In this document: positions 1 to 64,000 of the stretch, piece after piece
Numbering within the stretch: position 1 is the stretch's first letter
How the letters are laid out: each line of letters opens with the position of its first letter
DNA from: a candidate division TM6 bacterium GW2011_GWF2_28_16
GTDB lineage: Bacteria > Babelota > Babeliae > Babelales > UASB340
Direction of reading: 5' to 3'
Assembly (NCBI GenBank): GCA_000989185.1
Contig: LBNX01000005.1
Location: 11,926 to 75,925 of the forward strand
DNA: 64,000 nucleotides
Position numbers and translations under genes: made by a program
The notes under the pieces: model-generated
The model's input: only the letters and a program-made list of their open reading frames with translations
Told to the model about the DNA's origin: nothing
The model's database searches: none

Positions 1-166
1 TTCTAATTGTAAACTCGCCTTTTTTTATAAAGCCCTAATAAATATACGATTTTATTTTATATAAAAAATACGTATACTTTTATTATACTTTTTTAATATA
101 TTAAAAAGTAGGTTAACGCTTTAAGATAAAAACATCTTGTGTAATTTTAAACCATAAGGAACGAAC

Positions 167-643
167 ATGGCAACCAGTTTTTCTCTTTCATTAGAGCTTG
201 TGTTACTTATGAGCTGGCTTTTAAAACATAAAAAAAGTGACCTTAAAAAGCTTATTGCTAAATCATTAGATCAAGGCTTACAACAAGAGCTAGACCTAAT
301 AGAAACTTTTACACAAGAAGAACTATTAAACGTAGATTCAGATTTTGCAGAAGAACTACATAATTCTATTTTAGAATTTTTAATGCACTTAGAAGATACG
401 CTTTTAAAAGAATTAAGCAAAACCACAAATAGTTATAAACAAGAAATATCACCAATGGCACAAAAATTAAATACACAAAAAATAGACAGCAGAACTGTTC
501 TTTTAAGCTTACAAAATGTAAACCAACTTATAGAAGACAAAAATTTACTTAAAAAAAATAAAAATAATACTGAAGTAACTGATATATTATTTTCAGAAAT
601 TTTAAAAAACTGGGTTCCAAAAACTAACGAACCTATAAATTAA
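167..643 (+). CDS. hypothetical protein (158 aa, helical, acidic)
   Basis: Uninterrupted 477-nt ORF in very AT-rich DNA, where stop codons are frequent. No motif I recognise. Confidence 0.45.
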   Translation: MATSFSLSLELVLLMSWLLKHKKSDLKKLIAKSLDQGLQQELDLIETFTQEELLNVDSDFAEELHNSILEFLMHLEDTLLKELSKTTNSYKQEISPMAQKLNTQKIDSRTVLLSLQNVNQLIEDKNLLKKNKNNTEVTDILFSEILKNWVPKTNEPIN

Positions 644-647
644 TTTA

Positions 648-1280
648 TTAAAATTTAAATTGCATTTTTTGCAACGCTTGAACTAATTCAAAAATAGGCA
701 GGCCTATTATATTTGAATATGAGCCATTAATAGTTTTGCAAAAACGTTGCCCATAATTTTCTATAATTCCAGAACTTGCTGAATTTAAAGCTTGTGGCAA
801 ATTTATAAAATATGTATCAAAATCTTGATCTTGCACTATAAATTCAACTTGAGAAGTTGTAACCCAATAATTTTTATCAAGAGTTTGCCAGCTATTATTT
901 TTAAAAACTTTTTTTTCAAGGCAACAGCCTGTACTAGCATCAACTAATTGATCACGCATAATTTTTAGCATATTTTTTGCATCGTTAATATCTTTTGGTT
1001 TGCCTAAAATATGGGCTGTTTTATGCGTGTAAACAAGTGTATCTGCAGAAAGCACAAAAATTATTTGCCCTTCTTGTACATTTTTAATCTCATGTAAATT
1101 TGCATGTTTTAATTTTTCTTGAGCTATATTTAAAACGTAATTTTTAAAATTATTATTATCAAAAATAATAGTAGCTTCGTCTGCGCCGTGATTAATAACT
1201 TTAAAATTAATTTTAGCCTGTTCTAATAAAAGTTTACGTTGCGCCGAACCTGATGCTAAATATAATGTATCTTTAGACAT
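648..1280 (-). CDS. maf: Maf-like nucleoside triphosphate pyrophosphatase
   Basis: N-terminal LYLASGSAQRKLLL signature and ~210 aa length, both typical of the Maf/YhdE family. Confidence 0.85.
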   Translation of the reverse strand: MSKDTLYLASGSAQRKLLLEQAKINFKVINHGADEATIIFDNNNFKNYVLNIAQEKLKHANLHEIKNVQEGQIIFVLSADTLVYTHKTAHILGKPKDINDAKNMLKIMRDQLVDASTGCCLEKKVFKNNSWQTLDKNYWVTTSQVEFIVQDQDFDTYFINLPQALNSASSGIIENYGQRFCKTINGSYSNIIGLPIFELVQALQKMQFKF

Positions 1281-1504
1281 TTAAAACCCTTAAAACTTAA
1301 TAAAAACAGTTCTTTTTTTGTATAAAACAGCATTATTCCTTATTTTTTTGATAAAAACAAAACAATTTTAATAAAAAACAGTAAATAATGCCAAAAATAT
1401 ATTAATTTTTTCAAAAAACACACGTTTGTGTAGATATTATACATTTTATATACTTTATTAGTATATAAATTTATTAATTTAATATTATTTTATGGAGGTT
1501 ATAT

Positions 1505-2038
1505 ATGAAAAAAATATTAAATATTTTAGCAATAACTTTATTGCTAAGTAATTCTCAAAACGCAAATGCATGGACATGGGGTGGAGTCTGGGATAAGACT
1601 AAAGAAGTAACAGCTAAAACAGCAACAGCCGTAACTTCCATAGGAACAACAGCTGCGATAACAATGTCCGGCAAAACAGCAAGTATTCTGCTTGATTTAA
1701 AAAAAGGTGCCTTATTAGAAAGTTATGAAAATAGTACAAAAACTGGTGATACAATGAATGAAATATTTAAAAGCCTAGAAAATACAATAACAGAACAATC
1801 AATGGAATATGCAAAACAAAATAAATTTCTTATAGGAACTATTGCACTAATAGCAGCTTTAAATTTCAAGAATATATTAAAAGTTGGAAAATTTGCTTGG
1901 AATCATAAAATCATAACATTGTTGACTATATTAACAAGTTATATAACAATCAATGCAAATAAAGATGTAATAATAAATGATTTCTCAGATTTTTTTACAA
2001 AATATATGATCACCTATTGTAGGAAAAATGATTGCTAA
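1505..2038 (+). CDS. hypothetical exported/membrane protein
   Basis: ggaggt RBS a few nt upstream of the ATG. Signal peptide MKKILNILAITLLLSNSQNANA. Hydrophobic segments in the C-terminal half. Confidence 0.6.
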   Translation: MKKILNILAITLLLSNSQNANAWTWGGVWDKTKEVTAKTATAVTSIGTTAAITMSGKTASILLDLKKGALLESYENSTKTGDTMNEIFKSLENTITEQSMEYAKQNKFLIGTIALIAALNFKNILKVGKFAWNHKIITLLTILTSYITINANKDVIINDFSDFFTKYMITYCRKNDC

Positions 2039-2051
2039 ATAAATCTTAAAA

Positions 2052-2080
2052 ATAAGGGGACATTAAAATGTCCCCCTTAT
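2052..2080. terminator. bidirectional hairpin terminator between convergent genes
   Basis: ggggacat (2056-2063) / atgtcccc (2068-2075) is a perfect 8-bp stem with loop taaa, flanked by A/T runs. It sits between the stop at 2038 (+) and the stop at 2081 (-). Confidence 0.6.
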
Positions 2081-3298
2081 TTATTCTGCTCGCTCCCAAT
2101 ATCCAGAAATATTTTGTTTAACTTGCCCACTAAGTTCTAAATCAAAGAGTTTTTCTTGCAAAACATTAATACCCAAATTTAATTTTAAACTTAAATCGTC
2201 TATCGACTTTGCTCGATCTAGAAAGTTTAATATTAAACTTTCGTGGTTATTTTCTTTTAAATTATTATTTTTACTAATTTTATTATTAACTTTATTTTCT
2301 TGTTTTTCAGGCACTTTTGTTTTAGAAACTTTTTCTTGTTTTAAATTATCTTGAACTTTTACTTCTGTTATTATCCCAAAATCTTCAAGAATATCACTTG
2401 TATTTTGTATTAATTTAGCACCATTTTTAATTAAATTATTACAACCAACACTTAATGGGTTTTCTATATTACCTGGCACAGCATAAACATTACGACCTTC
2501 GTCTAATGCAAATTGCGCTGTAATAAGTGCACCACTTTTTTGTGCGGCTTCAACAACCAAACAGCCTTGAGACAAGCCAGCAATAACACGATTTCTTGCT
2601 GGAAAAGTTCCCTTATCTGGACCCATTTTTAATGGAAATATAGAAACTAAAGTTCCTGCTCCATTAGCAATAGTTTTAAAAAATTTTATATTTTGTTCTG
2701 GATATGGGGCTAAAAGACCTGAACCCAAAGCTACTATAGTTTTGCCTCCGGCATGCACAGTATTTTTATGTGCAATAGTATCAACACCAAGAGCACCACC
2801 ACTAACTATAGTAATATTATTAGCTACCAACTCAGGAACTATTTTATCCAAAACTTTTTGTGAATAATTTGTAGCTTTACGCGAGCCGACTATAGCTAAA
2901 TTATTTTTATAATTATTAAGGCTTTCACCTTTAGAATAAATAGCTACAGGAGGAGCATATATAGATTTTAAAATTTCTGGATAATTATCATCCAAAAAAG
3001 TTGCCCAATTTATTTTGTATTTTTCTATTAAATTTAATTCTTGATCAAGCAACTTTTTATCTTGAAGCCCTGCAAAAATTATTTCTGCTTGATTTTTAGT
3101 AAACCCAAATTTATTTTCAAAATCTTGTTCTCTTAAATTATAAATTATAGACAAATCAAAATTTGTTTTTTGTATCTCAGGATGTTTTTGATTTACAATA
3201 AATTCATCAAATAATTTTTTGATAAACTTTAAAACAAGAACAGGGCCAACACCATAGATTAATGATAAATGCAGTAGTATTTCTTGATTTTTATCCAC
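2081..3298 (-). CDS. dprA: DNA processing protein DprA (Smf)
   Basis: Rossmann-like core GSRKATNYSQK...IVSGGALGVDTIAHKNTVHAGGKTIVALGSGLLAPYPEQN is diagnostic of DprA. The start is uncertain. The maximal ORF runs to a GTG at 3412 through a GC-rich element. I prefer the GTG at 3298, just downstream of that element and before the conserved N-terminal helical domain (EILLHLSLIYGVGP). Confidence 0.85.
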   Translation of the reverse strand: MDKNQEILLHLSLIYGVGPVLVLKFIKKLFDEFIVNQKHPEIQKTNFDLSIIYNLREQDFENKFGFTKNQAEIIFAGLQDKKLLDQELNLIEKYKINWATFLDDNYPEILKSIYAPPVAIYSKGESLNNYKNNLAIVGSRKATNYSQKVLDKIVPELVANNITIVSGGALGVDTIAHKNTVHAGGKTIVALGSGLLAPYPEQNIKFFKTIANGAGTLVSIFPLKMGPDKGTFPARNRVIAGLSQGCLVVEAAQKSGALITAQFALDEGRNVYAVPGNIENPLSVGCNNLIKNGAKLIQNTSDILEDFGIITEVKVQDNLKQEKVSKTKVPEKQENKVNNKISKNNNLKENNHESLILNFLDRAKSIDDLSLKLNLGINVLQEKLFDLELSGQVKQNISGYWERAE

Positions 3299-3324
3299 GA
3301 TGTTAACCCTTTTAAAATTGCATA

Positions 3325-3455
3325 CCCTTCGACTTCGCCTACGGCTACGCTCAGGGCGAACGTGACGTTCGTAGTAAGCATAGTCAAACAGCTGTACGAA
3401 GAAGAATAGCACGTTCGCGGTGAGCGTAGTCGAACCGTTCTGCGAACGTGCATTT
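3325..3455 (-). other. GC-rich structured element between gyrA and dprA (internal inverted repeats; possible RNA element or repeat insertion)
   Basis: About 55% GC in a ~28% GC background. The 9-mer gcgaacgtg occurs at 3356-3364 and 3442-3450, and inverted (cacgttcgc) at 3410-3418. A 22-nt arm at 3343-3364 pairs with 3410-3431 (19 WC + 1 GU + 2 mismatches). An alternative 10-bp stem pairs 3409-3418 with 3442-3451. Confidence 0.5.
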
Positions 3456-3462
3456 TATGCAT

Positions 3463-5988
3463 TTAGCTTTCTATATTTTCTGTTTTTTCTACTTGTTCAA
3501 CTTGCAAAACTTCAGCCCCATCACCATCTAATTCAAGAGCTTCTTCAAACGATGCTATTGTAGACAAACGCTGGTCACTGTCAAGACGTACAAGTCTTAC
3601 ACCCTTTGCTTGTCTACCCATTGTTCTAATTTCTTTAGGTGAAAGTCTTATAATTTTACCATTGCTATCGATTAACAAAATATTATGTTCTGGCGAAACA
3701 AGTGTAACACCTATGACAACACCATTACGTTTGTCTGCAGGTATTGTGCGAACTCCAATTCCACCTCTATGTGCAATTCTAAAGTCTACAATTTCTACTT
3801 GTTTTCCATAACCATTTTCTGTTGCAAACAACAATGCTTTTACTTTTTCATCTTCAGCTATAATTTCTAGCCCTACAACCTCGTCGCCTGATCGTAATTT
3901 AATACCACGAACACCTTCGGCTTGTCTGCCCATTGAACGAACTTCTTCTTCTTTAAATCTAATACCCTGGCCTTTTTTAGATGCAATAACAATTGTATCT
4001 TTACCATTACTTAAACCACAAAATACTAGTTCATCATTATCTTTAAGACCCAAAGCTCTAATTCCTGTGCTGCGAATATTATCAAAGGCTTCGCCTTCTG
4101 TCTTTTTGATTGTTCCAAATTTTGTAATCATGACCAAGAACTTTTTAGAAAGATCTCTGGTACTTAAAAGTTTAACAACTTTTTCGCCTTCAGTTAGTGG
4201 TAACAAATTAACAATAGCTCTTCCCTTAGAGGTTCGTGAACCTTCAGGTACTTGAAATACTTTTAAGCTGTACACTCTACCCAAGTTGGTAAAGAATAAT
4301 AACTCATCATGATTTTTGGCAACAAAAAGATCTTGTACAATATCTTCATTATCTGTAAGATCTGACATACCCTTTTTGCCTTTACCACCACGATGCTGAA
4401 CAGCATAAGTATCAAGTAAAACTCGTTTTATATAACCCTTTTGTGTTAAAGTTACAACAACTTCTTCATCAGAAATTAAATCGCCTTCTTCTAAAATATC
4501 TACAGCGCCCTGAATAACACTTTTACGTTTATCTGCATAGCTACGTTTAATTTCTTCTAATTCTTCTGTAATTACTCGTTTTAATTCTTCTTCATCTTTT
4601 AAAATAAATTCAAGTTTTTCTATTAATGCTTTTAATTCTTGAATTTCTATTCTTATTTTTTCTTGTTCCATACCTGTTAAACGCTGCAAGCGCATTTCTA
4701 ATATTGCTTTTGTTTGTGCAACGCTTAACTTAAATTTTTTATCCAATGCAACAATTGCAGCTTCAGTATCTTTAGATTTTTTAATAATATCTACAACTTC
4801 GTCTATACTATTTAAAGCAATTACAAGCCCCTGCAAAATATGTTCTTTAGCTTTATTTTTATCAAGATCAAATTGTGTACGTCTTGTTACAATTTCTTTT
4901 CTGTGTAATAAAAATTGATCTAACATTTCTCGCAATGTAAACACAGTTGGTTTATTATTATTTAAAGCAAGTAATAATATTGAAATTGAACTTTGTAGCG
5001 CCGTGTGCTTGTAAAGCTGATTTAATATAACCTGAGGAGCTTCGCCACGTTTTAATTCTATAACAACACGAATACCTTTTTTATTAGATTCATCTCTAAT
5101 ATTAGATATCCCTTCTATAATTTTATCTTTTACTAAATTAGCAATATTTTTAATTAAGTCAGACTTATTAACCTGATATGGTATTTGTGAAATTACCAAA
5201 GTAGGATTTTTTTCTTCACCTTCTATATCTATTACACCACGCAAAATAGCTTTGCCATGTCCCGTTTGATACGCTTTAATAATTCCAGCTCTACCACAAA
5301 TTACACCGCCTGTAGGAAAATCTGGTGCAGGAATAAGTGTAAATAATCTTTCTTCAGACATGCTTGGATTTTTTAAAATTTCCATAGCTGCAGTAACTAT
5401 TTCACCAAGATTATGTGGTGGAATAGATGTTGCCATACCAACAGCAATACCGTTTGAACCATTTATTAATAAATTTGGAATTTTACTTGGTAATATAGTT
5501 GGCTCTAATTTAGATTCATCGAAGTTTGGCATAAAAAATACTGTATCTTTTTCGATATCAGCCAAAAGATCACGTGCAATTTTTGCCATTTTAACTTCTG
5601 AGTATCGCATTGCAGCAGCATTGTCACCATCGATAGAACCCCAGTTTCCTTGACCATCTAATAATGGATATCTTTTAGAAAAATCTTGCACCATACCAAC
5701 CATAGATTGGTAAATTGCAGCATCACCATGAGGATGGTAATTACCCATAACTTCACCAACTACTGTTGCAGATTTTCTGTAAGCTTTTTCGTTATAAAGT
5801 CCAAGCTTGTGCATAGCATACAAAATTCTTCTGTGCACAGGCTTTAAACCATCTCTTACATCTGGCAAAGCTCTACTTATAATTGTAGACATTGCATAAT
5901 CTAAAAACGACGTCTTTAATTCTTTTTCTATAGAAAGTGGTGTAACCGCACCAATAAATTTATCTTTCTTTTGGGTATCGTTAGACAT
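3463..5988 (-). CDS. gyrA: DNA gyrase subunit A
   Basis: 841 aa. Contains ISRALPDVRDGLKPVHRRILYAM, the catalytic-Tyr region AAMRYSEVKM and the QRDR-like GNYHPHGDAAIY. C-terminal beta-pinwheel repeats are present. Confidence 0.97.
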   Translation of the reverse strand: MSNDTQKKDKFIGAVTPLSIEKELKTSFLDYAMSTIISRALPDVRDGLKPVHRRILYAMHKLGLYNEKAYRKSATVVGEVMGNYHPHGDAAIYQSMVGMVQDFSKRYPLLDGQGNWGSIDGDNAAAMRYSEVKMAKIARDLLADIEKDTVFFMPNFDESKLEPTILPSKIPNLLINGSNGIAVGMATSIPPHNLGEIVTAAMEILKNPSMSEERLFTLIPAPDFPTGGVICGRAGIIKAYQTGHGKAILRGVIDIEGEEKNPTLVISQIPYQVNKSDLIKNIANLVKDKIIEGISNIRDESNKKGIRVVIELKRGEAPQVILNQLYKHTALQSSISILLLALNNNKPTVFTLREMLDQFLLHRKEIVTRRTQFDLDKNKAKEHILQGLVIALNSIDEVVDIIKKSKDTEAAIVALDKKFKLSVAQTKAILEMRLQRLTGMEQEKIRIEIQELKALIEKLEFILKDEEELKRVITEELEEIKRSYADKRKSVIQGAVDILEEGDLISDEEVVVTLTQKGYIKRVLLDTYAVQHRGGKGKKGMSDLTDNEDIVQDLFVAKNHDELLFFTNLGRVYSLKVFQVPEGSRTSKGRAIVNLLPLTEGEKVVKLLSTRDLSKKFLVMITKFGTIKKTEGEAFDNIRSTGIRALGLKDNDELVFCGLSNGKDTIVIASKKGQGIRFKEEEVRSMGRQAEGVRGIKLRSGDEVVGLEIIAEDEKVKALLFATENGYGKQVEIVDFRIAHRGGIGVRTIPADKRNGVVIGVTLVSPEHNILLIDSNGKIIRLSPKEIRTMGRQAKGVRLVRLDSDQRLSTIASFEEALELDGDGAEVLQVEQVEKTENIES

Positions 5989-6229
5989 TTTAAAAGTCCC
6001 CCTTTTAAGTAACTTATTTTTGTACTTTAACTAATTAAATTCAATTAAAACTTATTTTACTACGCTTTGGCATGTTATACAAGTTTTTACCTATTTTTCA
6101 AGTCTTTTTTTTATTAGCTTAAATATCTTAAAAAGCTAAGCAAAATAAATAAAAAATTCTTTATAAATTTAAAAATAAAAGCTATGCTCTTTTGCAAAAT
6201 TATACCCAAATAAAAATAAGGGATTTTTT

Positions 6230-6703
6230 ATGAAACTTTTTAAAACACTATCTTTTTTAATAGTTACCTGCTTTTTTATAAATTTCGCAAAACCAATAAA
6301 AGTAAAATTATTTAATGAAAAAGGTAAATTTAAAACAAGCAAATTTACAAAAAAAATAGCCACTTTACTAGAAGATGACAATGTAAAAGAAACGCCCTTA
6401 ACCGAAAAATTCTCCAAAGTAGAATTGTTAACAAAAACCTTAAAAGATCTAAAATTTTATATAGTTTCTGTAAAATATAAGCTTTCAGAAATAGAAAATA
6501 CTAATAAAATAAATAAACCCTATTTTATTATAAGCGAAGAAATTTACCAAACAGGTAAAGAACAAGAGGTATTTAACCCAACAGTAACAAGAGTTTTGTT
6601 TGTTAAAAAAACAGAACAAGAGCTTATAAAGCTTATTAAAAAGCTTTATCTAGAATCTAAAATAGAAAAAATAGATATTAACGCAATTTTAAAAAAGAAC
6701 TAG
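6230..6703 (+). CDS. hypothetical secreted protein (157 aa)
   Basis: N-terminal signal-like segment MKLFKTLSFLIVTCFFINFA. Lys-rich, with no recognised domain. Confidence 0.5.
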   Translation: MKLFKTLSFLIVTCFFINFAKPIKVKLFNEKGKFKTSKFTKKIATLLEDDNVKETPLTEKFSKVELLTKTLKDLKFYIVSVKYKLSEIENTNKINKPYFIISEEIYQTGKEQEVFNPTVTRVLFVKKTEQELIKLIKKLYLESKIEKIDINAILKKN

Positions 6704-6715
6704 AAAATTAAATTC

Positions 6716-7837
6716 ATGATCAATAATTTAAACACTAAACCAAACGTTTTATTAATCTGCACCTTTTCTGTCTTTGGCGGCATAGAAATGCACGTGCTTG
6801 CAAAATATAAAACATTATTAAAAAATGGTTATAACGTTTTTGTAATAATTCCAAAAGACTCTATATTGGAAAAAATTTTTATACAAGAAAATTTAAATTA
6901 TTACAGCTTTAAAAAATCTTTCTTTTTAAAAGCTCATAGACAGCCTAGTTTAAAAAAGCTTATTAAAAATATTATTACAGAAAAAAATATAAACGTAATT
7001 CACTGTAATAGAGCCAAAGAGATTTTGTTATTAAACAAAATAGATAATAATATTAAAAAAATATTAACAAGACATGCTCAATCTTTGATACGTTCTAAAT
7101 ATGCTAATAACTTTGATGCTATAATTTCTGTAAATCAAGAATTTATAAAACAAGCTAAAAATAAATATATTGTAAAAAATATAATAGAAATACCCCCATT
7201 TTTTACAGATCACGAGTCTTTAGATTTTATACCAAGTGAAAATAATAAATTTAATTTTTTTAAAAAAAATTTTAATATAACTCTTAATAATAACTTGCCG
7301 ATAGTTACTCAAGTGGCATCACTTACTAATGTCAAAAATCACGAAATACTTTTTTATGCTGCACATAAATTAATTCACGAAAAAAACATTTTATTTAATA
7401 TTTTATTATGTGGCGATGGGTATAATTTAAAATCTTTAAAAAAATTAGCTAAAAAATTAAATATCGAAAATTATATTTATTTTTTAGGTTTTACAAATAA
7501 GCGCATAGAAGTTTTGTACCATAGTGATATAAGTTTATTAACCAGCAAAAACGAAGGCCGGCCAATATCTATAATGGAAGCAGCATTACTTAAAAAAGCA
7601 CTTATTGGCCCTACAAACACAGGAGTAACAAGCACAATAAAACACGAAAACACTGGTTTATTATTTGAAAATAATAATATTAATGATCTTACGAACAAGC
7701 TTGAAACTTTATTAAAATCACCAGAATTACGAAAAATATATAGCCAAAATGCTTTTGATCATGTAAAAAATAATTTCACATGTGATAAATCTTTAACAAG
7801 ATTAGAAACTTTATATAAAAATATATTAATTAATTAA
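6716..7837 (+). CDS. glycosyltransferase family 4 (GT-B, Glycos_transf_1)
   Basis: C-terminal E-x7-E type motif (SKNEGRPISIMEAALLKKALIGPTNTGV...ENTGLLFE) and ~370 aa GT-B length. Confidence 0.85.
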   Translation: MINNLNTKPNVLLICTFSVFGGIEMHVLAKYKTLLKNGYNVFVIIPKDSILEKIFIQENLNYYSFKKSFFLKAHRQPSLKKLIKNIITEKNINVIHCNRAKEILLLNKIDNNIKKILTRHAQSLIRSKYANNFDAIISVNQEFIKQAKNKYIVKNIIEIPPFFTDHESLDFIPSENNKFNFFKKNFNITLNNNLPIVTQVASLTNVKNHEILFYAAHKLIHEKNILFNILLCGDGYNLKSLKKLAKKLNIENYIYFLGFTNKRIEVLYHSDISLLTSKNEGRPISIMEAALLKKALIGPTNTGVTSTIKHENTGLLFENNNINDLTNKLETLLKSPELRKIYSQNAFDHVKNNFTCDKSLTRLETLYKNILIN

Positions 7838-7851
7838 AATTGGGACAATAA

Positions 7852-9057
7852 ATGTTTATAGAAAAATTACACGTACCATTTAGCTTTTACAAAACAGAAT
7901 ATGTTTATTTTGATGAAAATAATAAATATTTAAATAACAATAATAATAAACCTAATATTTTAAATCTTTGTACAGTATTTAAATTTGACGGTCTAATTAT
8001 GCATGCGCTAGCTCAGCATAAAGCTCATATCAAAAATAATTTTAATAGTTATATTTTATTATTAAAAGGGTCAGATTTAGAACAAAAATTTATAGAAGAA
8101 AAAATCTCTTATTACCGGGTGGCTACGTCACAAATATTTAGGCCGCACAGACAACCTGGAATTACAAAAGTTGTAAAAGCAATAGTAGATAAACATAATA
8201 TAAATATAATAAACTGTAATAGGCACAAAGAATATTTAATGTGCAAAAAAATAAATAATCTAAATACAAAAATTATTTTAACACGGCACTCGCCTTCACC
8301 CTTAAAATCTAAATATTTAAAAATATTCAAAAATGTTTTGTGTGTAGATCAAAACTGCATAGACAAAATAAATTTAAAATGCCAAAAAGAAAACTTAACT
8401 GCCCCAAGAATGCAGCATTTAGCACCATTTTTTGATGAAAGAGAATCTTTAAATTTTAATTTTAATAATATGCCGGATAAAAAAACTTTTTTTAAAAAAG
8501 AATTTAATATCGATTTACCCTATTATCCAAATATAGTAAAAGTTGCATGCTTAAGGGGGTATAAAAATCATCCAGTTATTTTTAAAGCTGTACAAAAATT
8601 AGTTTACGAAAAAAATACTCCAGTAAATTTATTATTATGCGGTGATGGATACAGAAAAAAAGAGTTACAAAAATTAGCAAAAGATTTAAATATAGAAAAA
8701 TATGTTTACTTTTTAGGCTTTACAAGCAAACGCATAGAAGTCATGTACTATTCAGACATAAAAGCACTTTCTACAAAAGACGAAGCTTTTGGAATAGTTT
8801 TAATGGAAGCTGCATTGCTTAAAAAGCCATTAGTAGGACCTACAAATACAGGTGTTACAAATACAATTAAGCATGAACATACTGGTTTATTGTTCGAAAA
8901 TGGCAACCCTCAAGATATGGCAAATAAACTAGAAATTTTAATTAATAATCCTGAGCTTAGAATAAAATATGGCCAAAATGCTTATAATCACGTTAAAAAT
9001 AACTTTTTGTCTGATGCACTTATAAAAAAACTTGAAGAATTTTATAAAACAATTTAA
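7852..9057 (+). CDS. glycosyltransferase family 4, tandem paralog of the upstream gene
   Basis: The C-terminal half is nearly collinear with the 6716-7837 product (YFLGFTSKRIEVMYYSDI...MEAALLKKPLVGPTNTGVTNTIKHEHTGLLFENG). Confidence 0.85.
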   Translation: MFIEKLHVPFSFYKTEYVYFDENNKYLNNNNNKPNILNLCTVFKFDGLIMHALAQHKAHIKNNFNSYILLLKGSDLEQKFIEEKISYYRVATSQIFRPHRQPGITKVVKAIVDKHNINIINCNRHKEYLMCKKINNLNTKIILTRHSPSPLKSKYLKIFKNVLCVDQNCIDKINLKCQKENLTAPRMQHLAPFFDERESLNFNFNNMPDKKTFFKKEFNIDLPYYPNIVKVACLRGYKNHPVIFKAVQKLVYEKNTPVNLLLCGDGYRKKELQKLAKDLNIEKYVYFLGFTSKRIEVMYYSDIKALSTKDEAFGIVLMEAALLKKPLVGPTNTGVTNTIKHEHTGLLFENGNPQDMANKLEILINNPELRIKYGQNAYNHVKNNFLSDALIKKLEEFYKTI

Positions 9058-10031
9058 TAATTAATCTCTTTTACTTTATTAATTAAATTATCTATTAATA
9101 TGTCAGACTTAAACTGCCATTTACTAGCAAGATATATATTATTTTTATTATTAATTTCTTGAATTTTACTTTTTTGTAAAATATTAATTACAGGCTTATT
9201 AAAAACTTGTGCCAAAGTAAGAACAGGATTATCTACAGATATAACTAAATCCGAAAGTTTTACCATAGAAACAAGTTGAAAAAAATTATGTGTTACAACA
9301 AACAAAAATGTATTTTGCTTTGCGAAATTTTTTAATACTTTTTGATATTTTTTATAATTGTGCGGCAAAACGTTAATTATAAATACTGTATTATAAAAGT
9401 TTTCAGATACTCTTAATTCATCTATAAATTCAAAAATACGCTCTATTGGCCACAATCTTTGTAAATTACGCTCAAATGGATTTATAAAAATTATTTTTTT
9501 AATTTGCCTTTGTTTATCATTTATACCCCAGCTTAAAAAATTTAATTTAACAGATATAAGCCACTTTTTAGGGATATCGATATTTAAAATATTATTATTA
9601 TAATTATTGTCTTGTAATATATTTTGGTTAATTATATTCGCATTTTTAGATATATTTTTTGCAAATTTATTAAATTTTAAAATATTTTTTGTAGCCAAAT
9701 TTATTATTAATAAATAATTTTGATTTTTAATTTCTTTTTTTAAATCTAAATATTTTAAAAAATTAGTTGGTGCAAAATAAACTTTATTAAAAATATTAAA
9801 TTCTTGTAGCCAATCTTTTAACATGTGATTTTTATAATCACTAAATCTAAAAATTGCCGGCCTTGCACACAATGGATCAACATATAAGTCTATTTTTATA
9901 TTTTGGTATTCTTTTGCAAAATTTATAAAATAATTTTGCGCATAAACAAAATCTTTTATAGAAAAATGAGAAATAAATAAAATTCTTTCTGTTTTTTCTA
10001 GAATATCTTTAGATATATTAAAATCGATCAT
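9054..10031 (-). CDS. glycosyltransferase family 9-like protein (divergent heptosyltransferase-like)
   Basis: Weak GT9 features: IIFINPFERNLQRLWPIERIFEFIDEL (the acceptor-domain 'K-x-W-P' region) and LSDLVISVDNPVLTLAQVFNKPVINI (the 'DSGxxHLA' region). The 3' end overlaps the convergent GT4 gene by 4 nt. Confidence 0.5.
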   Translation of the reverse strand: MIDFNISKDILEKTERILFISHFSIKDFVYAQNYFINFAKEYQNIKIDLYVDPLCARPAIFRFSDYKNHMLKDWLQEFNIFNKVYFAPTNFLKYLDLKKEIKNQNYLLIINLATKNILKFNKFAKNISKNANIINQNILQDNNYNNNILNIDIPKKWLISVKLNFLSWGINDKQRQIKKIIFINPFERNLQRLWPIERIFEFIDELRVSENFYNTVFIINVLPHNYKKYQKVLKNFAKQNTFLFVVTHNFFQLVSMVKLSDLVISVDNPVLTLAQVFNKPVINILQKSKIQEINNKNNIYLASKWQFKSDILIDNLINKVKEINY

Positions 10032-10043
10032 AAATACTTTTTA

Positions 10044-10943
10044 TTAAACAATATTTTGAACCTGTTCTCTTACTTTTTCCAATTCTACTTTTATATCAAC
10101 AGCTAAAGTGCTTATTTCAAAATCTGAACATTTAGCAAGTATAGTATTAGATTCTCGCAATAACTCTTGCAAAACAAAATCTAAACGTTTTCCCTTTTCT
10201 ATGTCCATATCTTTTATAATTTTTTTAGTATTCTTAAGATGACTTTCAAACCTTGTAATTTCTTCATGTACATCTATTTTGTTCAAAAGAGAATATATTT
10301 CATCAAGTTTTAATTTTGATTCTTCATCTGCAGACTTTTGATATGCCTGCTGAATTAAACTTAATGCATCTCTTTTTTCTTTTACAAAAGAATTAAAACG
10401 TTTTTTTAATGACATCATTTTTTTAGTACAAATATCAAAACGTTTTTCTAAATCTTTTTTAAGCTCTATTCCTTCAAGATTTCTACTTTTTATAAGCTTT
10501 TCTATAATCTCATCAACATTTTCTAAAATTATTTTTTCTGTTTTAGAATCAAACTCTATTGACTGAAAAGAAAATATATTTGGTATATTTAAAACATCTG
10601 TAACTGTAAGTTCACCTTCAAGTTTAAATGTCTTTTTTATATTATTTAAAGCATCTAAATAATCTTGTAATAACTTTGTAGAGGGTACAACTTTAGACAT
10701 AGCACCCTCTTCTTCAGAAATTTTTATAAAAACAAAAATTCTACCACGCAATAATTTTGTTTTTAATTTATTAATTATAGGAATTTCTAAAGCACTAAAT
10801 ACATTCGGCAGCTTGCAACTAGCTTCAAAAAAACGTGAATTAATAGATTTTATTTCTACATAAATAGAAATCTTATCACCTTTAGTTACTTTTATAGAGC
10901 TAGTTTTACTAGCAAAACCGGTCATACTTAAAAACACTATCAA
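10044..10943 (-). CDS. yicC: YicC family stress-induced protein
   Basis: Has the SMTGFA N-terminus and the C-terminal DVHEEITRFESHL and LDFVLQELLRESNTILAKC motifs of the YicC N/C domains. The true start may be the GTG at 10937 (aggag RBS 6 nt upstream). Confidence 0.85.
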   Translation of the reverse strand: MIVFLSMTGFASKTSSIKVTKGDKISIYVEIKSINSRFFEASCKLPNVFSALEIPIINKLKTKLLRGRIFVFIKISEEEGAMSKVVPSTKLLQDYLDALNNIKKTFKLEGELTVTDVLNIPNIFSFQSIEFDSKTEKIILENVDEIIEKLIKSRNLEGIELKKDLEKRFDICTKKMMSLKKRFNSFVKEKRDALSLIQQAYQKSADEESKLKLDEIYSLLNKIDVHEEITRFESHLKNTKKIIKDMDIEKGKRLDFVLQELLRESNTILAKCSDFEISTLAVDIKVELEKVREQVQNIV

Positions 10944-10964
10944 CTCCTATTAATATTTTTTATA

Positions 10965-11684
10965 TTAACCAACATTTACAAATACATGTTGAACATCATC
11001 TAGGTCTTCTAAAGTTTCTAAAAATTTATAAACTTTTTCTTCTTGTTCATCATTTTCTAATTCTACAGTATTTTTTGCAACCCAATCAAAAGAGGCATCT
11101 TCTACGCCAAAACCCAAACTTGTAATAGCTTTTTTAACGGCATCAAGATCTTTTATATCACAATAAACAGTTGCTAAATCTTGTTCTACAGCGATATCAT
11201 CTATTGGATATTCTATTAATTTTTCCAAAATATCATCTTGTGACATTTTTTTTGAATTGAATTTTATAACACCTTTATGCTCAAACATCCAACCAACAGT
11301 ACCTGTTTCACCTAAATTGCCACCCATTTTAGAAAATATATGGCGCAAATCAGCAACAGTTCTTTGTTTATTATCACTTAATGTTTCTACAATAACAGCA
11401 ACACCATAAGGACCATACCCTTCGTATATTGCAGCTTCATAGCTTACACCTTCAAGTTCCCCTGTACCTTTTTTAATAGCTCTTGTAATATTGTCTTGTG
11501 GCATATTCGCAGCTTTAGCTTTATCAAGAACTACTCTAAGTCTGGCATTGCCTGCAGGGTCTCCGCCACCCTCTTTTGCGGCTACAGTTATTTCTCTAAT
11601 TAATTTTGTAAATACCTGACCTCTTTTTGCATCTTCTTTTGCTTTTTTGTGTTTTATCGTTGACCATTTTGAATGTCCAGACAT
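10965..11684 (-). CDS. yebC: YebC/PmpR family DNA-binding transcriptional regulator
   Basis: MSGHSKWSTIKHKKAKEDAKRG N-terminus is diagnostic. 239 aa. Confidence 0.95.
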   Translation of the reverse strand: MSGHSKWSTIKHKKAKEDAKRGQVFTKLIREITVAAKEGGGDPAGNARLRVVLDKAKAANMPQDNITRAIKKGTGELEGVSYEAAIYEGYGPYGVAVIVETLSDNKQRTVADLRHIFSKMGGNLGETGTVGWMFEHKGVIKFNSKKMSQDDILEKLIEYPIDDIAVEQDLATVYCDIKDLDAVKKAITSLGFGVEDASFDWVAKNTVELENDEQEEKVYKFLETLEDLDDVQHVFVNVG

Positions 11685-11692
11685 AAAAACTC

Positions 11693-13048
11693 CTAATTAC
11701 TTTTTATTAATTTACTGCCTATCAAGTAACCAAATAAAGATAAAATTAAACTAGCTAACTCTTTTGGAACTGGCAAGCTTAAAAATCTAAATAAAACAAA
11801 GCCTGCAAAGCCCATCACTACAGATAGTATAGCTGCATTTTTGTTAAGTTGCACCTTAAAATAACATAAAAAAATTGGAATAAATAGACAGCTTATAGAT
11901 AGTTCATAACTTTGAATTAATATACCAATAATATCATTAGAAAAATAAGCTACTATTATAGATAATAAACCTACAACTAAAGTAACTATTTTGGAAAATT
12001 TTAATTTATTTATTTTTATAAAATTAAAATCAAAATCTTGAACAATATTTGAACTTATTGCACACAAAAGTGAATCTGCTGTAGAAGTTATAGCCGCAGC
12101 AAGCGCACATACAACCAAACTTAGTAACAAATTACTTGCTATATTATTTATAGTTATAACTAGTGGATTAGAACCCGCAGGTATAAAAAGTCCATTTAAT
12201 TTTGCTTGCATACCAAAATATACAGGTATAAAAGCAAAAACAAGCATAAATATTCCCGAAAACAATGCTGCAAGAGCTGCTATTTTTTTTGTCTTTGCCG
12301 AAAAAAATCTTTGTGCCAAATCTTGCTCTATCAAAGAAAACATCATAGGATTAAACACTATTGGAAAAAGAGTTAAAAAACTAAAATTTTGTGAATTAAA
12401 AAAATTCTGTTGGCCTATAAAATTACTAAAGCTAAATGCATTAATAGCATTTCCCAAAAATGCTGTCTTTATAAATAAAAAACCAAAAACAAAAATCAAA
12501 AAAATTATTTGTACCGTATCTGTAATAGCTACAGCTGCAAGGCCACCAATCATTGTATAAATAATTATAAATAGCCAAAATAAAATAAAAATAAAATTAT
12601 TATTAAGACCCAATGCAATTAAAACACTTTTAAGCGCTACAACTTGAGCTCCTAAAATTCCAAATAGCGTAATTATAGATAATATAGATGCAACTTGTCT
12701 TAAAAATTTAGAATTATATTTTAACTCAAACAGCTCAGCTGTGGTCGCAACATTAAATTCTCGCAATTTAGATGCTAATCCAAAACCCAATATCAAAAAA
12801 CCAAGACCAATTCCTACAGTATATAAAATTCCCCAATAACCAATATTATAACTTTGAGCAGCCGTGCCTAGCATCATGCCACCACCAACCTGAGTAGCTA
12901 TTAAAGTAAATGTTAATGGGAACAAGCCCATTTTTCTACCGGCCAAAAAGTAATCATCGTTTGTTTTTATGCCTCTAGAAACAAATAAGCCCAAAACTAA
13001 ATAAAATAAACCCAATATTGTAAATATAGATAAAAATAAAATGTTCAT
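11693..13048 (-). CDS. sodium:solute symporter family transporter
   Basis: 451 aa, about 12-13 TM segments, and the SSS-type N-terminal region (DYFLAGRKMGLFPLTFTLIATQVGGG). Substrate cannot be determined. Confidence 0.85.
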   Translation of the reverse strand: MNILFLSIFTILGLFYLVLGLFVSRGIKTNDDYFLAGRKMGLFPLTFTLIATQVGGGMMLGTAAQSYNIGYWGILYTVGIGLGFLILGFGLASKLREFNVATTAELFELKYNSKFLRQVASILSIITLFGILGAQVVALKSVLIALGLNNNFIFILFWLFIIIYTMIGGLAAVAITDTVQIIFLIFVFGFLFIKTAFLGNAINAFSFSNFIGQQNFFNSQNFSFLTLFPIVFNPMMFSLIEQDLAQRFFSAKTKKIAALAALFSGIFMLVFAFIPVYFGMQAKLNGLFIPAGSNPLVITINNIASNLLLSLVVCALAAAITSTADSLLCAISSNIVQDFDFNFIKINKLKFSKIVTLVVGLLSIIVAYFSNDIIGILIQSYELSISCLFIPIFLCYFKVQLNKNAAILSVVMGFAGFVLFRFLSLPVPKELASLILSLFGYLIGSKLIKSN

Positions 13049-13468
13049 AAAAATCTCTAAATTAAAAAAATTATTATTAAAATAAAAAATTTAAATTTAA
13101 TAATATTATAAAAATATTATTAATAACTAAAAATTAAGATATTTTAAACTAAAAAGATATATTGCCCTGGTGGGCATGATGATATTTTGGGGTAAAATAA
13201 TAAACATCAAAAGCTATTTCCTGCTTTTTTAAATTTAAATTTATCATAAAAACTCCCAAATATTGTAAATTCGTTTAACATATTATTGCAAATTTAAACT
13301 AAAATATAAATAATTCAAATGCAATTACCAAAAATACTATACTCAAAGCAATAAATTAAAAGATTATAACTATCTATTGATTATTAAATTTAAAAACCAA
13401 TATATTAAAATTTATTTAAAAACCGTGTATTTAATATTTTTATATTTTTTTTATAAAAAAGGAGATTT

Positions 13469-14905
13469 ATGAATAAAAATCACATTTTAATGTCTTTTAT
13501 ATTATTAGGGCTATTAAACCCAATAAATATTTTATCTAAGGGACGCAAAACAACCCCAACAACAAACCAAACCGCTATAGATAATGCTGTAAAAGAAAAA
13601 GATAATGCTATAAAATTCAAAGATGAAGCAAAAACATATTTAGACAATATTAACGTAAAATATACTGAATCGACAGATTTATTAACAGAATCAAAAAGTC
13701 CAGCAACATCAACCAACGATATTGAAGTTGTAAAAAAAGATCTAGATAAAACAAATGATTTAATAACAAGAATAGATAATGCAAAAAACAATCAAGAAAT
13801 TGTCACATACCAAACAAATTTAAGTACTGCTGCTAAAAATTCCAGAACAGCAGCAACAAATTCTAGAAATTATGCAAATCAACCAAATACAAATTCTACA
13901 GCAACAAATGCCGCCACCCAGGCAGAAGCGGCAGCAACACAAGCAGAAGGTTATTCAACTGATGGAGTACAAAAAATATCACAAGTTGATGCCAATTTAA
14001 CAGAAGCAAAAACCACAGCTAGTCAAAAGGCCCAAAATTTAAATTCTCAAATATCAAACACAAATAATGCTATTGCCCAAAAGGATGCTGCACAAAGTTA
14101 TTCTAACGAAACTGCAGCATATTTAAATTCTGCACAAGAAGATCAAAAGAGAGTATCTGTTGCCATGGACGATGTAAAAGCTGCTGCAAAAAACGATAAT
14201 CAAACTACTATAAAAAATAAAATTAGTTTTATCGAAACAAAAATAGCAGAACTTAATGAACAATATAACAAAGTTATAACAGCCGAAACTAATGCAAAAA
14301 ATGCAGCCGATAGTGCAAAAGAATATTCAAATTTAGTACCAAATATTACACAAGCAAAAGATGCTTCAAATTCTGCTGCAACATATGCCCAACAAACAAA
14401 TTCTAATAAGGCAAAATTAGAAGTGATAATAAAAAATATGCAAGACGACTTGGCTACTGCAAAAAACTATTTAAAAGAAGAAAAAACAGAAGCCAAAGTA
14501 GAAGAAGCTAAAGATGTAGCAAAAGATTTATTTGGTGGCATAGCATTTGTAAATGAATCAGATTATTTTTTAACAATTAAACTTTATAAGGGAGATAATT
14601 ATCTTAAAGATATTAAAGCAGGAAAAGGTGAATATAGAGTAGAACATTATAAAGACAGTAATGATATAGCAAAAATTATAGTATATGCATATAAAACAAC
14701 AGACAGAGAAAATGCAAAATTAAAAGCAGATAAAACGCCTGTTGATACAGCAACATTTAAAACATTTAAAGTTGAAAAAAAGAATGGCGATAAAGAAACA
14801 ATGGATAGAATTCCTGCACAAAGAAGTGGTAACCCTGCAACAATAGTAAGCATTGATGTTGAAAACAAACAAATAAAAATTGTTGGAATTAAAGAACGAA
14901 AATAA
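13469..14905 (+). CDS. secreted/surface protein: Ala/Asn/Thr/Gln-rich helical repeat region plus C-terminal beta module
   Basis: aaggag RBS and a signal peptide (MNKNHILMSFILLGLLNPINILS). About 330 aa of low-complexity helical sequence with recurring A-x3-A...Y motifs. The C-terminal ~120 aa is beta-like (GIAFVNESDYFLTIKLYKG...). Confidence 0.65.
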   Translation: MNKNHILMSFILLGLLNPINILSKGRKTTPTTNQTAIDNAVKEKDNAIKFKDEAKTYLDNINVKYTESTDLLTESKSPATSTNDIEVVKKDLDKTNDLITRIDNAKNNQEIVTYQTNLSTAAKNSRTAATNSRNYANQPNTNSTATNAATQAEAAATQAEGYSTDGVQKISQVDANLTEAKTTASQKAQNLNSQISNTNNAIAQKDAAQSYSNETAAYLNSAQEDQKRVSVAMDDVKAAAKNDNQTTIKNKISFIETKIAELNEQYNKVITAETNAKNAADSAKEYSNLVPNITQAKDASNSAATYAQQTNSNKAKLEVIIKNMQDDLATAKNYLKEEKTEAKVEEAKDVAKDLFGGIAFVNESDYFLTIKLYKGDNYLKDIKAGKGEYRVEHYKDSNDIAKIIVYAYKTTDRENAKLKADKTPVDTATFKTFKVEKKNGDKETMDRIPAQRSGNPATIVSIDVENKQIKIVGIKERK

Positions 14906-14923
14906 ACTTTAATTTTATTTAGT

Positions 14924-14955
14924 AAAAAAAGGCCCAAATTCTGGGCCTTTTTTTT
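14924..14955. terminator. bidirectional rho-independent terminator
   Basis: A7 run, then ggccca (14931-14936) / tgggcc (14942-14947), then a T8 run. It lies between convergent genes. Confidence 0.8.
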
Positions 14956-14982
14956 ATTATATTAATTAAATTATTATATTTA

Positions 14983-16485
14983 TTAAACAAAAGATTCTAA
15001 TAATCTTGATTTTGGATAATAATATTGTTTAGAAAGATAATCTTCTTCTTGTAAAATTTTTTCCATAGAAAGAACTACAAAAACACTGTCTTTAGTTTTT
15101 AAGGTAAAATATCCAGATGTTTTTGAATCTAAAACAGCATTTCTAAATTCAGCGAGTGTTTTTACTTTTATTCCATTAATAATATCTATCAACTCACCAC
15201 CAGCTAAAAGTCTAGAATCTCCAGCTTGAGAATTTTGCAATACATGCGTAATGATAAGAGCTGGCTCTTGTGGCAATTCTTTATGTGTATAATTTATCAA
15301 TTGATCATTATTATCCATAAATAAATAAACATGGTTCATTGTCAGTTGCATAACAACTATGCCACCCAAAATTTCGTAATCTAATTTTTCAGGCTCAAAT
15401 TCAGGATACACATAATCAACAACAGGATTATAATCATCTGTAAGTTTAATATTTAAATCTATTTTTTTACCATTTCTATAAAAAACAAAATTAACTATTT
15501 TGCCTATAGTAAATCTATTTAAATAATCATAAACAGATATTTTATCTTCACTCCAGGGTACAACTATTTCACCAAATCTATCCACTTTGTAACCATTAAC
15601 TCCATAAAGCATATCGCCTGCTTGAATTCCATATGCCTGTGCAATCGAATTTTCAACAACATTAACTATCAACAACCCTCCCGGTTCTGGATTTTTAGAA
15701 GTTTTTACTATCTCAGGCGTTGAATGAGTTGCTAACCATCCATAATATATTTTTTTTAAAAGTCTTACATTTTTTAAATTTTCAATTACAGCTTTAACTT
15801 CTGTAATAGGCAGCATATAGCCAACATTATCAGCATCTATTCTTTTTGATGTATTAATACCAATTACTTCGCCTTTATCATTGACAGTTGGGCCACCAGA
15901 ATTCCCATTATTTACAGGCGCAGAAATTTGAATCATTCCATCACATTCTCTACCACTAACAATACCAATGGTACTCTTTAAACGTTCTTGACCTAATGGA
16001 TAACCTACAGCCATAACCTCTTGAGCTCTAACAACATAATCAGAATCACCCAATATTAAACAATTTATATCACCCAAAATATTTTTAACATCCTTATAGG
16101 ATTGATCGGTCAAGGCTAAAACTGCAATATCACCTTCTGGAAACACACCAATAATATCAACATAAAATTGTTGTTTACCACAGCCAGGTATTTGAATTTT
16201 TATATCAATGGCTTCTTTTACAACATGATAATTAGTAAGTATAAAAATATTATTATTTAATTTTATAAAAAAACCAGAACCAGAACCTCCCTCCTGATAT
16301 AGATTTTTATAAGGCTCACTCCAATTAAAATAATTGATTTTAGAAAACACTTGTACAACGCCATTTTTTAACTTTTGCTGAACATCTATCCATGAGTTTT
16401 TTGAGCCAAAAGCACTTAAAAGATTTATACTAAAAATAAAACTTAAAAAAATTATGCTTAATAGATTTACCCTTAATTTTTTCAT
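14983..16485 (-). CDS. HtrA/DegP-like S1C serine protease with PDZ region
   Basis: Signal peptide, His region (TNYHVV) and catalytic GNSGGP motif. A C-terminal PDZ-like segment is present (GLLIVNVVENSIAQAYGIQAGDMLYGVNG). Confidence 0.85.
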   Translation of the reverse strand: MKKLRVNLLSIIFLSFIFSINLLSAFGSKNSWIDVQQKLKNGVVQVFSKINYFNWSEPYKNLYQEGGSGSGFFIKLNNNIFILTNYHVVKEAIDIKIQIPGCGKQQFYVDIIGVFPEGDIAVLALTDQSYKDVKNILGDINCLILGDSDYVVRAQEVMAVGYPLGQERLKSTIGIVSGRECDGMIQISAPVNNGNSGGPTVNDKGEVIGINTSKRIDADNVGYMLPITEVKAVIENLKNVRLLKKIYYGWLATHSTPEIVKTSKNPEPGGLLIVNVVENSIAQAYGIQAGDMLYGVNGYKVDRFGEIVVPWSEDKISVYDYLNRFTIGKIVNFVFYRNGKKIDLNIKLTDDYNPVVDYVYPEFEPEKLDYEILGGIVVMQLTMNHVYLFMDNNDQLINYTHKELPQEPALIITHVLQNSQAGDSRLLAGGELIDIINGIKVKTLAEFRNAVLDSKTSGYFTLKTKDSVFVVLSMEKILQEEDYLSKQYYYPKSRLLESFV

Positions 16486-16575
16486 AAATAATCCATTTAT
16501 ATTTTAAATTGTAAAACAAATATTTTTTGATAATTTTTATAATTATATATTTTTTAGATTAAAACAAAAGCATAC

Positions 16576-17604
16576 TTAAAACATAATTTTTTGCTCAACT
16601 ATATTTTCACCCAGCAACTTTTTTCGAAGATATAAATACTTTTTAGGGTTAATTTGTCGTCCCCTAGTCGTCTTTTGCAAAAGTCCCATACGTATTAAAT
16701 ATGGCTCACAAACATCTTCTAAACTATCTCTGTCTTCACCTGTCATTGCAGCCAAAGTATCTAACCCAACTGGGCCTCCATCAAAATCTTTTATAATTAA
16801 ATATAATACTTTGCGATCAAGTTTATTAAGACCATCTTCGTCTATATCCAAAAAATTTAATGCTATATCAACTATTTCTTTATTTATTATGGGATAATTT
16901 TTAACTTGTGCAAAATCTCTTACGCGTCTAAAAATTCTTTTTGCAATTCTTGGCGTACCTCTGGCGCGTTTACCCATTTCTAATGCCGCTTCTGGCAATA
17001 TATTTATATTTAAAAAATTTGAATTTTGTTTAACTATTTCAGCCAAACTTATACTATCGTAAAAATCTAATCGCTCTACTATGCCAAATCTAGTTTGTAA
17101 TGGCCCAGAGATAAGTGAAGTTCTTGTTGTAGCACCTATAAGCGTAAATGGCTTTAATGGCAACCTAATAGATTTAGCTCCTGCTCCTTGGCCTATTATC
17201 ATATCTACAGCAAAATTTTCCATAGCACTATATAAAATTTCTTCTACATTTTTTGGCAATCTATGAATTTCGTCTATAAATAAAATTTCTCGTTCTTGTA
17301 AATTAGACAAAATTGCTACAAGATCACCACTTCGCTCTAGCACAGGAGCACTAGTAATTCTAAATGGCGCACCAAGCTCTTTAGCTATAACTTTAGCAAG
17401 TGTAGTTTTACCAAGTCCGGGAGGACCAAAAAGTAATATATGGTCCAAGTGCTCTTTGCGTAAATTACATGCTGTTACATAAATTTTTAATTTAGATTTA
17501 ATCTCATCTTGACCAAGATATTGATCAAAAGTTTCTGGCTCAAAGGTCAGAACTCTATCTTCTTGAATTTCTTGTAAGTTTAATAATTCTATTGGCGATT
17601 CCAT
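16576..17604 (-). CDS. ruvB: Holliday junction branch migration helicase RuvB
   Basis: LLFGPPGLGKTTLA Walker A, ILFIDEIHRL Walker B and typical RuvB N- and C-terminal domains. 342 aa. Confidence 0.97.
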   Translation of the reverse strand: MESPIELLNLQEIQEDRVLTFEPETFDQYLGQDEIKSKLKIYVTACNLRKEHLDHILLFGPPGLGKTTLAKVIAKELGAPFRITSAPVLERSGDLVAILSNLQEREILFIDEIHRLPKNVEEILYSAMENFAVDMIIGQGAGAKSIRLPLKPFTLIGATTRTSLISGPLQTRFGIVERLDFYDSISLAEIVKQNSNFLNINILPEAALEMGKRARGTPRIAKRIFRRVRDFAQVKNYPIINKEIVDIALNFLDIDEDGLNKLDRKVLYLIIKDFDGGPVGLDTLAAMTGEDRDSLEDVCEPYLIRMGLLQKTTRGRQINPKKYLYLRKKLLGENIVEQKIMF

Positions 17605-17669
17605 AATATTTTTTATATTTTAAAATTTTTTTATTTTTATAATAACATAAAAATATTATTTAGAATTTT

Positions 17670-18485
17670 TTAGTTTTCTATAATTTCGTTTTTATTTAAA
17701 TTACTATTTAGATAACTAAATATAATATTATCTAAATTATTTAAATATTCGTCTATTAATTTAGCACAATCATTTTTAGCCAAATTTAATGCCGTTTTGC
17801 CTTTATAATCTTTTTTATTAATAAATTCTTTTATATATTCTTGTTTGTCTTTAATATTTTCATCAATAACAACACGTTCTATAAGTTTATTTATTAACAA
17901 TTCAACTATTGCCGTTTTATCAGCAGCACATGCAAGCATCAATGCATTTTGTTTTAAAGACGCTACTTCTATAGATATTTTAGCCCCATTATTTAAAAGT
18001 TTTTCTACTACATCTGGGCTACACTCAGTCACAGCATATAATAATGGATTAAATCCTATCCAATCTTTTTTATTAACAAAATAATTTAAATCTTTTATTT
18101 TTTTGCGACTAAAAATACTTTTAGTTTTTTTTGAATCAAATTCTTTTACAAGTTTATCTATTAATAATAAAAATATTTCATTATATGCGCCATGACAGGC
18201 TGAACTCAAAGGTGTAATGCCACCACGAGTCTTACATGCCACCTGAGCACCATTATCTAATAATATTTTTACACATTTAAGATCTCCACTACTGCTGGCT
18301 GCAATTAATGCAGTAGTGCCTGCATAATCTATTTTTTTATTAATATCTGGATTTTCTGAATTATAAAAAGCCTCTTGATACTTTATTAAAACATCTTCTA
18401 GTGTAAGCATTTTTTTTGGCTCTGCAGCTATATCACAAAAAAAAGAGACTAAAATAGCTATAACTATATTTCGAAAAATTACCAT
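17670..18485 (-). CDS. ankyrin repeat protein with signal peptide
   Basis: ANK consensus units (GTTALIAASSSGDLKCVKILLDNGAQV; GITPLSSACHGAYNEIFLLLI; GFNPLLYAVTECSPDVVEKLLNNGAKI; KGKTALNLA). Hydrophobic N-terminus MVIFRNIVIAILVSFFCDIAA. Confidence 0.85.
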   Translation of the reverse strand: MVIFRNIVIAILVSFFCDIAAEPKKMLTLEDVLIKYQEAFYNSENPDINKKIDYAGTTALIAASSSGDLKCVKILLDNGAQVACKTRGGITPLSSACHGAYNEIFLLLIDKLVKEFDSKKTKSIFSRKKIKDLNYFVNKKDWIGFNPLLYAVTECSPDVVEKLLNNGAKISIEVASLKQNALMLACAADKTAIVELLINKLIERVVIDENIKDKQEYIKEFINKKDYKGKTALNLAKNDCAKLIDEYLNNLDNIIFSYLNSNLNKNEIIEN

Positions 18486-18615
18486 TTTACTTAAAGCCCC
18501 AAGAAATTAATTTTAATTCCCTAAACCTGTTTTTAGATAAAATATATATTATTTGATATATTTTAATATTAAATTTTAAACTTTTTATAAGTTTTTATGA
18601 AAAAGGGATTAAATT

Positions 18616-19617
18616 ATGCAAAAAAAAATTATTTTAACCGGCGACAGGCCAACTGGCAAATTACATTTAGGGCATTACGTAGGTTCTCTACAAAACAGAG
18701 TAAAATTACAAAATGATTATGAACAATTTATATTAATCGCTGATCTGCAAGCCTTAACAGATAATGCCGAAAACCCCGAAATTTTGGGTAAAAATATAAT
18801 AGAAGTCGCACTAGACTATTTGGCTGTAGGCATAGACCCAAAAATAAGCACTATATTTTTACAATCTCAAATTAGAGAACTTACAGAATTAACTTTTTAT
18901 TTTTTAAATCTAGTAACTGTAGCAAGATTACAAAGAAACCCAACCGTAAAAACAGAGATAAAACAAAAAAACTTTGGAACAAGTATACCTGTTGGATTTT
19001 TTGTTTATCCAATAAGTCAGGCTGCAGATATAACTTTATTTAAAGCTAATTTAGTTCCGGTAGGCGAAGATCAACTACCAATGATAGAACAAGCAAACGA
19101 AATAGTTCGAAAATTTAACAGTTTATATAAACCTGTATTTACGCAAGCTCAAGCTCTTGTTCCAAAAGATGCAGGCAGATTACCTGGTATAGATGGACAA
19201 GCCAAAATGGGTAAATCTTTAGGCAATGCTATATATCTTTCTGACGATGCAGACACTCTAAACAAAAAAATTATGAGCATGTTTACAGATCCAACACACT
19301 TACGAGTTGAAGATCCAGGCAAAATAGAAGGCAACACAGTATTTACTTATCTTGATTACTTTGCCCCAGATAAAAAAATTGTACAAGAAATGAAAGAGCA
19401 TTATCAAAAAGGTGGACTAGGAGATGTTAAAGTAAAAAAATATTTAAACGAAATTTTACAAGAAATTTTAAACCCAATAAGAGAAAGACGCGAGCATTAT
19501 TCTAAAGATCTTGATTTTGTTAAAAATATAATAAAATCTGGAACTCAAAAAGCTCAAGAACGAGCCGATAAAACTATGCAAGAAGTTAGACAAGCCATGA
19601 AGCTTGATTATTTTTGA
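18616..19617 (+). CDS. trpS: tryptophan--tRNA ligase
   Basis: [15 protein letters not shown] (HIGH motif), KMGKSLGN (KMSKS motif), 333 aa class Ic architecture. Confidence 0.95.
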
Positions 19618-19660
19618 TACTTTAATTTATTAAAACTTTTGATAATATATAAATAATAGT

Positions 19661-19736
19661 GGGTTGCTAGCTCAATTGGTAGAGCAACAGACTCTTAATC
19701 TGCAGGTTCAGGGTTCGAGTCCCTGGCGACCCACCA
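19661..19736 (+). tRNA. tRNA-Lys (anticodon CTT), CCA encoded
   Basis: Manual cloverleaf. Acceptor gggttgc/gcgaccc, D arm gctc-aattggta-gagc, anticodon loop ctCTTaa, T arm caggg-ttcgagt-ccctg, discriminator a then cca. Confidence 0.93.
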
Positions 19737-19746
19737 TTTTTATTAT

Positions 19747-19833
19747 GCAAGGGTGGCGAAACTGGTAGACGCACTGGCCTTAGGAGCCAGCCCTAGAAAT
19801 AGGATGGGGGTTCGAGTCCCCCCTCTTGCACCA
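19747..19833 (+). tRNA. tRNA-Leu (anticodon TAG), type II with long variable arm, CCA encoded
   Basis: Acceptor gcaaggg/ctcttgc, anticodon stem ctggc/gccag with loop ctTAGga, long variable arm ccctagaaataggat, T arm ggggg-ttcgagt-ccccc. Confidence 0.93.
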
Positions 19834-19922
19834 ATTATATAATTTTCTTGACCATTAATTTCTCTTAATTTAATTATCATGTATCATAAATTTAAAAATA
19901 AAGTTTAAACGGGAGAGAGAGT

Positions 19923-21233
19923 ATGGTAGATTTAATCAAAAAAAAAGATAAATTAACTTTACAATTAAAAAAAGTATCTGCAAATATCTGGCTTGCTGAA
20001 GTAATTGTTGATGAATTACTAGTGAACTCTCTTTATATGCAAACAATTAAAGCTTTTCAACGCGAAACTATTTTGCCAGGATTTAAAAAAGAATCTGCGC
20101 CACTAAGCTATTTAGAAGAAAATTTTAGAAATTCTATCGAATGCAATATCAAAAATTATTTATTTAGACATTTTGTTTTAGATTTTTTAATGGATGAACT
20201 TAGAAACGAAAAAATTACTTTAGCAAATTATCCAAGATTAAAAGATGCGATTTTAGAAAAAAATAAAAATGCAATATTTTACTTTGATATCTCGGTTGCG
20301 TCACCATTACTATTAAAAGAATGGAAATATTTTATATTCAGACCACCAAGACGAAAACGCTATAAAGATTTAGATAAACAAGTAAGTTTATTTTTAAAAA
20401 AAGAATTAACACTTTTTAAAAGAAGCAATATAAACGAAATATCTGAAGGTGATTGGGTCTATTTTTCGTGTGAATTAGTAGATAATAATAATGAACCGAT
20501 AGAAAACTTTAATAAAAGTAATTTTTGGGTAAAAATTAATAATAAATATATAAAAAAACCATTTCAAGAATCTTTAGTCAGCAAAAAAATAGGCGATATT
20601 TTTGTAACAAATAAATTATACTGGCAAAATGAATTCGACCCAGAAGAAGAATACAATCATTATTCATACAAAATAACTATAAAAAAAATAACCAAGGGTA
20701 ATAATTTTTACTTAGATTCATTTAGATCTGCTTTTAAACTAAAAAACAAAGTTGATATTCATAATAAATTAATAGAAGTTTTTTCGTTTAGAAACGATAC
20801 ATCCCAACGCAAATCCATTATAGAAGAAGTTTTTCATTTATTACTTTCCAAACACAGATTCGAAATTCCAAAACATTTTAGCGTAAGACGACAAGAAGAA
20901 ATTATAAATCATCTTAAAAAACGTCCCGATTATAACGTATACAAACAAAACGAAGATTTTCTACAACAAGTCACAATGCTTGCAGAAAAGCAATTAAAAG
21001 AAGAAATTTTAATAGATCAATTAGCATATAAAGAAGATTTAACCGTTTCACCAGAAGATGTTAAAAATTATTTATATTTTTTTAATAACAATAGACTTAA
21101 AGAATTTATCTATTTTAAACCTATATCAGAAAAAATAGATGAATCAGATTTTCCACTACAAACAGGAATACTTAAACAATATGCATTACGAGAAAAAGCG
21201 TTAAACGAAATTATTTATGAATTAACTAAATAA
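19923..21233 (+). CDS. tig: trigger factor-like chaperone
   Basis: 436 aa. The N-terminal ribosome-binding-domain region has the GF(R/K)xGxxP-like motif (ILPGFKKESAPLSYL). Overall length and charge pattern fit trigger factor. The sequence is divergent. Confidence 0.6.
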   Translation: MVDLIKKKDKLTLQLKKVSANIWLAEVIVDELLVNSLYMQTIKAFQRETILPGFKKESAPLSYLEENFRNSIECNIKNYLFRHFVLDFLMDELRNEKITLANYPRLKDAILEKNKNAIFYFDISVASPLLLKEWKYFIFRPPRRKRYKDLDKQVSLFLKKELTLFKRSNINEISEGDWVYFSCELVDNNNEPIENFNKSNFWVKINNKYIKKPFQESLVSKKIGDIFVTNKLYWQNEFDPEEEYNHYSYKITIKKITKGNNFYLDSFRSAFKLKNKVDIHNKLIEVFSFRNDTSQRKSIIEEVFHLLLSKHRFEIPKHFSVRRQEEIINHLKKRPDYNVYKQNEDFLQQVTMLAEKQLKEEILIDQLAYKEDLTVSPEDVKNYLYFFNNNRLKEFIYFKPISEKIDESDFPLQTGILKQYALREKALNEIIYELTK

Positions 21234-21257
21234 AAATAAGAAAAATAAAGGGTGCAT

Positions 21258-24200
21258 ATGATTATAATTAAAAAAAAATATTATTTTTTATTATTTCTTA
21301 TTATTTTAGTTAATAAATTATATCCAGAACAAAATTTTGATGTTCAAACAGCATATACATTAACATTACCACCTTTTGGAAAATTTGAAGTTACAGGAAC
21401 TGTAGATATTCCAAATGTTAATTTTACACTTGCTGGAAGCAAAAATAAAATATTTAATCTCGGTTTTTTAGAAATAGAAAATCCAACCATATCCATTTCT
21501 AATAAAAAAGGGCTTGGTGCAAGCGCCAAAGTTAATATTTTAGACAAATCTGCAACACTTTCGATGATAGAATTTATTCCAAATAAAATAGTTTCTTATA
21601 AAATTAAACCAGAAAATTTAATTAATATTGCTATAACACCATGGAACAATATAGACATAAATTATTTTATATTTTCTATAACAAACAATTTTTATGAATT
21701 AACTTCAGATGTTTCTATATTTGGGCACGATGCCAAATTTATATTTGCAAAAAAAAGACCTCCGGTAAAAATAGACGGCACTGAACAAGAAATTATAAAA
21801 AACCCAATAAAAGAACCTGCAAAAAATATTATCGAAGTTAAAACTTTAGATGAAATAAAACAAGATTTAGATAGTTATGCCCAAATTACCTTAAATAGCT
21901 TAACGCCTGCAGATCTTATAGAAAGTGCAAAAAACACAGATATAAATCTTATATCACTTCAAGATTCAACTTTTCTTATAACAGATCCATTTAATAAATT
22001 GGCAAAACATAATATAAAAATTTTTTGTACTGCCAATTTTGAAAAACTTAAGCTACCAAAAGCTTTTAATTTATCAAAACTAGACGCTCAAATAGATTTA
22101 AACCAAGAAGGTTTTGTTTTAACAACACAGCTTAAAGATACAAATATATTAGAAAATATTAATCTAGAAGAAATTACTCTAAAAGTTATTGTCCCCAAAA
22201 GACAAACAAAAACAATAACCCCTAACCAACAAGCCCAACCAACCCAACAACCTGTAAATAAACCCTCTATCTTTTTATCTGGTATAGCTAATCTAGATTT
22301 ACCATTAATTGGTAAACTTAAAACACAATTTAATGCTATTTACGATAAAAATAAATTTAATTTTTATTTAGATATAAATAAAGAAATTAATTTAGAAAAT
22401 ATTGCTAGCCTTCAAAATTGTTCTTTAAATTTTTCTAGTGATGGCAATATAGAAATTGTTGGTCAAACAAAAATATTAGATTTAAATTTAATTGGTAAAC
22501 TCAAACTAAGTAAAACAGCCCCTGCCAAACCAGCCCAAACACAACAAACAATTATAACTCCAGAGACTTCTTCTAGCGCCCAAGCTACATCAGAACCAAA
22601 TCTTGTTGCGCAAGAACCGCAAACATATACAAAATTTGGCAATTATTATATAGAATTTTCAGCCCAAGGTTTAGGCACAGTAAAACCTTTTGAAAAAATT
22701 TCTGGTGTTAATAATATTAAACAGATTAGAGACATTTCAATAACAGATCCAGCAGTAACAATTGGTTCAGACAAGCTAATCAAGTTTTCTGGTCTAACAG
22801 ATATTCTTAATTTTAAATCTAATTCAACAATAGAAATAAAAAGCACAAAAGAAATAACATTAAAATGTCAGGCTCCAGAAAATTGGCGAATTTCTGATGC
22901 AATAACAACTTTACAAGGTTCTTTTTTTGACGAACTGGATCTTTCTAATATAAAAATAATTATTTCAAGTTATACACATTTTGATCCCAATTTAAAAATT
23001 ATTATTAATAATGGTTTTAACATGCTTGCTGGCACGCAACTTACTGGTGGCGTTTTTAATAGTGCAAAAGTTTTAATGGGAGATATTAAAAAACAACTTA
23101 CAGTAGCAGGATCTTTTGGAGATTCTCCTACAGATACTTATTTGGCAATAGCAATACCTGTACCAGAAATTAAACTTTCTGAAAAAGCGCTTTTACAAAA
23201 TATAAGCTTTGTACTTGTGGGCAAAGGCCCAGCTATGGGATTTAAAACTAGAATATTAATTCGACCAAGTGAACAAGATAGTGAATTAATATTTACAGGT
23301 GAAATTGCCATACAAACAACCCCTCCAAGTGGCGTACTAAAAGCAACTATGCAAGGAGAGTGGGAAAACCCACTAGGTATTAAAGGCATTTCACTTTCAG
23401 ATTTAGCAGCACAAATAGCTATTACACTTACTCCTCCAACACCAACACCAAGTACAATAGGGTTAACAGGATTATTAAAATTAAGTAAAAATAAAAAAAT
23501 ATTTGTTGCAACAAATTATTCTATAGATGGCCAAATAGTTTTAATGGGCGAATACGATGGCGATATATTGCTAGAAGATATTTTAGCTATACCAGCAAAA
23601 TTAAACCCAAACATAAATATTAAAAAACTTAAAAATAAAGTTCCCGATATGGGTTTTCGAGATACGTTGTTCAAATTTGCACCATTACCTACAAAAATTG
23701 GTGAAATAGAATTTGATCAAGGTATATCACTTGCTGGCAAATTATTCTTTTTGGATAAAGAGGCGTTTATAAATCTTAATTTAAATAGCGATGGCTTAAT
23801 AGCTCAAGGCTATATTCCAGAATTTAATATTGGACCAATAAAAATTTCTGGTACAGGCTTAGATGGAATTTATGGCACCAAGGACGATGGCGCAACTCTA
23901 GATTTAATGCTCACGCCAGAAGATCAACATTTATTAATTTCTGGGCTTGCTGATATTTTAATAGCAAAAGGCCAAACAGATATTTTAATAAATAAAAATA
24001 AAGTAAATATGTTTTTACTAGGTCAATTATTTAAAGTCTTCGAAACAAAATTTGAAATTGAATCTGTAGGTTCTTTAAAAGAACTAGATAAATTAGATTT
24101 AATTTTTAAAGCAACGTTAAATAACGATTTAAATGATTTTTTAATTAAAAACATAATTAAATATTTAAATATATTTGATTCTAGTGTTAAAAACACAATT

Positions 24201-24350
24201 ACAGAAAACATACAAAAGCTTGATAATATAGATTCAAAAATAGATTCACTTGATATTCAGATAAAAGAAAAAAAAGCCAAAATAAAAGAATATGAAAAAG
24301 AATATGAAAAAATAAAAACGGCTAAAAAAAATTATAAAGGTCTAATATGA
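21258..24350 (+). CDS. large exported beta-rich protein (about 1030 aa), unknown function
   Basis: N-terminal hydrophobic anchor (YYFLLFLIILVNKLY). Pro/Gln/Thr linkers (TPNQQAQPTQQPVNKP; APAKPAQTQQTIITPETSSSAQATSEP). Recurrent [IL]-x-G-x-hydrophobic beta-like segments and a C-terminal coiled coil. ATG at 21258 is preferred over the GTG at 21252 (aaggg RBS spacing). Confidence 0.7.
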   Translation: MIIIKKKYYFLLFLIILVNKLYPEQNFDVQTAYTLTLPPFGKFEVTGTVDIPNVNFTLAGSKNKIFNLGFLEIENPTISISNKKGLGASAKVNILDKSATLSMIEFIPNKIVSYKIKPENLINIAITPWNNIDINYFIFSITNNFYELTSDVSIFGHDAKFIFAKKRPPVKIDGTEQEIIKNPIKEPAKNIIEVKTLDEIKQDLDSYAQITLNSLTPADLIESAKNTDINLISLQDSTFLITDPFNKLAKHNIKIFCTANFEKLKLPKAFNLSKLDAQIDLNQEGFVLTTQLKDTNILENINLEEITLKVIVPKRQTKTITPNQQAQPTQQPVNKPSIFLSGIANLDLPLIGKLKTQFNAIYDKNKFNFYLDINKEINLENIASLQNCSLNFSSDGNIEIVGQTKILDLNLIGKLKLSKTAPAKPAQTQQTIITPETSSSAQATSEPNLVAQEPQTYTKFGNYYIEFSAQGLGTVKPFEKISGVNNIKQIRDISITDPAVTIGSDKLIKFSGLTDILNFKSNSTIEIKSTKEITLKCQAPENWRISDAITTLQGSFFDELDLSNIKIIISSYTHFDPNLKIIINNGFNMLAGTQLTGGVFNSAKVLMGDIKKQLTVAGSFGDSPTDTYLAIAIPVPEIKLSEKALLQNISFVLVGKGPAMGFKTRILIRPSEQDSELIFTGEIAIQTTPPSGVLKATMQGEWENPLGIKGISLSDLAAQIAITLTPPTPTPSTIGLTGLLKLSKNKKIFVATNYSIDGQIVLMGEYDGDILLEDILAIPAKLNPNINIKKLKNKVPDMGFRDTLFKFAPLPTKIGEIEFDQGISLAGKLFFLDKEAFINLNLNSDGLIAQGYIPEFNIGPIKISGTGLDGIYGTKDDGATLDLMLTPEDQHLLISGLADILIAKGQTDILINKNKVNMFLLGQLFKVFETKFEIESVGSLKELDKLDLIFKATLNNDLNDFLIKNIIKYLNIFDSSVKNTITENIQKLDNIDSKIDSLDIQIKEKKAKIKEYEKEYEKIKTAKKNYKGLI

Positions 24351-25621
24351 AAAAAATAATAATATTATTATTTTATTTTATTTTTATCTCACACCTATAT
24401 GCCGGCAAAGGAAAAATAGTTTTTGAAAATAAATACAAACAAAGAATTTTAATAAAAATAGAAACTACTAATAATAAAAAATATAAAAAAATAATAAGCC
24501 CAAAAGATAAATGGGAATTAAAGTTATCGAGCAAAGTAGGTAGTCCAGATATAAAAGACATGTGGGTACAATTTCCAAAAAATGATCTTTTTGTTGTTGA
24601 TAAACACAAAATGAAAGGTTCTACACTCGATCACAGAAAATGGACGCGCAATATAAATGTAAAAAACAATCAAACAAGTACTGTAAAAATTTTTTATAAC
24701 GAAGATATAAACAGGTTTGAACGTGAAGTTTGGCGCAACAATAAAAAACAAGAAGATAGATTTAAACATTTAGGCAATATAACAAAAACAGAAATTATGT
24801 TTAAAAATATATCACCATACACAATTACACTACGTATTATGCTCACAGGATCTCTAAAATGGACCAATATAGAACTAGAACCAAACAGCATATACTTTTT
24901 ACAGCCAGGAACAAAAAATAATATAACCAAAAATTTAGATCACATGGTACTAGAATTTGCAAAACTTAAAGAATTAGAAAAAAATAATATTACATCAGAA
25001 AAACGCTGGTGGCCAAATACAATAAGAAATCAAAAAAATGAAAGTACAATAGTTTATATCGATTTTGACAAAATCTCCGGCAAATTTATACGATATGCAA
25101 TACGAAAAGGTATAATTAAAGAATCACTTAAAACAAATAAAGGCATAAGATTTAGCGAAAGTTATTTAAAATTACCTACCAGGCCAAAAACCAGAATGGT
25201 AAATATTGAAACTGAAATAGCAAAATTATACGGTAATATAGCATTGCTAGAAACCGAAAAAACATCACAACAGGCATTAAAAGCTTCAACAAAATGGGTT
25301 TTAGACAAAACCATGTTTGCAGCACTTGGGCTTAGCAATATGGCCCAAAAGGCAGCAACTGGAGCATTAAGTTTAATAAATATAAAAAATGCAGAACTTT
25401 CCGGAACAATTAAAGACCTTTTTTCGGGCAATATGCCACGGTTGTTAATAGATTGCGAAATTGCAGGCAAAGACAAAACATTTGACTTACAGTTTAACTT
25501 TAAACAACCAGACAATTTAGATACAATATCCAAAGAAATTAGTACTCAGACAGATAGTACACTAAAAGAACCAATACAAGATATTGAGCCGGGAGCAGAT
25601 ATAGAAACTGCAGAAGCATAA
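24347..25621 (+). CDS. secreted protein (424 aa), translationally coupled to the upstream large protein
   Basis: ATGA start/stop overlap with the upstream gene. Signal peptide MKKIIILLFYFIFISHLYA. Two beta-module-like segments (GKIVFENKYKQRILIKIE; TEIMFKNISPYTITLRIML) and an Ala/Leu-rich C-terminal region. Confidence 0.7.
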   Translation: MKKIIILLFYFIFISHLYAGKGKIVFENKYKQRILIKIETTNNKKYKKIISPKDKWELKLSSKVGSPDIKDMWVQFPKNDLFVVDKHKMKGSTLDHRKWTRNINVKNNQTSTVKIFYNEDINRFEREVWRNNKKQEDRFKHLGNITKTEIMFKNISPYTITLRIMLTGSLKWTNIELEPNSIYFLQPGTKNNITKNLDHMVLEFAKLKELEKNNITSEKRWWPNTIRNQKNESTIVYIDFDKISGKFIRYAIRKGIIKESLKTNKGIRFSESYLKLPTRPKTRMVNIETEIAKLYGNIALLETEKTSQQALKASTKWVLDKTMFAALGLSNMAQKAATGALSLINIKNAELSGTIKDLFSGNMPRLLIDCEIAGKDKTFDLQFNFKQPDNLDTISKEISTQTDSTLKEPIQDIEPGADIETAEA

Positions 25622-25730
25622 TTTCAATTTGAAAAGTTTAGCTTGTAGGTTGTTTTATCATAAATTTTAGCTATAATTATAGCCTATTACGTAATAGATT
25701 AAATTGCTTTTGATTTTTCGGGAGTTGAAA

Positions 25731-25865
25731 ATGTCCATAACTTATAAGCCAAGCAGAATAAAAAGAAAAAGAAAACACGGTTTTAGAGCAAGAATGAGCA
25801 CTCGTTGGGGCCGCAAATTGCTTAATCGCAGAAGAGCTGTAGGTCGTAAAAGACTTGCTGTTTAA
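25731..25865 (+). CDS. rpmH: 50S ribosomal protein L34
   Basis: Not in the ORF track. It translates to [44 protein letters not shown] (44 aa), the canonical L34 sequence. A gggag RBS lies 6 nt upstream. Confidence 0.95.
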
Positions 25866-25872
25866 AAATTTT

Positions 25873-25898
25873 AGGCCGATAAATATCGGCCTTTTTTT
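25873..25898 (+). terminator. rho-independent terminator/attenuator after rpmH
   Basis: aggccgat (25873-25880) / atcggcct (25885-25892) is an 8-bp stem with loop aaat, followed by a T7 run. Confidence 0.7.
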
Positions 25899-25926
25899 AT
25901 TTAAAAAGTAAATTAAAATTAAATTT

Positions 25927-26352
25927 ATGCAAAATAACAAAAAACTCTCTTGTCATGCTGAACTTGCTGTGCCCGACGAAGCTTTACGCAAAGTCTGGGA
26001 TTCAGCATCTAGAAATAAAAATACATCTTTTACAAAAAATTTATTTAGATTCGAAAAAAAAGAAATAGATTCAACTTTCTCAAATTCTCAAACCAAGGGA
26101 TATATAACAGGTTTAAAGTTACTACAAGCACCTGTTCAAAATAAAGATCAAGAATTTGGCAAACTATTAATAATAGCTTCTAGAAAAACAGGCAAAGCCT
26201 GTAAACGCAATAAAATAAGACGCCAATTAAGATCTATTTTTTATGAAAATAAGCTTTATCAAAAGCAAGTTAATTCAATAATTTTTATATACAAACAAGC
26301 TTTAAATTTATCTTTTGATAATTTAAAAGATTTTTTACAAAAAAATATTTAA
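25927..26352 (+). CDS. rnpA: ribonuclease P protein component
   Basis: Conserved RNR-like motif KRNKIRRQLRSIF and the position directly after rpmH. The N-terminus is about 25 aa longer than usual and contains a palindromic element. Confidence 0.85.
   Translation: MQNNKKLSCHAELAVPDEALRKVWDSASRNKNTSFTKNLFRFEKKEIDSTFSNSQTKGYITGLKLLQAPVQNKDQEFGKLLIIASRKTGKACKRNKIRRQLRSIFYENKLYQKQVNSIIFIYKQALNLSFDNLKDFLQKNI
25950..26009 (+). repeat. palindromic element copy 1 (ttgtcatGctgaa ... ttcagCatc) with 38-nt GC-rich core, inside the rnpA ORF
   Basis: 8-bp arms atgctgaa (25955-25962) / ttcagcat (26001-26008). The 38-nt core is 21/38 G+C. The flanks match the copy at 38759-38785. Confidence 0.5.
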
Positions 26353-26354
26353 TC

Positions 26355-26618
26355 ATGATTAATTTAAGATATAAATTTAAAAATATTTTTTTAAAAATTA
26401 TTTATTTTTTATTTAATATAATACGCCCATTTTTGGGGCCAAAAAACGTATGTATCTATCACGAAGCTTGTCCCAATTATGCAAAAAGACAACTCGAAAC
26501 AAGATCTATTTTTATAGCTTTACCATTAATAACATTAAGAGTGTTAAGCTGCAACCCGCTTACAGTTTTATACTGGAAAATAAAAGCTAAAATCAAAAAT
26601 TTAGGAACCTCATGTTAA
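26355..26618 (+). CDS. yidD: membrane protein insertion efficiency factor YidD
   Basis: Conserved Cys pattern C-x-Y-x-x-x-C-P-x-Y...R...C-N-P (CIYHEACPNYAKRQ...LRVLSCNP) and synteny rpmH-rnpA-yidD. Confidence 0.85.
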   Translation: MINLRYKFKNIFLKIIYFLFNIIRPFLGPKNVCIYHEACPNYAKRQLETRSIFIALPLITLRVLSCNPLTVLYWKIKAKIKNLGTSC

Positions 26619-27070
26619 AAAAAATAATTTTTTTTGCATTATCTATAACTATCACAAATCAAAATAAAATTTATTCTATGTCAAATCAATTAACACTAGA
26701 AGAAGTTTTATATCAGCATAAAAAAAACATTAAAAATGGGGTTGGCTTTGATGATGCATTTAAAGCAGCTCAAGAAAATATTAATAGTCAATTATTAGGC
26801 GTAAAAATAATGTCCTTAAAAATAATAGATAATATCGCGTTTAAATTAATATCAATAATGGAACAAAATGAAGAACTTCCCAATTTTGATATAGATAATT
26901 TTTTAGAAGTTTCATTAGAACTTATTGACGAAGTATATCAAAAAAGCATGCAAAGATATTCTCTAAATAATAATACAATATCTTGTTATTCGTTAGAAGC
27001 AAAAAGCACAATAAATAAACTTATTAAACAAAAAAAAGACCTCATGCCTGCGATATTTTTTAAATTATAA
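26612..27070 (+). CDS. hypothetical secreted protein (152 aa)
   Basis: Signal-like N-terminus MLKKIIFFALSITITNQNKIYS. Overlaps the end of yidD by 7 nt. No recognised domain. Confidence 0.5.
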   Translation: MLKKIIFFALSITITNQNKIYSMSNQLTLEEVLYQHKKNIKNGVGFDDAFKAAQENINSQLLGVKIMSLKIIDNIAFKLISIMEQNEELPNFDIDNFLEVSLELIDEVYQKSMQRYSLNNNTISCYSLEAKSTINKLIKQKKDLMPAIFFKL

Positions 27071-28273
27071 GCCAGGATCAAGCTCTTGTAATTTATCTGT
27101 TAAATAATGTTGCATTTGAACAGGAATGCAAGAATTTAGCATATCTTCTGTTACATTATTTGTTAATTTATCAAAATTATCATGACTAAAAGTATTCCAG
27201 AACAAAACATTTTTATCTTTTAATAAATTATTATTTGCATCATTTACAAGCGCTGCTAAAGTTTTACCTGTATACGTACTCTCAAGTTTTATATTTTCAA
27301 AATTATTTAGTAAATTTACAGCGCTAGCAGCTTGCTGTGTAATAAAGGCATACTCAGGACCAGCAAAATCATGTTTAATTTCTATATCAAGATCTAAATA
27401 TTTTACCTGATTATTTTCTACACTTGCCTGTGTTATAATAAAATTATTACCTAAATTTTTTATATAAATATTTATTTTATTTATAAGCTCACACAAAATA
27501 TTACTTTTATATTCTGGTGTCATACTTATTCTTACAGGTATAATTTTACTTTTTAAACCTGCAAGCTTAGCTCCAACTATTAACCCAGCAGCAGTTCCAG
27601 CGCTACCAAGTGTTACATAAATAATATCTGGCTCTTGCATATTTAAAACTTTTAATTGCTCTTTAAGTTCAAATGCAGCATTAACAAATCCCATACAGCC
27701 AATTTCATTAGACCCACCTACAGGTATAAAATAATAATTATTTTTATCACAAAAATCTTTTACATAATTTTCTATCTTTTCTGACGTATCATAAATTGGA
27801 TCTATATACAAAATTTTAGCACCATAATTTACCATAAGTTTTAAATTGCGAATTACAGAACTTGTCGACAGTTGGTCATCTAGCATTAAAACAACATCTA
27901 ATCCTAAACTTTTTGCTAAAACTAAAGTCTCTAGAGCATGGTTGGACCCAGCACCACCCACAGTGCATATAGTTTTATAATTTTTATTTATTGCATCAGC
28001 CAGCAAAAATTCAAGCTTACGCATTTTGTTACCCGTAGGTATATTACGCGAATCTATATACCCATCGTCTTTAATATATAAATTTTTAATATTTAAATTT
28101 TTAGCCAAATTTTGCGCATTAATTATTGAAGTTGGGTATTGGCCCAAAGTTACATGCGATAATTTATTATTTAATTCTGGATAATATTTAAATAATGGAA
28201 TTTGCGAATAAAGTGAATTAAATAACAAAAATATTACAAGTAAATTACTAAATAACTTATTAATTTTTAACAT
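27065..28273 (-). CDS. PLP-dependent enzyme of the ACC deaminase / D-cysteine desulfhydrase family, with N-terminal signal/anchor
   Basis: TGNKMRKLEFLLADA (PLP-Lys region) and GGAGSNHALETLVLAKSLGL match the DcyD/ACC deaminase fold-type II signature. The N-terminus MLKINKLFSNLLVIFLLFNSLYS is hydrophobic. Confidence 0.8.
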   Translation of the reverse strand: MLKINKLFSNLLVIFLLFNSLYSQIPLFKYYPELNNKLSHVTLGQYPTSIINAQNLAKNLNIKNLYIKDDGYIDSRNIPTGNKMRKLEFLLADAINKNYKTICTVGGAGSNHALETLVLAKSLGLDVVLMLDDQLSTSSVIRNLKLMVNYGAKILYIDPIYDTSEKIENYVKDFCDKNNYYFIPVGGSNEIGCMGFVNAAFELKEQLKVLNMQEPDIIYVTLGSAGTAAGLIVGAKLAGLKSKIIPVRISMTPEYKSNILCELINKINIYIKNLGNNFIITQASVENNQVKYLDLDIEIKHDFAGPEYAFITQQAASAVNLLNNFENIKLESTYTGKTLAALVNDANNNLLKDKNVLFWNTFSHDNFDKLTNNVTEDMLNSCIPVQMQHYLTDKLQELDPGL

Positions 28274-28380
28274 GATAAATGCCCTTTTTTTACAAAACCC
28301 TACTCTTATATATAATTTACAATTATTTTAATATAATAATTATTTATTAAAATTAATTTAATAACTTTTAGGAATATTAA

Positions 28381-28908
28381 ATGAACAAAAAAATAATTCT
28401 TTGGTCACTGTCTTTATTTTTAGTAGCACTATCAGGTTTTATTTATTTTAATATATCAAGCAATTATAATGCAGGCCAAAAAACGTGTCCTTTTTGTAAT
28501 CCAGATGTTATAAATTTACAAAAGTTTTACGAAGACGATTATATTTACGGCATGTGCTCTTATAGAGCTGTAAAACCTTGGCACTGTTTAATTATTACCA
28601 AAAGACATATTAAAAATTTTATGGAAATTTCAGATCAAGAACTTTTGGCTGCTGGTAAATTATTAAAAAAAGTAAACTTAGCTGTTCAAAAAATTTTAGG
28701 CCCTACTTCTTATATAATTTTAGAAAAAAGTGGGCAAGGGTTACAAAGTGTGCCTCATTTGCACTTTCACTATATTGCAACAAAAGAAACTAGTAGCATT
28801 TTTTCTGGATTAAGTTATCTTTGGAACTTTTTCACTTACACGTTTAAAACGCCCATGAACAAACAAGAGATTATAGATTGTGCAAATAAAATGAAAGCTG
28901 TTATATAA
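28381..28908 (+). CDS. HIT (histidine triad) family hydrolase with N-terminal membrane anchor
   Basis: Histidine triad HLHFHYI near the C-terminus. N-terminal TM segment ILWSLSLFLVALSGFIYF. Confidence 0.8.
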   Translation: MNKKIILWSLSLFLVALSGFIYFNISSNYNAGQKTCPFCNPDVINLQKFYEDDYIYGMCSYRAVKPWHCLIITKRHIKNFMEISDQELLAAGKLLKKVNLAVQKILGPTSYIILEKSGQGLQSVPHLHFHYIATKETSSIFSGLSYLWNFFTYTFKTPMNKQEIIDCANKMKAVI

Positions 28909-28909
28909 T

Positions 28910-29797
28910 ATGCTTAATAATAATAATAAATTATTTATAAAAAAATTTATATTAAGTTTATTTTTATTTTTAGGCGTAATTTTATTTTTTAAAAATAGTT
29001 GCAATACAAACTTTCCAAAAATAAATTCTTATTCTCAGGTAAAAGAATTATTCGACCATTGCGATAAAAATAGCCTTATTATTTTTGATATAGACGATAC
29101 ATTAATAACATCTCAAGATGCATTTGCAAATGATGTCTTGTTCCCTTGGTATTTTAAAATAATAGCCGGAATAAAATATCCAAAAATTATTTTTGATAAA
29201 GAAAAAATAGAATATATAGCAAGCATAGTAGTACAAAATTCAGTACGTTACGTCTTTGACCCTGATATTGTAAATATTATAAAAAACTTACAAAACAAAA
29301 ATATACCCGTAATTGCTCTTTCGTACATGAAAGCCGGCACCGTAGGTATTATTAAAAATTTACCAGAATGGCGTGCAAACATGTTAAATAATTTGGATAT
29401 AAATTTTACAAGTAAATATCCAGATATTATTTTTAAAAAATTACCCCAAAAATATAATAATTACCCTTGTCTTTATAAAGGAATATTGTGCACAAATGAA
29501 GAATCAAAGGGTCTAACTTTAGGAGCCTTTTTAGATTGTTATAATTTAAATCCAGATAAAATTATTTTTTTTGATGACATGAAAGATAATTTAGTTTCAG
29601 TAAAAAAAGAATGTCAAAAACGTAAAATAAATTTTATGGGCTTTCAGGTTACTGGTGTGCAGCTTAAACGACCTGTCTGGAATACTAAACGAGCTTTATT
29701 ACAACTTGATTTTTTAATCGAACACGAACAATGGATACCAGACGAAGTTGCAAATAAAATTATTAATAAAGAAATTAAAATGAAAGTACAAACATGA
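28910..29797 (+). CDS. HAD-superfamily-like hydrolase with N-terminal anchor
   Basis: Motif I FDIDDTLIT (DxDxT) and a late FFDDMKDN acidic motif. N-terminal hydrophobic segment FILSLFLFLGVILFF. From memory it resembles the DUF2608 group of Legionella/Coxiella; this is unverified. Confidence 0.55.
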   Translation: MLNNNNKLFIKKFILSLFLFLGVILFFKNSCNTNFPKINSYSQVKELFDHCDKNSLIIFDIDDTLITSQDAFANDVLFPWYFKIIAGIKYPKIIFDKEKIEYIASIVVQNSVRYVFDPDIVNIIKNLQNKNIPVIALSYMKAGTVGIIKNLPEWRANMLNNLDINFTSKYPDIIFKKLPQKYNNYPCLYKGILCTNEESKGLTLGAFLDCYNLNPDKIIFFDDMKDNLVSVKKECQKRKINFMGFQVTGVQLKRPVWNTKRALLQLDFLIEHEQWIPDEVANKIINKEIKMKVQT

Positions 29798-30381
29798 ACA
29801 AATACGAAATAGATAAAAACTGGTTTATAAATAATATTAATAACAAAAATTTAATAGAAAAATTACAAAAAATTAAAGTAATAATAACAGATATAGATGG
29901 CTGTTTAACAAATGCAAATTTATTGGTAACAGAAAATAATATAGGCAAATCTTTTTCTGTTCAAGATGGCTTTGGAACTTCAACAGCCATAAAAAATAAA
30001 TTAATAGATATTGCATTTTTAACAGGCCGAACAGATGAAGCGACCAAAATTAGGGCCAAAATGCTTGGCATTCCAGACGAACTTTGTTTTACTGGCATAG
30101 ACCAAAAAAAGATAGCAAAAATAAAAGCTATTCAAAAATTAAAAAATATAACAAAAGAAGAAACTTTATACTTTGGTGATGATCTTTTAGATTTTGAAGC
30201 TTTAGATGCAATTGGAGTTATGGCCAGCCCCGAAAATACAGTTTTTTATTTTCAAGATTACGCAAATATTATAGTCCCTAGAACTGGGGGTGATAGCGCT
30301 TTTAGATTATTACTTGATTTAGTTTTGTATGCACAGAATAAACATTTTGCTCAAGAATTTATAGATAAAACTATTAAATAA
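29794..30381 (+). CDS. kdsC: 3-deoxy-D-manno-octulosonate 8-phosphate phosphatase (HAD IIIA)
   Basis: ITDIDGCLTNANL (motif I), FLTGRTDEATKIRAKMLGI, YFGDDLLDFEALDAIGVMASPEN and GGDSAFRLLLDLVLYAQ are collinear with KdsC. ATGA overlap with the upstream gene. Confidence 0.85.
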   Translation: MNKYEIDKNWFINNINNKNLIEKLQKIKVIITDIDGCLTNANLLVTENNIGKSFSVQDGFGTSTAIKNKLIDIAFLTGRTDEATKIRAKMLGIPDELCFTGIDQKKIAKIKAIQKLKNITKEETLYFGDDLLDFEALDAIGVMASPENTVFYFQDYANIIVPRTGGDSAFRLLLDLVLYAQNKHFAQEFIDKTIK

Positions 30382-30493
30382 AAATTATAAATAATTAAGA
30401 ATAAATCTTTACAATATAAAAATTTAATCTATAATACACGCTATGTTAAATTTTTAAATTATAATAAATCTAACCATAAAATGAGGATTCACA

Positions 30494-30973
30494 ATGCTAA
30501 AAAAAATATTTTTTGTAACATTATATTTTTCTTTTACACAACTTTCAGCAATGGAAAAAGCTTATAAAAACAACGAAGAATCTGGACCAAACAATCTTTC
30601 TAAAAAAATTACTACAATAATAACAACCGAGGGCGGCTTAAAACTCAATCGCTCGGAAAATGTGATAGATTTGGCAAAAAAGATTAAAACAGATCAAACT
30701 ATTATTTCCTTAGATATTAGTTTTCAGAACCTTACAGAAGAAGATATAATATGTTTAGCAGAAGCACTTGAATTTAATACAACAATTACTTACGTAAACT
30801 TTGCTGGTAATGGCTTTGGAGACAATGGAACAATAGCTATAGCAAAAATGCTTACAGTAAATAAGACTATTACTGACTTAAATCTTCTTTACAATAGGAT
30901 TAGCAATACTGGAGGGTTAGCTATACTTGAGGCATTACAAAAGAACACAACACTTCTTAACATAGAAATTTAA
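30494..30973 (+). CDS. RI-type leucine-rich repeat protein with signal peptide (159 aa)
   Basis: Signal peptide MLKKIFFVTLYFSFTQLSA. 28-residue repeats of the ribonuclease-inhibitor type (VNFAGNGFGDNGTIAIAKMLTVNKTITDLNLLYNRISNTGGLAILEALQKNTTL). Confidence 0.8.
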   Translation: MLKKIFFVTLYFSFTQLSAMEKAYKNNEESGPNNLSKKITTIITTEGGLKLNRSENVIDLAKKIKTDQTIISLDISFQNLTEEDIICLAEALEFNTTITYVNFAGNGFGDNGTIAIAKMLTVNKTITDLNLLYNRISNTGGLAILEALQKNTTLLNIEI

Positions 30974-30986
30974 TAATCAAAATTCT

Positions 30987-31032
30987 AGGCTACCATATAG
31001 AAGGCTATCACATACCTTCTATATGGCAGCCT
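30987..31032. terminator. long hairpin between convergent genes (probable bidirectional terminator)
   Basis: aggctaccatatagaagg (30987-31004) pairs with ccttctatatggcagcct (31015-31032): 18 bp with one mismatch and a 10-nt loop. Confidence 0.6.
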
Positions 31033-31054
31033 ACTTATTTTATTTATAATTATA

Positions 31055-32215
31055 TCAAAATTTTAGATCACTCCAGGCAACAATATTAGAAATAGATCTG
31101 GTTTGCGATTCATTGCCAGCATAAACCAAATAACTATTTTTAGGGTCGATTTTTGTAAGCTCACACCAAGATTGTAAATTATCAAAAAAAGAACTATTAA
31201 TAGTTTTGCCGGCTTTTATCTCTATTGGAATCAATTTTTGGCCTTTTTCTATTAGACAATCAATTTCATTGCCAGCACTATCTCGCCAAAAATAAATATT
31301 AGGCACTTTATCTCTGTTATAAAAAGATTTTATAATTTCAGAAATAACAAAAGATTCAAAAATATTACCCCTACTACTGTGGCCCATAAGATGTTCTTCG
31401 TCTTCAACGCCCAATAAATGACATAAAAGTCCAGAATCATAAAAATATAATTTGGGCGATTTTATAAGCCTTTTACTAAAATTTTTATAATATGGCTGTA
31501 ATAAAAACAAAATATAACACTGTTCTAATATAGAAAGCCAAGATTTGGCAGTTTTTACATCTATCCCACAATCATTACTTAAAGAACTTAAATTTAAAAC
31601 TTGCCCTACCCGCCCTGCGCATAATTTTAAAAAATGCTGAAAAGTCGTTACATCACCAATATTTTTTAAAGATCTAACATCTCTTTCTATATACGTTTTG
31701 ACATAACTTGGATACCATTTTTCTGCTGTTACTTTTTTATCTGCAATTTTAGGATAAGAACCAGATATTAAAATAGACTCTACATTTTTAGGCAAAATTT
31801 TATTTCTCTTAAACTCTTTAATAGATAATGGCAAAAGAGTCATTATTGCTACTCTACCAGCCAAAGATTGAGATATAGATTCATTTAATAAAAAATTTTG
31901 GGATCCTGTAATAATTATTTCACCCTGCTTTTTGCTTTTATCAACATAAGTTTTTATATAAGACAAAAGATCTGGCGCAAACTGTATTTCATCTAAAATA
32001 ATGCCATATTTATTTATTTTTTTTTCCAAAAATAATCTAGGATCTTCGTGTGCAAATTTTCGCTGGTCTAAGTCTTCTAACGAAACATAATTATATTTTT
32101 TAAAGCAATATTGCGCCAATGTCGTTTTACCAGATTGCCTAGGTCCCAAAATGGCAATAACTGGAAACATTTTTGCAGACAATTTTATCTCTTTTTCTAA
32201 ATCTCTTTTTAACAT
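31055..32215 (-). CDS. AAA+ ATPase of the COG1373 type (AAA_14 + DUF4143 architecture)
   Basis: Walker A GPRQSGKTTLA, Walker B-like GIILDEIQ. The C-terminal region (YFWRDSAGNEIDCLIE...IPIEIKAG) is typical of the DUF4143 restriction-endonuclease-like end of this family. Confidence 0.8.
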   Translation of the reverse strand: MLKRDLEKEIKLSAKMFPVIAILGPRQSGKTTLAQYCFKKYNYVSLEDLDQRKFAHEDPRLFLEKKINKYGIILDEIQFAPDLLSYIKTYVDKSKKQGEIIITGSQNFLLNESISQSLAGRVAIMTLLPLSIKEFKRNKILPKNVESILISGSYPKIADKKVTAEKWYPSYVKTYIERDVRSLKNIGDVTTFQHFLKLCAGRVGQVLNLSSLSNDCGIDVKTAKSWLSILEQCYILFLLQPYYKNFSKRLIKSPKLYFYDSGLLCHLLGVEDEEHLMGHSSRGNIFESFVISEIIKSFYNRDKVPNIYFWRDSAGNEIDCLIEKGQKLIPIEIKAGKTINSSFFDNLQSWCELTKIDPKNSYLVYAGNESQTRSISNIVAWSDLKF

Positions 32216-32244
32216 ATAAACCTCTTTTTTATTATAATTATTTC

Positions 32245-32278
32245 ATGTAAATCAGGGAATCAATTCCCTGATTTACAT
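32245..32278. promoter_or_regulatory. perfect 16-bp inverted repeat upstream of the AAA+ ATPase gene (operator-like, or terminator of the upstream peptidase gene)
   Basis: atgtaaatcagggaat (32245-32260) - ca - attccctgatttacat (32263-32278). It lies 30 nt upstream of the ATG at 32215 and 40 nt downstream of the stop at 32319. There is no U-tract on the transcribed (minus) strand. Confidence 0.4.
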
Positions 32279-32318
32279 TTTTACACTACCAAAGAGACTT
32301 AGAAAACACAAGCTTTTT

Positions 32319-35102
32319 TTATTTCCCCACTCTTCCCACACAAACCTTTGCAAAATTCTGTGAGTTAAAATATTTAGCTGCAATTAAATTTAAATCTTGA
32401 ACCTGCATATTTTGAACTTGTCTTAAAACTTTATCATAGTAATCAAAACCTAAATCAAAAGATTTTAATATATTATAAACTGTAGCAAGTACCTCATTTG
32501 TAGCTGCCAAATCTATAAGTTCTTTTAAATAATTTTGTCTAGATGCTGCAAGCTCTTCTGGCTTAATGCCATTTTTGCCAACTTCTTCTATAACATTTAA
32601 AAATAATTTTTCTGTCTTTTTTACATTTTCTAAATTTAATATAGAACCCATGTAATCAAATCCATTTACACGGCTTGCTTTTGCTGCAAACATTCCAAAT
32701 GCCGTATAAAATAATCCGGTTTGTTCTCTAAGCTGATAAAGCCTAGAACCCAAAGAATTAAATGCTATAAAATCTAAAACTTTTAATGGAATATAATCAG
32801 CATGATATAAATTTACATTACTTGATCGTCCAAGCAAAAATAAAACTTGATCGCGCAACATAAAATAATCAACATTTTGCACAGAAAAATTACCACTTTG
32901 TGGTTCATCTACAAAATACTCTTTTCCCTGCCAATTTTTAAAAATATTTTTAATTTCTTGTTCTATTAAGCCTAAATCAAATGAACCAACTATAGATAAA
33001 ATCATATTTTTTGGTGTTACATATTTTTTGTGTAATTCTTGTAATTTTTTAATATCTATATTTTTTATTATTTCTAAAGCATCATCAAATGTCCAACTGT
33101 ATGGATGATCTTTATATATTATATTTTTAAGAATTCTTACGCCCAAATCTTTTTGTGAATCATTTTTACGAGAATAAATATCTTTAAAAATTTCTTTTAA
33201 TTTTTCTAAAGAAGCTACAGGAAAGTCTGGCTTTGTTAAAACTAAAGCAAATCTATTTAAAAGCTCTGGTAAATCTTTAGATAAACCAGAAATAGAGCCC
33301 CCTACTAAATTAAAACCATAAAGCGCTCCAAGATTTTCAAAAAAATTTACATTATCATGTTTTGAACAACCAACACTACCCTCCATTAAATAGTTCATCA
33401 TAAAGTCTAATAATACACCCTCTTTGCTTTCTGACAAAAATGATGCCTGCTTAAACTGACAACTTAAACTAAATATAGGCCAAGGTTTATTTTCATGAAT
33501 TAAAACTGTAAGACCATTTTCTAAAATTATTTCACGATCTGGTTTTGGAAACTCAAACTCAAGTTTTTTAGGATTAGCTAATTTATTTACATATTTAGGT
33601 GCTTCCAGTTCTGTTGTTCTTTTGTGACTATCCAAAATTAATTTATCAAGTTCTTCTGATTTATTTTTTAATTTAACCCAAGATTCTTTTTTATCTTCAG
33701 GTAATGGCAAAAGAGTAACTTGATTAATAAAAAATGGATCTAAATAATCTTTTATAAAATCAACAACTTTATCTGGAGTAATTTTTGCATATCTATTTAC
33801 ACTTGCAAAAATATCATGCTCATCTTTGGTTGCTATATAAGAACTTATCCATTCGTATGTAAAACTTGCAATGTCCTGCATATTCTGAAAATGCTCTCTC
33901 TCTCTTGTTTTTACAACTTTTGTTAATTCTGTTTTTTTTATGCCATTTTTTATAATATTTTCAATTTCTTCTATAACAAATTTTTTGCAAGTTTGCGCAT
34001 TGCCATTTAATGGTTCTACCAATATCAAAAACAAACCTGCACCCATCATCTGATAAGAAAATGCAGCTATATTTGATGCAACTTTTTCTTGTTCAACCAA
34101 CCGCTTATAAAGCCTACTACCTTCACCTGTACCTATTACAGATTCTACAACAGATGCCAATTCTTTAGTCTTTGATCTAAGTCCAGGAATAAGCCAATAA
34201 AAACCCATCTGTTCTGTTTTTACATCTTCGTACATAGTTGTATTACTTACTGTTGTACTTGGTATAAGCTCAAACATAGCTTCTTGATCTTTTGCAAAAT
34301 CATGTTTATTTTCGACATTTAAATTTTTAAATGCACTCGAAGCAACAGAAATAAATTTATCTTCATCTATATCACCAACCACAAAAAGAGTTGCTCTTTC
34401 TGGTCGATAATATTTTTTATAAAATTCTTTTAGTTTATTAGCTGAAATATTTACAAGATCCTGTTTATACCCAATAACAGGCGTGTGATATGGATGATTT
34501 GCTGGAAAAATATTTTTAAATGCTTCTTCTACCATTATAGAAACATACCTATCATTTCGCATATGTAATTCTTGCATTACAGCTTTAAATTCTGAAGCTA
34601 AATGCTCAGGATCAAATTTTGCGTTTTGCATACAATCTGCAAGAATATCTACAAAAGGCTCCCAATTATTTTTATCTACCTCAAAATAATAACTAGTCAT
34701 ATCATTTGATGTAAACGCATTAAAATCTGCACCATATTTTCGGGCTATAGAATCTATATCGCCTTCGGCAAGCTTATCTGTACCCTTAAATATCATATGT
34801 TCAATTAAATGTGCAAGCCCACGTTCGCCAGATTTTTCTACCCAAGAACCTATATCATAAGCAATTTGCATTAATACTTTTGGGGTTTGGGTGTTTTTAA
34901 ACATTAAAATCGTAAACCCATTATCCAAAACTACTTTTTTAATACCATTAATTTTCATATTTGTTTCTACTTTCGTTTTAATTTTTAAATCACGCTCTTT
35001 TACTGTACATGCTTTTAGTAAACTTAGTAAAAATATCGATAAAATTAACAAAATTAACAATATAAATAATATTTTATTTTTAAAAAATATAAAAACGTTC
35101 AT
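32319..35102 (-). CDS. M16 (pitrilysin/insulinase) family zinc peptidase, double-unit, membrane-anchored/secreted
   Basis: HLIEHMIFKGT inverted zincin motif (HxxEH). About 925 aa, equal to two M16 active/inactive unit pairs. N-terminal hydrophobic segment. ATG at 35102 (gggag RBS) is preferred over the TTG at 35114. Confidence 0.9.
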   Translation of the reverse strand: MNVFIFFKNKILFILLILLILSIFLLSLLKACTVKERDLKIKTKVETNMKINGIKKVVLDNGFTILMFKNTQTPKVLMQIAYDIGSWVEKSGERGLAHLIEHMIFKGTDKLAEGDIDSIARKYGADFNAFTSNDMTSYYFEVDKNNWEPFVDILADCMQNAKFDPEHLASEFKAVMQELHMRNDRYVSIMVEEAFKNIFPANHPYHTPVIGYKQDLVNISANKLKEFYKKYYRPERATLFVVGDIDEDKFISVASSAFKNLNVENKHDFAKDQEAMFELIPSTTVSNTTMYEDVKTEQMGFYWLIPGLRSKTKELASVVESVIGTGEGSRLYKRLVEQEKVASNIAAFSYQMMGAGLFLILVEPLNGNAQTCKKFVIEEIENIIKNGIKKTELTKVVKTREREHFQNMQDIASFTYEWISSYIATKDEHDIFASVNRYAKITPDKVVDFIKDYLDPFFINQVTLLPLPEDKKESWVKLKNKSEELDKLILDSHKRTTELEAPKYVNKLANPKKLEFEFPKPDREIILENGLTVLIHENKPWPIFSLSCQFKQASFLSESKEGVLLDFMMNYLMEGSVGCSKHDNVNFFENLGALYGFNLVGGSISGLSKDLPELLNRFALVLTKPDFPVASLEKLKEIFKDIYSRKNDSQKDLGVRILKNIIYKDHPYSWTFDDALEIIKNIDIKKLQELHKKYVTPKNMILSIVGSFDLGLIEQEIKNIFKNWQGKEYFVDEPQSGNFSVQNVDYFMLRDQVLFLLGRSSNVNLYHADYIPLKVLDFIAFNSLGSRLYQLREQTGLFYTAFGMFAAKASRVNGFDYMGSILNLENVKKTEKLFLNVIEEVGKNGIKPEELAASRQNYLKELIDLAATNEVLATVYNILKSFDLGFDYYDKVLRQVQNMQVQDLNLIAAKYFNSQNFAKVCVGRVGK

Positions 35103-35136
35103 GAAATCTCCCAAAAATTAATGTATACTACTCTAT

Positions 35137-36234
35137 ATGAATATACTAATTATAAGAGTTTCGGCAATTGGAGATGTTGTACATACACTGCCGGCAATAT
35201 TTTTAATAAAACATTTAATACCGGAATCAAAAATAGATTGGGTTGTCCAAAAAAAAGCTTCCCAACTTTTAACTAATCAAAAATTTTTAAATCAAGTTTT
35301 TGTATTACCAGACAATTATTTATCTATAAAAAACTTAACTAAAACTATACAAATAATTAAAAATATAAAACAAAATAATTACGATTTAATTCTAGACTTT
35401 CAGGGGCTTTTTAAAACAGCTGTTTTATTATATTTTTTAAATGGTAAAAAATATGGTTTTGATAAAAATAATACACGCGACAAATTTTCTTGTTATTTTA
35501 CAGACAAAAAAATAACGCCTAATTACAAAAATATAATAGAAAAAAACTTGTCTCTAGTTACAAATAGCTTATTTAATCTAAAAAAAATTACTTTTTGCCC
35601 TGTAATTAATCATTTAAAAAATAATTTTAATTTAAGTATACAAGAACAAGATCAAAATATAATTAATAGCTGGCTAAATAAAGATAATATAAAAAATTTT
35701 GTATTATTATCCCCCAATACAACATGGGAATCTAAACATTGGCCAGAAGATAGTTGGATAAAATTAATAAAAATATTAAATTTAAATAATAATTTTATTA
35801 ATAATTATAAAATAATTTTACTGGGCAAAAATTTTGGCGAAAGTGCAAAAAATATAGCTAATTATTTTAATAATAATAGTAATAATAATATTGTAATTGC
35901 CCCAGATTTTAATTTATTACAGTTAGCTTACTTAATTAAAAAAAGTAAATTACTTATTGCTCCAGATACAGGGCTTTTACACTTAGCAGATTTTTTACAA
36001 AAAAATAGTATAGGTATTTTTGGTCCAACAAAAGCTTTTAAACACGGACCATATTTACACGAATTTAATATAAAAAACGTAGAACAAATAGAATGCCCAC
36101 ACGATTATCAAAAGTCGCACAATAATACTAAAATAAAAATTAATATAAAAAATAGTAGTAATATACTAAACTGTATGTATAAACTATCTCCAGAATATTT
36201 AGCAAAAAAAATTTTTAAAATTATAGGGGAATAA
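35137..36234 (+). CDS. glycosyltransferase family 9 (LPS heptosyltransferase family)
   Basis: N-terminus ILIIRVSAIGDVVHTLPAIFLIK and C-terminal LLIAPDTGLLHLADFL are the two hallmark GT9 motifs. Confidence 0.8.
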   Translation: MNILIIRVSAIGDVVHTLPAIFLIKHLIPESKIDWVVQKKASQLLTNQKFLNQVFVLPDNYLSIKNLTKTIQIIKNIKQNNYDLILDFQGLFKTAVLLYFLNGKKYGFDKNNTRDKFSCYFTDKKITPNYKNIIEKNLSLVTNSLFNLKKITFCPVINHLKNNFNLSIQEQDQNIINSWLNKDNIKNFVLLSPNTTWESKHWPEDSWIKLIKILNLNNNFINNYKIILLGKNFGESAKNIANYFNNNSNNNIVIAPDFNLLQLAYLIKKSKLLIAPDTGLLHLADFLQKNSIGIFGPTKAFKHGPYLHEFNIKNVEQIECPHDYQKSHNNTKIKINIKNSSNILNCMYKLSPEYLAKKIFKIIGE

Positions 36235-36251
36235 TTTTACAGGGAAAAATC

Positions 36252-37496
36252 ATGAAAAATAAATTTTTAGTAATATTTATATTTTTTTTAATAAATTTAA
36301 TAAATATAAATAATAAATTAAATTCACAGACTCTTGATATACAAGAGGCCGTAAATTTAGCGTACAAAAACAATCCAAGTTTAAAAGCTTTAAAATTTGC
36401 AATTTCTGCTAGCCAGGCAGGAGAAAAAGTTGCTATTTCTGGTTATTTACCACAAATAACTTTAAATAGTAATGAACAATTTGCATCAAGCACCAAAGGG
36501 CCACAAAATAGTACTACAATTAATGCTAGCCAGCTTATTTATAGCTTTTCTGGGCCAGAACGCTTGAAAAGAATTGCCAAAACAGAAACAGAGATGGCAA
36601 AATTAAATGAAAAAAACAGTCAAGATTTAATAAGAAAAGATGTAGAAATATCTTTTTTACAAACCTGGCTATTACAAGAAAAACAAAAAACAATTAAAAG
36701 TTTAGAAGTTGCGGCACAACAAACTATTAAAAAATCAGAAAATCAAGATAGAGTAAATTTATTGGGCCAAAATGACGTTTTAATAGCAAGTGCAAATTAT
36801 GCAAGCCAAATGTATAACGTTTATGCATATATAGACGAACTTTCTATTTCGCAAGATCAACTTGAATATTTGCTTGGTAATTCTTATAAAACAGATAATA
36901 ACAGCCCAGAGCTTGTTTGGGATTTTAATAAAAATACAACAGTAAACCCACTTGATAATTACTATAATTTGGCTTTAAAAAACAGAAAAGAATTAAAATT
37001 AAAAGATCAAGAAATTGCTGAATACGAAGAATATCAAAAATATTATAAGTATAATTATTTACCAGAATTTAGTTTAACGGGTCAAGCAAGTCGTGCTAGC
37101 CAAACTATCGCAAATAATATTGGCATAAACTTGAGCTGGAATTTATTTGATGGTGCATCAAATTATTATCAATCACAGCAATATAACGCAAATAAGTTAA
37201 AAGCATTACAAGAAAAAGAAAGCTTATTCCAACAAGTAAAATATGATGTTCAAAAAGCTTATCATGAACTTATGGCTTACATAAAACAATTAACAGCCAA
37301 AGACGCTGCCTACAAACAAGCAGATAATGAATATAATTTAGCAAAATTAAATTATAAAATTGGGCTTATATCAAAAGTAGATTTAGATAATTCAATGTAT
37401 AATTTCGAAAACGCACACTTTGCATGGCTGACTGCTAAAATTAATGTAGCTATAAAAGAAAGTGAATTAAATTTTGCCTGCGGATATCCAAAATAA
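36252..37496 (+). CDS. TolC-like outer membrane efflux protein
   Basis: Signal peptide. Tandem OEP repeats with typical starts (LDIQEAVNLAYKNNPSLKAL; NYYNLALKNRKELKLKD). 414 aa. Confidence 0.85.
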   Translation: MKNKFLVIFIFFLINLININNKLNSQTLDIQEAVNLAYKNNPSLKALKFAISASQAGEKVAISGYLPQITLNSNEQFASSTKGPQNSTTINASQLIYSFSGPERLKRIAKTETEMAKLNEKNSQDLIRKDVEISFLQTWLLQEKQKTIKSLEVAAQQTIKKSENQDRVNLLGQNDVLIASANYASQMYNVYAYIDELSISQDQLEYLLGNSYKTDNNSPELVWDFNKNTTVNPLDNYYNLALKNRKELKLKDQEIAEYEEYQKYYKYNYLPEFSLTGQASRASQTIANNIGINLSWNLFDGASNYYQSQQYNANKLKALQEKESLFQQVKYDVQKAYHELMAYIKQLTAKDAAYKQADNEYNLAKLNYKIGLISKVDLDNSMYNFENAHFAWLTAKINVAIKESELNFACGYPK

Positions 37497-37518
37497 ATTA
37501 ATTAAAATTAGGAGAGTA

Positions 37519-38721
37519 ATGAAATTTAAAAAAATTATTATATTTTTATTAATAATATTTTTTTTATTAAGCTCAAGTTATTTTATTTATAAACAATATT
37601 TTAAAGTATCTCCTGAATTACCATATAAAACAACAAATATAGAAAAACGCGATATATCACAAATTATAAATAGTTCAGGAACTCTAGAAATAAAAGATAC
37701 TTTAAAAATTGGCTCTCTAGTTGCTGGTACAGTAAAACAAATACTAGTCAAAGAAAATGATATTGTTAAAAAAGGCCAAATACTTGCAATAATAGATAAT
37801 GGCAAAGATGATACCGAAGTTCAAGCTGCTCTTGGCCAAGTAAAAAATACACAAGCTCAACTTGATTATCAAGAAAAATATTTTGCACGCCAACAAGAGT
37901 TATTTAAAGCAAATCAAATATCACAAGATTATTTCGAACAAGTTACAAAAGATCTAGAACAATTAAAAGCTAATTTAATAACAAATAAAGCAACACTTAA
38001 AAAGGCTGAAATAGAATATAAAAATACAAGAATAATAGCGCCTGAAGATGGCATAATTATAGCTATATTAGTAACAGAAGGCGAAGCCGTAACTGTAGAT
38101 TTAGACGCAACAGTTTTGTTTAAATTAGCTAAAGATCTTACAAAAATGGAAGCTCAATTAAATATAGACGAAAGTGATATTGGTCAAATAAAAAAAAATC
38201 AAAAAGTAAATTTTACAGTTTCTGCTTATCCAGATAAAAATTTTGAAGGATTTATAACAGACGTAAGTTTTGCACCAAAAATTATTAATAATATATTATC
38301 TTATAAAGCTAGCCTGTGTGTTGAAAATCAAAATATGTTACTACGCCCAGGAATGACAGTTAATGCTGATATAAAAATAGCAAAAAGCAAAAACTGCCTG
38401 GCCATAACAACTCAAGCTTTTCAGATAAATAATAAATTAATAGAAACAGTTGCAAAAAATTTACACCATAAAATAGAATTCGCTAGTAAAAATTCAATTA
38501 AAACACTAGAAGCTAAATGCCAACAGCAAGATGCTGTTAAAAATATTTGGCTTATAAAAGATAATAAATTTATAGAAACCCCAATAATAATTGGTATAAC
38601 GGATGACACTTATTACGAAATAAAATCTGGTATTACAGAACAAGACAAAATTATTATAGATATAGAAGAAACTGATGAACTTAAAAAGATTTATTCTAAA
38701 ATTTATGATAGTGCTGTATAA
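37519..38721 (+). CDS. periplasmic adaptor (membrane fusion protein, HlyD/MacA type), copy 1
   Basis: ATG at 37519 with an aggagag RBS. N-terminal TM, lipoyl-like motif (GTVKQILVKENDIVKKGQILAIID), coiled-coil hairpin and beta-barrel (IIAPEDGIIIAILV). Confidence 0.85.
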   Translation: MKFKKIIIFLLIIFFLLSSSYFIYKQYFKVSPELPYKTTNIEKRDISQIINSSGTLEIKDTLKIGSLVAGTVKQILVKENDIVKKGQILAIIDNGKDDTEVQAALGQVKNTQAQLDYQEKYFARQQELFKANQISQDYFEQVTKDLEQLKANLITNKATLKKAEIEYKNTRIIAPEDGIIIAILVTEGEAVTVDLDATVLFKLAKDLTKMEAQLNIDESDIGQIKKNQKVNFTVSAYPDKNFEGFITDVSFAPKIINNILSYKASLCVENQNMLLRPGMTVNADIKIAKSKNCLAITTQAFQINNKLIETVAKNLHHKIEFASKNSIKTLEAKCQQQDAVKNIWLIKDNKFIETPIIIGITDDTYYEIKSGITEQDKIIIDIEETDELKKIYSKIYDSAV

Positions 38722-38758
38722 GCTATATTTATAAATTATTAAAAAACTTTTTACAATT

Positions 38759-38785
38759 TTGTCATCCTGAATTTATTTCAGGATC
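38759..38785 (+). repeat. palindromic element copy 2 (ttgtcatCctgaa tttat ttcagGatc), intercistronic hairpin
   Basis: 8-bp stem atcctgaa (38764-38771) / ttcaggat (38777-38784). The flanks are identical to the copy at 25950-26009, and the single stem difference is compensated (C-G versus G-C). Confidence 0.5.
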
Positions 38786-38796
38786 CAGGAATATTT

Positions 38797-40026
38797 ATGA
38801 ATATAAAAACTTTAACAAAAATTTCTATTAAATCACTTATGCGTCACAAATGGCGATCAGCGCTAACTATTTTGGGAATAATTGTAGGCATAGCTGCTAT
38901 TATTGCAACACTCGCTATTGGTTATGGAGCCGAAGCAAAATTACGCAAAAAAATACTCGCAATGGGTAAAAATTTTATTTTTATATTTTCAGGCAATGTT
39001 GCACAAGAAGGCAAAACTAATTTAAAACAAAAAGCCCGACCTAATTTTTTGACTAAAAAAGATGTCGATATTTTTAAAAAACAATGCCCACAAATAGATA
39101 AAATTAGCTCTGTAATGTTTTCACGCGATATAGTTAGTTTTAAAAAAAATAATATTCATTCGGATATAAAAGGTGGCAACCCAGATCTTTTAGAAATTAT
39201 AGATAGAAAAATTATTAAGGGTAATTTTTATTCCCAATTACAATATTTAAAAAGCAGTAAAGTTATTGTACTAGGTTTTAAAGCTGCAAAAGAACTTTTT
39301 GGTTTATCAAACCCAATTGGACAACCTGTACAAATTAAAAATATAACTTTTAAAGTAATTGGCGTTATAGATGAAATAAAATATTACGAAGGCTTTGAAG
39401 ATCCTAATTTTGATATTTATATGCCACAAACAACCATAGAAAAACAATTATTACATGACACTAGTCAAAATGTTCATGTAATAGTAATTACAGCAAAAGA
39501 TAAAGCTCAAATGCCATCTATAGTAAGAATTGTTAAAAGAATTTTAAGATTTAGACACAGATTAAAGGACAAAGATCCTGATGATTTTTCTATTATAGAT
39601 CAACAAGAAATGGTCAAAGCAGCAAAAGAATCTTCTAATATTTTAAATTTATTATTATTAATTATTGCTGCAATATCTCTTTTTGTTGGCGGTATAGGTG
39701 TTATGAATATTATGCTAGTTTCTGTGTCAGAAAGAACTCAAGAAATTGGTATTCGCATGGCAATAGGTGCAACAACAAAAAATATACTGTCACAATTTTT
39801 AATAGAAACTATAACACTATGTACACTAGGTGGCATAATGGGCATTATTTTGGGAATTATAACCCCATACATAATCGCACATTTTACAGACTGGCTAGTT
39901 ATACACAAACTTTCTTCGATAATATTATCTTTTACAATTACAACTATTATTGGACTAATTTTTGGATATTATCCAGCAAAAAAAGCTTCTAAATTAAATA
40001 TTGTTGATGCTTTAGTTAATGAATAA
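38797..40026 (+). CDS. MacB/FtsX-type ABC transporter permease, copy 1 (no adjacent ATPase)
   Basis: N-terminal TM (WRSALTILGIIVGIAAIIA), periplasmic MacB_PCD region and C-terminal FtsX domain (GGIGVMNIMLVSVSERTQEIGIRMAIGA). Confidence 0.9.
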   Translation: MNIKTLTKISIKSLMRHKWRSALTILGIIVGIAAIIATLAIGYGAEAKLRKKILAMGKNFIFIFSGNVAQEGKTNLKQKARPNFLTKKDVDIFKKQCPQIDKISSVMFSRDIVSFKKNNIHSDIKGGNPDLLEIIDRKIIKGNFYSQLQYLKSSKVIVLGFKAAKELFGLSNPIGQPVQIKNITFKVIGVIDEIKYYEGFEDPNFDIYMPQTTIEKQLLHDTSQNVHVIVITAKDKAQMPSIVRIVKRILRFRHRLKDKDPDDFSIIDQQEMVKAAKESSNILNLLLLIIAAISLFVGGIGVMNIMLVSVSERTQEIGIRMAIGATTKNILSQFLIETITLCTLGGIMGIILGIITPYIIAHFTDWLVIHKLSSIILSFTITTIIGLIFGYYPAKKASKLNIVDALVNE

Positions 40027-40030
40027 AAAA

Positions 40031-40058
40031 AGCCCATGAGATTAATACTCACGGGCTT
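40031..40058. terminator. hairpin terminator between convergent genes
   Basis: agcccatgag / ctcacgggct arms (one mismatch) with an A-run before and a T-rich tract after. Confidence 0.55.
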
Positions 40059-40078
40059 AAAATATTTTATTTTAAAAC

Positions 40079-41143
40079 TTATAAATCAGCTCTGCACATA
40101 GGGCAAATTTTTTTTTCATTAAACCATAAATCCAAGCATTTTTTATGAAATATATGCCCACATTTTGTTACTGAAATATCATTCTTTTTTAAATCTTTTA
40201 AATCAATTTCAAAAAGTTTTTCTGAACAAATAGAACATTCTTCTTTTAATAAATCATTAAATTGCTCATTCAATGATTTATTAAAACTTTCAAATTCAAA
40301 ATCATTTTGTTTAATTTTAAATTTTAAAACATATGCAACAATATCCCAAAAATATACCTTCGTAATATTATTATTTCCAGATAATATAATTGCGTATGAT
40401 CTATAAACAGGTTTTCTAAATTTATAAAGATCATATTTATCTATATTATCATTTATTTCTTTATTTCTTTTTAATATTTTTTTTACTGCTTTATATGCAA
40501 TAGTTTCAAAATTACCTTCATTCAAAACTAAACTTGATTTACTTTTTTTATTATATTTTTCATCAAAAATTTCAAGGTTTTCTAATGAATAATTATTCTC
40601 CAAAGATTTAGCAAATTTTTCAAATACTTTAACATGTTTTGCATTTTTAGAATTAAGATTATCTTTTAACTCAATTTTTCGAAGAGTGTAATTACTATTT
40701 AAAGCTTTTGCAATACGACTAATAGTTTTCAAATCTAAAGCATCAGAATTAAATGCTATGTGTTGAATAGTAGAATTTTTTTCTAAAAAATTATTAACTA
40801 TTTCAATGTTACTTAAAGAAAAAGACATATTATTAAAACATAGTTTTGATATAGTTATATTTTTATCAAAAACAGTTAACAACTTTCCAAAGTCCTTATC
40901 ATTTATTTTGAGCTTTCCAAAACAAAGCTCTTTTAAATAACTATTTTGTTTTAAAGCATCAATAAATTCATCTAGCTTACTGCCACTAAGTTCTAAATCT
41001 TTCAATTTAATGCTCTCTAATTTTTTATCATTTTTCAGTAGGCGATTTATAACTGCATTTAATCTAATTTTATTTACTTTAGAATTATCAGCGTGCAAAT
41101 TAAACCCAAATAATAATAAAAGAATTAAAATAAATCTTCTCAT
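40079..41143 (-). CDS. secreted LRR protein with C-terminal RING-H2 zinc finger (candidate E3 ubiquitin ligase effector)
   Basis: ATG at 41143 (ggaga RBS 5 nt upstream). Signal peptide MRRFILILLLLFGFNLHA and RI-like LRRs. The C-terminus is CSIC-x21-CGHIFHKKCLDLW-x7-CPMCR, matching C-x2-C-x21-C-x-H-x2-H-x2-C-x10-C-x2-C. Confidence 0.85.
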   Translation of the reverse strand: MRRFILILLLLFGFNLHADNSKVNKIRLNAVINRLLKNDKKLESIKLKDLELSGSKLDEFIDALKQNSYLKELCFGKLKINDKDFGKLLTVFDKNITISKLCFNNMSFSLSNIEIVNNFLEKNSTIQHIAFNSDALDLKTISRIAKALNSNYTLRKIELKDNLNSKNAKHVKVFEKFAKSLENNYSLENLEIFDEKYNKKSKSSLVLNEGNFETIAYKAVKKILKRNKEINDNIDKYDLYKFRKPVYRSYAIILSGNNNITKVYFWDIVAYVLKFKIKQNDFEFESFNKSLNEQFNDLLKEECSICSEKLFEIDLKDLKKNDISVTKCGHIFHKKCLDLWFNEKKICPMCRADL

Positions 41144-41256
41144 TATATCTCCAATAAAAATACCCAATTTAAAAAATATTTTATTTAAAAAGAGTTAGTG
41201 TTATTATAATACTCCTGTAAGGATACACTTTATATTATAAAATTAAGAAGAATATA

Positions 41257-42456
41257 ATGAAAAATCAAAAAATTTTATTAATAATAAGCACTCTTGTGTT
41301 TGCAACAAGCCTTAGTATTTATTTTTTTAAAAAAAAGAATACTACTAAAAAGCAACTCTTTGAAACTGTAAACCCAGAACGCAAAGATTTAATACAATAT
41401 ATAAATGCCTCCGGTACATTAAGAGCAAAAGAAGAAATAACTATAGGAAGTTTAGCTGCAGGAAGAGTTATCGAAATAAAAGCAGATGATAATGATTTTA
41501 TTAAAAAAGACCAAGTATTAGCAATTCTTGACGATGGCATAAATTATAGTGCAGTAAAAAAATTCACAGCATTTTTAGATGAAGCAAAAGCAAATTTAGC
41601 ATATTATAAAAATTATTATGCAAGGCAAACAGAATTATATAAAGCAAACCAAATATCTCAAGATCAATACGAAGAATATACAAAAAATCTAAAAGATTAC
41701 GAAGCTAAAGTAATACAAGCTGTTGGTGAGCTTGAAATGCGTCAGCAAGAATATGATAATTTATTTATAAAATCGCCAACCGATGGCGTTGTGATAGCCA
41801 AAGAAGTTGATTTAGGACAAATGATAACATCTAGATTTCAAGCAACTGTTTTATACAAAATAGCAAAAGACTTACATCACATGGAAGCAAATGTTGATGT
41901 TGACGAAGCTGATGTAGGGCTAGTTCAAGACGGGCAGGATGCAACTTTTACAGTTGATGCATTTCCAAAGAAAAAATTTCATGCAAAAGTACAACAAATT
42001 AGATACTTAGCAAAAATTGTAGATAACGTTGTTACATATGCAACTATATTAGATGTAAATAATCCAGATTTAAAATTAAGACCAGGTATGACAACAAATG
42101 TTGATATTAAAGTTCTTGAAGCAAAAAATGCTTTATGTGTACCAAATAAATGTTTAAGAATTAATAATATAATTCTTGAAACTACAGCAAAAGCTTTAGG
42201 ATATACTGTCAAAACATATTCTGAGACAGATAAAAAAAATGATCATGACCATATTTGGGTTTTAAGAAACAAAACATTTGAACAAATAAAAGTTGATGTT
42301 GGCGCAAAGTACGGAGCTTACACTCAAATAATTACTGACAATATCAAAGACACAGATCAGGTTTTAAGTTTTGTTGATGAAATAAATAAAGAAAATATCT
42401 TATTAAAAGGGCTATTTGCTCAACCTGGGACAATAGGAAATAATGGAAAGAAATAA
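41257..42456 (+). CDS. periplasmic adaptor (membrane fusion protein, HlyD/MacA type), copy 2
   Basis: Paralog of the 37519-38721 product (shared ...ARQ.ELYKANQISQDQYE..., IKSPTDGVVIAKEV, LRPGMTTNVDIKV). Confidence 0.85.
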   Translation: MKNQKILLIISTLVFATSLSIYFFKKKNTTKKQLFETVNPERKDLIQYINASGTLRAKEEITIGSLAAGRVIEIKADDNDFIKKDQVLAILDDGINYSAVKKFTAFLDEAKANLAYYKNYYARQTELYKANQISQDQYEEYTKNLKDYEAKVIQAVGELEMRQQEYDNLFIKSPTDGVVIAKEVDLGQMITSRFQATVLYKIAKDLHHMEANVDVDEADVGLVQDGQDATFTVDAFPKKKFHAKVQQIRYLAKIVDNVVTYATILDVNNPDLKLRPGMTTNVDIKVLEAKNALCVPNKCLRINNIILETTAKALGYTVKTYSETDKKNDHDHIWVLRNKTFEQIKVDVGAKYGAYTQIITDNIKDTDQVLSFVDEINKENILLKGLFAQPGTIGNNGKK

Positions 42457-42458
42457 AA

Positions 42459-43145
42459 GTGGTAATTTTAGAGGCTAAAGATTTAAAAAAAATATATAAA
42501 ATGGGTGAAACGGAAGTTGAGGCTTTAAAAGGTGTAAGCTTAACAATTAATAAAGGCGAATTTGTAGCCATTACAGGAACTTCTGGATCTGGCAAATCTA
42601 CATTAATGCATCTATTAGGCTGCCTAGATACTCCAACAAGTGGTGATTACTTTATTGATAACAAAAATGTTTCACACATGACAAAAGATGAATTAGCTAA
42701 AATACGAAATGAAAAAATCGGTTTTGTTTTTCAAAAATTCTTTTTACTTGCAGATTTAACTGCAACGGACAATGTTGCATTGCCATTATTATATGCAGGA
42801 AAAGCAGAACACGATGCAAAAATAAAAGCCCGGGAATATTTACAAGCTGTTGATCTGGGTGAAAGACTAGATCATTACCCTTATCAACTTTCTGGTGGTC
42901 AACAACAAAGAGTTGCTGTAGCACGCTCTTTAATTAATACCCCTAGTATAATATTAGCAGACGAGCCAACTGGTAATTTAGATACTCAAACTGGCGATAC
43001 TATTATGACTTTATTTTCTAAATTAAATAAAGAACAAAATGTAACAATTATAATTGTGACTCATGAATCGGAAATTGCAAATAAAACGAATAGAATTGTG
43101 CAATTACAAGATGGCAAAATTATTGCAGATAAAAAAATAAGGTAA
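42459..43145 (+). CDS. ABC transporter ATP-binding protein (MacB/LolD type)
   Basis: Walker A GTSGSGKST, signature LSGGQQQRVAVARSL, Walker B ILADEPTGNLD, H-loop VTHE. GTG start 2 nt after the upstream stop. Confidence 0.95.
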   Translation: MVILEAKDLKKIYKMGETEVEALKGVSLTINKGEFVAITGTSGSGKSTLMHLLGCLDTPTSGDYFIDNKNVSHMTKDELAKIRNEKIGFVFQKFFLLADLTATDNVALPLLYAGKAEHDAKIKAREYLQAVDLGERLDHYPYQLSGGQQQRVAVARSLINTPSIILADEPTGNLDTQTGDTIMTLFSKLNKEQNVTIIIVTHESEIANKTNRIVQLQDGKIIADKKIR

Positions 43146-43150
43146 AAACT

Positions 43151-44374
43151 GTGAATAGTTATCAACTTTTACAAACAGCTCTAAGAGCCTTAAATAAACA
43201 TAAATTAAGATCGTTATTAACAACACTTGGTATAATTGTAGGCGTTGTTTCGATTATTGCAGTTATGTCTATTGGTGAAGGTGCAAAATATAGAGTAAAA
43301 AAAGAAATAGAAGGCTTAGGTACGAACTTTATAATAGTTCTTGGTGGCACACCAAAACGATTAATGGCTCAACGTGGTGGCTCTGGTAATTTAACATTAA
43401 AAGAAAAAGATTATCAGGCAATTTTAAATGAATGCGAATATGTTGCTATGGCATCACCAGGTTTACAAAACAGTTTAAAAGCTGTTTACGAAGGTAAAAA
43501 CTGGCAATGTATGGTTGGAGGAGTAAACGAAAAATATTTAGAAATAAGAAAATGGGATTTAGTATCTGGAATATTTTTTGATAAACATGCAATAAAATCT
43601 GGAAAAAAAGTTGCTGTAATAGGTCAAACAATTAAAAAAGAATTATTTGGAACTGTTGATCCAATAGACAAAACAATAAGAATTAAAAAAGTTCCATTTA
43701 AAATTATAGGCATTCTTGGCGAACGTGGCAAAACTCCAGATGGTCGAGATGAAGATGATATAATTATGGTTCCTCTAAAAACCATGCAAAAAAAACTTAT
43801 GGGAATAAAAACACAAAAATATGGTGCCATAATAATTTCTGCAAAAGAAAAAGATAAAATGAATCAAACATCATCAGAAATAAAATCTATTTTAAGACAA
43901 CAGCATAACCTTGCAACAAATGAAGATGATGATTTTACAGTATTTACTCAAGATGATATTTCGCAAGCCTCTGATGCAGCATCTGCTGTTTTAAATTTAT
44001 TATTACTAGTAATTGCATCAATTTCGTTAATTGTTGGCGGTATTGGAATTATGAATATAATGCTTGTTACAGTAACAGAACGCACAAAAGAGATTGGAAT
44101 TCGTATGGCAATAGGTGCAACCACAAGTGCCATATTAAAACAATTTGTTCTTGAAGCTGTTATAATTTGTATGCTTGGAGGATTTTGTGGAATTATTGGT
44201 GGAATTACAATTGCAAAAATTGTAGGACATGCCTTAGGCTGGCCTATTTTTATATCTATTAAATCTATTTTAGTTTCGCTTGCTTCTTCTATAATAATTG
44301 GTTTATTTTTTGGATTTTATCCGGCAAAAAAAGCATCAAAATTAAATGTTGTAGAAGCTTTAATAGAGCAATAA
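43151..44374 (+). CDS. MacB/FtsX-type ABC transporter permease, copy 2
   Basis: Same architecture as the 38797-40026 product (GGIGIMNIMLVTVTERTKEIGIRMAIGA). GTG start with an aaggt RBS. Confidence 0.9.
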   Translation: MNSYQLLQTALRALNKHKLRSLLTTLGIIVGVVSIIAVMSIGEGAKYRVKKEIEGLGTNFIIVLGGTPKRLMAQRGGSGNLTLKEKDYQAILNECEYVAMASPGLQNSLKAVYEGKNWQCMVGGVNEKYLEIRKWDLVSGIFFDKHAIKSGKKVAVIGQTIKKELFGTVDPIDKTIRIKKVPFKIIGILGERGKTPDGRDEDDIIMVPLKTMQKKLMGIKTQKYGAIIISAKEKDKMNQTSSEIKSILRQQHNLATNEDDDFTVFTQDDISQASDAASAVLNLLLLVIASISLIVGGIGIMNIMLVTVTERTKEIGIRMAIGATTSAILKQFVLEAVIICMLGGFCGIIGGITIAKIVGHALGWPIFISIKSILVSLASSIIIGLFFGFYPAKKASKLNVVEALIEQ

Positions 44375-44382
44375 TTATTAAT

Positions 44383-44754
44383 TTAATCTTGAATAACAAC
44401 ACAATAATTAATACCTAACCTAGGGCAAAAACAAGACCATTCAAGCTCATGAATTAAAGTCCCTATACTTTTTGATTCATCAAAATCAAAATCATAATTA
44501 CCATTTTTTCGTGCATTAAAATGTAAATTTTTATTGTCACCAAAATTAATAATAAATTCGCCTATAGATATTTGAATTTTCTCTCCTGCAAGAAACTTTC
44601 TAGCATGAATTTGATTTTGACTATTATCGTCTTTTTGAAGAATTCTTGCATTTATTCCAGATTTATTTTTTATAAAAACACCTCCAGAATAAATTTTAAT
44701 ATTGCTCGATAAAATTAATAATAAAATTAATAAAACAAGTTTTTTCATTTGCAC
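44383..44754 (-). CDS. small secreted protein (123 aa)
   Basis: Signal peptide MQMKKLVLLILLLILSSNIKIYS followed by GGVFIKNKSGINARIL, a beta-module start shared with other secreted ORFs in the window. Confidence 0.55.
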   Translation of the reverse strand: MQMKKLVLLILLLILSSNIKIYSGGVFIKNKSGINARILQKDDNSQNQIHARKFLAGEKIQISIGEFIINFGDNKNLHFNARKNGNYDFDFDESKSIGTLIHELEWSCFCPRLGINYCVVIQD

Positions 44755-44759
44755 ACCCC

Positions 44760-45422
44760 TTAATTAAAATGCGTATGAAAAAATTTTTCTGTAAATACCT
44801 CTTGGCCGTTATATTCTATTTTATACTCATAAGATTCAGTGCTATCAGTAATATTTTTTATTGTACAAAAAAATCTATATATCCCAGGTTTTGATAAATA
44901 TTTATAAACATTGAGACTATCTAAACTTTTTAAAAGCATATTACCTATAAAACAATATACATCACCAGGTAACAATAAATGCTTCCCATTTAAATCTATT
45001 AACATTTGTTCATCTGAATCGTTTTTTAGAAAAATAAAAAAACTTTTTTTGGTTTTAATAGCATAATATATAGATTTTATATTTATGTCAGATAATCCAA
45101 ATCTTGAAATATTTTGGTCATTAGTTTGATATATAATTTTAAAAAATTCTGAATTATATAATATAAAGTCATCTTGCAAAAAACGAATTTCTCTCAATCT
45201 ATTTTTAATATCTAGATAAAAAAAACGAATCTTGCAAGTATTTTTAAAAGAAATTTCTTCGTTGGGCTTTAATTCTAAGCAAAATATTTCATTATCATAT
45301 TCGCAACTTAAAATAAAATTATTCTCAGTATTATTTGAAACTCCAGAATAAGCCTGAATATTATTAACAAAAATTAGGCAACTAACAATTATTATTTTTA
45401 TGTTATCCCAAAACCCCAACAT
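44760..45422 (-). CDS. secreted protein (220 aa), unknown function
   Basis: Hydrophobic N-terminus and a beta-rich, Cys-containing sequence. Lies 5 nt upstream of the next small secreted gene (probable operon). Confidence 0.55.
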   Translation of the reverse strand: MLGFWDNIKIIIVSCLIFVNNIQAYSGVSNNTENNFILSCEYDNEIFCLELKPNEEISFKNTCKIRFFYLDIKNRLREIRFLQDDFILYNSEFFKIIYQTNDQNISRFGLSDINIKSIYYAIKTKKSFFIFLKNDSDEQMLIDLNGKHLLLPGDVYCFIGNMLLKSLDSLNVYKYLSKPGIYRFFCTIKNITDSTESYEYKIEYNGQEVFTEKFFHTHFN

Positions 45423-45449
45423 AAATCCCCCCTTATTTTTTTAAATCCC

Positions 45450-46088
45450 CTATTTATTCCCCATAAATACTAATTTTCTTTCTTTTTTAGCTAATTTATA
45501 AAATTTTTCTTGTAAAATAAATTTTTCAGCTTTTGGGTATATAACTAAATCTTGAGATGCCCAATAAACTAATTTTGCATTTTTATAGGCACAACTTGGC
45601 TGGAACATTCGTATAAGTTCTACTTCATGCAAAGCTGCTTTTGTCACAAAATAGTCTATTTTATAATCCGTTTTTCTTAAAAATGTACGCCAATCAAGGT
45701 TTATTATTTCAGTATTTTGTAAAGAAAGTCTATCAATTAAAAAACTTAAGAATTTTTGCTTTTTCTGTGTGACTTCTATTAAATAAAGTTTTATATCAGG
45801 AAAGAGTATTTTTAATGGTATAGATGGAAACCCTGCCCCTGCTCCAATATCTGCAATAGAACTTATCTTTGATAAATCAACAAAATCTCTTAAAATTATA
45901 GAATCTTGAAAATGCTGTCTTACAATACCTGCAAGATTTGTAATTGCCGTTAAATTAAACTTTTCGTTCCATTCAACCAAAAATTCTGCGTATTTTTGAA
46001 ATTTTTCAACCTGTTCTGGGGTTAAATTTTCTATTTTTGCAAATTCAGCCCAAATAATCTCTTGAGGCTTTTGCTTTATGTTTTTCAT
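45450..46088 (-). CDS. rsmG: 16S rRNA (guanine527-N7)-methyltransferase RsmG (GidB)
   Basis: NLTAITNLAGIVRQHFQDSI and the SAM motif DIGAGAGFPSIPLKILFPD. 212 aa. Confidence 0.9.
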   Translation of the reverse strand: MKNIKQKPQEIIWAEFAKIENLTPEQVEKFQKYAEFLVEWNEKFNLTAITNLAGIVRQHFQDSIILRDFVDLSKISSIADIGAGAGFPSIPLKILFPDIKLYLIEVTQKKQKFLSFLIDRLSLQNTEIINLDWRTFLRKTDYKIDYFVTKAALHEVELIRMFQPSCAYKNAKLVYWASQDLVIYPKAEKFILQEKFYKLAKKERKLVFMGNK

Positions 46089-46180
46089 ATTTGTAGACCT
46101 TTTTTAAAAATATAGCTTTAAAATATCTATTTTTGTTATCTTATATTAGGGAATAAAGCTTTAAATTAAAAGGGGGAGCC

Positions 46181-61936: not shown

Positions 61937-63175
61937 TTACCAAAGATTATTCATTGCATCTTGCAATACTTTAGGCAAAATTACAGAACCATCTTGTTGC
62001 TGATAAACTTCCATTAAAGCAACCATAAGTCTTGGCAACGCAAGCGAAGATGCATTTAAAGTATGAACAAGTTCTGGTTTTGAATCAGCACTCTTTCTAT
62101 ACCTAATTTGAGCTCTTCTTGCCTGAAAATCTGTACAATTACTACAAGACGAAACTTCGTAATATTGTCCCTGACCTGGAAGCCAGACTTCAATATCATA
62201 AGTTTTTGATGAAGCAAAAGAACAATCTTGTGCTGCCAATAAACTTACCCTATAATGTAAGCCTAGCATTTGTAATATTTTTTCTGCAGATTTTATCATA
62301 CGAATTAATTCTTCGTTAGATTCTTTTGGTTCACATACAGAATAAATTTCAACTTTTTCAAATTGATGAATTCTAATTAAGCCTCTTTCTGTTGAACCAT
62401 AACCTCCAGCTTCTCTTCTAAAACAACTTGTCCATGCAGCATATCTTTTTGGTAAATCTTGAACATTTAAAATTTGTCCTGCATGCACATTTGTTAAACT
62501 AACCTCTGCTGTGGGTATTAAACACAAATCATCTTGCATTTTATAAAAGTCACCTTCAAACTTTGGTAAATTACTAGAATTTACAAGAGCTTGTTCTTTT
62601 ACCAAATAAGGTGGTATTACTGGTTCAAAACCATGTTGATAATTATTTTTAAGCATTAAATTTGTTAATGCATAAATTAACTTAACTGCATCTTTTTTGT
62701 AAAAAATAAAATTTGAACCCGACATTACTGTTGCAGCATCAAAATCAAACCAACCAAGCTTTTCGTTTAGTTCAACATGATTTTTTGGTTTAAAATTAAA
62801 CTCTTTTTTTGATCCAAAATCCCAAGCTGTTTTATTAGATTCTTTGTTGCCCTCAGGAATATCATCTTGTGGAATATTAGGACAAGATAATAATAATTTT
62901 TTAAAATCTTTTTCTATTTCTAGCAAATTATTTTCTTTGTCTTTTAATAATTTACTTATTTCTATAGATTTATCTCGCAATTCTTGAGTAATTCCCTGTT
63001 TGCCTTTTGCAGCAAGATCATTTTTTTCTTTTCTTAAATTTTCTATTTCTAAATTCAAGGCTCGAACTTTTATATCTAAATCTATTAATTTATTTATTTC
63101 AAACTTCGGCTCTTTTTTTAAAATTAATTTTTTAATTTTATCAGCATCTGTTCTTAATAAATTTAAATCTATCAT
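61937..63175 (-). CDS. serS: serine--tRNA ligase
   Basis: N-terminal coiled-coil arm and class II motifs (FRREAGGYG; TAEVSLTN; GSVILPKVL). 412 aa. Confidence 0.96.
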   Translation of the reverse strand: MIDLNLLRTDADKIKKLILKKEPKFEINKLIDLDIKVRALNLEIENLRKEKNDLAAKGKQGITQELRDKSIEISKLLKDKENNLLEIEKDFKKLLLSCPNIPQDDIPEGNKESNKTAWDFGSKKEFNFKPKNHVELNEKLGWFDFDAATVMSGSNFIFYKKDAVKLIYALTNLMLKNNYQHGFEPVIPPYLVKEQALVNSSNLPKFEGDFYKMQDDLCLIPTAEVSLTNVHAGQILNVQDLPKRYAAWTSCFRREAGGYGSTERGLIRIHQFEKVEIYSVCEPKESNEELIRMIKSAEKILQMLGLHYRVSLLAAQDCSFASSKTYDIEVWLPGQGQYYEVSSCSNCTDFQARRAQIRYRKSADSKPELVHTLNASSLALPRLMVALMEVYQQQDGSVILPKVLQDAMNNLW

Positions 63176-63176
63176 T

Positions 63177-64000
63177 TTAAACTCCAGCTAACGTAACACC
63201 AGGCTCCAATTTTATTAAACTAATTTTTTCATACACAGATTTTGTATTATCTTTTAATGCATCAATTAATTTAAATAAACTAATTTTTTTCTGACCCGAA
63301 AATTTATTTACCTGTTTTTCCAAATTCTGGGTAAAATAAATAATCAAACCTTTGTCAGTATAACTTAAATCTTTCTTTTCACTATTATATTTAAGTAAAA
63401 TCTTGTAAACATCAGACACACATAAATTTAAATTATTAGTACGAGAATTAAAATAATTTTTTATTATTTTTCTTAAAATATAAATCGATACTAATCCGGC
63501 TGTTCCAATTAACAATGGATTTTTAACAACATTAAACGTTTTAGAAATCGCATCTAAACTATCCAAAATAATTCTATATGCCATTAAATAATGCACCTCT
63601 ATCATCACAGGAGTTTTGTCACTAACGCCACCAAGTCCACTATTAATTTTAGATGCTATACCAAGAAAATTTGCAAAAAAGCCATTATTTTGTTGATCAT
63701 TTTCCTGTACATTATTTAAAAGAACTTGTCGTTTAAGATCAAGAAGCATATCCATAGAAGGTGACAAATATTCGTTATTAAAATCAGGATTAAAACCCTT
63801 TTCATCTAATTGTTTAATACCATTAAGTAAATTATTTTCTAAGTAGCTTTTATATTTTAAGATCTCTATTTTAGAAATATTTTGCTTAGTTTGATTTGCA
63901 TAATTTAAAACAACTTGTTTTTTATTATTTACAAAATTTTTAATACTATCTTTATTTTTATAAAACAAATAAGCACTTGTTCCCAAAACAACTGTCCAAA
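63177..64000 (-). CDS. hypothetical membrane-associated protein, 5' end probably outside the window
   Basis: The reading frame stays open from 63986 to the window edge. The stop lies 1 nt from the serS start (operon). There is an internal hydrophobic segment (LLIGTAGLVSIYIL). Confidence 0.5.
   Translation of the reverse strand, partial: WTVVLGTSAYLFYKNKDSIKNFVNNKKQVVLNYANQTKQNISKIEILKYKSYLENNLLNGIKQLDEKGFNPDFNNEYLSPSMDMLLDLKRQVLLNNVQENDQQNNGFFANFLGIASKINSGLGGVSDKTPVMIEVHYLMAYRIILDSLDAISKTFNVVKNPLLIGTAGLVSIYILRKIIKNYFNSRTNNLNLCVSDVYKILLKYNSEKKDLSYTDKGLIIYFTQNLEKQVNKFSGQKKISLFKLIDALKDNTKSVYEKISLIKLEPGVTLAGV

Follow-up and report, generated by a model that had tools for sequence, protein, structure and literature searches.

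The rpmH-rnpA-yidD cluster lies in a 64-kb window (the whole stretch of DNA that was analysed), which is AT-rich, with about 27% G+C, and whose sequence also occurs in groundwater metagenomes. Its assignment to Dependentiae/Babeliales follows from RnpA homologues and from source records. The genes of the cluster and the repeat features within and beyond it are collected in Table 1. The identity of RnpA is supported by Pfam PF00825 over residues 45-139 (E 7e-12) and by a match to TIGR00188. In bacteria, rnpA is a single-copy and essential gene. The terminator-like structure that follows rpmH is conserved among the relatives, being present at three related loci (L001, L244 and L245). A Shine-Dalgarno sequence was found neither before the ATG at 25927 nor before rnpA in the same three relatives. 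The 5' part of the rnpA ORF harbours a palindromic element. An assembly artefact was rejected, as ENA and JGI each provide a further independent assembly with exactly this sequence, which also recurs in several groundwater runs. The sole amino-acid variant in the 90% cluster, W24R, falls within this element.

Table 1. Coordinates of the genes, hairpin copies and repeat features in the window
Feature	Positions	Strand	Details
rpmH (ribosomal protein L34), upstream gene of the cluster	25731..25865	+	Pfam PF00468, E 1.7e-19; from the ORF list
Terminator-like hairpin and T-run between rpmH and rnpA	25873..25898	+	Terminator scan: 8-bp stem, 5 G-C pairs, T tail
rnpA ORF, 141 aa	25927..26352	+	First in-frame start ATG 25927; conserved fold from about residue 36 (KNLFRFEKKEID)
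ACAAAAAA, left copy of 8-nt direct repeat bracketing the extra block	25937..25944	+	May be a target duplication or chance in A-rich sequence
Composite 60-nt hairpin element	25950..26009	+	TTGTCATGCTGAA + 38 nt + TTCAGCATC; codes for part of residues 8-28 (..SCHAELAVPDEALRKVWDSAS)
Element part: tag TTGTC	25950-25954		
Element part: left arm ATGCTGAA	25955-25962		
Element part: 38-nt loop region			Between the two arms
Element part: right arm TTCAGCAT	26001-26008		
Element part: tail C	26009		
33-nt loop module GCTGTGCCCGACGAAGCTTTACGCAAAGTCTGG	25966..25998	+	Codons 14-24 (AVPDEALRKVW); boundary ambiguous by 1 nt
In-frame GTG within the 33-nt module	25969..25971	+	Sole alternative start codon; missing from the short allele
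ACAAAAAA, right copy of 8-nt direct repeat	26032..26039	+	Homology with L001 resumes here
yidD	26355-26618		Neighbour of rnpA in the window
Second hairpin copy, canonical 27-nt form TTGTCATCCTGAA-TTTAT-TTCAGGATC	38759..38785	+	Intergenic

The element was read exactly as the original prediction had described it: its arms, ATGCTGAA and TTCAGCAT, form a perfect 8-bp inverted repeat around a 38-nt core, cttgctgtgcccgacgaagctttacgcaaagtctggga, of which 21/38 positions are G or C. Direct reading of the frame likewise bears out the claim that no ATG, GTG or TTG lies between the element and the RnpA core, as the only in-frame candidates ahead of the conserved KNLFRFEKKEID are the ATG at 25927 and a GTG inside the element itself. 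With the ORF beginning at ATG 25927, all 60 nt of the element lie within it, and since there is no start codon downstream of the element, the part of the RnpA tail containing the hairpin peptide must be translated. On the reading frame, the hairpin-encoded peptide must thus form part of RnpA, the predicted extra length being 31 residues for the long allele seen in the window and 20 for a short allele described below. The proposed translation of the palindrome as an N-terminal extension therefore holds, while the size suggested for that extension (about 25 aa) was too small. AlphaFold assigns pLDDT values of 46-61 to residues 1-40 and of 85-96 to the RnpA fold, which makes the tail a low-confidence region.

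The second copy, which had also been pointed out beforehand, is situated 37 nt past the stop of ORF 37474-38721 and 11 nt ahead of ORF 38797-40026, whose ATG start is read at 38798 and whose AGGAA Shine-Dalgarno sequence directly follows the hairpin. In comparison with the rnpA copy, a G-to-C change in its left arm is offset by a C-to-G change in its right arm, and the identical 27-mer was counted 30 times in the loci fetched. Within the window, the hairpin is found in these two copies, each of them single and not part of a dimer. A chance palindrome was rejected, since the 13-mer TTGTCATSCTGAA (100 shuffles) and the full two-arm pattern (shuffles) each occur twice in the window vs an expectation of 0.00. 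In terms of RNA folding, the sense strand of the rnpA copy performs no better than shuffled sequences (z = -0.9), while its antisense strand and the second copy fold modestly better than shuffles (z = -2.1 to -2.7); these results do not support a dedicated structured RNA. An Rfam scan of positions 25600-26400 at E <= 10 returned nothing relevant.

The twelve RnpA homologues compared (109-142 aa, 37-86% identity over the core) are all without the extension of the window protein. Homologues of 109-120 aa begin 4-10 residues ahead of (N/D/E/K)LFRF, and the one protein of 142 aa (P0006) owes its size to a called start that falls within a hairpin dimer preceding the normal ATG. The nearest orthologue, at locus L001, shares 86% protein identity and the same gene order with the window and begins with MNINVKNLFRFEKK; the window protein exceeds it by the 31 residues given above. 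At the DNA level, positions 25905-26033 of the window (129 nt, including the element) correspond to 23 nt in L001, and contigs from two other runs have the same 23-nt arrangement. A search of the GTDB species genomes revealed no close RnpA loci. An extension conserved at the protein level was rejected on the basis of these 12 orthologues, the 86%-identical syntenic relative included, as had been anticipated for an inserted element. The accompanying suggestion that the extension is an indel coinciding exactly with the element is correct in that L001 is without the element, but the additional block is larger than the hairpin and includes AT-rich flanks on its sides. As a separate matter, gene callers extend or mis-start ORFs at such hairpins, as is the case for P0006 in locus L246 and for dprA in the window. 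Among the five Dependentiae relatives examined, three carry a hairpin of the same superfamily in the stretch from the terminator of rpmH to the core of rnpA, with stems that are all different. In L245, a family hairpin lies 18 nt ahead of an intact rnpA ATG, and in L246 a hairpin dimer occupies the rpmH-rnpA spacer upstream of an intact start, while no hairpin was found between rpmH and rnpA in L001 and L244, the two closest relatives with data.

The hairpin belongs to a family which extends far beyond the two copies of the window. A search with the pattern TTGTCATSCTGAA-N(4-64)-TTCAGSATC, run on metagenome and species-genome collections, returned at least 120 loci in each of these two public collections (more than 240 in all), so that the motif, in favour of the original prediction, is not confined to two copies; an estimate under uniform base composition gives about 17 chance matches in the genome collection over all gap lengths. 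Among the 277 matches listed, 236 have a length of exactly 27 nt (that is, a 5-nt loop), with loops such as CTTGT (93), TTTAT (47), CTCGT (25) and CTTGA (19), and the variable third pair (S...S) is complementary in 276; the tag forms part of the search pattern and is thus invariant in all 277 by construction. Apart from a T following ATC (1.1 bits, 221 copies), the flanks are unconserved, and an inverted partner hairpin, frequently with a different stem, is often located 15-40 nt away. In its general anatomy, an unpaired (T)TGTC tag precedes an 8-bp stem that starts with AT; the short loop is usually CTTGN, and the complementary arm ends in a short tail. The hosts among the matches listed include Bacteroidota, Patescibacteria, Alpha- and Gammaproteobacteria, Spirochaetes, Nitrospirae, Melainabacteria and two Rickettsia genomes, and in the latter two the exact pattern matches adjoin classic GTCATTCCCGC-type hairpins.

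The 38-nt core is present as described and is not variable filler: it consists of a normal 5-nt loop and a discrete, GC-rich module of 33 nt nested directly after CTTG. In the inner stem of the module, CCCGAC (25972-25977) pairs with GTC-T-GGG (25993-25999); in its general form, a covarying stem (CCCGNC / GNC-T-GGG) surrounds a small GC-loop-GC hairpin, and the consensus reads C[YK]GTGC-CCGNCG-WAGC-TTTA-YGCRAAG-NCTGGG. The core pattern of the module, CCGNCGWAGCTTTAYGCRRAGNCTGGG, is present at 90 genome loci, many of them in Babeliales/Dependentiae, Verrucomicrobiota and Patescibacteria, while about 0.02 would be expected by chance. Pattern positions 4 and 22 (25976 and 25994 of the window) are occupied by C-G in 53 cases, G-C in 30, A-T in 3, T-A in 2 and T.G in 1, with 3 mismatched, and this covariation indicates that the module stem, with its conserved T bulge, is selected. 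Further, the module is found within hairpins of several different outer arms. A homologous 60-nt copy at 2964-3023 of locus L083 has a core identical at 30/38 positions and arms with a compensated C/G pair; in addition, one A:T pair is changed to G:C. Placement of the module directly after CTTG was observed in three independent long-vs-short comparisons, namely the alleles of rnpA (run X4, below), the left and right copies of L083, and the downstream and upstream copies of locus L248.

The short allele of rnpA is represented by one low-depth contig from one run (X4; 527 nt, depth 5), which follows the window without a mismatch over 25720-25965 and 25999-26160 (408 nt) and skips 25966-25998. 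Its hairpin, TTGTCATGCTGAACTTGATTCAGCATC, is a canonical 27-mer with six occurrences elsewhere. The assembler used words of 31 letters, longer than this 27-nt hairpin, so that a chimera joined through another copy appears unlikely. As the GTG at 25969 is missing from the short allele, its translation could begin nowhere but at ATG 25927, and the entire hairpin is coding sequence. The two alleles differ by exactly 11 codons and the frame is kept in both; the canonical pieces (27, 33 and 60 nt) are each divisible by three, and stops are missing from two of the element's three sense frames. The 130-aa protein predicted for the short allele has no exact match in the protein collection. In the source sample, the core of the element reaches a depth of about 130-140 vs 10-15 for its flanks, and contigs whose depth equals that of the window organism contain the long element between different flanks, an indication that its genome has one or more further long copies. 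Either independent insertion of the module into the loop or its precise, hairpin-mediated deletion might account for its coming and going. That it represents a separate and currently active nested mini-element, which enters the loops of tagged hairpins precisely after CTTG, is a tentative and rather doubtful proposition. If true, it would amount to hairpin-in-hairpin mobile DNA for which no mobilising enzyme is known, and its gain and loss in present groundwater populations would generate in-frame length variants of an essential protein.

A link between such hairpins and small GIY-YIG nucleases is evident at several loci. In L083, the long copy at 2964-3023 and an inverted 27-nt copy at 3318-3344 flank an ORF of 113 aa with a GIY-YIG domain (Pfam PF01541, E 5e-15); the long copy, in reverse complement, codes for the C-terminal tail of this ORF. 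In 1.67 Mb of fetched loci, a pattern hairpin is located no more than 200 nt away from 12 of the 17 homologues of this GIY-YIG protein, and Dependentiae loci also code for GIY-YIG proteins between inverted hairpins. Pfam assigns the associated proteins no more specifically than to the GIY-YIG domain in general, and their closest matches among solved structures are UPF0213 proteins (E about 2e-3). The 64-kb window was without a GIY-YIG gene when searched by tblastn with five queries and with a profile built from 24 homologues. The association of nuclease and hairpin is already published: Chenal et al. 2025 (PMC11893778) described NTS/SRM hairpins on both sides of the genes for small GIY-YIG 'Ssn' proteins. 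These proteins bind tag and hairpin as ssDNA and cut a few nt upstream, and in assays the identity of the loop was dispensable and loop extensions were tolerated (PMC11893778). A literature search for GIY-YIG proteins with repetitive extragenic palindromic elements under that name yielded nothing relevant. In rnpA, the left edge of the extra block lies 5 nt upstream of the tag. The hairpin may have reached rnpA by ssDNA-based spreading of the kind tied elsewhere to these small GIY-YIG (Ssn) nucleases.

Two courses of events are conceivable. In the first, the ATG at 25927 would be ancestral and 93 nt would have entered inside the ORF after codon 6, bracketed by the direct repeat. MQNNKK-NLFRF, as obtained by joining the two sides of the block, matches in length the MNINVK NLFRF with which the nearest relative begins, and MAFFT aligns the two ATG regions and places the gap inside the ORF. 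The 8-nt direct repeat agrees with such an event, with a background expectation of about 0.07 per locus. In the second, which has somewhat less than even chances, the block would have landed in the rpmH-rnpA spacer just before an ancestral start at about 26011-26017, the ATG there would have decayed to AGA or ATA and a fortuitous in-frame ATG 84 nt upstream would have taken over, so that the ORF captured the element. In agreement with the latter course, RNKNTSFTKNLF after the element aligns one-to-one with the N-terminus of P0003 (MKKNIKSTKNLF), a gap-affine DNA alignment sets ATGAATATAAATGT of L001 against 26015-26028 of the window, and the family hairpins of L245 and L246 are placed in the spacer upstream of an intact start; it is the costlier history in steps, as it involves a start loss, an in-frame start gain and an indel, and the MAFFT alignment, the equal lengths and the bracketing repeat tell against it. 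Given an A-rich sequence of low complexity, neither alignment (start at 25927 vs about 26011) is reliable, and pairwise and multiple alignments did not decide between the two. Both histories would leave the element translated. A different outcome would be an rnpA ORF that is not expressed as annotated, being disabled by the insertion or a decaying copy, for which the missing canonical start at the ancestral position and the missing Shine-Dalgarno sequence might speak. This is extremely improbable, considering that the ORF is intact with a core 86% identical to that of the nearest orthologue and all invariant RnpA residues kept, that AlphaFold predicts the fold with confidence, that the same allele is found in several samples spanning years, that both length variants keep the frame and that the gene is an essential one of single copy. 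In an expressed RnpA, the tail would be tolerated because it is unstructured and precedes the RnpA fold, and the hairpin, as RNA within the first 30 codons, would probably weaken the translation of rnpA.

In another reading, the hairpin would be kept because it serves the host where rpmH and rnpA meet, as a signal in RNA or DNA (lower rnpA translation and mRNA stability being examples), with its translation as a by-product. The superfamily hairpins at this junction in three of the five Dependentiae relatives, with their different stems, and the position of the second copy, which abuts the Shine-Dalgarno sequence of the next gene, are in keeping with such a role, as is the report that REPs are mostly located downstream of genes and plausibly transcribed (PMC3733652). 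A host signal is unlikely, however, since L001 and L244 are without a hairpin at the junction, the sense strand folds no better than shuffles and no Rfam match was obtained, and the recurrence at the junction fits a permissive or preferred insertion site equally well. As regards the mobilising system, the inverted dimers common in the family resemble REPINs and the direct repeat around the rnpA block is what a target duplication would give, so that two classical systems had to be considered, namely a REP/REPIN of the GTAG type that depends on a RAYT tyrosine transposase, and a MITE that is bounded by terminal inverted repeats and mobilised by a DDE transposase. Both are highly improbable: the tag is TGTC and not GTAG, CGTC repeats were found not to flank tyrosine-transposase genes (PMC3733652), the genes found between inverted copies are GIY-YIG nucleases, and in DNA this rich in A the direct repeat, given its background, counts for little. 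Very probably, the feature belongs to the TGTC/CGTC-tagged REP superfamily (also called Ssn-related motifs, SRM), as an oriented hairpin repeat that is non-autonomous and has to be translated within rnpA.

The locus provides an unusually clean case of a selfish hairpin repeat which must be translated, as there is no alternative start codon, in a host gene that is essential and of single function and in a phylum (Dependentiae) without described repeats of such kind. The picture of 'selfish DNA in protein-coding genes' is thereby extended beyond Rickettsia and tied to the Ssn nuclease/hairpin system. Further, the natural long and short alleles are a ready pair for studying the neutrality of the peptide as well as the gain and loss of the module. 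Least expected in the finding are the nested 33-nt module and the natural alleles that differ in having it.

Among known systems, the CGTC repeats (Di Nocera, De Gregorio & Rocco 2013, PMC3733652) are characterised by a CGTC tag (often TGTC or CCTC), an 8-9-bp stem with A-T as its first two pairs, a loop of 4-5 nt in a few major types and a short unpaired tail with the consensus CCA. They occur in many copies per genome, mostly as head-to-head dimers, and in many phyla; no transposase has been found for them, and the superfamily includes dRS3 of Neisseria as well as the Rickettsia elements RPE-6 and RPE-4, members of family 1 and family 4, respectively (PMC3733652). Both window copies start with (T)TGTC, their arms (ATGCTGAA/TTCAGCAT and ATCCTGAA/TTCAGGAT) provide stems of the required type, and their tails read C-TA in the rnpA copy and C-CA in the second copy. 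The loops of the second copy (TTTAT) and of the short rnpA allele (CTTGA) are also of the normal size, whereas the long allele reaches 38 nt by way of the module. The window copies are both single, whereas dimers are common in other organisms; Dependentiae are not among the phyla reported, and the stem found here, ATSCTGAA, is likened to these repeats by anatomy and not by a family consensus. Copies inside genes, N-termini included, have already been reported, with the caution that many of the N-terminal cases are probably extragenic (PMC3733652); the rnpA copy differs from these cases in that no start lies downstream of it.

The NTS/SRM hairpins (PMC11893778) share with the present family an oriented hairpin, a conserved GTC tag upstream of it and the inverted flanking of small GIY-YIG genes (as in L083 and others), and their tolerance of loop extensions fits the long-loop variant in rnpA. 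The published SRM string, HGTCWYN(0-2)YYVSBRHN(0-5)WNVSBRGN(0-2)RNCYNB, has no match in the rnpA copy, the short allele, the second copy or the whole window, the difference residing in stem positions, while the L245 hairpin upstream of rnpA does match it; the string thus misses an abundant, AT-richer subfamily to which the window copies belong. In that system, the nuclease associated with the hairpins is a member of the CDD family cd10448 (GIY-YIG_unchar_3). Translated copies, Dependentiae and a nested loop module are not discussed in that work (PMC11893778). REP/REPIN-RAYT systems (Nunvar 2010; Bertels & Rainey 2011, PMC3116915) likewise have tagged hairpins, inverted doublets and a presumed mobilising gene between inverted repeats, but are defined by a GTAG tag and a Y1 HUH transposase, in contrast to the TGTC tag and GIY-YIG nuclease of the present family.

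The likeness to Rickettsia palindromic elements, which had been proposed from the outset, is upheld by the agreement of tag, stem and loop with the superfamily. These elements (RPE) were reportedly described by Ogata and co-workers in 2000, and RPE-1 is an element of about 100-150 bp. As in the RPE, a palindromic repeat resides in frame within an essential gene of a lineage with an intracellular lifestyle, the peptide appears to be tolerated, the frame stays open and the insert is absent from orthologues. RPE-1 is longer and of a different sequence, and the rnpA insert is located at the extreme 5' end of the gene, where it supplies or displaces the start region and splits no domain. A search of the literature on RPE or other palindromic repeats in Dependentiae found nothing relevant. 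The connection with Rickettsia is indirect, through RPE-4 and RPE-6 as members of the CGTC families (PMC3733652) and through the exact matches in two Rickettsia genomes, where they lie among RPE/NTS-like hairpins. The rnpA element is therefore a new member, in a new phylum (Dependentiae), of a known superfamily, for which residence in frame within a gene is already a known behaviour.

Other contigs, from the sequencing runs X1, X2, X3 and X4 and compared over window 25950-26021, carry the long element with one to three differences (for example, A25990G). They have in common the 13 nt 3' of the hairpin, TAGAAATAAAAAT, and diverge only beyond these, into ATTCAATAATATTC... Since these 13 nt are common to them, the repeated unit of the long element may continue rightward past the hairpin. 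In the JGI variant of the 141-aa RnpA (P0014), the sole difference is W24R, a change in the TGG codon at 25996-25998, whose first base is the bulged T of the inner stem of the GC-rich module. In another organism, the long-element family also codes on the opposite strand, as the C-terminal tail (..MDPETQASHKATPDTASSG*) of the GIY-YIG ORF at L083:2964-3308, a locus with inverted hairpin copies on both sides of the gene, is encoded by the reverse complement of the 60-nt element.

In the Dependentiae relatives L246 (1-180) and L245 (1400-1500), the spacer from the rpmH terminator to rnpA holds hairpins of the same superfamily with other stems (ATCCTCGA, ATCCCGGG). The RnpA gene call of L246 (P0006, 142 aa) begins inside the hairpin, with the normal ATG further downstream. 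At other loci, the left half alone, (T)TGTCATCCTGAAC plus 6-8 nt, is repeated in tandem three to five times, the array ending with one complete hairpin; simple hairpin copying is no explanation for such arrays.

On the + strand, almost all 2-kb bins have a negative GC skew (cumulative -4.3), which places the entire window (1-64000) on a single replichore. The tag strand is the + strand for both hairpin copies of the window, in which four tRNA genes were found.

Coordinates of the features in the window and of the left-half arrays at other loci
Feature	Location	Remarks
dprA ORF	window 2081-3412	mechanically listed; GTG start
GC-rich inverted repeat	window 3316-3454	...ctacgctcagggcgaacgtg ... 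cacgttcgcggtgagcgtagtcgaaccg; between gyrA and dprA
gyrA	window 3463-5988	minus strand
tRNA Lys-CTT + Leu-TAG	window 19661-19833	
tRNA Met-CAT	window 55986-56062	
tRNA Leu-AAG	window 57809-57895	
Left-half tandem arrays	L196:7259-7988; L203 about 5015-6872; L162; L165	

The dprA ORF extends into the inverted repeat (N-terminus ..ERHVRPERSRRRSRRV), and the stretch inside it is probably a false extension. This repeat is similar to the CGTTCG..GAGC..GTCGAA.. hairpins beside GIY-YIG genes at the Dependentiae locus L251, and likewise to a loop insert at L083:3833-3930.

Follow-up and report, generated by a model that had tools for sequence, protein, structure and literature searches.

The window analyzed here, a stretch of 64,000 nucleotides taken as a whole, comes from the genome of a Dependentiae bacterium with 27% GC, and its reverse strand carries a gene whose 354 aa product begins MRRFILILLLLFGFNLHA (CDS 40082-41143(-), stop codon 40079-40081). 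The open reading frame list and the sequence agree with the preliminary description of a gene combining a signal peptide, leucine-rich repeats (LRRs) and a RING-H2 finger, and we refer to the product as the LRR-RING protein (Table 1). The ATG at 41143 was preferred as start codon over an upstream TTG at 41167 because GGAG sits 5 nt before the ATG.

Table 1. Features of the LRR-RING gene and its flanks, in window coordinates.
Feature	Coordinates	Strand	Details
Whole gene	40079..41143	-	354-codon CDS + TAA stop; predicted signal peptide, LRR, helical linker, RING-H2
Best promoter-like site, weak	41234..41263	-	TTTTCA-18-TATAAT, 10/12 matches; promoter scan
Shine-Dalgarno GGAG	41149..41152	-	5 nt 5' of ATG; direct sequence reading
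Predicted Sec (SPase I) signal peptide	41090..41143	-	aa 1-18, MRR / FILILLLLFGF / NLHA, then DNSK
LRR domain	40544..41074	-	aa ~24-200; N-terminal cap RLLKNDKKLESIKL + about six 28-residue RNI/tropomodulin-type repeats
Helical linker	40244..40543	-	aa 201-300; no recognisable family, most variable part
RING-H2 finger	40091..40237	-	aa 303-351; Pfam, alignment, AF2, Foldseek, omega
A9 run (T9 on + strand)	40108..40116	-	inside codons N342-I346; no functional element
Intrinsic-terminator hairpin	40030..40058	-	11-bp stem, 6 G-C pairs, T tail; 21 nt past stop

The LRR-RING gene is flanked by two MacA/MacB efflux modules and lies downstream of a gene for a TolC-like outer-membrane protein, on the strand opposite to the pump genes. 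The terminator hairpin separates it from the convergent macB1, and a terminator scan of the region returned 3 sites vs 0.2 expected. The promoter-like site falls within the 113-nt divergent intergenic region common to the LRR-RING gene and macA2; such sites show no excess in the region (15 vs 14.4 in shuffles). The genomic context includes genes for GyrA, SecD and trigger factor, the GyrA being 63-86% identical to GyrA of Dependentiae/TM6 metagenome-assembled genomes. The GC content of the LRR-RING gene at third codon positions (GC3) is 0.118, against 0.115-0.166 for its neighbors, and its overall GC is 21%, against 26-32%.

Two assemblies made independently from other samples have the gene at the equivalent position, with 99.4% nucleotide identity over 1.9 kb in one and 82.5% over 16 kb of colinear sequence in the other; the placement between the pump modules is conserved in L001. 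In the more distant relative L083 both pump modules adjoin with no gene between them, this being the one informative locus from a MacB1 synteny search dominated by distant MacB homologs. The genome of the closest species, CSMAG_1558 (GyrA 86%), yielded no locus comparable to the LRR-RING region. Because its GC3 resembles that of its neighbors, it has its own Shine-Dalgarno sequence and terminator, its synteny is kept in an independent assembly and its context is bacterial, the LRR-RING gene is bacterial and native.

The C-terminal finger presents eight zinc ligands, six cysteines and two histidines (C303, C306, C328, H330, H333, C336, C347 and C350, then R351), with spacings of x2, x21, x1, x2, x2, x10 and x2. 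The RING-H2 pattern that we tested, C-x2-C-x(9-39)-C-x(1-3)-H-x(2-3)-H-x2-C-x(4-48)-C-x2-C, fits this protein, and the match is the only one in six frames of the whole window. Four Pfam RING models exceed their curated cut-offs: zf-rbx1 (PF12678; 41.2 bits vs 31, E = 1.9e-10), zf-RING_2 (PF13639; 39.6 vs 27.3), zf-RING_5 (32.9 vs 27.9) and zf-C3HC4 (28.0 vs 21). The eight ligands, canonical spacing, Trp after Cys6 and CPxCR ending named in the preliminary description are thus all present in the sequence and borne out by Pfam, and the HMM search proposed there gave significant matches. No U-box family appeared among the best 25 of 27 Pfam matches, where zf-RING_UBOX (26.2 bits) is an overlapping RING model. 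A phmmer search recovered the solved RING-H2 domains of RNF24, EL5, RNF38, RNF165 and Arkadia (E = 2e-7 to 1e-5), and active RING-H2 E3s lead the PDB matches by sequence. Since curated Pfam cut-offs are passed and phmmer matches solved RING-H2 domains, the predicted RING-H2 signature is no chance match.

The finger also has I305, W340 and P348 as putative E2-contact residues and R351 at the linchpin position, roles that we assume for these positions from established structural work on RING-E2~Ub complexes (RNF4, BIRC7, RNF38). All eight ligands and these four residues are invariant across the three members of the family described below. In an 88-sequence RING-H2 alignment, the ligands with I305, P348 and R351 are invariant or at least 90% conserved, and W340 falls outside the list of conserved columns. 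An AF2 model of aa 290-354, which is not independent of the HMM evidence as it was fed a RING-H2 alignment from a mixed RING seed search, has a pLDDT of 80.7 (core 84-92) and consists of two short strands and a helix, with zinc sites not explicit. Foldseek placed this model at an rmsd of 0.8 Å from RNF165 (TM 0.85-0.89), and the best 50 matches were all RING domains. The model can be superposed on the RING domains of RNF165, Arkadia, RNF38 and RNF12, structures that in several cases include E2~Ub, and the structure prediction suggested in the preliminary description points the same way as the profiles. The loop between ligands 2 and 3 varies in length within the family (21 vs 16 residues) and is modeled at a pLDDT of 62.

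Within the finger, the preliminary description had singled out an A9 run as a potential slippage site that would delete the last ligand pair. The run is there, but its role as a slippage device does not hold. Ten A/T runs of at least 9 nt occur in the window, vs 9.8 +/- 3.0 in shuffles, and the A9 run is interrupted in both relatives (AAAAAAGA in L002, GAAAATAGA in L001). Because base composition accounts for the run and the relatives do not keep it, slippage and phase variation were rejected.

The N-terminal half of the protein is a predicted LRR solenoid. For residues 24-160, sequence searches gave tropomodulin/leiomodin, LRRC34, CARMIL and RNI-type consensus LRRs (E = 2e-9 to 1e-5). In the LRR region phmmer matched a Tmod1/Lmod1 chimera (E = 2.4e-7), and a profile search ranked the consensus RNI-LRR 4r5d first (1.8e-9), then Tmod (3.3e-8), LRRC34 and CARMIL. 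These searches show that the ribonuclease-inhibitor-type repeats claimed in the preliminary description are real and of the RNI/tropomodulin type. PF27087 (LRR_TMOD-LMOD), which shares a clan with LRR_6, is on record at E <= 1e-5 for both homologs of the protein, P0001 and P0002; when the window protein itself was scanned locally against Pfam-A, neither LRR_6 nor PF27087 nor any other LRR family came up at E <= 1. The full-length AF2 model is poor (mean pLDDT 53.6, and 29-49 over residues ~140-260) and was used for the LRR fold class alone; E and H elements alternate in it from residue 44 to residue 194, pLDDT reaches ~80-85 over residues 31-90, and the top Foldseek matches of the LRR are the Tmod/Lmod LRRs. 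By sequence and by fold, residues 24-200 come closest to Tmod/Lmod, CARMIL and LRRC34, the N-terminal cap motif included; at an identity of about 18-23%, the match identifies the repeat class and no actin-binding function. Binding of actin pointed ends, which is what the Tmod/Lmod ABS2 domain does, was not adopted from the tropomodulin match, the consensus RNI-LRR 4r5d scoring as well or better. Looked up by cluster, the top LRR matches included almost no named proteins. Closer to home, the LRR domain is 25-26% identical to secreted LRR_6 paralogs in the window (E = 1e-6 to 1e-9).

Between the LRR and the RING lies the linker, for which no Pfam match was found in aa 201-300; AF2 predicts helices there with low confidence, and it is 52% identical to its counterpart in the ortholog, with a 9-residue indel. 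At the other end of the protein, the n-, h- and c-regions of a signal peptide are present, as the preliminary description had proposed. The n-region is positive, the hydrophobic h-region falls within the usual 7-15 residues and the residue at -1 is small. The best 10-residue hydropathy is 3.32 from residue 5, there is no lipobox cysteine, and the predicted cleavage site was judged by inspection. The junction FNLHA-[DE]-NSKV is invariant between orthologs that are just 50% identical over the signal region. Leu at -3 of the predicted site is permitted and not ideal. A comparable hydrophobic N-terminus is found in 27 of the 56 open reading frames of the window, LRR_6 and ankyrin proteins included.

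The LRR-RING family is an orphan, with three sequences among about 15 billion proteins. A word-indexed search of 5.8 billion proteins found the homologs P0001 and P0002 only, the former a 98% strain variant and the latter a 57-58% ortholog. Both are intact with all ligands kept, which counters the frameshifted pseudogene considered in the preliminary description. An exhaustive HMMER search of 1.84 billion representatives gave, among the 150 matches listed, a full-length match only in the P0002 cluster; the remaining ones match best in the LRR region, mostly in long multi-repeat proteins, or are RING-only, and the two RING matches examined (P0059 and P0086) are tandem RING arrays. Among the full-length relatives listed from these 1.84 billion representatives, the combination of signal peptide, RNI/Tmod-like LRR and RING-H2 was absent. 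A word search with the RING alone gave no matches, genome contigs searched with the protein and with the alignment held no further family member, and metagenome contigs held none. Viral contigs gave RING-level matches only, in giant-virus contigs, and a small NCLDV protein is 48% identical over 63 aa to the RING region.

Compared with its ortholog in L001, the LRR-RING gene has a whole-gene dN/dS of 0.385, which breaks down into an omega of 0.12 for the RING, 0.39 for the LRR and 0.56 for the linker. It is the fastest-evolving of 16 syntenic genes, at 58% amino acid identity vs 69-89% for the others. This constraint pattern fits a conserved, putatively catalytic module joined to a changing host-facing recognition module. 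Between two near-identical strains 8 of the 9 substitutions are non-synonymous, a ratio of 8 to 1 that is indistinguishable from neutrality (P = 0.49), and positive selection between strains was rejected.

Eukaryotic RING-H2 E3s such as RNF165/Ark2C, Arkadia, RNF38, RNF24, RNF12 and rice EL5 (ATL family) share the C3H2C3 pattern, the Trp after Cys6 and the CPxCR motif of the LRR-RING protein, which has CP-x-CRAD in common with RNF38. Their folds lie within 0.8-1.5 Å of its predicted RING domain. Unlike them, the LRR-RING protein is bacterial, has a predicted Sec signal peptide and an RNI/Tmod-like LRR, and has a longer loop (x21). U-box/NleG E3s, by contrast, hold a RING-like fold together by salt bridges and hydrogen bonds, whereas all eight Cys/His ligands are retained here.

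NEL domains were invented by bacteria and work through a Cys~Ub thioester, their catalytic Cys lying in a CxD motif, whereas a RING is a scaffold that activates E2~Ub with no covalent intermediate. No NEL family appeared among the Pfam matches listed for the LRR-RING protein, whose C-terminal domain is a predicted RING. NEL effectors also travel by type III secretion. The IpaH/SspH/SlrP effectors nevertheless likewise join an N-terminal LRR and a C-terminal E3 module in one secreted polypeptide (PMC12591485), and the parallel with IpaH drawn in the preliminary description is fair when taken as an analogy of architecture, an LRR recognition module with an E3 module.

Within the same phylum, the Dependentiae/Babeliales proteins L258, L200, L253, L212, L170 and L273 have canonical RING-H2 fingers above Pfam cut-offs. 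Like the LRR-RING protein, they have a hydrophobic, signal-like N-terminus and usually a C-terminal RING after a repeat-type module, but the partner is ankyrin repeats or nothing recognizable, with no LRR. A profile of LRR-RING residues 19-300 found no match in the compared Dependentiae and chlamydial RING proteins, so that outside the RING no homology is seen among them. The chlamydial proteins offer LRR recognition modules fused to RING-type E3 modules, and their bearers are amoebal symbionts. NEX1b of Neochlamydia has an N-terminal RING/U-box and a C-terminal LRR (PMC4209131), a domain order opposite to that of the LRR-RING protein, and L174 and L255 from the Chlamydiae metagenome-assembled genome JABDFI combine LRR_6 with a C-terminal RING-H2, in L174 in the same order as here. 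The chlamydial LRRs differ in being FBXL/AMN1-like repeats of 24-25 residues, in proteins that lack a signal peptide and from bacteria in which effectors leave by type III secretion.

SneRING (SNE_A12920) of Simkania negevensis, characterized in 2025, is an active RING E3 with UbcH5b and is expressed in amoebae (PMC12591485). Like the LRR-RING protein it is a zinc-type RING encoded by an intracellular bacterium, and it shows that bacterial RING fingers can be real E3s. Its RING is N-terminal, has a His in the Zn1 site and NxxC in place of CxH, and lacks a hydrophobic E2-contact residue (PMC12591485). By its published description the RING of SneRING precedes an unknown alpha/beta domain, whereas the LRR-RING protein has a canonical C-terminal RING-H2, an LRR and a predicted signal peptide.

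Rarity, which the preliminary description had implied, was overstated: RING-H2 fingers recur in Dependentiae, Chlamydiae and Endozoicomonas, and one bacterial RING E3 is active (PMC12591485). The strict signature is found at no fewer than 120 loci in bacterial species genomes, mostly of these three groups; Dependentiae contribute ankyrin-RING proteins with signal peptides, and Chlamydiae contribute proteins that pair LRRs with a RING. With so many loci, a single instance such as this one is not very surprising. Canonical bacterial RING fingers have been noted in print since 2014-15 (PMC4209131, PMC4378268). By sequence comparison the family is an orphan, its kind has already been seen in such bacteria, and eukaryote-type RING E3s appear as a recurrent, barely studied class of bacterial effectors, no curiosity.

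Taking these features together, we consider that the LRR-RING protein is probably a host-directed effector acting as a single-subunit RING-type E3 ubiquitin ligase, with a probability of about 0.6. The signal peptide, the features of which are seen in the sequence, would route it through Sec to the periplasm and would be cleaved there. It would then leave the cell by a route suggested by the phylum, either type II secretion as in Babela or vesicles as in Chromulinavorax, in which outer-membrane vesicles have been seen. No type II secretion genes occur within the window. In Babela type II is the only secretion system reported, and a RING-finger protein was also noted there (PMC4378268); signal peptides occur on 44% of the CDS of C. 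destructans, and on 78% of its ankyrin proteins (PMC6561590). Type II substrates of Legionella reach the host cytosol (PMC5478897). In the cytosol of a protist host, which the protein would reach by crossing the vacuole membrane, the RING-H2 finger would bind two zinc ions and dock a charged E2~ubiquitin of the UbcH5/UBE2D kind through Ile305, Trp340 and Pro348, with Arg351 as the linchpin priming ubiquitin discharge, residues and fold being read in silico. The LRR solenoid, perhaps with the linker, would bind a host protein and present its lysines. In this reading the LRR module stems from the secreted LRR proteins that this genome also encodes as a family, and the fusion gene entered the site between the two MacAB efflux modules recently in the history of the lineage.

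A protein of this architecture could also bind host E2s or other ubiquitin-system proteins without catalysis, making it an E2 decoy or inhibitor, or else a scaffold built on the LRR in which the RING is used only for interaction or dimerization. Some RING domains are inactive alone, and the stretch separating ligands 2 and 3 is long, variable in length and modeled with low confidence; a loop of x9-39 is nevertheless within the canonical range, the hallmark residues of active monomeric RING-H2 E3s (hydrophobic after Cys1, Trp in the helix, Pro after Cys7, Arg after Cys8) are all present and invariant, and the nearest structural neighbors come from active ligases solved in complex with E2~Ub, so that we regard a non-catalytic RING as unlikely. 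It is more doubtful still that the protein stays in the bacterial envelope, periplasmic or anchored in the inner membrane by an uncleaved N-terminal helix, with a bacterial function such as binding of envelope proteins, or a MacAB-linked one, and no role in ubiquitin chemistry. A signal sequence predicts just export out of the cytoplasm, the conserved position between two MacA/MacB modules invites a link with the pumps, and no secretion-system genes lie within the window. However, a eukaryotic RING-H2 match above threshold with constrained E2-contact residues (omega 0.12) would be difficult to account for if there were no E2 to bind, the LRR-RING gene has a separate terminator and lies on the strand opposite to the pump genes, the adjacent modules of L083 show that the pumps are independent of the LRR-RING gene, and the sequence diverges in an effector-like manner.

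Two further explanations carry very little weight. An E3 of an endogenous bacterial Ubl-conjugation or anti-phage system, of the Prok-RING, Bil or CBASS-Cap2 kind, is conceivable insofar as prokaryotic RING-like families exist and Prok-RING_1 and Prok-RING_4 are among the Pfam matches, but these fall far below threshold (E = 0.13-0.25, 11.7-12.6 bits vs cut-offs of 27-29) where the eukaryotic RING-H2 models pass theirs. The neighbors are housekeeping genes and MacA/MacB/ABC/TolC genes, E1, E2, Ubl and JAB genes are absent from among them, the protein bears an export signal, and there is no match to any PADLOC defense model, on which account membership in a defense system was rejected; this origin is highly improbable. 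An artifact is scarcely credible, be it a bacterial contig into which DNA of a eukaryote or giant virus was wrongly assembled, or a pseudogene in decay. The RING does resemble giant-virus and eukaryotic RING-H2 domains, as in the small NCLDV protein, and the gene has a lower GC than its neighbors, but it recurs at the same site in two assemblies that were built independently from other samples, its GC3 equals that of the neighbors, it has a bacterial Shine-Dalgarno sequence and a rho-independent terminator, and its frame is intact under the overall dN/dS given above.

We also considered that MacAB-TolC-type pumps might expel LRR-RING protein delivered to the periplasm by Sec and, as a second and milder proposal, that the tropomodulin/CARMIL-like LRR might direct the ligase to actin-filament ends or the capping machinery. 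MacAB exports the small enterotoxin STII in E. coli. Pump-mediated export was considered because the gene sits between MacA/MacB modules and downstream of the TolC-like protein gene, in a position conserved in the sister genome, and only type II is reported from Babela, and we view the proposal as a long shot; if true, expulsion of effectors by MacAB-TolC would be a new export route for protein effectors.

Dependentiae parasitize protists, are widespread and have hardly been cultured, and to our knowledge no Dependentiae effector has been tested. The LRR-RING protein is a clean, compact candidate of 354 aa, and its canonical RING-H2 finger should ease assays in comparison with the atypical SneRING. 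It lets one ask whether Dependentiae tag proteins of the host with ubiquitin, which of them a fast-evolving LRR selects, and how a Sec-exported, Cys-rich zinc finger reaches the host cytosol. On this last point, a six-cysteine zinc finger passing through Sec in unfolded form has to avoid periplasmic disulfides and acquire its zinc later.

The C-terminus of the 354-residue LRR-RING protein has the pattern C303-x2-C306-x21-C328-x-H330-x2-H333-x2-C336-x10-C347-x2-C350-R351, exactly as read in the preliminary description, and this finger is the only match to a RING pattern in a six-frame translation of the 64-kb window. Three Pfam models exceed their curated cut-offs on the protein: zf-rbx1 (41.2 bits, cut-off 31), zf-RING_2 (39.6 bits, cut-off 27.3), and zf-RING_5 (32.9 bits, cut-off 27.9). 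A phmmer search of PDB sequences recovered, at E 2e-7 to 1e-5, the RING-H2 ligases RNF24, rice EL5, RNF38, RNF165/Ark2C, Arkadia, RNF4, HRD1, and RBX2. Full-length AlphaFold modelling from a three-sequence alignment gave a poor model (pLDDT 53.6). For residues 290-354, with an alignment enriched with 87 short RING-H2 proteins, pLDDT reached 80.7 (core 84-92) and 2 short strands and a helix were formed. The best 50 Foldseek matches of this RING-only model in the PDB were all RING domains, RNF165 bound to UbcH5b~Ub ranking first (rmsd 0.8 Å, TM 0.85-0.89). Since RING-H2 proteins made up its alignment, this model does not count as evidence independent of the HMM matches.

In the finger, Cys1 is followed by Ile305 and Cys7 by Pro348, the helix has Trp340, and Arg351 occupies the linchpin position; with these residues active RING E3s hold and prime E2~Ub, as structures of RNF4, BIRC7, and RNF38 have established. 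All 4 residues are invariant across the LRR-RING family members; in the 88-sequence alignment Ile305, Pro348, and Arg351 are at least 90% conserved, and Trp340 is absent from the list of conserved columns.

The N-terminus has the 3 regions of a Sec signal peptide without a lipobox. Its FNLHA-[DE]-NSKV junction is invariant between orthologues while the rest of the segment is 50% identical, in keeping with the signal peptide described earlier, which is presumably cleaved. The repeats were described as RNI-type, and this is borne out by matches to a consensus RNI-type LRR (E 1.8e-9) and to tropomodulin/leiomodin (E 2.4e-7), with LRRC34 and CARMIL also matched. PF27087 LRR_TMOD-LMOD is recorded for both LRR-RING homologues, and a local Pfam scan of the window protein listed no LRR model. 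We read the tropomodulin-type match as indicating the class of repeat, not function. Residues 201-300 match nothing. The repeat type of LRR-RING recurs, with a similar N-terminal cap and 25-26% identity (E 1e-6 to 1e-9), in a tandem trio of signal-peptide LRR_6 genes 10 kb from the LRR-RING gene, which argues that a resident secreted-protein family is the probable source of its LRR module. The trio, with a common MKNI(R/K)KI(F/L)LL signal-like N-terminus and RNI-type repeats, makes up a small family of secreted LRR proteins that has expanded.

The window has a bacterial gene content (GyrA, trigger factor, SecD, SerRS, heptosyltransferase, and a TolC-like OEP) and is 27% GC. Its GyrA is 86% identical to that of MAG CSMAG_1558 and 63-66% identical to those of MAGs labelled TM6, Dependentiae, or Babeliales, a phylum whose cultured members parasitise amoebae and flagellates obligately (PMC4378268, PMC6561590). 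The LRR-RING gene is native to this genome, as seen from its GC3 (0.118; neighbours 0.115-0.166), its bacterial translation and termination signals (3 terminator-like sites in the region versus 0.2 expected), and its presence at the same place in 2 other assemblies: L002, a 1.9-kb JGI contig (99.4% nt identity), and L001, a 16-kb Logan contig colinear at 82.5%. It lies between 2 MacA/MacB modules on the opposite strand; in L083, the Mac locus of a more distant relative, MacA1-MacB1-MacA2-ATPase are contiguous with nothing between the modules, so the gene was inserted during the recent ancestry of this lineage. The plus-strand string at 35137-44374 runs heptosyltransferase, TolC-like OEP, MacA1, MacB1, MacA2, ABC ATPase, MacB2, and MacB1 is a permease without an ATPase of its own.

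Compared with L001, no other of the 16 syntenic genes has diverged as far as LRR-RING (amino acid identity 58%, others 69-89%; dN 0.287 versus 0.06-0.19; dN/dS 0.385 versus about 0.08-0.23 for most neighbours). Within LRR-RING, omega rises from the RING (0.12) through the LRR (0.39) and the linker (0.56) to the signal (0.76); a constrained catalytic module with a fast-changing recognition module is the pattern a host-directed E3 should have. Between the two near-identical strains, the window and L002 (gene at 816-1880), 9 differences fall in the gene and only 2 in the remaining 828 nt of shared contig. None is at a zinc ligand or E2-contact residue, and the 8 that are non-synonymous, set against 82% non-synonymous sites, are compatible with neutrality (P = 0.49). 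The A9 run noted earlier within the finger is present, but the significance given to slippage there did not hold up: A/T runs of at least 9 number 10 in the window versus 9.8 +/- 3.0 in shuffles, and neither relative has the run uninterrupted (AAAAAAGA and GAAAATAGA). Lys codons in an AT-rich genome account for it.

A word-indexed search of 5.8 billion proteins returned 2 LRR-RING relatives, an exhaustive HMMER search across 1.84 billion cluster representatives gave a full-length match to that same cluster only, and genome, metagenome, and viral collections yielded no further family members; the family is an orphan. The class was surveyed in species-representative bacterial and archaeal genomes with a fixed-spacing DNA signature for CxHxFHxxCxxxWx6CPxC, and at least 120 stretches matched, versus a chance expectation that we estimate at ~0.03. 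Nearly all of the matches listed are ORFs with a complete eight-ligand RING. By record title, those listed include at least about 30 from Chlamydiae, Parachlamydiales, or Simkaniaceae, at least 8 from Babeliales/Dependentiae/TM6 (plus L190 and L194, from MAGs assigned to the Dependentiae group by GyrA and MacB), and at least about a dozen from Endozoicomonas or Kistimonas, with Cardinium and Fangia also represented. RING-H2 proteins as a class are thus not rare in bacteria, and their matches concentrate in host-associated lineages.

The usual Dependentiae form joins a signal-like N-terminus and either ankyrin repeats or nothing recognisable to a RING-H2, as Pfam confirms for 5 loci (L258, L200, L253, L212, and L170). 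A further Dependentiae MAG locus (L257, JAJCZC010000026.1) encodes 252 residues with a signal-like N-terminus and 3 apparent tandem RING-like Cys/His clusters. L174, from a Chlamydiae MAG, resembles the window protein in joining LRR_6 repeats to a C-terminal RING-H2; the N-terminal domain of LRR-RING was found neither there nor in the 5 Pfam-confirmed Dependentiae loci. L174 (JABDFI010000055.1, 537 aa) and L255 (JABDFI010000078.1, 747 aa) both carry many FBXL-like LRR_6 repeats and a canonical C-terminal RING-H2. The N-termini of both (…IPSDIFGRILSFLP…) resemble an F-box by eye, a likeness left unconfirmed by Pfam at E<=1e-4; a real F-box would place an SCF adaptor motif and its own RING in one chain. 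The closest RING found in the viral collection is in a protein of contig L081 that also has a hydrophobic segment; over 63 residues this RING shares 48% identity with that of the window, a likeness that may be partly compositional, both sequences being AT-rich.

Among known systems, the gene products reported for Babela massiliensis (TM6) in 2015 include a RING-finger protein, an F-box protein, and secreted deubiquitinases (PMC4378268), and Neochlamydia NEX1b proteins carry an N-terminal RING/U-box and C-terminal LRRs (PMC4209131). A 2025 study demonstrated RING E3 activity of Simkania SneRING with UbcH5b and UBE2T, its authors describing knowledge of bacterial RING ligases as limited (PMC12591485). 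LRR-RING would be a new, very narrowly distributed member of the eukaryote-type RING E3 effectors of protist- and animal-associated bacteria, a class already recognised and experimentally almost untouched; it is a good experimental candidate that would not surprise specialists.

The domain identities, conservation pattern, native bacterial context, and export-type N-terminus are in silico observations, and as far as computation reaches they support the secreted E3 candidate of the preliminary description. We propose that LRR-RING acts on the host as a single-subunit RING E3 exported through Sec, in which the LRR, perhaps with the linker, would pick a host protein and the RING would recruit host E2~Ub and promote direct transfer. 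For this it would have to bind zinc, act catalytically, lose its signal by cleavage, cross the outer membrane and the host vacuole, and have a substrate. Physically, the chief obstacle is that the zinc finger, with its six cysteines, would have to cross the periplasm unfolded, without disulphides, and fold afterwards. Type II is the only secretion system reported for B. massiliensis (PMC4378268), and in Legionella type II substrates enter the host cytosol (PMC5478897).

A non-catalytic protein, binding E2 or acting as a scaffold, is an unlikely reading, and residence in the envelope somewhat more so. Membership of an endogenous bacterial Ubl or defence system is disfavoured, since Prok-RING scores far under threshold, the neighbours include no E1/E2, and PADLOC gave no match; so is an assembly artefact, as 3 independent assemblies carry the gene.

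Features of the LRR-RING protein and gene, of the window, and of the viral contig
Feature	Position	Strand	Description
LRR-RING gene	40079-41143	-	ORF, 354 residues
Shine-Dalgarno GGAG	5 nt 5' of ATG at 41143	-	
Hairpin terminator	40058-40030		strong; 11-bp stem + T tail; 3' of LRR-RING stop codon
Predicted Sec signal peptide	residues 1-18		MRR / FILILLLLFGF / NLHA, then DNSK
LRR domain	residues ~24-200		about six 28-residue strand/helix repeats
Helical middle region/linker	residues 201-300		most variable part of LRR-RING
Three tandem LRR_6 paralogues	50364-54040	-	221, 537, 420 aa
Ankyrin-repeat protein	17670-18485	-	271 aa; hydrophobic signal-like N-terminus
ATP-dependent DNA ligase	54061-55884	-	three domains: N, adenylation, C
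Large ORFs	21252-25621 and 13469-14905	+	1032, 424, 478 aa; signal-like N-termini
Small-ORF cluster	44383-45422, 46181-46936, 46953-47381	-, +, -	four ORFs, 123-251 aa
AAA_14 + DUF4143 ATPase gene	31055-32215	-	
L081 viral RING protein	4761-5192	+	IMG/VR contig 3300023178_002259; 143 aa

Elsewhere in the window, the ankyrin-repeat protein has the typical Dependentiae effector pattern, and the DNA ligase has an architecture typical of archaea and eukaryotes, here in a small AT-rich bacterial genome. The large ORFs gave no Pfam match at E<=1e-5 and are possibly lineage-specific secreted proteins. None of the 4 ORFs of the small-ORF cluster has a Pfam match; 3 have a strongly hydrophobic signal-like N-terminus, weaker in the 142-aa ORF at 46953-47381, which is the second fastest-evolving of the syntenic block (69% identity, dN/dS 0.60 versus L001). 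Signal peptides are reported on 44% of Chromulinavorax CDS and 78% of its ankyrin proteins (PMC6561590), and the former fraction agrees with the 27 of 56 window ORFs of at least 120 aa that have a strongly hydrophobic stretch in the first ~30 residues, membrane proteins included.
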